Shown: one piece after another, positions 1 through 20,000 of the stretch
Layout: each line of letters opens with the position of its first letter
Position numbering within the stretch: the stretch's first letter is position 1
Virus record (IMG/VR): IMGVR_UViG_3300002835_000124
Length of the DNA stretch: 20,000 bases
Origin: an uncultured virus (IMG/VR IMGVR_UViG_3300002835_000124)
Taxonomy: Duplodnaviria > Heunggongvirae > Uroviricota > Caudoviricetes
Reading direction: 5' to 3' (one strand)
Notes under the pieces: model-generated
Told to the model about the DNA's origin: nothing
What the model saw: only the letters and a program-made list of their open reading frames with translations
Databases searched by the model: none
Program-made: the position numbers and the translations under genes

Positions 1-2
1 AT

Positions 3-164
3 TTTAATAGAGTTAATGATGCTTTTGAGCAAAATGAGTGGTTTGAATATAATGAATGGTTTAATAATATAAAAAATAATCAAAAAACTTTATCCGAAAC
101 CTCAATGAATCACGGAGAAATGATAAAGGTTTTAAATGGATACAGAGAGGCTGGTGTACAATAG
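3..164 (+). CDS. 3' end of a CDS entering from the left edge (function unassigned)
   Basis: Open frame from window edge FNRVNDAFEQ...GYREAGVQ to TAG at 162-164. Confidence 0.6.
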   Translation, partial: FNRVNDAFEQNEWFEYNEWFNNIKNNQKTLSETSMNHGEMIKVLNGYREAGVQ

Positions 165-169
165 ATATT

Positions 170-526
170 ATGGAAATAATGTTTCTGGTATTTTTTGCCA
201 CCCTATCCTTTTCCTTTGGGCTATCCTATTGGGCAACGTTTAGTAAACTAAAAAAGTCTAACTTATTATTGGCTGAACTTTTTATAAAAAACAGGGCACT
301 TGAAGAATTAAACTCTCAGGCCAACAGTGGTATTAATATGTCTGACGATACACTACATAAAGAAAATTTTATAAAATTCCTATCTGACTCCAGAGACTGG
401 GCATTTGAATATATTGAAAAGTCACAACAAACTATTAAAGAAGTATCGGAAGAACTTAATAGTAAAGGACTAAAGATATATTCAGAAAAACTTTTAGCCC
501 TGTTACCAGAAAATAATACAAAATGA
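170..526 (+). CDS. hypothetical protein with N-terminal membrane anchor
   Basis: 118 aa; hydrophobic N-terminus IMFLVFFATLSFSFGLSYW; TACAAT 7 nt upstream of ATG; ATGA overlap with next gene. Confidence 0.8.
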   Translation: MEIMFLVFFATLSFSFGLSYWATFSKLKKSNLLLAELFIKNRALEELNSQANSGINMSDDTLHKENFIKFLSDSRDWAFEYIEKSQQTIKEVSEELNSKGLKIYSEKLLALLPENNTK

Positions 527-1239
527 AAATAAAAAACAATGAAGTGGTTTTTATACCAAGCGACAAAGATACAGAAATTTGTATTCCAAGGCCACAACCA
601 AGTAAAAAATATGTACCAGACTGGTTTAAATCTATGCCGATTGAAGTAAAAAAGATTGATGGTTCAGGTATTGACTATACTGCAAAAAAGTGTATGCCAT
701 TTATAGACTCATTAACTTCTGGATATACTCAAGAACTCGCATGCGATGTTTATGTTGAATGCAACACAGAAGAAGATGATCCAGCAATTAGTTATAGATG
801 GTTTGGAGATTTTAGACCATTATCTACAAGAAGAGAAGATCACAAGTCTTCAAACTCAATGCCACATTTTCCTGGATATTATAAAACAGAGTTTCATTGG
901 AATACTTTTTGGGAACCAAAAACTCCTCCTGGCTATAGCACTTTTTATTTTCATCCAGCAAATAGATTTGATTTACCTTTTATAACACATAATGGAATTA
1001 TTGATACTGACGGTTGGCCAATGACTGGCCCAATACCCTTTGTACTTAAAAAAGGATTTTCTGGCTTAATACCAGCAGGAACTCCTATATATCAAATGTT
1101 ATTTATTAAAAGAGATATTTGGAATTCTGAGCAGGGTAAATATGATGAATTATATAATAAAAAAACATGGTATTCTGTTCGTAGATTTCTAACTGATGGA
1201 TATAAAAAACAAATTTGGTCAAGAAAAGAATACAATTAA
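523..1239 (+). CDS. conserved phage beta-rich protein, DUF6065-like
   Basis: 238 aa; motifs KKCMPFIDSLTSGY, TPPGYS..HP.NRFDLPF...GIIDTD, IPAGTPIYQM recognised by eye; family call tentative. Confidence 0.6.
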   Translation: MKIKNNEVVFIPSDKDTEICIPRPQPSKKYVPDWFKSMPIEVKKIDGSGIDYTAKKCMPFIDSLTSGYTQELACDVYVECNTEEDDPAISYRWFGDFRPLSTRREDHKSSNSMPHFPGYYKTEFHWNTFWEPKTPPGYSTFYFHPANRFDLPFITHNGIIDTDGWPMTGPIPFVLKKGFSGLIPAGTPIYQMLFIKRDIWNSEQGKYDELYNKKTWYSVRRFLTDGYKKQIWSRKEYN

Positions 1240-1397
1240 TGAAAGAAATTTTATTATCAACACTAACAGGTTTTGGATGCGGTGTCGTGTTCGCAGCATT
1301 CAAATTGCCAGTACCAGCACCACCAGTTTTTGCGGGAGTCGCAGGAATAATTGGTTTATGGATTGGCTTTACAACACTAACACAAATTATATCCTAG
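1239..1397 (+). CDS. DUF1427 / XapX-domain small membrane protein
   Basis: Start coupled by TAATG; MKEILLSTLTGFGCGVVFAAFKLPVPAPPVFAGVAGIIGLWIG matches the LPxPAPP two-helix XapX pattern. Confidence 0.8.
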   Translation: MKEILLSTLTGFGCGVVFAAFKLPVPAPPVFAGVAGIIGLWIGFTTLTQIIS

Positions 1398-1405
1398 GAG
1401 GAATA

Positions 1406-1690
1406 ATGAATAACTTACTAAACGATAAAACAAAGGCAATGCTAGCATCATATGGACGATCCGTTCTTGGTGCGGGAATTGCATTATATATGGCTGGCGT
1501 AACAGATCCAAAAGATCTATGGGCTGCACTAGTTGCTGCTCTAGCGCCCGTTGCATTGAGAGCGCTTAATCCCAATGATAAGGCGTTTGGCGTACTGCCA
1601 GACACTGGCGCTGTTTCAGATGCACTTAGCAAGATTGTACCTGCTAAGAAGGCTCCAGCAAAAAAGAAGGCTGCTGCTAAAAAGAAGTAG
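1406..1690 (+). CDS. holin-like membrane protein with Lys/Ala-rich C-terminal tail
   Basis: AGGAGG RBS at 1396-1401; 94 aa; two hydrophobic segments followed by RALNPNDKAFG; tail PAKKAPAKKKAAAKKK. Confidence 0.6.
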   Translation: MNNLLNDKTKAMLASYGRSVLGAGIALYMAGVTDPKDLWAALVAALAPVALRALNPNDKAFGVLPDTGAVSDALSKIVPAKKAPAKKKAAAKKK

Positions 1691-1701
1691 TTTGTTTTGA
1701 T

Positions 1702-1740
1702 AGAGGGGGCAAATTTAAAACTTGCCCTCTTTATTTTTTT
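1702..1740 (+). terminator. putative intrinsic terminator
   Basis: AGAGGGGGCAA...TTGCCCTCT stem followed by TTATTTTTTT. Confidence 0.6.
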
Positions 1741-1754
1741 ATAATGGGGAGAAT

Positions 1755-2447
1755 ATGGACTTTGTATATATTTGCAAAGAAGGCGTTAACGAAGAATTAA
1801 AGTATTCTATTAGATCTGTCGTTGAAAGTTTTCCAGACTCAAATATATGGGTTGTTGGTGGTAAGCCTGACTGGTACGTAGGAAACTATATTGAAGTGCA
1901 TCAGATACATACTAAATATAAAAATGCTGTAGAAAATTTAAAAATGATTTGCTCTTCACCACAAATATCTAATAAATTTGTTTTAATGAATGATGACTTC
2001 TATATTATTAAAAAAATAAATAATATAGGCACTTTTCATGGCGGGTATCTATTAAATAAAATAAACTTATATCAAAAACTAAATGGTAATTCTAACTATA
2101 CTAGAAAACTTAATGCCACATATAAAAGATTAAAAGCCATTGGAATTGATGATCCATTAGACTATGAACTACACGTACCTATGGTTATGGAAAAGCAAAA
2201 ATTACAAGAAGTATTAGATAAAAATGACCAGTTTTTATGGAGATCCATGTATGGAAATATATTTAAGGTAGGTGGATCAGAAATGCAGGATGTTAAGGTT
2301 TATACTAGCGGTCCACTAGTTTTTAAATCTTATAATTTAAACATAGATAATCATACATATTTGTCTAGCGCAGATAGTTCTTTTAATATTATTTGGAATA
2401 ACATACTTAAGGTTCAGTTTAAACAAAAAACTAAATTTGAGAAATAA
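1755..2447 (+). CDS. Stealth-like sugar-phosphate transferase / GT-A-related protein
   Basis: GGAG RBS; EELKYSIRS and FVLMNDDFY resemble Stealth CR2 signatures; also YELHVP. Confidence 0.6.
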   Translation: MDFVYICKEGVNEELKYSIRSVVESFPDSNIWVVGGKPDWYVGNYIEVHQIHTKYKNAVENLKMICSSPQISNKFVLMNDDFYIIKKINNIGTFHGGYLLNKINLYQKLNGNSNYTRKLNATYKRLKAIGIDDPLDYELHVPMVMEKQKLQEVLDKNDQFLWRSMYGNIFKVGGSEMQDVKVYTSGPLVFKSYNLNIDNHTYLSSADSSFNIIWNNILKVQFKQKTKFEK

Positions 2448-3468
2448 GTTCTAGGTATTTATTTTTTAAAATACTTGGAGAAAAATTATTGATTCCAATG
2501 TTATACGCTTGTTCTTTGTATGGTGTTTTATTTTTAATATCAATATAGTCATCAATTGTTTTTGCCAAAGCCTTTGGATCCGCCTCAAACAATTCAAGTC
2601 TAATTTTAGTTCTAATTGTTCCTATTGAATCACTTTTTACTAACCACTCTAAAGGTAAAATAAAATTATTTGGGGATATATCTGTCATAAAAACTGGCAG
2701 GGCACTCATAAGAGCCTCATTCATAGGTAAACAAAGACCAGCATAACGTCTAGGAAGTACCATAGCATCAAATCCATCATACATGCTTTCCCTATTGTCT
2801 GGATTACCAATTTCAACTTTAAGCCTAGAATCTTTAATGTTTGTTTCTATTTCGCTTTGGCTTCTAATTACTAACTCATAATCTGCCTTAGAGTGCTTAA
2901 GCATATCAATAACAGTTTCAGTACCATTTCTATCTTTTGCTGCTTTTTTACCAGCAATATGCAATATTCTATTATGTGATTTAGATAAATTGTTTTCTTT
3001 TATCTTACTAAATAATTTTTCATTTGTTGGTGGTGGAAGATGAATAACCTTTGTTTTACCACCAAACATTTTTTTAATGTGTTCAATTTGCCATATACTT
3101 GGAGATAAAAGTACTGTTGGAAGTGGTAGGTTGGGGTTTGATAAATGTCCAAATAATTCGTAATTATATTGAAGAATCGTTTTAACATTATACTTATTTG
3201 CATACCTTATAAAGTTTTGGTCATAAAATGTTTCACAACTTAACACAACATCTATATCTTTTAAAAATAATTTTATATGTTGTAATGATGGAAACCCACT
3301 GCTCTTAATACAACTATAATTTTCGTACCAATCTGGATGTTGTATATTTTTATTAAAGGGTGTTGAATCAATTAAAAGAATTTTATCTGGATTAAGCATA
3401 TTTACTAATTCTCTAGTTTGATTACCAAGACCAGTATTATCAGACCGTGCAATAATTCCTAATCTCAT
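2431..3468 (-). CDS. GT-B glycosyltransferase (GT4-like)
   Basis: 345 aa; TGLG N-terminal loop; DAMVLPRRYAGLCLPMNEALMSALPVFMTD resembles the GT4 donor-binding segment. Confidence 0.8.
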   Translation of the reverse strand: MRLGIIARSDNTGLGNQTRELVNMLNPDKILLIDSTPFNKNIQHPDWYENYSCIKSSGFPSLQHIKLFLKDIDVVLSCETFYDQNFIRYANKYNVKTILQYNYELFGHLSNPNLPLPTVLLSPSIWQIEHIKKMFGGKTKVIHLPPPTNEKLFSKIKENNLSKSHNRILHIAGKKAAKDRNGTETVIDMLKHSKADYELVIRSQSEIETNIKDSRLKVEIGNPDNRESMYDGFDAMVLPRRYAGLCLPMNEALMSALPVFMTDISPNNFILPLEWLVKSDSIGTIRTKIRLELFEADPKALAKTIDDYIDIKNKTPYKEQAYNIGINNFSPSILKNKYLELISQI

Positions 3469-4226
3469 TCTTTATATCCCCAAGTTTCATCATCTACTGT
3501 AAATTTGCGGGTACCCTGACGACCATCTAAATGATAAGAACGTTTAATACTACCTTCAGGATGATAGATCCAAAGTTTGTGTATTTCCCAGCCCTCTTGA
3601 CTAAATACATCGTATGGAGCAATATCATCTTGAATTGCCCCATGAAATGTATCTTCTATAAAAAATTTATCCTTGCATCTTGGAAGAACAATATCTTTAT
3701 AATATTTTTTTCTACTTAGGTGTGGTCTCTGACTCCATTGCATAGTTTTCATAAATCCATCTTCTAAACCAAACATAAGGTGTTCATGCTCTTTTGGTAT
3801 TTTTGATTCAAAATGAAAACGAATGGTATTTGCTTTATTATACTCAAACATATCCAAGCATTTATCCCAGTCTATTGCCACATCTGGGGTCAATGGGGCA
3901 TCTCCTTCAATGTAAAGCAATAGCGGTGTTTTAATTTCATTAATTGTTTGACGCATCATGTTAGTTTGATGGCTATGCTCTTTAAATATAAAAGGCAATA
4001 TGTTGTTATCCTCATGCAAGCATTTCCATAAAATACGATTTTTATATTCATCGTAATCTTTTTTACGGTTTTGTTGCTCCTCCCTGAGACCATCTATTTG
4101 CATAATAATTTCGTTGTCTGGAAAGTGCACACGAATATCGCTAATTGTTTGCTCTATCATCTTTGTGCTTGGGTGATCTGGAATTATGGAGGTAGCCATG
4201 ACAATTGTTATATCTCTTTTATGCAT
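3465..4226 (-). CDS. putative GT-A glycosyltransferase
   Basis: 253 aa; ITIVMATS start, LLYIEGD (DxD-like), WSQRPHL, late SYHLDGR; operon context. Confidence 0.6.
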   Translation of the reverse strand: MHKRDITIVMATSIIPDHPSTKMIEQTISDIRVHFPDNEIIMQIDGLREEQQNRKKDYDEYKNRILWKCLHEDNNILPFIFKEHSHQTNMMRQTINEIKTPLLLYIEGDAPLTPDVAIDWDKCLDMFEYNKANTIRFHFESKIPKEHEHLMFGLEDGFMKTMQWSQRPHLSRKKYYKDIVLPRCKDKFFIEDTFHGAIQDDIAPYDVFSQEGWEIHKLWIYHPEGSIKRSYHLDGRQGTRKFTVDDETWGYKE

Positions 4227-5073
4227 TTACTTGCCTCATTAACTCAATAAAAAGATCTCTTTTATATTTAATCCACCAACAAACAACTTGATGCATATCG
4301 GATGTGCAATTATTTAATAATTCAGGTAGCATTTCGGGAAACTGTTGCCAATTTTCAAAAGTTTTTATTGAGTGATTGCCATCAAATAAAAAATTAAAAA
4401 AGTCTGTGTTTTGCATTCTTGGGTCCAACTTATCTCCTATGGGCAAGCAAAGCATTTCAATTGCTTCATAGAATCTAAATGAATCAACAACCATTGCTCC
4501 GCTAGGGCAAGGAACAATCTTTGATAAAAACATTTTGTCATAGTATTGTTTTGGCTTTAATCCTTCTGCAAAACCAGTAGTTGGATTATAAAAAGAGTTT
4601 GGTATCTCAGGCATAACGGTTGCAAGTTCTTGCCTTCTTTGATGAGTTATCTGTCCTGAAAAAAATACATCATACGATTTATCTTGATACTCTGGTAAAT
4701 TATTTGATAAATGTTGAGGAACACCTAATGCTAATTTATTATATTGTGAATGTTTTCTGTGCGGGTATTGAATCCAAATATCAATATTATTATGCTCTAT
4801 CTTATCAACCTTAAAAGTGGCGCTTTCATCTCCAGTAATAAGTAAAACCACCCTACCTATCTTATTTAACTCTTCAGATATTTGATCTTCGTAATCTACA
4901 TTTTGAGGTCCAGGAATCACAACAAAGGCTCTATCTGTTTTAGGCAAAGTTGTTACCCTATCTGGTTTAATATTATTTTTATTAAAAAATTGTTTTAATA
5001 GACCGTAATCCCATTTATCAGCAGCACAGTCTTCTTGCTTAACTGAATAAAGATATGCTTTAAGATCGCTCAT
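4219..5073 (-). CDS. exostosin-like (GT47-type) glycosyltransferase
   Basis: Start MSDLKAY overlapping the FkbM stop; YDVFFSGQ..RR, KIVPCPSG, DSFRFYEAIEMLCLPI resemble the exostosin CPxG / RxxEA pattern. Confidence 0.65.
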   Translation of the reverse strand: MSDLKAYLYSVKQEDCAADKWDYGLLKQFFNKNNIKPDRVTTLPKTDRAFVVIPGPQNVDYEDQISEELNKIGRVVLLITGDESATFKVDKIEHNNIDIWIQYPHRKHSQYNKLALGVPQHLSNNLPEYQDKSYDVFFSGQITHQRRQELATVMPEIPNSFYNPTTGFAEGLKPKQYYDKMFLSKIVPCPSGAMVVDSFRFYEAIEMLCLPIGDKLDPRMQNTDFFNFLFDGNHSIKTFENWQQFPEMLPELLNNCTSDMHQVVCWWIKYKRDLFIELMRQVNA

Positions 5074-5773
5074 AAAATAAGTGTACCTCATGCTGATAGT
5101 CAAGCAAGGTTTCTTTATATCCAAGCCCCCACAACCAAAATCTTAAATCATATAAGTATTCATTCCATTGTTGCATCATAAATTCTGGATGACCAGATAA
5201 CCAGATCTTAGGCTTAAACTCCTTTAAAACGCCTTCTGCGCCCCTTAAAACACGTCCTTCGCTGCCTTCTACGTCTAAAGAAATTGCCGTAGGAGGCTTA
5301 ATCCCATGATCATATACACAGGAATCTATGGTAATTTGACCATAGGTATCTCCTTCAAGGTATAGTTCTTTAAATCCATGTGCTGCTTCAATTTCTAAAT
5401 TTGATTCTGGTGGAAACTCATTATAATAAATACGTGTAAGGTTATTGTTTTTGTCTGAAGCAAATCCAGGAATGCAAACTGTTGGATTTTTTAAATTATT
5501 TGCCTTCCAAATTAATGGATAGTGAGACCAAACCTTTGGATTAGGTTCAAATAAAACAACTTCTGATCCCCACATTTGACATAAGACAGGCATCTCTCCT
5601 TCTTCTGCACCAACATAATATACAACATCTCCAGATGAAATATTTTCTGACATATGCTTTAGCCTTGGTTTTTCCCAACCGTGTGGTTTATACCAATCAG
5701 GTCTGTTGGCACGATGTTCTGGAAGAAAGATTTCAAACTCTCCATTGATTAATGACTTTATCATTTCTGTCAT
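5060..5773 (-). CDS. FkbM-family SAM-dependent methyltransferase
   Basis: VVYYVGAEEG, VLFEPNP, ITIDS, ISLDVEGSEGRVLRGA. Confidence 0.8.
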   Translation of the reverse strand: MTEMIKSLINGEFEIFLPEHRANRPDWYKPHGWEKPRLKHMSENISSGDVVYYVGAEEGEMPVLCQMWGSEVVLFEPNPKVWSHYPLIWKANNLKNPTVCIPGFASDKNNNLTRIYYNEFPPESNLEIEAAHGFKELYLEGDTYGQITIDSCVYDHGIKPPTAISLDVEGSEGRVLRGAEGVLKEFKPKIWLSGHPEFMMQQWNEYLYDLRFWLWGLGYKETLLDYQHEVHLFYERS

Positions 5774-5785
5774 TTTATAAACATC

Positions 5786-6451
5786 CTATTCTTGGTATCT
5801 AACTTTTTTAATAAAACTAACATGGTTCTTATCATCTTCTTTTGGGCAGTATTTAAAATCTACATCTGGTAAGTTAAATGGAGTTGGATAAAGTTCCTCA
5901 ACACTGTGCCCACCTCCAGGATATTGGCCCCACTTATTGTAGAAATATTGATGCAATAGGTTGTCATTTGACCTTACTCCACCTAGTTTAATGCTATGAC
6001 CCATAATAGTATCTGAAACATCAAATAAAATCTTTTCCCATTTAACATTAGGCATTGCTTTTTTAATTCTAATACTATAATCTAAATCATCATATCCATA
6101 TGGTGTAAAGTTTTCATCCCATCCTCCAACAGTATCAATAACATCTTTTTTAAAAGCCATTAAATGCCAACCATAAAGTTGGAAGCCTTCAACAATTTGA
6201 GCATCAGTTTTTTCTAAATGCTCAATGATATCTAAGCCACCCTTATCACCAAACCTTATTGCTGCACTCATAATGATAAACCAATCAGCATTATCTTCGT
6301 AAAATTTTTTGATGCCAAGGTTATGACTAGCCATTATGCCTACATTATTAACTGTATTATCAATCTCTAAAATATTTTCTAATTTGCAATTAGACATAAA
6401 CTCATCACGAAACTCTTGCACACGAAATGGCAGACAGACTACATATTTCAT
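5786..6451 (-). CDS. GT2-family glycosyltransferase
   Basis: ATGA-coupled start MKYVVCLP; NVGIMASHNLG; VGGWDENFTPYGYDDLDYSIR. Confidence 0.8.
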   Translation of the reverse strand: MKYVVCLPFRVQEFRDEFMSNCKLENILEIDNTVNNVGIMASHNLGIKKFYEDNADWFIIMSAAIRFGDKGGLDIIEHLEKTDAQIVEGFQLYGWHLMAFKKDVIDTVGGWDENFTPYGYDDLDYSIRIKKAMPNVKWEKILFDVSDTIMGHSIKLGGVRSNDNLLHQYFYNKWGQYPGGGHSVEELYPTPFNLPDVDFKYCPKEDDKNHVSFIKKVRYQE

Positions 6452-7332
6452 TTCTGCAACCATTTCATTAGTGATACTTTAGGTATCCATCCAGTTAAAT
6501 CTTTAAACTTAGAATTAGATGCAAGAGTTTCTTGCACTTCCCCAATTCTTGACGGGATAAACTTAACATCATTTGAAATCATATTAGCAATATCAAGTAT
6601 AGAGTAGTTACTTCCATACCCAATGTTATATACTTCCCCAAATCCATTTTCAACTTCAGATGCAAGAATGTTTGCCTGTATTACGTCTGATATGTGAGTA
6701 AAATCTCTACGCTGAGATCCATCTCCAACTACTGTCAATGGTTTTGACTCATGGTATTGTTTTAAAAATAGTCCTATTACTGGTGCGTATTGACCTTTTA
6801 ATGGTTGTCTATCTCCATACACATTGAAGTATCTAAGGGATATTGTTTTTAATCCGTAAAGATTATAATAAACTCTTGCAAGGTTTTCACCAAAAACTTT
6901 AGCAGCAGAGTATGGAGTTAGTGGATCAGGGGATTGTGTTTCTTGGTTTGGAAGCAAAGCCTTTTTACCATAAGAAGAAGATGTGCTTGAATAGATTAGC
7001 CTATCAACCTTGTTAACCCTACAAAGTTCAAGAACATTGGCTGTTCCTACTGCGTTTGATTCAATAGATTTTTTTGGATTTAATATTGCTGGCTGTATTC
7101 TTGCATCAGATGCTACGTGAAATACGCAGTCAACATCTTTAAATAGTGGTGCAATTAGGTCATAATCACAAATGTCATGCTTATAATTTTGTGCTTTATC
7201 ATTCCAATAGAACTGCTCATGACATTCTGCAGACTCATCATCAATACAAATAACATCGTGACCAAGACTAATTAACTTATCAACAAGGTTTGATCCAATA
7301 AAACCAGCACCACCTGTAACTAAATATTTCAT
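6448..7332 (-). CDS. NAD-dependent NDP-sugar epimerase/dehydratase (extended SDR, GalE/WbpP-like)
   Basis: VTGGAGFIGS Rossmann motif, YSSTSSSYG, YSAAK catalytic YxxxK, LRYFNVYG, GDGSQRRDF. Confidence 0.95.
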   Translation of the reverse strand: MKYLVTGGAGFIGSNLVDKLISLGHDVICIDDESAECHEQFYWNDKAQNYKHDICDYDLIAPLFKDVDCVFHVASDARIQPAILNPKKSIESNAVGTANVLELCRVNKVDRLIYSSTSSSYGKKALLPNQETQSPDPLTPYSAAKVFGENLARVYYNLYGLKTISLRYFNVYGDRQPLKGQYAPVIGLFLKQYHESKPLTVVGDGSQRRDFTHISDVIQANILASEVENGFGEVYNIGYGSNYSILDIANMISNDVKFIPSRIGEVQETLASNSKFKDLTGWIPKVSLMKWLQK

Positions 7333-8288
7333 TTTATATTTAAAGTTTCTAAAATGCTAGCCCATCTACGAACATATGTGTGCTCTTTCTTTGTTCTCTC
7401 ATGTCCGTTAAGTCTGATTGCTTCTCTTGATACACCGTTTAACAAGTACTTATCTATTTTATTTTTTAGATCTTCAAGGTTGCCGTGTTCATAAAATATA
7501 ATTTCATTTTCATCTTTAAAGTATTCTTCAAGCCCTTTAATGCGAGGGTAAATGGTAAAACCACCACGACCAGTACTCTCAAACAACCTATCACTAGTGT
7601 AGTAAGGGTAGTTAAAATTAATGTTTAAACTATCACCTATTGCTATCTTGCTTCTTGCATAGATACGGTTTAAAGCATCTCCACGTACAGTTCCAGTGTC
7701 ACCGTCTCCACCAACATGTAAAAATCTTTTGCCGTATGTGTTTCTCAAAAAGTCTATTAATTCTGGACGGTATTTATGTTCACGATGATAACCTTTGCTG
7801 CCAACAAAGATAATATCATTCTCAAAATTATGTGGATCGTAATCTTGATGTAGATAACACTCTTTATCATACACACCAGCAGGCAGAAAGTGCCCCCTTA
7901 CCTGTGTATTTTCATTAAACCAATCACACATTAACTTATCTGTAGCAAAGAAGTGACCAATACTTGTGTAGAAGTCATCATTCTTTAAATCTTTTTCACG
8001 TTCAATCCCAAACCACAAATCTAAATGATAGGTCATAGTTGGTATGCCAGCAGCCTCTAATTCTTTTAATACATCTGTCATTGACCTAGACCCTGGTGTT
8101 TGCCATCTATGGGTATGCACCCAGATGAATAAGTCAGATTTCAATGCTTTCATTAATATTTCTGAACTGCCCGCTTTTTTCTCCTGCAATTTTTCAACGG
8201 TATGTCCAAGAGACTCTAGAGACTTAGCATGATGATTCTCACTACTATAAGGCACCTCAAAGTTGCCAAGAAAGACTATATTAGCCAT
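7329..8288 (-). CDS. GT-B glycosyltransferase (CgeB / Glyco_trans_1_2-like)
   Basis: DIIFVGS, IYARSKIAIG, YTSDRLFESTGRGGF, GHERTKKEHTYVRR. Confidence 0.8.
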   Translation of the reverse strand: MANIVFLGNFEVPYSSENHHAKSLESLGHTVEKLQEKKAGSSEILMKALKSDLFIWVHTHRWQTPGSRSMTDVLKELEAAGIPTMTYHLDLWFGIEREKDLKNDDFYTSIGHFFATDKLMCDWFNENTQVRGHFLPAGVYDKECYLHQDYDPHNFENDIIFVGSKGYHREHKYRPELIDFLRNTYGKRFLHVGGDGDTGTVRGDALNRIYARSKIAIGDSLNINFNYPYYTSDRLFESTGRGGFTIYPRIKGLEEYFKDENEIIFYEHGNLEDLKNKIDKYLLNGVSREAIRLNGHERTKKEHTYVRRWASILETLNIK

Positions 8289-8297
8289 AATATTTTT

Positions 8298-8990
8298 TCA
8301 TAATAAATTATTTTTAATTTCTTTTAAAATGCGTTTTTTATTTTTTACCATTAAATAATATTCTTCTAATGATCTATTCTTTACTCTTCTGAATTCTTTG
8401 GAGTTTTCAATTGCATAAAAAAAGTTTTGTATGTTTTCACTTATTTCATATTGTTTAAAAATAATTTTTTCTTTAGTATGAAATTTTATATATTGAAATA
8501 TTTCATTTTCTTCAATTAAAAATTCATCATGCTCTGGTTTTAAATAAAAAGCATATTCTACTTGTCTAAACCACTTGCCAATATCAATAGTCCCAGGAAT
8601 TATAGTACAACGCCTAGTTACATTGTTGTTTTCTAAAAACGGAGAAATACCAGCAGACATTAACAAAGATTTTTCTTCAGTAAAAAAAGAAAATCTTTGT
8701 AAAAAAGAAAATAGTTTGTCTTCACTTGAACGAACAGTAACATTGTTTTTAAAAAACCAATCGTCATAAAGTGGTGATGTCACAGAGCCATCGGGATTTA
8801 TCTTAAAATTATAATTGTATATAGACTTAATCCCAAAAGTATTCTGCATATAATCTTTTACTGCTGGGCACCAAACTAAACCATTTTTTTTATTTTTTGG
8901 ATCTTTTATAAATTCTTTATATATTGATTCGGGCTCCTTAGCCCTTAGCCATGGTTTTTCATTACAGGTCCAATAAACAGTTATAGCCAT
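8298..8990 (-). CDS. conserved phage protein, probable distant paralogue of 523..1239
   Basis: 230 aa; WCPAVKDYMQNTF and IIPGTIDIGKWFR correspond to CMPFIDSLTSGY and GIIDTDGW. Confidence 0.6.
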   Translation of the reverse strand: MAITVYWTCNEKPWLRAKEPESIYKEFIKDPKNKKNGLVWCPAVKDYMQNTFGIKSIYNYNFKINPDGSVTSPLYDDWFFKNNVTVRSSEDKLFSFLQRFSFFTEEKSLLMSAGISPFLENNNVTRRCTIIPGTIDIGKWFRQVEYAFYLKPEHDEFLIEENEIFQYIKFHTKEKIIFKQYEISENIQNFFYAIENSKEFRRVKNRSLEEYYLMVKNKKRILKEIKNNLL

Positions 8991-9205
8991 TATATTCCCT
9001 CATTTTCCCCTCTTGCAATTGCAGCAGATGCTTCAAACGCTTTTTTTGTTCTGCGAGATTTTAAAAATCCCTTTGAATTCCAAAGTGGAATGGTTGCTTC
9101 AATATCTTTTGCTATCTGTTCTCTTATTTCTTTAACAGTAAAAACAACAAAGTTCCATACATCTTCTTTTTGTTTATCGTTAAGTTCTTCAGTCCAGTTA
9201 GTCAT
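8990..9205 (-). CDS. hypothetical protein
   Basis: MTNWTEEL start with GAGGAAG upstream; EIREQIAKDIE...AAIARG. Confidence 0.7.
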   Translation of the reverse strand: MTNWTEELNDKQKEDVWNFVVFTVKEIREQIAKDIEATIPLWNSKGFLKSRRTKKAFEASAAIARGENEGI

Positions 9206-9299
9206 CTTCTTCCTCAAATTCTCTTAAAGCGTTGACATTTTTAAGACAGTTGTAACAGTCTTTATTTATTAGTCTTTCCCCACAATATTCACAGAACAT
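9198..9299 (-). CDS. 33-aa C4 zinc-ribbon microprotein
   Basis: MFCEYCGERLINKDCYNCLKNVNALREFEEEDD; TGn-TATGAT 6 nt upstream of ATG; overlaps next start. Confidence 0.65.
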   Translation of the reverse strand: MFCEYCGERLINKDCYNCLKNVNALREFEEEDD

Positions 9300-9320
9300 A
9301 TGTATATCATATCATGCGTG

Positions 9321-9391
9321 TAGGACTGGAAGGTAACGCTCCTTCTTCTCAGGATTAAAAGTCCTGAGCATCACTTTAATGCTTCAATCCC
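9321..9391 (-). tRNA. trnK: tRNA-Lys(UUU), atypical D- and T-loops
   Basis: GGGATTG/CAGTCCT acceptor, GCAT/ATGC D-stem, CAGGA-CTTTTAA-TCCTG anticodon arm, GAAGG-AGCGTTA-CCTTC T-arm. Confidence 0.75.
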
Positions 9392-9395
9392 CCAG

Positions 9396-9468
9396 TACCC
9401 ATAGTTGGATTTGAACCAACGCTTTGTGAATTTTAAGTCCACTGCCTCTACCGCTGGGCTACATGGGT
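9396..9468 (-). tRNA. trnL: tRNA-Leu(UAA), short variable loop
   Basis: ACCCATG/TATGGGT acceptor, GTGGA-CTTAAAA-TTCAC anticodon arm, GTTGG-TTCAAAT-CCAAC T-arm, 5-nt variable loop. Confidence 0.9.
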
Positions 9469-9471
9469 TTG

Positions 9472-9544
9472 CTGGTCTGGTAGGACTCGGACCTACGACT
9501 TGCGAATTAACAGTTCGCCACTCTACCAACTGAGTTACAGACCA
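9472..9544 (-). tRNA. trnN: tRNA-Asn(GUU)
   Basis: TGGTCTG/CAGACCA acceptor, GCGAA-CTGTTAA-TTCGC anticodon arm, T-loop TCCGAGT, discriminator G. Confidence 0.92.
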
Positions 9545-9548
9545 TTAG

Positions 9549-9622
9549 TACACCAGGTAGGACTTGAACCTACGATAACCGAATTATGAGTTCGGAGCCT
9601 TAACCAACTTGGCCACTGGTGT
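9549..9622 (-). tRNA. tRNA with CAU anticodon (probably Ile2; elongator Met not excluded)
   Basis: ACACCAG/CTGGTGT acceptor with C4:G69 and C5:G68; CCGAA-CTCATAA-TTCGG; paired 1:72 and no GGG/CCC stem, so not an initiator. Confidence 0.88.
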
Positions 9623-9649
9623 CTGCTGTGGTTTTTAGACCTTTGTGTA

Positions 9650-10048
9650 TTATTTTTCTATAGACTTACACAGTTTATCAAAATTGGTAACTGAAGAAAT
9701 TTTTAAATTCATTGCAATAGTAATTGCTTCAAGATTTTTATTAGTTATTGCAATTTTTGTATTTTTTTCTGCCTTAATCCAAGAATTAATAGTTGTTTTA
9801 ATTTTACCAGTTGTAGGTTTCTGCTTTGAAGTAAGCATCTTTATGTTTAAATCTATTTCTTTTAACACATCTTGATCACTTGCCAAGCCATCAGCCCAAT
9901 TGGAAATTACTTCTGACTTATAATTTACTTTAATAATTTTACATGAAGCCTTATTGCCCTTAGTATTTAATGATTTTGTTGCAGCATGAGCAGATGCATT
10001 TGGAATTAATAATGCAATTAATAAAGAAGTTATAATTATTTTTTTCAT
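9650..10048 (-). CDS. secreted/exported hypothetical protein
   Basis: MKKIIITSLLIALLIPNASAHA signal peptide; two Cys. Confidence 0.8.
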   Translation of the reverse strand: MKKIIITSLLIALLIPNASAHAATKSLNTKGNKASCKIIKVNYKSEVISNWADGLASDQDVLKEIDLNIKMLTSKQKPTTGKIKTTINSWIKAEKNTKIAITNKNLEAITIAMNLKISSVTNFDKLCKSIEK

Positions 10049-10054
10049 ATTATA

Positions 10055-10083
10055 AGTATATCCTATTCAAGTTGTTTTGTAAA
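10055..10083 (-). promoter_or_regulatory. sigma70/SigA-type promoter, leaderless
   Basis: TTTACA-17-TATACT-6nt-ATG(10048). Confidence 0.7.
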
Positions 10084-10254
10084 GTTATGGTTGTTTTTTA
10101 TAACTGGATCAAGTCTGTCCCAATAGCCACCAGCATTTCCCTGGTACACCTCTCCAGTTTCTTTGTCTATAAGAATCCATTTTTCAGGAGATTTAGTGTG
10201 CACTATTAAATCTATTGGGTCAATAAGTTCTTTAAAGTCTTTTTGTTTTCTCAC
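10063..10254 (-). CDS. hypothetical protein
   Basis: GTG start coupled by TAGTG; TKSPEKWILIDKETGEVYQG. Confidence 0.7.
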   Translation of the reverse strand: MRKQKDFKELIDPIDLIVHTKSPEKWILIDKETGEVYQGNAGGYWDRLDPVIKNNHNFTKQLE

Positions 10255-10358
10255 TAATGCTTCCTCATATGATTATAGATTGTTTGATACGCCATTGCTG
10301 ATCTTACTTGTATCTCTTCATTACATATTTCACAGATAACAAACCTGTTGGCTGACAT
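10254..10358 (-). CDS. 34-aa C2H2-type zinc-finger microprotein
   Basis: MSANRFVICEICNEEIQVRSAMAYQTIYNHMRKH (CxxC...HxxxH); leaderless promoter upstream. Confidence 0.7.
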   Translation of the reverse strand: MSANRFVICEICNEEIQVRSAMAYQTIYNHMRKH

Positions 10359-10364
10359 ATGTTT

Positions 10365-10393
10365 AGTATATCAAATTTCGGCAAAAAAAGCAA
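10365..10393 (-). promoter_or_regulatory. leaderless promoter, copy 1 of a duplicated element
   Basis: TTGCTT-17-TATACT-6nt-ATG; near-identical to 11565-11593. Confidence 0.7.
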
Positions 10394-10423
10394 GGCAAAA
10401 AAATAGAAATATAAATCCTTTTT

Positions 10424-10456
10424 ATGCCCTAAACGGGCACTATCGGTTAGCATCTT
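10424..10456. repeat. dispersed hairpin-containing repeat, copy 1
   Basis: ATGCCCTAAACGGGCACTATCGGTTAGCATCTT, 29/33 identical to 13269-13301. Confidence 0.75.
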
Positions 10457-10568
10457 CTACCTTTGCCAATATCCTTTGCTTCATTGTTTCTCGTTCTTGC
10501 GGGGATAGTTCAATCCCTGTATCTATCTCTGTCATTGAAATGGCTAGATCAACTAAGTCTTTGCTCAT
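10440..10568 (-). CDS. 42-aa hypothetical protein
   Basis: MSKDLVDLAISMTEIDTGIELSPQERETMKQRILAKVEDANR; ATGA coupling to upstream ORF. Confidence 0.6.
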   Translation of the reverse strand: MSKDLVDLAISMTEIDTGIELSPQERETMKQRILAKVEDANR

Positions 10569-10789
10569 AGATTTTCTTTCCAATCTACCTCATAGTATGT
10601 GCCCCACCGCTCATAAGGTTTATTAAGATAATACCAAACCTTGGCGTGGAATTTAAAACGGTACCCAAAGTTACCTTGTTCCTGTAACTCAATGGCTTTA
10701 GACAAACTATTAGTAGCAGGATAACTTAACTGGTTTGCAATCCACCTAAGCGGAAGTATCTTGGTCTTGTGTTGTTTCTGGAACTGCAT
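10565..10789 (-). CDS. hypothetical protein
   Basis: 74 aa; LNKPYERWGTYYE; coupled to next ORF. Confidence 0.65.
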   Translation of the reverse strand: MQFQKQHKTKILPLRWIANQLSYPATNSLSKAIELQEQGNFGYRFKFHAKVWYYLNKPYERWGTYYEVDWKENL

Positions 10790-10889
10790 TTTTAGGTATC
10801 CACACTTTCTTGCCGTCTTTGTATACAGGCCAATAGCCTGCTGATCGCCAATCCATTCTCATAATCTTTGGCTCTTTAATCTTGGTCAA
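10746..10889 (-). CDS. 47-aa hypothetical protein
   Basis: TTG start, MTKIKEPKIMRMDWRSAGYWPVYKDGKKVW...; fills the gap between neighbours. Confidence 0.5.
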   Translation of the reverse strand: MTKIKEPKIMRMDWRSAGYWPVYKDGKKVWIPKNAVPETTQDQDTSA

Positions 10890-10965
10890 CCTTATATGTC
10901 ATTGCTAAATAGCATGCAACATACCCTAAAATAAAAGCGGGAATAAGAAATAAAACATTAATCAT
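10876..10965 (-). CDS. 29-aa single-TM membrane microprotein
   Basis: AAAGGAGG RBS; MINVLFLIPAFILGYVACYLAMTYKVDQD. Confidence 0.7.
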   Translation of the reverse strand: MINVLFLIPAFILGYVACYLAMTYKVDQD

Positions 10966-10987
10966 TTGTAGCCTCCTTTATCTTATA

Positions 10988-11016
10988 AGTATAACACTCT
11001 GCACAATTTTTGTAAA
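10988..11016 (-). promoter_or_regulatory. sigma70/SigA-type promoter
   Basis: TTTACA-17-(TGT)TATACT. Confidence 0.7.
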
Positions 11017-11028
11017 TAATTTCAGTAA

Positions 11029-11295
11029 TCATTTATTTTTTATACACCAAATTCTTCCCTGCTCCATTGTTTGATGAAAGTCCCAAAAATCGGGGGAGTT
11101 GTAATCATCCCAACAAGTAGTACAAGATATAACCCATTCAGCCTTACATAGCCTATTGCTACCATAATGGTCTAACATAAACAGGGTTATCTCAGCCTTG
11201 TCATCTGAAATAATAAACTCTCCACACCTAATACAGTCTTCAAATAATTTCTTAGGTAGTGGCTGATCAAAGTCAACATTATTTTTAATATCCAT
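11029..11295 (-). CDS. Cys-rich hypothetical protein
   Basis: 88 aa; CIRC and CTTC pairs. Confidence 0.65.
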   Translation of the reverse strand: MDIKNNVDFDQPLPKKLFEDCIRCGEFIISDDKAEITLFMLDHYGSNRLCKAEWVISCTTCWDDYNSPDFWDFHQTMEQGRIWCIKNK

Positions 11296-11482
11296 TTAGA
11301 CATTCATTTCTAGTATGGTAAAGACGTATTTTGATCATAGTCTTTTTGTTTGGGGCATAAAGTTCTTCGCCACAGCAAGCAGTTTTTAAGTACCACTCTT
11401 TAGCAAAGAAATCATATACCAATCCCTTAGCATTGGCATATTTCTTGGCTACAAAGGTTTGGAAAGGATCAGGAATGTCCAA
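11285..11482 (-). CDS. hypothetical protein, possible metal binding
   Basis: 65 aa; TACCGEELYAP...HTRNEC. Confidence 0.65.
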   Translation of the reverse strand: MDIPDPFQTFVAKKYANAKGLVYDFFAKEWYLKTACCGEELYAPNKKTMIKIRLYHTRNECLNGY

Positions 11483-11558
11483 GGTGTTCCAAATCTTCTA
11501 GGCATGGCTCACAATAGCAATCAAGTAGGTTTGTGCCTACGCTGGTCATTTCAGTCAT
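11469..11558 (-). CDS. 29-aa Cys-containing microprotein
   Basis: MTEMTSVGTNLLDCYCEPCLEDLEHLGHS; ATG 6 nt below TATGCT. Confidence 0.45.
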   Translation of the reverse strand: MTEMTSVGTNLLDCYCEPCLEDLEHLGHS

Positions 11559-11564
11559 ATACTA

Positions 11565-11593
11565 AGCATACCAAGTTTCGGCGCAAAAAGCAA
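11565..11593 (-). promoter_or_regulatory. leaderless promoter, copy 2 of a duplicated element
   Basis: TTGCTT-17-TATGCT-6nt-ATG. Confidence 0.65.
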
Positions 11594-11614
11594 GGCAAAA
11601 TGACAAATTTTACA

Positions 11615-11623
11615 TGATATAAT
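11615..11623 (+). promoter_or_regulatory. extended -10 promoter, leaderless
   Basis: TGA-TATAAT-6nt-ATG(11630). Confidence 0.7.
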
Positions 11624-11629
11624 CAATGT

Positions 11630-12823
11630 ATGGCCATTGTTAATATAGAAGATATCAAATCAAAATTTGAGGCTGGAGATTATCCACGATCATCTGATTA
11701 TATAAACATGATTGATACTCTTGCTGCTATGCCAGATATTTCTGCCAAAGCACCTATTGCTTCCCCCACTTTTACTGGCACAGTAACAATTCCAGCAGGT
11801 TCAGCAATTACTGGTGTTCCTTATCTTGCTACCGCTAATACCTTTACTACATCACCGCAGCAAATCAACGCTGCCACATCTGCTGTTGGCTTAATTATTA
11901 GAGGCAGTGCAACGACTCCAGGCAACCTTCAAGAATGGCAGAATAGTGCGGGAACAGTATTAGGCTCAATAGGACCAACAGGGTCTTTAACTATTGCTTC
12001 AACAACAGCAAATAACACAACAATTTTTAGTGCAAAAGATGCAAATAACAATAAATTAACATCTAGTTCTGATGCTTCTAATAGAACGTTCCTTAACGCA
12101 CAATCAAACCCAGCCGCCACAACTTTGGCTGGAGCATACTTTACTGCTGATGGTTATGAAGAATCCTGGTTTAATATAAATACAAGAAGCAATACCACTG
12201 GTCAAAAATATATGAGATTTGGAAATAAAGGGAATCAATTCTTAGTTCAAAGATTAAATGATGCTGCAAATGTAATAACAAGTACGCCCTTTACAATTGA
12301 AAATACTTCTGCAACTAATAGCATTTATGTTAAATCCACAGGAACTATAATTAATGGAAGTACGGCTCTTGGTCAATTAACTACTTATGCAGCATCTGCA
12401 TCAACCATTGGTTTAGTGATTCGTGGCGCTGCCTCTCAAACTGCTAACTTGCAAGAATGGCAGAACTCTGCTGGAACTATTCTTGCCAGAGTAAATCAAA
12501 ATGGCGCAATAGTTAGTTCAACTGTTGGAGTGTTCGGGTCGCAAAATGTAATAACCAATACCCTATTGTCTTTGTATTCTACAGCAACTATTCAGTCGGG
12601 AATTGTAATTCGTGGCTTTGCGTCACAAACCGCAGACCTTCAACAGTGGCAGAATAGTGATGGTACTAAACTAGCCGCAGTAACTAAAGATGCTTGGTTT
12701 GAACTTGGTTCATCTACCGCCCCTGCTGCTAACTCAGGAGTGGGTGGCTACCTATATGTAGAAGCAGGCGCACTTAAATTCAGAGGCTCATCAGGCACAG
12801 TCACGACCATAGCAAGCGCCTAG
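11630..12823 (+). CDS. tail-fibre/spike-like virion protein with internal repeats
   Basis: 397 aa, rich in A/T/S/G/N; KAPIASPTFTGTVT fibre-type motif; three GxxIRG...LQ(E/Q)WQNSxGT repeats; C-terminal GGYLYVEAGALKFRGSSGTVT. Confidence 0.7.
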   Translation: MAIVNIEDIKSKFEAGDYPRSSDYINMIDTLAAMPDISAKAPIASPTFTGTVTIPAGSAITGVPYLATANTFTTSPQQINAATSAVGLIIRGSATTPGNLQEWQNSAGTVLGSIGPTGSLTIASTTANNTTIFSAKDANNNKLTSSSDASNRTFLNAQSNPAATTLAGAYFTADGYEESWFNINTRSNTTGQKYMRFGNKGNQFLVQRLNDAANVITSTPFTIENTSATNSIYVKSTGTIINGSTALGQLTTYAASASTIGLVIRGAASQTANLQEWQNSAGTILARVNQNGAIVSSTVGVFGSQNVITNTLLSLYSTATIQSGIVIRGFASQTADLQQWQNSDGTKLAAVTKDAWFELGSSTAPAANSGVGGYLYVEAGALKFRGSSGTVTTIASA

Positions 12824-12913
12824 CCACTTCCATATCAGGCTAGAATATAGTACAATAGGATTCGTAGTTCCCAGGGGACTATGTTTACGTAAACAACAAT
12901 AAGGAGAAATACA

Positions 12914-13141
12914 ATGGCAATAGATTACACAGGACTGCTAAGTGATGAGCAGAAAAAAAGCATCCTTGAGCAACGATTAACTCAATTTGCTGCTGAGGCT
13001 TATCAGCACGATATTAACAAGCAGGTAGCAACCGCTTCAAATAATGAAGAGGGTATCAAGCAAGCAACTGATGCATTAGCAATTCTTGAATCAGCAATGA
13101 ATATTCATCAAGAAGAATTGGCTAAGTTAACTTTAGCATAA
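12914..13141 (+). CDS. small helical protein, possible fibre partner/chaperone
   Basis: AAGGAG RBS; 75 aa, amphipathic helical pattern. Confidence 0.75.
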   Translation: MAIDYTGLLSDEQKKSILEQRLTQFAAEAYQHDINKQVATASNNEEGIKQATDALAILESAMNIHQEELAKLTLA

Positions 13142-13161
13142 TTAATAACTCTTAGTATGAC

Positions 13162-13188
13162 CACCTGACCATGTGTATAAACTGGTCA
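13162..13188 (+). ncRNA. candidate H-type pseudoknot motif, copy A
   Basis: CAC-CT-GACCA-T-GTG-TATAAAC-TGGTC, followed by a T-tract. Confidence 0.65.
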
Positions 13189-13199
13189 TTTTTTAATAA

Positions 13200-14200
13200 A
13201 ATAATATAAAGTTAAGCCAAAAAATGGTTTTTAATTTCGGCGGCAAATAGGAGGTAACAAACCTTCCAATGCCCTAAAAGGGCAATAACGGTTAGTATCT
13301 TAAAATCGGCGGGTATAGAAAGAATACCGTAATACCCCTAGTACAATAACAAACCTTTCAAACCCTATAGCCTGATATCCCCATAGCCAGATATGCCAGA
13401 TAGCCAGAAAGTAAGGTTTGAACCTATGTGCGACTATCTGGTTTGATAATGAGAATATGCACAATATGGATCCAGGGCGATGGTTTGATACCCTGCAAAA
13501 ATAGGGTTTGAAGGCTTCTAAATGCCATCTGGAGAGGTTTGATAAGAAAAATAAATCTTACTGATATTTTTTATATTTGGTCTAGGTGGAGGAAAGTGGA
13601 GGATAGTGGGTGATTGAGCGATTTTATAGATGGCGTCGTAATCCTCTGGCGGCCAAACCTCCCATCCCCAAACCTTTCAAACCTTTCTATCCCGCATATG
13701 GGGCATGCATTATACCTCCAAAACCCTGGTTTGTCAAACCTTCATAGCCTAAAAACCCCCACAAAAATGCCCAGAAAATGTAGCAAAATCTTTTAAAACA
13801 CCAGCAAAAAATCTAGAAAGGTTTGATAACTATGGTAAAAGTTTTAAATAATTCGCAATTTAAATTCCCGCTTCGTAATGTCTAATAGTACTAGGACTTG
13901 GCGCCCCGCAGGGACGCAAAAACGGCGGGGATAAAAAGATATACCAATACTCCCAGTAGTATACAAACCATATCTTCTGGATATAAGGTTTGAAGGTTTG
14001 TCAAACTTTCTGGGATTTTTTGAAATTGGTTCTTAATGTCTTTTAGGAAAATAAGGTTTGGAAGGTTTGGTATGAATCTGGAAAATTCTACAGATTACGT
14101 AATGTCCCACGATCTGGGATTTTTTTGGAAAGGTTCTTAATGTTTTTTAGGAAAAAAGAATGTCCAATTTGGGTGGTTTGATATAGTTTGACCCGAGTGG
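13200..14200. repeat. non-coding, repeat-dense region (candidate origin or terminus-associated DNA)
   Basis: About 20 GGTTTG/CAAACC hexamers in both orientations; direct repeats 14009-14051 vs 14113-14155 and 13307-13355 vs 13923-13969. Confidence 0.65.
13269..13301. repeat. dispersed hairpin-containing repeat, copy 2
   Basis: ATGCCCTAAAAGGGCAATAACGGTTAGTATCTT. Confidence 0.75.
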
Positions 14201-14206
14201 GCAGGG

Positions 14207-14476
14207 CTATGCCTGGCTGCCAAGCAACTCGTCAAGACTTTCCCATTCTTTATCCTCAACACCAAGAGAGGCAATAAATAAATTATATGTTTCATCTATA
14301 TACACGGCAGATTGTAGGGTTGGCAAAACAATTTCATTCATTAGAAAATATGCCAATGGCAAACCTAGATCGTTATACTCTATAAAATCTTGCAAGTCCT
14401 CATCATCACGATAGTTCATCCACAACTCAGCAAGAATGCTTATCTTGTTGTCAAAAGTATTACCTGCCATTGCCAT
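14207..14476 (-). CDS. acidic hypothetical protein
   Basis: 89 aa; ILAELWMNYRDD..FIEYNDLGLPLAY. Confidence 0.8.
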   Translation of the reverse strand: MAMAGNTFDNKISILAELWMNYRDDEDLQDFIEYNDLGLPLAYFLMNEIVLPTLQSAVYIDETYNLFIASLGVEDKEWESLDELLGSQA

Positions 14477-14696
14477 AGTAAGCCCCTCTGTCTAATTGCT
14501 CAACTTCTTTATTATACTGCATGGCTTCTAATACTTCATTAGCCCTAGTATAAATAATATGGGGCGCACCCTTTGCTAAATAAAATCCAATGGCTTCTAA
14601 GTCAAGAGTAAAATCAGATAGCAGAGTAGTAATTCTGCCAGCAACCTTTTCCTCTTTACTTATTCCCAGCCTAATAGACCTACGCATAAATCCCAT
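14460..14696 (-). CDS. hypothetical protein
   Basis: 78 aa; leaderless promoter upstream. Confidence 0.75.
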   Translation of the reverse strand: MGFMRRSIRLGISKEEKVAGRITTLLSDFTLDLEAIGFYLAKGAPHIIYTRANEVLEAMQYNKEVEQLDRGAYYGNGR

Positions 14697-14702
14697 ACCC
14701 CA

Positions 14703-14731
14703 ATTCTATCAAAAAAGTGTGGGGAGAGCAA
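14703..14731 (-). promoter_or_regulatory. leaderless promoter overlapping a terminator stem
   Basis: TTGCTC-17-(TGA)TAGAAT-6nt-ATG(14696). Confidence 0.65.
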
Positions 14732-14755
14732 GCCCACCACAAACCCGCTCTCCCC
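14711..14755 (-). terminator. putative intrinsic terminator
   Basis: GGGGAGAGC/GCTCTCCCC 9-bp stem with 17-nt loop, then ACAC-TTTTTT on minus strand. Confidence 0.5.
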
Positions 14756-14787
14756 CTATATTAGCAAGAGGTGACCCTACCTCTGCC

Positions 14788-15156
14788 TTATGAGGCCCCC
14801 ACGGTAGAAAGGATACCGCTGGGCGAATGATAGTTAACAAAACTGTCAATGTCATGAGAGCCTGTCTCATCAGTGATAGTGTTATTAGTTAAGTCAATTA
14901 ATATTGGATGGTCCGCAAAACCTAGGTCATTAGGATTGCAAGCATATAGGCCAAACCCTGTTTCATCAAGAATAGAATCCTTTAGTAGATGGCTCACGGC
15001 CATGCGGGTATAGTATTCTGTATCCCCTTTACGTACCACTGCATGCTGCAGGGCCTGAGCAAGGTCTGAATGCATAGAGTCTTCACCCCAATGACTGTAC
15101 AGCGCTACTGCTAGGTCCTCTGATTGTTTAAATACAAATGTACAACGTGCTCCCAT
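14788..15156 (-). CDS. conserved phage hypothetical protein (MGxR...YxHW type)
   Basis: MGARCTFVF...LYSHWGED; TAATG coupling. Confidence 0.8.
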   Translation of the reverse strand: MGARCTFVFKQSEDLAVALYSHWGEDSMHSDLAQALQHAVVRKGDTEYYTRMAVSHLLKDSILDETGFGLYACNPNDLGFADHPILIDLTNNTITDETGSHDIDSFVNYHSPSGILSTVGAS

Positions 15157-15314
15157 TACTCTTCCTCATTCTTTTCTACTAGGTTAGGGACGATGGATAA
15201 TTGGTTTGATACCTCGTTAAAAATAACATCTTCGTCTTCAGTGTCAGTCTCATACACAAAGTTCATGTAATCGCCTGTTGGTTCAAAAATTACTTCTATT
15301 TCCCATTTAGCCAT
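15156..15314 (-). CDS. 52-aa acidic hypothetical protein
   Basis: MAKWEIEVIFEPTGDYMNFVYETDTEDEDVIFNE...; TAATG coupling at both ends. Confidence 0.75.
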   Translation of the reverse strand: MAKWEIEVIFEPTGDYMNFVYETDTEDEDVIFNEVSNQLSIVPNLVEKNEEE

Positions 15315-15505
15315 TACAGGGTCTCCTCTGATTCTACTGATTCAACTAGGTCCCACGCAATTCCTGAACCATCTGCACCTGTTGCGGCATAGTTATCTAG
15401 GAATTCGCTTTCGGCAATGTTCATAGCGTCAATCTCATCTTCTGCGTCTTCAATACGAACAGACTTGGTGATTTGTCCTATAACTTTGATATCATATGTT
15501 GGCAT
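15314..15505 (-). CDS. small acidic protein, DpnD/PcfM-like pattern
   Basis: MPTYDIKV...IEDAEDEIDAMNIA; paralogue of 16366..16551. Confidence 0.7.
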   Translation of the reverse strand: MPTYDIKVIGQITKSVRIEDAEDEIDAMNIAESEFLDNYAATGADGSGIAWDLVESVESEETL

Positions 15506-15941
15506 TGTTTTGGGTCTCCAATCCTACTAGTGTAAGTTCTTCAATTGTAGCGCATTGTGGGCATTTTTGCAAATCTTCCTCATCAAAGGCATCTCTGATA
15601 GTATTATTAGGGTCTTCAAATTCAGCACCACAGTTTTCACAGTAGAACCAGTTATGACTAATCAATACCTGTATAGTTGTATCAGGTGGGCAAGGAACCT
15701 CAGTGATAAAGTATCCTATTCTATTTACGATGTGCCATCCGTTCCAGATGTAACTACCACCGTCGTCACCATCACCATACATCCAGATATAGGCAGGGTC
15801 TTGTTCTTTTACAAAGGCCACTTCCTCATCGTAGGTCTCAAACATATGCCCATCAAAACTAGCATTCTCATCTAGATGATTCTTAATAGGCTTATAAGTG
15901 TCAAACCACTCATCTTCCGTCATCTCAATAAATTTATCCAT
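15492..15941 (-). CDS. acidic protein with C-terminal zinc ribbon
   Basis: 149 aa; GWHIVNRIGYFITEVP; CENC...CPQC. Confidence 0.8.
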   Translation of the reverse strand: MDKFIEMTEDEWFDTYKPIKNHLDENASFDGHMFETYDEEVAFVKEQDPAYIWMYGDGDDGGSYIWNGWHIVNRIGYFITEVPCPPDTTIQVLISHNWFYCENCGAEFEDPNNTIRDAFDEEDLQKCPQCATIEELTLVGLETQNNANI

Positions 15942-16212
15942 TTGTCTTAGTCCTATCTGATATGGCGAATGCTAACTCATAGGTTAATTGATATACAGTT
16001 GAATAGGCGTCTAGCATGCCTTCCCAATATTTACGTTCCATTGAATCCATGGCGTCATCATAGTCTGTATCCTCTTCTATCTTTTGGTAGCGAAGATACT
16101 CTGTCTCAGCATTTAGCATGAGGTTCTTTAGTTCACCATGTAGGATATCAGTTCCTGATTCCCCTAGGTCTACTAGTTTCTGTAGTCGTGGTGCTAGTGT
16201 CATATTGTTCAT
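15934..16212 (-). CDS. hypothetical protein
   Basis: 92 aa; DSMERKYWEG; overlaps both neighbours. Confidence 0.75.
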   Translation of the reverse strand: MNNMTLAPRLQKLVDLGESGTDILHGELKNLMLNAETEYLRYQKIEEDTDYDDAMDSMERKYWEGMLDAYSTVYQLTYELAFAISDRTKTNG

Positions 16213-16373
16213 TCTTTAATCATACCCTCTGCCACTGACAAAAGGTGGCGGGTGTTATAAATCTCAGCCTCTTTAGTTCTATAGAAATGATGAGCATTAA
16301 CATAGTCAATCTTCTCAAGGTCTTGCATAAGACTTATCTCATGAATCTTCATATACTCAATGAAACTATTCAT
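16209..16373 (-). CDS. hypothetical protein
   Basis: MNSFIEYMKIH...TRHLLSVA; start overlaps upstream stop. Confidence 0.65.
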   Translation of the reverse strand: MNSFIEYMKIHEISLMQDLEKIDYVNAHHFYRTKEAEIYNTRHLLSVAEGMIKE

Positions 16374-16551
16374 CTGATTCATCTTCATCCTCTTCTTCAG
16401 GTTCAGGTTGTTCATCTACATCAATAGAATAAACTTCACTTGAATAGCCGTAGTCTTCGTAGTGCCAGCCTTGCTCTTCAGCCTCAGCCTCGTTCTCTGC
16501 TTCTACCTCGTAGTTATATTCAACGATTACTTTTACATCATATGTGGGCAT
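16366..16551 (-). CDS. very acidic small protein, DpnD/PcfM-like pattern
   Basis: AAAGGA RBS; MPTYDVKVIVEYNYEVEAENEAEAEE. Confidence 0.75.
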   Translation of the reverse strand: MPTYDVKVIVEYNYEVEAENEAEAEEQGWHYEDYGYSSEVYSIDVDEQPEPEEEDEDESDE

Positions 16552-16580
16552 TTTGGGATTTCCTTTTTTTGGTCTTAATA

Positions 16581-16811
16581 TTAATTATAGGGGTTGGAGT
16601 TGATTTTTACAACTTCTTTTGATGTGACTTCCCTCACACTGTTCGCAATGGCAGGGGATGTACCAACATTAATTATATTAGGAGATCCACAAGAACACCA
16701 CCCTCTCCAGGATTTAAGTTTTATCAAGGTAGTAATCTCCATCAAAGCATCACAGTCATTACATACGTAATCATACTTAGTCCAGTTATTATCCATAGAA
16801 TGTGTTCTCAT
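16581..16811 (-). CDS. zinc-ribbon hypothetical protein
   Basis: YVCNDCD...WCSCGS; start could be 16796. Confidence 0.65.
   Translation of the reverse strand: MRTHSMDNNWTKYDYVCNDCDALMEITTLIKLKSWRGWCSCGSPNIINVGTSPAIANSVREVTSKEVVKINSNPYN
16584..16612 (-). promoter_or_regulatory. sigma70/SigA-type promoter
   Basis: TTGTAA-17-TATAAT. Confidence 0.6.
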
Positions 16812-16965
16812 CTATATACCCTTCTGCTAGTAGGCCCTCAAAGAAGTCCCATACTATTAGTAATTGTTTATAGTTTTGCTCATCCCCCTGATTTTTGGCG
16901 GTATCAATAGCCCAAGTTAAACTATCACCAAATGCTTGTATATCCTTATATGTATAACCTAGCAT
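16789..16965 (-). CDS. 58-aa hypothetical protein
   Basis: TAATG-coupled start MLGYTYKDI...DFFEGLLAEGY. Confidence 0.7.
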   Translation of the reverse strand: MLGYTYKDIQAFGDSLTWAIDTAKNQGDEQNYKQLLIVWDFFEGLLAEGYIDENTFYG

Positions 16966-17126
16966 TACTCTCCCCAATATTTTAGAATAGTGTTGAGGGT
17001 ATTGTGTATATAGCAATCACAATCTTCTCCCCCCATATTATCCATGAAATCAATATGAGAGAAGTTGTCCTCATAGATTTGCTCTACGAGTTGGGCTATG
17101 GTTTTTTCATTGGTTTGTGTGGTCAT
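16965..17126 (-). CDS. 53-aa hypothetical protein
   Basis: MTTQTNEKTIAQLVEQIYEDNFSH...GGEDCDCYIHNTL...; leaderless promoter; coupled to next ORF. Confidence 0.7.
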   Translation of the reverse strand: MTTQTNEKTIAQLVEQIYEDNFSHIDFMDNMGGEDCDCYIHNTLNTILKYWGE

Positions 17127-17132
17127 GTATTA

Positions 17133-17161
17133 ATTATCCTACAAACTGGGAAAAAAGTCAA
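17133..17161 (-). promoter_or_regulatory. leaderless promoter
   Basis: TTGACT-17-GATAAT-6nt-ATG(17126). Confidence 0.7.
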
Positions 17162-17240
17162 ACATCCGTAATGAGAAAATGGGAAAAATATCATTCCAAC
17201 GTAATAAGATTATAACAAAAATGTTACACTCGGGCACCTG

Positions 17241-17314
17241 CGATCCCAACGGGACTTGAACCCGTAGCCTTTACCGTGACAGGGTAACGATCTAACCAAT
17301 TGATCTATGGGACC
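17241..17314 (-). tRNA. trnD: tRNA-Asp(GUC)
   Basis: GGTCCCA/TGGGATC acceptor, GATC/GATC D-stem, TTACC-CTGTCAC-GGTAA anticodon arm, ACGGG-TTCAAGT-CCCGT T-arm, G73. Confidence 0.95.
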
Positions 17315-17318
17315 AGCG

Positions 17319-17346
17319 GAGCAGTTTGAAATCATGCTCAGGATTT
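17319..17346 (-). ncRNA. candidate H-type pseudoknot motif, copy B
   Basis: AAATC-CT-GAGCA-T-GATTT-CAAAC-TGCTC. Confidence 0.7.
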
Positions 17347-17352
17347 TATTTA

Positions 17353-18369
17353 CTAAACTAGTTGTAGCGTATTACGAACAACAGTTAGTAAGCGATTTTT
17401 TTCTGCATTGATAGCAGGGTCAAATCCAGAAGCAGAAGCAAGAATACTTTCATTGCTACCACCACGAGCAGAACGATACCAGTCAAGACGCTCAGTAAGT
17501 GCATTGAACGCACCCCACGCATTACCAGCAATCATTCCGTTATATTCTCCAGTGTAAATGTCATTGATAACATCTACCTTGTTTTCCCATTTCTTTACAG
17601 CGCCCTTAGTATCTTTATCTGGCTTAGGGTAAGCAGCAAGAATAATGTCATTGAAATCTTTTGCTGAGATTTCTTTTGCAATCATAGCATGTGCCATCTT
17701 ATCAAATTCGTCCATGTAAGCATTGGCAAGACCTAGTGTCTGACGAGCAATAGCCACTTTACCATTTGCAGTTTGAGTATGACGGATTTTGAAAGATTGC
17801 TTGACGCCATCTTTTTTCTTAGTACGATTTAACGCAACATTAAGAGTATTAGCACACACAACACGAACAGGTGTTATGCTTGCTTGAATTGCGATTGAGC
17901 CATCATGAGATGTGTTGATGAGTAAATAAGTCTTTACAACATCTGCCACACCATTAGGGTCTAGCACAGTTTCACGCTCTAATGCAAGAGAGCCAAATAC
18001 TTGACGACCACCCTTTAGAGAGCCAGCAGTTTCCCAACGACCACCGCCATCAAGAATGTTATCACCAAATGAAAATAAATCTTCATTCTGCAATACATGG
18101 TAACGCTCACCAACTACACCCAAAATATCAGTCTGGGTTTTGTCAGTAGGATTTGTACGCACTACATATTGATATTCTTTATCACTAGATAAGTGAGATG
18201 GAATTGGCATATCCTCAAGACGAACATTCCAATTATTAAGATTAGCAGCAACTAACATTTCGCTAGTTGTTTTTTCCTCAGTAAACACAGTGCCAAGACC
18301 ATGCCACGCAGGTTCACGCAATGACGCAAAACTTGCTACGCCATTTTGAGTTTCTAACTCATGAGCCAT
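17353..18369 (-). CDS. DUF932-family phage/plasmid-like protein (TIGR03299 type)
   Basis: MAHELE, REPAWHGLG, ETAGSLKGGRQVF, NTSHDGS, TPVRVVCANTL, IRHT, AWGAFNALTE. Confidence 0.92.
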   Translation of the reverse strand: MAHELETQNGVASFASLREPAWHGLGTVFTEEKTTSEMLVAANLNNWNVRLEDMPIPSHLSSDKEYQYVVRTNPTDKTQTDILGVVGERYHVLQNEDLFSFGDNILDGGGRWETAGSLKGGRQVFGSLALERETVLDPNGVADVVKTYLLINTSHDGSIAIQASITPVRVVCANTLNVALNRTKKKDGVKQSFKIRHTQTANGKVAIARQTLGLANAYMDEFDKMAHAMIAKEISAKDFNDIILAAYPKPDKDTKGAVKKWENKVDVINDIYTGEYNGMIAGNAWGAFNALTERLDWYRSARGGSNESILASASGFDPAINAEKNRLLTVVRNTLQLV

Positions 18370-18395
18370 TTTTATCCTTTCGGTTGTTTTAATTA

Positions 18396-18424
18396 AGTTT
18401 AGCAGTCATGGCTGACAATGTCAA
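18396..18424 (-). promoter_or_regulatory. sigma70/SigA-type promoter with TTGTCAG spacer motif
   Basis: TTGACA-TTGTCAGCCATGACTGC(17)-TAAACT. Confidence 0.75.
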
Positions 18425-18507
18425 CTAGGATTAGGGAAAATGGTTTAATCTTCTTAATTAGGATAAATCGGACATTTCAGGCCCCCCGAGTTTTTTAAAT
18501 AGAGGTG

Positions 18508-18535
18508 GGGCCTTTTTAAATCATGCCCAGGATCT
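18508..18535 (-). ncRNA. candidate H-type pseudoknot motif, copy C
   Basis: AGATC-CT-GGGCA-T-GATTT-AAAAA-GGCCC. Confidence 0.6.
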
Positions 18536-18556
18536 TTTGATAGCCCCCTATCAAAT

Positions 18557-19036
18557 TTAGTAGTGGTCCTCTAATGAAACTTCATCTACATTTAAGTCTG
18601 CGTCATAGTCATATGAACTTAACTCAGCCTCAATTGAAACATTGCTTAAATCAAAGTCAGCAATTTCTGACATTGGGACGCTGATTGTTCCGCTGAATGA
18701 AACTGTTCCCTGTACTTCAATTTCCTTGACTGGATTAACACCAAAGAGTTCGCATAGCGCTACAAGAACTTCTTCTTTAGAATAGTTAGGGTCGTACCAT
18801 TCTACAATACTATCTTCAAGTTGACTCACTGTCCCCTGCAGATTACGCAATAGGTCTTCTTTAGCACGAGAACTGTGTAGGTCCCATTCAAGTTCTGTTA
18901 CCTTGGATGTTAAATAAGTTGGCTCTTCAGGGGCAGCATATGTGCCAGCAATAGCCTTATACGTTACGAGAAGGTTTGGGTTGTACGGTACTTCTAGTTT
19001 ATCAATTGTTACGGCGTCATTAATATTAGTTGACAT
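18557..19036 (-). CDS. acidic hypothetical protein
   Basis: 159 aa; AAGGAAGAGG upstream; consensus promoter. Confidence 0.8.
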   Translation of the reverse strand: MSTNINDAVTIDKLEVPYNPNLLVTYKAIAGTYAAPEEPTYLTSKVTELEWDLHSSRAKEDLLRNLQGTVSQLEDSIVEWYDPNYSKEEVLVALCELFGVNPVKEIEVQGTVSFSGTISVPMSEIADFDLSNVSIEAELSSYDYDADLNVDEVSLEDHY

Positions 19037-19071
19037 TGTGGGGCCTCTTCCTTGTTAGTTGGTTTATATTA

Positions 19072-19101
19072 ATTATATTACAGGGTACTGACAAATGTCA
19101 A
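19072..19101 (-). promoter_or_regulatory. consensus sigma70/SigA promoter with TTGTCAG spacer motif
   Basis: TTGACA-TTTGTCAGTACCCTGTAA(18)-TATAAT. Confidence 0.85.
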
Positions 19102-19599
19102 TTACCAAGATGATTGATAGTAGAATGAGAGATTATCAAATTCAGGTAGGGCAAGGACACGCTCTAGTTGAGCAATAGTGCTCTTTAGATCATTCCAATA
19201 CCATTCATCAATATCTGTTCCACCAAAGAAAAATCCTTCTCTTGGTGGCAATAAGTTTGGGTCTTTAGTTTCTAAGGAGTGATTGCATATAGCAAGAAGT
19301 TCTATTAGTTTATCTTGTGGAACATAGTACTCTCCGCAATTATCCTCGCCACCTTGAACATTTGTAACGAACCAGTTGTGTATCTGATTAGCCTTGCGCC
19401 AGTAGGCACATGTAACTTCTACGGTTGCTCCATACATATCTGTAGCGACGTCTGTAAGTTGAGTTAATTCCATGAGGTCATTGAATTGTGGATAGACGGC
19501 TTCAGGTGAGTTATAAGTTAATTCATCATTAGCCTGTAGTGTGTGCCAATTAACTTTGGCTAAGTGCTTTCTTGCGTTGAGATACATATCTAATCCCAT
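19102..19599 (-). CDS. conserved phage hypothetical protein (MGLDMYL...YWRKANQIH type)
   Basis: AAGGAAG RBS; MGLDMYL, YWRKANQIHNWFV, LPPREGFFFG, FYYQSSW. Confidence 0.85.
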   Translation of the reverse strand: MGLDMYLNARKHLAKVNWHTLQANDELTYNSPEAVYPQFNDLMELTQLTDVATDMYGATVEVTCAYWRKANQIHNWFVTNVQGGEDNCGEYYVPQDKLIELLAICNHSLETKDPNLLPPREGFFFGGTDIDEWYWNDLKSTIAQLERVLALPEFDNLSFYYQSSW

Positions 19600-19633
19600 G
19601 GGGGCTTCCTTCTTTCTTTGTGGTATTAATATA

Positions 19634-19662
19634 ATTCTAACACCAAGAACTGACAAATACAA
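19634..19662 (-). promoter_or_regulatory. promoter with TTGTCAG spacer motif
   Basis: TTGTAT-TTGTCAGTTCTTGGTGT(17)-TAGAAT. Confidence 0.7.
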
Positions 19663-19745
19663 TTGGGAATCTTAAATGTCTCACATAATGAGATGTGATT
19701 TAGATCACGTTGCCTCGGGCCCGCTTTGCGGGGGAATTAAAAAGT

Positions 19746-19774
19746 GAGCAGTTTAGAACTCATACTCAGGAGTC
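19746..19774 (-). ncRNA. candidate H-type pseudoknot motif, copy D
   Basis: GACTC-CT-GAGTA-T-GAGTT-CTAAAC-TGCTC. Confidence 0.7.
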
Positions 19775-19822
19775 TTATCTCAGGGAACGCTTGCTATAAA
19801 TAGCGTGGAGCGCAGAGATAAA

Positions 19823-19993
19823 TTATTTAGTTGTGCTTACCATAGCAAGACGACGAGAGCCGTTTGCCAACTGTAGCGATACTCTAGTTAGTTTAGAGTT
19901 GATAGGTGAGAACTTTACAATTCTACCTGTGATACCAGTTTTGCTTGTGGTGAATAAATCACCAAGTTGGTATGTGTATCCGCCTAGTGTCAT
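19823..19993 (-). CDS. 56-aa basic, SH3/KOW-like beta protein
   Basis: MTLGGYTYQLGDLFTTSKTGITGRIVKFSPINSKLTRVSLQLANGSRRLAMVSTTK. Confidence 0.7.
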   Translation of the reverse strand: MTLGGYTYQLGDLFTTSKTGITGRIVKFSPINSKLTRVSLQLANGSRRLAMVSTTK

Positions 19994-20000
19994 TTGTATT

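What the first reader, a model, noticed from the sequence alone, without database searches (positions are those of the whole stretch)
13162..19774. Four-copy covarying RNA pseudoknot placed just after stop codons
Seen: copies at 13162-13188(+), 17319-17346(-), 18508-18535(-) and 19746-19774(-) share the layout S1-CU-S2-U-S1'-(N)AAA(C/A)-S2'. Stem 1 varies as CAC/GUG, AAAUC/GAUUU, AGAUC/GAUUU, GACUC/GAGUU. Stem 2 varies as GACCA/UGGUC, GAGCA/UGCUC, GGGC/GCCC, GAGUA/UGCUC. The sequence changes while pairing is kept, including G-U pairs, and the loop residues stay nearly fixed. Each copy is on the sense strand 6-48 nt after the stop of an unrelated gene, and the orientation flips with the gene. 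Established: compact H-type pseudoknots with a short loop 1 and an A-rich loop 3 form base triples and A-minor contacts. Inference: a phage-wide 3'-end RNA element, for example a 3'-5' exonuclease block, a processing or termination signal, a protein/ligand-binding module, or a type III antitoxin-like decoy. I do not recognise it as a named family.
Basis: partly seen in the sequence, partly recalled or inferred. Interest (0 to 1): 0.85.

Follow-up and report, generated by a model that had tools for sequence, protein, structure and literature searches.

The report
Stop-codon-proximal RNA pseudoknot of mobile elements
A tiny, strongly conserved RNA knot sits just after the ends of genes in this phage and in phages and other mobile DNA of many bacterial groups, often right in front of RNA-cutting sites, and it matches no catalogued RNA family.

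Summary
The four copies are real, at the stated coordinates, on the sense strand after stop codons. They form a ~27-nt H-type pseudoknot: S1(3-5 bp)-CU-GAGYA-H-S1'-(N)nAAAC-UGCUC. In 145 distinct copies from relatives, 97.9% of cells pair and 7 of 8 pairs show compensatory changes. No Rfam 15 family matches.

It is not phage-wide. Five near-complete related genomes of 104-114 kb carry 5-6 copies each, mostly in one 5-10 kb block. The family is far wider than this phage. The core pattern with covarying S1 occurs in prophage- or ICE-like DNA of many phyla and in many unrelated viral contigs.

It starts a median 8 nt after a stop codon. It often lies 0-13 nt before an RNA-processing site: tRNA 5' ends, type III hammerheads, twister-like ribozymes. 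About 15% are followed by a U-rich run.

Best reading (about 40%): a 3'-end cap of the upstream cistron, left at the new 3' end after processing or termination, that blocks 3'-to-5' decay. Function is inferred, not shown. Rivals are a translational insulator, a protein or ligand site, a terminator, or a ribozyme.

The parts
13162..13187 (+). Pseudoknot copy 1. S1 13162-13164 pairs with 13173-13175; L1 CU; S2 13167-13171 pairs with 13183-13187. A U run at 13189-13194 follows.
   Evidence: Sequence. Model hit of 34.8 bits, E 3.8e-8.
17319..17346 (-). Pseudoknot copy 2: AAAUC-CU-GAGCA-U-GAUUU-CAAAC-UGCUC.
   Evidence: Sequence. Model hit of 48.9 bits. 6 nt after the TAG stop and 4 nt before the tRNA.
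18508..18535 (-). Pseudoknot copy 3, with S2 GGGC/GCCC.
   Evidence: Sequence. Model hit of 39.1 bits.
19746..19774 (-). Pseudoknot copy 4, followed by ACUUUUU.
   Evidence: Sequence. Model hit of 46.8 bits.
17240..17314 (-). tRNA-Asp (GTC), starting 4 nt after copy 2. There is no room for a promoter in between, so transcription must read through the pseudoknot.
   Evidence: ARAGORN. Rfam tRNA, 68.5 bits.
17353..18369 (-). DUF932-family gene whose stop codon precedes copy 2.
   Evidence: Pfam PF06067, E 1.4e-49. phrog_1221.
18557..19036 (-). 159-aa gene of no known family whose stop codon precedes copy 3.
   Evidence: ORF list. No Pfam or PHROG hit.
19823..19993 (-). 56-aa ORF whose stop codon precedes copy 4.
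   Evidence: ORF list.
12914..13141 (+). 75-aa ORF whose stop codon precedes copy 1. It is the last + strand gene before the leftward gene block.
   Evidence: ORF lists.
18396..18424 (-). Sigma-70-like promoter (TTGACA-17-TAAACT with TG) between copy 3 and the DUF932 start. Copy 3 therefore lies at the end of the upstream unit, not in the DUF932 leader.
   Evidence: Consensus scan. Sequence.
19628..19656 (-). Sigma-70-like promoter (TTGTCA-17-TATATT) downstream of copy 4.
   Evidence: Consensus scan. Sequence.

Best explanation
The element is a compact H-type RNA pseudoknot that belongs to the 3' end of the upstream cistron. It folds just outside the reach of the ribosome that terminates at the stop codon. 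The transcript is then cut or ended a few bases downstream: by RNase P at a tRNA, by a hammerhead or twister ribozyme, by termination at a U run, or (inferred) by a host endonuclease in the A/U-rich stretch that follows. The pseudoknot is left at the new 3' end with only a short tail, and there it blocks 3'-to-5' exonucleases. Each small early, anti-defence or structural gene thus becomes a self-contained, stabilised mRNA unit, independent of the host.

Shown here: the fold (by covariation), the strand, the position relative to stop codons, and the adjacency to processing sites. Inferred: the exonuclease block and the stabilising effect.
For: 1. The structure is real and lies on the RNA sense strand. 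Both stems covary. At the S2 pair in columns 12-29 of alignment A3, U-G wobble occurs in 26 of 145 copies; on the other strand these would be mismatches. All 300 listed model hits lie on the gene strand; 11 weaker hits were not listed.

2. It is tied to the upstream gene end. In 146 unique viral-contig contexts, 121 had an upstream ORF end, and the stop-to-pseudoknot distance had a median of 8 nt with an interquartile range of 6-14. In this phage's relatives the median is 17 nt from the stop against 104 nt to the next start.

3. It sits immediately upstream of RNA cleavage sites.
- A tRNA starts 3-9 nt after it in 42 unique contexts in relatives and in one Eggerthellaceae MAG.
- A tRNA (Asp, Arg, Ser or Gly) starts within 15 nt in 16 of 150 contexts in a viral-contig sample.
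- Both type III hammerheads in L154 directly follow a pseudoknot.
- A twister-P1-like match starts 3 nt after one in L229. The two other twister-like matches there follow a variant pseudoknot.
- 25 viral contigs hold the pseudoknot plus a hammerhead core within 5-32 nt. Of these, 17 pass a type III descriptor, 15 of them with the cut 5-13 nt after the pseudoknot.

4. Copy 1 ends a + strand gene block, has no clear gene after it, and is followed by a U run.

5. A T-rich run follows in 23 of 150 contexts. I estimate roughly 5% by chance; that figure is my own and comes from no tool.

6. Hammerheads flanking single genes, ardA included, are documented in prophages (PMC3088659, passages read). The pseudoknot shares this niche: upstream genes include ArdA (2), DUF7249 (8), DUF3768 (2) and DUF2958 (1) among 56 scanned.
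Against: - No RNA end mapping, half-life or nuclease data exist. The function is inference from position.
- 109 of 150 viral contexts have no recognisable processing site or U run after the pseudoknot. Many are followed by a Shine-Dalgarno sequence and start codon about 20 nt later (61 of 149), so a 3' end there needs an unproven endonuclease cut.
- The nearest-neighbour stability of each stem is marginal. A plain G+C-rich hairpin would seem a simpler block.
- The strong sequence conservation of S2 and the loops across phyla hints at a specific partner, which a pure roadblock does not require.
- In L229 one pseudoknot is followed about 10 nt later by a canonical terminator hairpin, which makes a cap redundant there.
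- Adjacency to ribozymes could simply reflect compact intergenic regions.
Confidence: 0.4

Rival explanations
1. Translational insulator. The pseudoknot stands at the mRNA entry of the ribosome that sits on the stop codon. It blocks post-termination sliding, scanning or coupling. It also shields the fold of the next element (ribozyme, tRNA, next ribosome-binding site) from ribosome traffic and from upstream sequence.
For: The spacing from the stop codon is tight: median 8 nt, 5th percentile 4 nt. This is the distance at which a structure meets the ribosome entry site (established knowledge of frameshift and readthrough spacers, recalled). Structured RNAs that must fold correctly come directly after it.
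Against: In this phage's relatives the distance is looser: median 17 nt, and up to 48 nt in the window. An unstructured spacer or any hairpin would insulate as well, so the conserved sequence stays unexplained. Copy 1 has nothing downstream to insulate.
Confidence: 0.18
2. Binding site for a conserved partner, either a protein of the host or element or a small ligand. This would make it an operator or riboswitch-like switch that sets the fate of the transcript at cistron boundaries.
For: Conservation of L1 (CU), S2 (GAGYA/UGCUC) and L3 (AAAC) is at riboswitch level across phyla, while S1 varies freely. The architecture and size resemble small ligand-binding pseudoknots (recalled). An A/U-rich, poorly structured stretch follows, as in the T4 gene 32 operator (the operator is recalled and is mentioned in PMC10690425, passages read).
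Against: The gene contexts are heterogeneous, with no metabolic theme. There are several copies per genome. No shared protein was found between the window and two unrelated arrays (only about 23 kb compared). L2 is a single base, which leaves little room for a pocket (inference).
Confidence: 0.15
3. Transcription terminator or attenuator. S2 acts as the terminator hairpin and the pseudoknot stabilises it. Alternatively it is an RNA polymerase-modifying (put-like) antiterminator.
For: A U-rich run directly follows in copies 1 and 4, in 23 of 150 viral contexts and in 19-20 of 100 genome contexts. In the window, copies 3 and 4 lie upstream of the next promoter. Streptococcus phage A25 has a canonical terminator at the position (minor head gene to scaffold gene) where Lactobacillus phages LL-H and P7.1 have the pseudoknot.
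Against: Most copies have no U run. Copies that lie 0-9 nt before tRNAs and ribozymes must be read through for those to be made. The phage also uses a canonical 16-bp terminator elsewhere, at 14755-14721. A polymerase-specific contact would not carry over to archaeal hosts, if the Methanobrevibacter MAG hits are genuine.
Confidence: 0.1
4. A processing signal in its own right: a very small new self-cleaving ribozyme, or a tRNA-acceptor-like mimic cut by RNase P.
For: It shares the genomic niche of hammerhead and twister ribozymes that flank single genes. It works across very different hosts, as a host-independent or RNase P-dependent element would.
Against: At 27 nt it is far smaller than any known self-cleaver (recalled). 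It has no conserved flanking dinucleotide. It is often paired with a ribozyme or tRNA that already provides the cut. No CCA-like tail follows.
Confidence: 0.08

Closest known systems
Self-cleaving ribozymes (hammerhead, twister) that flank single genes in prophages (Perreault et al. 2011, PMC3088659; passages read)
   Same: Same niche: the sense strand between small phage or ICE genes, ardA included, in arrays. The pseudoknot is physically adjacent to them.
   Different: No catalytic core, half the size, and no Rfam ribozyme match at the motif itself. It lies on the upstream side of the cut.
Intrinsic terminators and 3' stabiliser hairpins of bacterial and phage mRNAs
   Same: They sit right after stop codons. 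A subset of the pseudoknots has a U run. A canonical terminator occupies the same gene junction in phage A25.
   Different: It is a pseudoknot rather than a G+C-rich hairpin. Its stems are weak. Its sequence is conserved across phyla. It must be read through before tRNAs and ribozymes.
Compact luteovirus-type frameshift pseudoknots
   Same: The layout as recalled: about 28 nt, short loop 1, a single junction base and an A-rich loop 3 over a 5-bp stem 1. The spacing to the decoding site is similar, about 6-8 nt.
   Different: There is no consistent frame extension past the stop in any frame, all three stop codons are used, and copy 2 is followed by a tRNA.
preQ1-I riboswitch aptamer
   Same: A very small H-type pseudoknot with an A-rich tail (recalled).
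   Different: No match to any Rfam family, RF00522 included, at E up to 10. It is multi-copy, lies after genes, and no queuosine genes were seen among the neighbouring ORFs scanned.
Exonuclease-resistant RNAs (flavivirus xrRNA) and triple-helix 3' end protectors (ENE)
   Same: It would work like these if the best explanation holds: a compact knotted fold that stops a processive exonuclease.
   Different: Opposite polarity to xrRNA (3'-to-5' rather than 5'-to-3'), much smaller, and no sequence relation. Resistance was not tested here.
Type III antitoxin RNAs (ToxI-like)
   Same: Short pseudoknotted RNA units in phage-related contexts (recalled).
   Different: The copies are not tandem but separated by genes. 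No ToxN-like gene appeared among the window ORFs scanned.

Membership tests
Any Rfam 15 family | A covariance-model match at the motif | tested here: not met
   Whole window at E<=5: only tRNAs and chance hits. A 61-nt stretch around copy 2 at E<=10: only an 11.8-bit FtrB hit. Ten bacterial loci at E<=10: nothing at the motif.
H-type pseudoknot (structural class) | Two stems, with the 3' strand of stem 2 pairing into the loop of stem 1, both supported by covariation | tested here: met
   all 3 S1 pairs and 4 of 5 S2 pairs have changes on both sides, 97.9% of cells are paired, and 0 of 500 shuffles reach the observed values. S2 was not part of the search model's structure.
Intrinsic (Rho-independent) terminator | A G+C-rich hairpin followed directly by a U tract | tested here: not met
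   A U-rich run follows in only 23 of 150 contexts and 19-20 of 100. The stems are A/U-rich and weak. The feature is met for a subset, window copies 1 and 4 included.
Programmed -1 frameshift or stop-codon readthrough stimulator | An extended ORF in the -1 or 0 frame continuing through and past the structure | tested here: not met
   In 28 cases with a stop 4-11 nt upstream, the extensions are short and inconsistent in all frames, with stops TAG 12, TAA 9, TGA 7. Copy 2 runs into a tRNA.
Riboswitch (for example preQ1-I) | A 5' leader position before genes of one metabolic theme | tested here: not met
   It lies after stop codons. The neighbouring genes are heterogeneous.
Riboswitch (for example preQ1-I) | Specific ligand binding | not testable with these tools
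   Needs in-line probing or ITC.
Self-cleaving ribozyme | Site-specific self-scission | not testable with these tools
   No catalytic-core match. Needs an in vitro cleavage assay.
Type III antitoxin RNA | Tandem repeats next to a ToxN-type endoribonuclease gene | tested here: not met
   The copies are 1.2-4 kb apart. No such gene appeared in the PHROG and Pfam scans of window ORFs.
Exonuclease-resistant RNA | Stalling of a purified exonuclease at the structure | not testable with these tools
   Only positional evidence is available.

The most novel reading that the evidence does not exclude
The pseudoknot is a new, host-independent class of 3'-to-5' exonuclease-resistant RNA, a prokaryotic-virus counterpart of xrRNA. 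Together with self-cleaving ribozymes or RNase P sites it forms a modular 'gene + cap + cutter' mRNA cassette. Phages, ICEs and plasmids of many phyla would use this cassette to express early, anti-defence and structural genes. That would also give the long-unexplained phage ribozymes a concrete job.
Probability: 0.3. Interest if true: 0.88.

Novelty: new variant of a known kind. Interest (0 to 1): 0.78.

Why it matters
If the family is new, it is one of the smallest and most widely spread structured RNA motifs of phages and mobile elements. About 19 of its 27 bases are conserved from actinophage-like freshwater phages to prophages in isolates of Lactobacillaceae, Calothrix and Brucella.

Its fixed place, just after the stop codon and just before hammerhead, twister or tRNA cut sites, offers a testable answer to an open question: why do phages flank single genes with ribozymes? 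The proposed answer is that they make individually capped mRNAs.

A 27-nt host-independent stabiliser or insulator would also be a useful part for synthetic biology, placed next to ribozyme insulators.

Tried and rejected
- Recoding (frameshift or readthrough): rejected. There is no consistent extension in any frame, all three stop codons occur, and a tRNA follows copy 2.
- Known RNA family: eight Rfam searches found none at the motif.
- DNA-level promoter or UP element: rejected. Both stems covary, and the U-G wobbles occur on the sense strand. A strong promoter within 90 nt downstream is present in only 11 of 266 contexts, against 3 of 266 in the upstream control. It is regular at just one homologous junction, where the order is pseudoknot, GNRA hairpin, then consensus promoter (11 loci).
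- General hairpin or terminator after the motif: not found. The 45 nt downstream are less structured than upstream coding sequence in the viral sample, -5.0 against -7.8 kcal/mol.
- A protein shared by motif-bearing loci: BLASTP of window ORFs against L229, L230 and L231 found only the phage relative L230. The sample is too small to exclude one.
- A 14.2-bit model hit antisense to tRNA-Lys (9357-9392), and a resemblance of the S1 loop to an anticodon loop with S2' as codon: noted but not supported by any test.
- Swap test at the junction upstream of DUF932: 42 of 49 distinct regions have the motif under a strict scan, 5 more have variant forms by eye, and 2 have none. That is too few losses to learn what replaces it.
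- Literature: six full-text searches found no description. Of the supplementary files of the 10,006-candidate phage RNA catalogue (PMC10690425), four could not be read, so a prior unnamed listing cannot be excluded.
- The whole genome of the window is not held, and megablast against cultured phages found nothing.

Full report
**Observation.** Each reads S1-CU-S2-N-S1'-(N)nAAAC-S2' on the strand of the gene that ends just upstream.

| Copy | Coordinates | Distance after stop | Notes |
|---|---|---|---|
| 1 | 13162-13187 (+) | 20 nt, after a 75-aa ORF | S1 only 3 bp; a U run follows |
| 2 | 17346-17319 (-) | 6 nt, after the TAG of a DUF932 gene | 4 nt before tRNA-Asp |
| 3 | 18535-18508 (-) | 21 nt | |
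| 4 | 19774-19746 (-) | 48 nt | |

A 13-mer pattern derived from the copies hits 4 times against 0.35 expected; this pattern is post hoc. A covariance model built from relatives scores the four at 34.8-48.9 bits, and the next window hit at 14.2 bits. Nested folding alone is unremarkable, at -4.6 to -9 kcal/mol with z-scores of -2.4 to +0.1. The case for the structure therefore rests on covariation.

**Covariation.**
- The DUF932 protein has 508 relatives in IMG/VR, and I kept 80 loci.
- A regular expression found 111 copies in these loci, all on the gene strand.
- I aligned 66 of 67 distinct sequences. The one dropped, L058:6686, was a structureless chance match. From these I built a model that has only S1 as structure.
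- The model found 311 matches at E<=0.1 in the 80 loci plus the window. All 300 listed matches are on the gene strand.
- An alignment of 145 distinct cores gives 97.9% paired cells against 83.5% when shuffled.
- Seven of 8 pairs have changes on both sides, and the covariation score is 0.396 against 0.120, reached by 0 of 500 shuffles.
- Sliding the 3' partners leaves 27-39% paired.
- S1 uses AU, GC, UA and CG at one position (63, 31, 29 and 20 copies).
- S2 was not in the model's structure, yet it still shows compensatory variants: GGCCA/UGGCC, GAUCA/UGAUC, UAGCA/UGCUA and AAGCA/UGCUU.
- The 26 U-G wobbles at one S2 pair point to the sense strand as the folding strand.

**Distribution.** The element is not phage-wide.
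- The window has four copies, all in its right third.
- Five related viral genomes of 104-114 kb (CheckV completeness 96-100%) have 5-6 matches each. Most lie in one 5-10 kb block around the DUF932 gene, with one to two elsewhere.
- The nearest cultured relatives of the DUF932 protein are Streptomyces and other actinophages, at about 53% identity. An actinobacterial host is therefore likely, though this is inferred.

The family itself is very wide.
- Of 122 matches there, 101 have at least 3 consecutive S1 pairs. The two pairs next to the fixed C-G pair are Watson-Crick in 100 and 97 of 116 unique copies, with many pair types.
- Carriers include isolates of Lacticaseibacillus, Ligilactobacillus, Clostridium, Calothrix and Brucella. 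They also include MAGs of Saccharibacteria, Aminicenantes, Anaerolineae, Omnitrophota, Bacteroidota and one Methanobrevibacter. MAG binning of phage contigs is uncertain.
- A scan of IMG/VR also hit its limit, at 139 loci. All 150 unique copies there have at least 3 S1 pairs.
- No Rfam 15 family matches the motif.

**Context.**

*Neighbouring genes are typical of phages and ICEs.*
- Upstream ORFs, 56 scanned: DUF7249 (8), ArdA (2), DUF3768 (2), DUF2958, YjcQ and a minor capsid protein.
- Downstream ORFs, 75 scanned: head scaffolding proteins (8) and an ArdC-like anti-restriction protein.

*The motif is anchored to the upstream stop codon.*
- In the viral sample the median distance is 8 nt, with an interquartile range of 6-14 (121 of 146 contexts had an upstream ORF end).
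- In phage LL-H the stop codon lies inside loop 3.
- In this phage's relatives the medians are 17 nt from the stop and 104 nt to the next start.
- There is no recoding signature.

*What follows the motif varies.*
- A tRNA starts 3-9 nt later in 42 unique contexts in relatives and in one Eggerthellaceae MAG. A tRNA follows within 15 nt in 16 of 150 viral contexts.
- Type III hammerheads follow directly. In L154 both hammerheads are preceded by the motif.
- Twenty-five viral contigs have the motif plus a hammerhead core within 5-32 nt. Of these, 17 pass my type III descriptor, 15 of them with a predicted cut 5-13 nt after the motif (the other two placements look wrong by eye). Only 6 of the 20 scanned reach E<=0.01 with the Rfam model.
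- Twister-P1-like matches (36-41 bits, below the gathering score) start 2-3 nt after the motif or after a variant of it in L229.
- A T-rich run follows in 23 of 150 contexts.
- Otherwise an A/U-rich, G-poor, poorly structured stretch follows, often with a Shine-Dalgarno sequence and start codon about 20 nt on.
- In the window, copies 3 and 4 lie upstream of the next sigma-70-like promoter. Copy 1 ends a gene block.

**Interpretation.** After RNase P, hammerhead or twister cleavage, or after termination at the U run, the pseudoknot would sit at the 3' end of the upstream RNA with a tail of a few bases. That is the geometry expected of a block to 3'-to-5' exonucleases.

It also matches the published picture of ribozymes that cut prophage transcripts into single-gene units (PMC3088659, passages read). 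Such cuts would otherwise leave unprotected 3' ends. I therefore favour a 3' cap of the upstream cistron, at about 40%.

Arguments against this reading:
- There are no experimental data.
- 109 of 150 contexts have no recognisable end-forming element.
- The stems are weak.
- The conservation is at riboswitch level, which suggests a specific partner.
- One copy is followed by a canonical terminator.

Rivals:

| Reading | Weight |
|---|---|
| Translational insulator at the stop codon | 0.18 |
| Protein or ligand site | 0.15 |
| Terminator or antiterminator; full termination is contradicted by the tRNA and ribozyme composites | 0.10 |
| Ribozyme or RNase P signal | 0.08 |

**Novelty.** There is no Rfam match. 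Six literature searches found no description. The large phage RNA catalogue PMC10690425 could not be checked in its supplements. I rate the element a new variant of a known kind: a cis-acting structured RNA at cistron boundaries. It could turn out to be a new class if exonuclease resistance or another specific activity is shown.

Noticed in passing
L229:3047-3077 and L229 around 3633-3663, each 2 nt before a twister-like match; also L229 around 6533-6565: A variant pseudoknot (S1 CCCAG, L1 UUA, S2 GAGCU, no junction base, L3 UUACCAAA, S2' AGCUC) takes the place of the canonical motif in front of twister-like ribozymes. The family may therefore be broader than the pattern searched.
   Followed up: partly
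window 13200-14200: About 950 nt without a convincing ORF lie between the convergent gene blocks. The stretch holds a perfect consensus promoter (TTGACA-17-TATAAT) on the minus strand at 13737-13709. It may encode a small RNA or a very small gene.
   Followed up: no
window 14721-14755 (-): A canonical intrinsic terminator (16-bp stem with 8 G-C pairs, then a T run) lies 33 nt after the stop of ORF 14788-15156. The phage therefore also uses ordinary terminators in the same gene block.
   Followed up: no
window 9320-9622 (-): A cluster of four tRNA genes (Met, Asn, Leu, Lys) separated by 2-3 nt. No pseudoknot lies upstream. A weak model hit of 14.2 bits lies antisense to tRNA-Lys.
   Followed up: partly
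window 2431-8990 (-): A block of glycosyltransferases, a nucleotide-sugar epimerase and a methyltransferase in a phage genome. It suggests modification of a surface polysaccharide or of DNA.
   Followed up: no
window 19072-19101 (-): A perfect consensus sigma-70 promoter overlaps the end of ORF 19102-19662, just upstream of the 159-aa gene. Single early genes seem to have their own strong promoters.
   Followed up: no
L230 (a 5.2-kb contig of a bacterial MAG): This contig encodes a DUF932 protein 78% identical to the window's and carries the same motif. It is a relative of this phage binned into a bacterial genome, so MAG-based host labels for the motif need care.
   Followed up: partly
L018, L020, L022, L028, L044, L047, L051, L057, L070, L079, L080 around 2180-2300: At one conserved junction the pseudoknot abuts a CCC-GNRA-GGG hairpin, followed at once by a consensus promoter and a short leader. 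This forms a fixed three-part boundary module.
   Followed up: partly
L233 (Lactobacillus phage LL-H) 1416-1445; L234 (Streptococcus phage A25) 1330-1360: At the junction between the minor-head and scaffold genes, LL-H has the pseudoknot with the stop codon inside loop 3. A25 has a canonical hairpin and T-run terminator at the same junction.
   Followed up: partly

What the first reader, a model, noticed from the sequence alone, without database searches (positions are those of the whole stretch)
17241..17353. DUF932 stop, pseudoknot and tRNA-Asp packed within 40 nt
Seen: pseudoknot copy B starts 6 nt after the DUF932 stop and ends 4 nt (CGCU) before the tRNA-Asp 5' end, with no room for a promoter. 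Established: RNase P cleaves at tRNA position +1. Inference: tRNA maturation would leave the DUF932 mRNA ending almost exactly at the pseudoknot. This parallels the MALAT1 triple-helix/mascRNA arrangement and favours a 3'-protecting role for the motif.
Basis: partly seen in the sequence, partly recalled or inferred. Interest (0 to 1): 0.7.

Follow-up and report, generated by a model that had tools for sequence, protein, structure and literature searches.

The report
Gene-end RNA knot before phage tRNA-Asp
A tiny, strongly conserved RNA pseudoknot sits between the stop codon of a phage gene and a tRNA, so that trimming of the tRNA would leave the message ending just behind the knot, which probably shields it from decay, though nobody has tested this.

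Summary
On the minus strand the DUF932 gene stops at 17355-17353. A 28-nt H-type pseudoknot runs 17346-17319, then CGCU, then tRNA-Asp(GUC) from 17314. The pseudoknot is real RNA structure: 33 distinct variants keep 98% of pairs, and 5 of 8 pairs show compensatory changes. It belongs to an uncatalogued motif (no Rfam match; its letters are in no searchable paper) found in at least 123 viral loci and 5 MAG contigs. Its core starts 5-10 nt after a stop codon in 74 of 97 contexts.

The order DUF932-knot-tRNA is conserved in 78 of 80 close relatives and 43 of 52 diverse DUF932 contexts. The spacer is 3-14 nt, and the tRNA is swapped for Met, Glu or Trp in three cases. In one phage a hammerhead ribozyme replaces the tRNA and would cut 5 nt after the knot. 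Where no tRNA follows, a T-run follows in 28 of 54 contexts.

All this fits a 3' decay barrier placed just before an RNA end. It remains untested. A promoter-like site inside the DUF932 3' end cannot be excluded, and the fold is not a MALAT1-type triple helix. This scan had already noted the same motif in other genomes.

The parts
17353..18369 (-). DUF932-family gene (338 aa); its stop is TAG at 17355-17353, followed by an in-frame TAA at 17352-17350
   Evidence: ORF list; Pfam PF06067 E 1.4e-49; PHROG 1221 E 1.5e-104
17319..17346 (-). Pseudoknot copy B: S1 AAAUC/GAUUU, L1 CU, S2 GAGCA/UGCUC, L2 U, L3 CAAAC
   Evidence: Sequence; own covariance model 55.5 bits; covariation of both helices across 33 variants
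17315..17318 (-). CGCU spacer, the predicted 4-nt 3' tail left on the upstream RNA after RNase P cleavage
   Evidence: Sequence; spacers are 3-14 nt in 43 related contexts, with U at -1 in 30 of 43; the cleavage itself is inferred
17240..17314 (-). tRNA-Asp (anticodon GUC); no CCA is encoded
   Evidence: ARAGORN; Rfam RF00005 68.5 bits
18396..18424 (-). Sigma-70-like promoter candidate for DUF932 (TTGACA-17-TAAACT, TG before the -10)
   Evidence: Scan, 10 of 12 matches; consensus match only
17395..17423 (-). Weak promoter-like site inside the DUF932 3' end (TTGACC-17-AAAAAT); it could start a knot-tRNA transcript
   Evidence: Scan, 9 of 12; codons TTT-GAC kept in 46 and 44 of 50 distinct homologous 3' ends against 55% and 36% gene-wide; suggestive only
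17133..17161 (-). Promoter-like site after the tRNA (TTGACT-17-GATAAT), before the next small ORFs
   Evidence: Scan, 10 of 12
18508..18535 (-). Pseudoknot copy A: AGAUC CU GGGCA U GAUUU AAAAA GGCCC; S2 is compensated relative to copy B
   Evidence: Repeat family D17; sequence; model 45.9 bits
18539..18552 (-). Small hairpin GAUAG-GGGG-CUAUC between the stop of the 159-aa ORF and copy A
   Evidence: Sequence; similar hairpins lie in L003, L042 and L110
18557..19036 (-). 159-aa ORF of no known family whose stop (TAA 18559-18557) precedes copy A by 23 nt to the core
19072..19101 (-). Perfect consensus promoter-like site (TTGACA-18-TATAAT) heading the unit that ends with copy A
   Evidence: Scan, 12 of 12

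Best explanation
The 28-nt element is a genuine H-type RNA pseudoknot. It is one copy of a widespread, uncatalogued 'gene-end' motif of phages. At this locus it is transcribed with DUF932 and tRNA-Asp. RNase P cuts at tRNA position +1, so the upstream RNA would end in the knot plus a 4-nt tail (CGCU). The compact knot then acts as a barrier to 3'-to-5' exonucleases, keeping the DUF932 reading frame and its stop codon intact. It sits as close to the stop as a terminating ribosome allows. Shown here: the structure, its conservation, its anchoring to stop codons, and its placement just before tRNAs, one ribozyme and T-runs. Inferred: co-transcription, RNase P cleavage, and protection.
For: Structure: 33 distinct variants have 98.1% of cells paired, against 89.2% in shuffles (0 of 500 as high) and 25-48% in slid controls. 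Five of 8 pairs carry double changes. The third S1 pair is AU 22, GC 6, UA 3, CG 2, and S1 was not in the search model's structure. In 70 distinct 36-mers the variable S2 pair is A..U (66) or G..C (4) and never mixed.

Stop anchoring: the stop-to-core distance is 5-10 nt in 74 of 97 unique contexts, with a mode of 6 (31 contexts). Upstream genes come from several unrelated families.

End-making signals just downstream:
- A same-strand tRNA starts 3-14 nt after the knot in 43 of 97 contexts (40 Asp, 1 Met, 1 Glu, 1 Trp; 26 distinct tRNA sequences).
- 78 of the 80 closest DUF932 relatives have the tRNA and 80 of 80 have the knot.
- A variant knot sits after a 15-codon mini-ORF and before a Met-Leu-Leu tRNA cluster in L269.
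- A type III hammerhead whose GUC cleavage site ends 5 nt after the knot lies in L083/L154 (33.4 bits, full model).
- A T-run of 4 or more lies within 12 nt in 28 of 54 non-tRNA contexts, against 41 of 695 ORF ends without the knot.

No terminator-like site lies between the DUF932 stop and the next promoter-like site. Precedent: after RNase P separates secG mRNA from leuU, the mRNA half-life is under 30 s and decay looks exonucleolytic (PMC2241853, passages read).
Against: - No experiment or transcript-end data exist.
- All 43 tRNA junctions lie behind DUF932-like genes. They are therefore largely one inherited arrangement, not 43 independent events.
- The hammerhead case is a single contig and scores below Rfam's gathering score.
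- Many copies lie between two genes, 4-19 nt before the next ribosome-binding site, with no visible cleavage signal.
- The Saccharibacteria copies sit roughly 95 nt before a terminator-like hairpin and T-run (sequence read by eye), not at the RNA end.
- Loop residues are nearly invariant (CU, AAA). This could equally mean recognition by a factor.
- S1 is short and A-U rich, so its stability would depend on tertiary contacts that I could not model.
- A promoter-like site inside DUF932 may give the tRNA its own start.
Confidence: 0.5

Rival explanations
1. The knot is a docking site for a trans-acting factor, either an RNA-binding protein or an endonuclease, phage-encoded or universal. That factor would set where the transcript is cut, or would control decay or translation of the neighbouring genes.
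For: Unpaired residues are nearly invariant (L1 CU and the AAA of L3 in 33 of 33 variants). The same 26 letters recur in phages and in MAG contigs labelled as very different phyla. Many copies lie at gene-gene junctions without any other cleavage signal.
Against: No protein is seen to co-occur with it. Its spread across phyla rules out a host-specific partner. The invariant loops are also what a triplex-type compact pseudoknot would need for its own fold (inference). Separate end-making devices (tRNA, hammerhead) sit next to it, which would be redundant if it directed cleavage itself.
Confidence: 0.15
2. The knot acts on the ribosome at the stop codon. It would be a roadblock that stops read-through or post-termination sliding into the tRNA or the next gene, or that tunes termination or re-initiation.
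For: The distance from stop to core piles up at 6-7 nt (48 of 97). This is the spacing at which frameshift pseudoknots meet the mRNA entry of the ribosome (recalled). Even a 15-codon mini-ORF ends 5 nt before a copy. Many copies lie 4-19 nt before the next Shine-Dalgarno sequence.
Against: A lower bound plus genome economy explains the same distribution. In the window the stop TAG is followed at once by TAA, so read-through is already covered. One copy follows a tRNA-like element and not an ORF, and 18 of 97 copies lie 11-60 nt from the stop.
Confidence: 0.12
3. The knot works during transcription as part of a pause, terminator or anti-terminator signal. The S2 hairpin plus a following U-run would end transcripts.
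For: T-runs start 2-6 nt after the knot in about half of the non-tRNA contexts (28 of 54 against about 5-6% in controls). The two DUF932 relatives without a tRNA have long T-runs instead. Knots sit where transcription units end, just before promoter-like sites.
Against: The window copy has no T-run, and a tRNA 4 nt downstream must be transcribed through it. The S2 stem has only 5 pairs with an 11-nt loop, which is poor for an intrinsic terminator (established rules). The terminator scan does not call it.
Confidence: 0.1
4. The knot serves the tRNA. It would be a structured 5' leader of a knot-tRNA transcript started from a promoter inside DUF932, helping pre-tRNA folding or RNase P recognition.
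For: A promoter-like site (TTGACC-17-AAAAAT) lies at 17423-17395. The codons TTT-GAC that make up its -35 are kept in 46 and 44 of 50 distinct homologous 3' ends. tRNA junctions are common (43 of 97). ACCA begins 11 of 43 spacers.
Against: 54 of 97 contexts have no tRNA. The window's own four-tRNA cluster has no knot before it. Other codons show similar skew from shared ancestry. The scan finds no more promoter-like sites than shuffles give (7 against 5.6 +/- 2.7).
Confidence: 0.05
5. It is a DNA-level site, either a phage promoter or the binding site of a dimeric protein, and the apparent pairing reflects palindromic half-sites.
For: The sequence is very highly conserved, sits in intergenic regions and has a fixed orientation. 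GAGCA..TGCTC and ATC..GAT are inverted repeats.
Against: Two interlocked inverted repeats both covary, with all four Watson-Crick pair types at one position, and both variants occur within one genome. The element is anchored to the upstream stop codon rather than to the downstream gene. A copy lies behind a bacterial hisS gene.
Confidence: 0.03
6. It is a small ligand-binding riboswitch of the preQ1-I size class.
For: It has the same H-type topology, an A-rich third loop and a size of about 30 nt (recalled for preQ1-I).
Against: No Rfam family matches the knot even at E up to 10. It lies after genes, not in 5' leaders of one pathway. The single junction base (L2) varies U/A/C. The neighbouring genes are unrelated to one another.
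Confidence: 0.03

Closest known systems
MALAT1 / MEN-beta 3' end: ENE triple helix followed by the tRNA-like mascRNA (recalled; Rfam RF01684 holds mascRNA-menRNA)
   Same: The layout is a structured element, then a few bases, then a tRNA-shaped RNA cut by RNase P. The cut makes the 3' end, and the structure is left to guard it.
   Different: The phage element is a 28-nt H-type pseudoknot. It is not a U-rich stem that clamps a genomic A-tract, so the 3' tail is not buried. The downstream RNA is a true tRNA-Asp (68.5 bits); the mascRNA model scores it 19.9 bits against a gathering score of 42.5. There is no homology.
E. coli secG-leuU mRNA-tRNA co-transcript (PMC2241853, passages read)
   Same: It is a bacterial mRNA followed after 14 nt by a tRNA. 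A single RNase P cut separates the two.
   Different: secG has no protective structure, and its mRNA then decays with a half-life under 30 s. The phage places a conserved knot in exactly that gap.
tRNA punctuation of mitochondrial transcripts and plant mitochondrial t-elements (PMC1920247 and others; search listing and start of abstracts only)
   Same: tRNAs or tRNA-like elements are used as cutting marks that define mRNA ends.
   Different: Those are organelle systems. No conserved pseudoknot is described before the tRNA in what I saw.
RNase III processing sites of the phage T7 early mRNA (recalled)
   Same: These are intercistronic structures in a phage early region that leave a folded 3' end on the upstream message.
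   Different: They are long hairpins cut by RNase III within the structure. Here the structure is a mini-pseudoknot and the cut, where one can be seen, is made by a neighbouring tRNA or ribozyme.
Luteovirus-type compact frameshift pseudoknots, about 28 nt (recalled)
   Same: Shared features are size, H-type topology, a 1-2-nt first loop, an A-rich last loop, one junction base, and a position 5-8 nt after the codon in the ribosomal A site.
   Different: The knot follows a stop codon, not a slippery heptamer. No extended reading frame exists: TAG-TAA in the window.
Exoribonuclease-resistant RNAs: flaviviral xrRNA and the coremin motif (PMC10321173, abstract read; others as search listing)
   Same: They are small knotted viral RNAs, usually in 3' UTRs, that stop a processive enzyme mechanically.
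   Different: Those block the eukaryotic 5'-to-3' enzyme Xrn1 coming from upstream. Here the proposed enemy is a bacterial 3'-to-5' exonuclease coming from downstream. There is no sequence likeness and no Rfam match.

Membership tests
tRNA (Rfam RF00005) | Cloverleaf scoring above the gathering score, with a readable anticodon | tested here: met
   68.5 bits against 29; ARAGORN calls tRNA-Asp with anticodon GTC
DUF932 (Pfam PF06067) | Domain match above the curated cut-off | tested here: met
   169.4 bits against 23, E 1.4e-49
H-type RNA pseudoknot | Two helices in which the loop of the first pairs with sequence 3' of it, both supported by covariation | tested here: met
   S1 is 100% paired with 2 of 3 pairs showing double changes; S2 is 97% paired with 3 of 5; slid controls give 25-48%
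MALAT1-type ENE triple helix plus mascRNA | U-rich internal loops clamp a downstream A-rich tract so that the 3' end is buried | tested here: not met
   The element has no U-rich double loop and no A-tract 3' of it (sequence)
MALAT1-type ENE triple helix plus mascRNA | A tRNA-like RNA lies directly downstream, and its RNase P cleavage makes the 3' end | tested here: inconclusive
   A tRNA starts 4 nt downstream, but cleavage and co-transcription are inferred; the mascRNA model gives 19.9 bits against 42.5
Any Rfam 15 family covering the knot | A covariance-model match on 17319-17346 or 18508-18535 | tested here: not met
   There is no match at gathering scores or at E up to 10, and none on the knots of 20 related loci at E up to 0.1
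Intrinsic (Rho-independent) terminator | A G+C-rich stem followed at once by a U-run | tested here: not met
   No terminator-like site lies in 17133-17353; the knot is followed by CGCU and the tRNA
-1 frameshift or read-through stimulator | A slippery heptamer or leaky stop upstream and an extended frame downstream | tested here: not met
   The upstream sequences differ between contexts, and TAG is followed by an in-frame TAA
preQ1-I riboswitch | A match to RF00522 and a position in the 5' leader of queuosine-related genes | tested here: not met
   No match at E up to 10; the element lies after unrelated genes
Hammerhead ribozyme type III (for the element after the knot in L083/L154) | Conserved core CUGAUGA...GAAA, three stems and a GUC cleavage triplet | tested here: inconclusive
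   The alignment covers the full model with the core intact, at 33.4 bits and E 8.7e-06 on 221 nt, but this is below the gathering score of 48.5; stems I and II also appear in the free-energy fold
xrRNA / coremin | A demonstrated block to a processive exonuclease | not testable with these tools
   This needs enzyme assays

The most novel reading that the evidence does not exclude
The knot is the first exoribonuclease-resistant RNA aimed at bacterial 3'-to-5' decay. It would be a self-sufficient, host-independent 28-nt cap that phages (and a few bacteria) place a ribosome's footprint behind the stop codon. They combine it at will with any device that makes an RNA end: a tRNA cut by RNase P, a self-cleaving hammerhead, or a U-run terminator. 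Phage early transcripts would then be 'punctuated' into separately stable messages, as in mitochondria and at the MALAT1 locus.
Probability: 0.35. Interest if true: 0.85.

Novelty: new variant of a known kind. Interest (0 to 1): 0.7.

Why it matters
Bacterial mRNAs are thought to be guarded at their 3' ends mainly by terminator hairpins. A portable 28-nt pseudoknot that does this job after endonucleolytic cuts would be a new class of stability element. It would also explain why some phage tRNAs sit directly behind protein genes.

It would be a prokaryotic counterpart of the MALAT1/mascRNA arrangement. It would offer a very small part for stabilising synthetic transcripts. The motif is absent from Rfam 15 and from the papers I could search, yet it is common in uncultured phages, so it is also a gap in RNA annotation. 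Variants in two cultured cyanophages make it testable.

Tried and rejected
- No whole genome is held for the window. The nearest held record, G001, is an 18-kb fragment with no copy.
- The annotated phage collection has no close relative of the locus; only the tRNA and a piece of DUF932 matched.
- Rfam at gathering scores and at E up to 10 gave nothing for the knot.
- Literature searches found no description of the motif: pseudoknot/phage/tRNA, RNase P/mRNA stability/phage, pseudoknot/exoribonuclease/PNPase, the motif's own letters (0 papers for the 14-mers, and 6 papers holding a 12-mer, all on human or animal topics by title), and DUF932 (13 papers, none naming it in title or abstract).
- A scan for more knot-plus-hammerhead junctions found only the one contig.
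- A nested fold of the region predicts the cloverleaf and an extended acceptor stem but cannot show pseudoknots, and its energy is no better than shuffles (z 0.25).
- Read-through or frameshift was rejected because TAG-TAA is in frame and no shared slippery site exists.
- A riboswitch was rejected because of context and the lack of any Rfam match.
- A DNA palindrome was rejected because of interlocked covariation and both variants occurring in one genome.
- The idea that the knot plus a following ACCA mimics a tRNA acceptor end was considered. ACCA begins only 11 of 43 spacers and the window has CGCU, so I dropped it.
- The synonymous-codon test for an internal promoter was inconclusive, because other codons are skewed too.
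Full report
**1. What is there**

Everything lies on the minus strand.
- An ORF of 338 aa (18369..17353) is a DUF932-family protein (Pfam PF06067, E 1.4e-49; PHROG 1221).
- It ends with TAG at 17355-17353, followed at once by an in-frame TAA.
- Six bases later comes AAAUC-CU-GAGCA-U-GAUUU-CAAAC-UGCUC (17346-17319). AAAUC can pair with GAUUU (S1) and GAGCA with UGCUC (S2), which is an H-type pseudoknot.
- CGCU follows (17318-17315), and then tRNA-Asp with anticodon GUC (17314-17240; ARAGORN; Rfam 68.5 bits).

A second copy (18535-18508) follows the stop of a 159-aa ORF by 23 nt, behind a small hairpin. Its S2 is GGGC/GCCC instead of GAGC/GCUC. A covariance model built later scores these two sites at 55.5 and 45.9 bits; the next best site in the 20-kb window scores 9.7.

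**2. Is it a real RNA structure?**

In the 70 distinct 36-mers, the one S2 pair left free by the pattern is A..U (66) or G..C (4) and never mixed.

That pattern fixed most letters. I therefore built a model (R1, S2 only as structure) and searched 20 whole phage records through their handles. Nineteen had hits, and complete 100-113-kb genomes carry 1-8, clustered within a few kb on one strand.

These hits gave 33 distinct variants (alignment A3). Results on A3 with both helices written as a pseudoknot:

| Measure | Observed | Control |
|---|---|---|
| Cells forming standard pairs | 98.1% | shuffles 89.2 +/- 0.8 (0 of 500 as high); slid partners 25-48% |
| Pairs with changes on both sides | 5 of 8 | - |
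| Cells with double changes | 22 | 2.9 in shuffles |

S1 was not part of the model's structure, yet its third pair is AU 22, GC 6, UA 3, CG 2. The fourth and fifth S1 pairs also change in step in single variants (for example GGCC/GGCC and CGCUC/GAGCG). I did not count them with the tool because insertions in loop 3 shift the alignment.

Invariant in all 33 are C-G at the S1/S2 junction, L1 = CU, three A's at the 3' end of L3, and the C-G in S2. Both variants occur within one genome. The pseudoknot is real. A reading as a duplex-DNA palindrome is much less economical.

**3. Is it known?**

No Rfam 15 family matches the knot, neither at gathering scores nor at E up to 10. There is also no match on 20 related loci at E up to 0.1. 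The motif's letters occur in no paper of the searchable library: 14-mers give 0 papers, and a 12-mer gives 6 papers on human or animal topics by title. Topic searches found no description either.

This scan has met the same motif before in other genomes (notes e1-5981492, e1-5996423, e1-5986425, e1-5992275, e1-5951410). Those notes gave the same provisional reading. I re-tested their main claims here rather than relying on them.

**4. Where it sits**

The 129 matches collapse to 97 unique contexts. The distance from an upstream same-strand stop codon to the core (AUCC) is as follows:

| Distance (nt) | Contexts |
|---|---|
| 0 | 1 |
| 5 | 4 |
| 6 | 31 |
| 7 | 17 |
| 8 | 10 |
| 9 | 7 |
| 10 | 5 |
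| 11-60 (often with an extra hairpin) | 18 |
| no ORF of at least 40 aa | 4 |

So 74 of 97 lie at 5-10 nt. In the window the distance is 8 nt. Stop codons are TAA 66, TAG 25 and TGA 2.

Upstream genes include DUF932, DUF669, a CMD-family protein, a DUF4190 membrane protein, lysine-rich and other small proteins, and a histidyl-tRNA synthetase gene on two MAG contigs labelled Saccharibacteria. In L269 a 15-codon mini-ORF with a strong Shine-Dalgarno sequence ends 5 nt before a variant copy.

The pile-up at 6-7 nt equals the reach of a ribosome whose A site holds the stop codon (recalled: the mRNA entry lies about 11-13 nt from the P site). It is also the spacing of frameshift pseudoknots (recalled). 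The simplest reading is that the knot belongs to the upstream message and sits as close to the stop as it can without being unwound at each termination (inference).

**5. What follows it**

- (a) tRNAs. In 43 of 97 contexts a same-strand tRNA starts 3-14 nt after the knot: 3 nt x3, 4 x12, 5 x7, 6 x2, 7 x10, 8 x3, and 11-14 x6. The tRNAs are 40 Asp(GUC), 1 Met, 1 Glu and 1 Trp, with 26 distinct tRNA sequences, and U stands at -1 in 30 of 43.
- (b) Conserved order. Among the best 80 of 508 viral relatives of the window's DUF932 protein (86-97% identity), 80 of 80 have the knot behind the stop and 78 of 80 have tRNA-Asp directly after it. The other two have long T-runs instead.
- (c) A limit on independence. 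All 43 tRNA junctions lie behind DUF932-like genes, and 9 further DUF932 contexts have the knot without a tRNA. DUF932-knot-tRNA is therefore mostly one inherited block. The independent events are few: three tRNA replacements, the L269 junction with a Met-Leu-Leu cluster, and an odd tRNA-like element 4 nt after the knot in L023, L052 and L094. I read that element by eye, and ARAGORN and Rfam did not call it.
- (d) A ribozyme. In one 65-kb phage (L083 = L124/L154) the knot is followed at once by a type III hammerhead. The alignment covers the full model with the CUGAUGA and GAAA cores intact and stems of 6, 4 and 4 pairs. It scores 33.4 bits (E 0.0019 in 47.6 kb; 8.7e-06 on 221 nt), below the gathering score of 48.5. 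Its GUC cleavage triplet ends 5 nt after the knot, the same distance as the RNase P sites. A pattern scan found no second such contig.
- (e) T-runs. Of the 54 contexts without a tRNA, 28 have a run of at least four T within 12 nt after the knot. Controls give 144 of 2998 windows from the same loci and 41 of 695 ORF ends without a knot at the matching position. By upstream gene the 28 fall into about 11 families.
- (f) No visible end-maker. The rest lie 4-19 nt before the next gene's ribosome-binding site, or before a region rich in TTATCCACA (DnaA-box-like) repeats.

**6. The window's transcription units**

Promoter-like sites on the minus strand lie at:
- 19101-19072 (12 of 12 matches);
- 18424-18396 (10 of 12, before DUF932);
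- 17161-17133 (10 of 12, after the tRNA).

Each knot sits at the end of such a unit, and no terminator-like site lies between the DUF932 stop and the next promoter-like site. These are consensus matches only. In the 1.8-kb scan the count (7) is no higher than in shuffles (5.6 +/- 2.7).

The scan also lists a weaker site inside the DUF932 3' end (17423-17395, TTGACC-17-AAAAAT). Its -35 is made by the codons of a conserved G-F-D-P motif. TTT is kept in 46 and GAC in 44 of 50 distinct homologous 3' ends, although these codons make up 55% and 36% gene-wide. Other codons are skewed as well (GGA 32 of 50 against 18%), so shared ancestry may explain this.

A start there would still run through the knot, and it would not stop DUF932 transcripts from reaching the tRNA.

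**7. How it most likely works**

Established: RNase P cuts at tRNA +1. In E. coli the secG-leuU co-transcript (14-nt gap) is separated by one RNase P cut, after which secG mRNA has a half-life under 30 s. No endonuclease mutant stabilises it, which the authors read as exonucleolytic decay (PMC2241853, passages read).

Inference: the phage faces the same problem and fills the gap with a compact knot. After the cut, the DUF932 RNA would end in the knot plus CGCU. Tails of 3-8 nt (37 of 43 contexts) are shorter than the single-stranded overhang that RNase R, RNase II and PNPase need to engage (recalled, not checked here). A hammerhead end would in addition carry a 2',3'-cyclic phosphate (established chemistry).

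The invariant CU and AAA loops fit a triplex-type pseudoknot like the luteoviral ones (recalled). Such a fold is mechanically strong in spite of the short A-U-rich S1. I could not model this.

I put 0.5 on this mechanism. Not shown are co-transcription, the cut, and protection.

**8. Rivals**

| Rival | Probability |
|---|---|
| Factor-docking site | 0.15 |
| Ribosome roadblock or termination device | 0.12 |
| Transcription pause or terminator element | 0.10 |
| Leader serving the tRNA | 0.05 |
| DNA site | 0.03 |
| Riboswitch | 0.03 |

The near-identity of the 26-nt core across phages and MAG contigs labelled Atribacterota, Aminicenantales, Polynucleobacter and Saccharibacteria means that any partner must be universal, or that the fold is self-sufficient. 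Bin labels of MAG contigs may be wrong. The 3-kb Polynucleobacter contig is simply a DUF932-knot-tRNA-Asp phage fragment.

**9. Comparison with known systems**

The MALAT1/mascRNA parallel is one of layout, not of kind. There is no triple helix that buries the end, the downstream RNA is a genuine tRNA, and there is no homology. Closer in biology are:
- secG-leuU, which has the same junction but unprotected;
- tRNA punctuation and plant mitochondrial t-elements (listing only);
- the T7 RNase III sites (recalled).

Closest in shape are luteoviral frameshift knots. Closest in proposed action are xrRNAs and the coremin motif, which stop Xrn1 from the 5' side (PMC10321173, abstract).

**10. Verdict**

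The motif is a new RNA family by the catalogues and papers I could search. The concept is a new variant of known 3'-end protection. Variants in the cultured cyanophages S-EIVl (stop TAG, 6 nt, knot; 19.8 bits; one C.A mismatch in S2) and PaV-LD (12.1 bits; compensated by eye) offer a route to the bench.

Noticed in passing
window 17143-17208: Two tandem 33-nt repeats (73% alike) lie after the tRNA. Each carries ..TTACG.. and TTTTTCCCA, and the second overlaps the TTGACT -35 of the promoter-like site at 17161-17133. Similar TTACG...TTGACA..TTTTCCCC strings recur after knots in L049, L110, L008 and L030. They are probably a family of early promoters with an upstream element.
   Followed up: partly
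L017, L019, L020, L022, L028, L041, L060, L080 (first 130 nt after the knot): The knot is followed by AAAATTTTT and then several TTATCCACA / TGTGATAA repeats (DnaA-box-like). This is possibly a phage replication origin next to a transcription-unit end.
   Followed up: no
L023, L052, L094 (from 4 nt after the knot): An odd tRNA-like element has an acceptor stem GCCACC/GGTGGC, a good T arm (GGTTCGATTCCC) and a CACGC/GCGTG stem with a 20-nt loop in place of the D and anticodon arms. Neither ARAGORN nor Rfam calls it.
   Followed up: partly
L154 535-655 (minus strand): A tRNA-like element of about 117 nt (acceptor ACGCAGA/TCTGCGT, T arm GAGGTTCGAATCCTC) has a large insertion. ARAGORN does not call it. 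A second knot follows it by 6 nt, so here the knot stands behind an RNA gene, not a stop codon.
   Followed up: partly
L269 395-495 (minus strand): A 15-codon mini-ORF with a strong Shine-Dalgarno sequence (AAAGGAGG) ends 5 nt before a variant knot. A tRNA-Met, Leu, Leu cluster follows 5 nt later. It looks like a leader peptide, knot and tRNA operon.
   Followed up: partly
L183, L184 (MAG contigs labelled Saccharibacteria / Nanosynbacter): The identical 26-nt core lies 9 nt after the stop of a histidyl-tRNA synthetase gene (Pfam tRNA-synt_His, E 1.7e-35). It sits roughly 95 nt before a terminator-like hairpin with a T-run, on a 175-kb contig.
   Followed up: partly
window 18480-18556; L001, L003, L042, L110: Copy A and its relatives are flanked by a hairpin with a GGGG(G) loop upstream and by CCCC / CTCGGGGGG stretches downstream. 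These could pair with each other, so this subtype may be part of a larger structure.
   Followed up: no
window 17395-17423 and homologous DUF932 3' ends: Synonymous codon choice keeps TTTGAC at the conserved G-F-D-P motif (TTT 46 of 50, GAC 44 of 50 distinct sequences). This makes a -35-like TTGAC 17 nt before AAAAAT.
   Followed up: partly
window 11925-12692 (plus strand, inside ORF 11630-12823): There are three diverged direct repeats of 47-88 nt (68-74% alike), that is, an internally repeated protein of no PHROG family.
   Followed up: no
window 14721-14755 (minus strand): A 16-pair G+C-rich hairpin followed by ACACTTTTTT is the only strong terminator-like site in the small-gene region.
   Followed up: no
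window 9623-9652 (minus strand): The four-tRNA cluster (Met, Asn, Leu, Lys) starts 27 nt after an ORF's stop with no knot in between. The knot is therefore not a general tRNA leader in this phage.
   Followed up: yes
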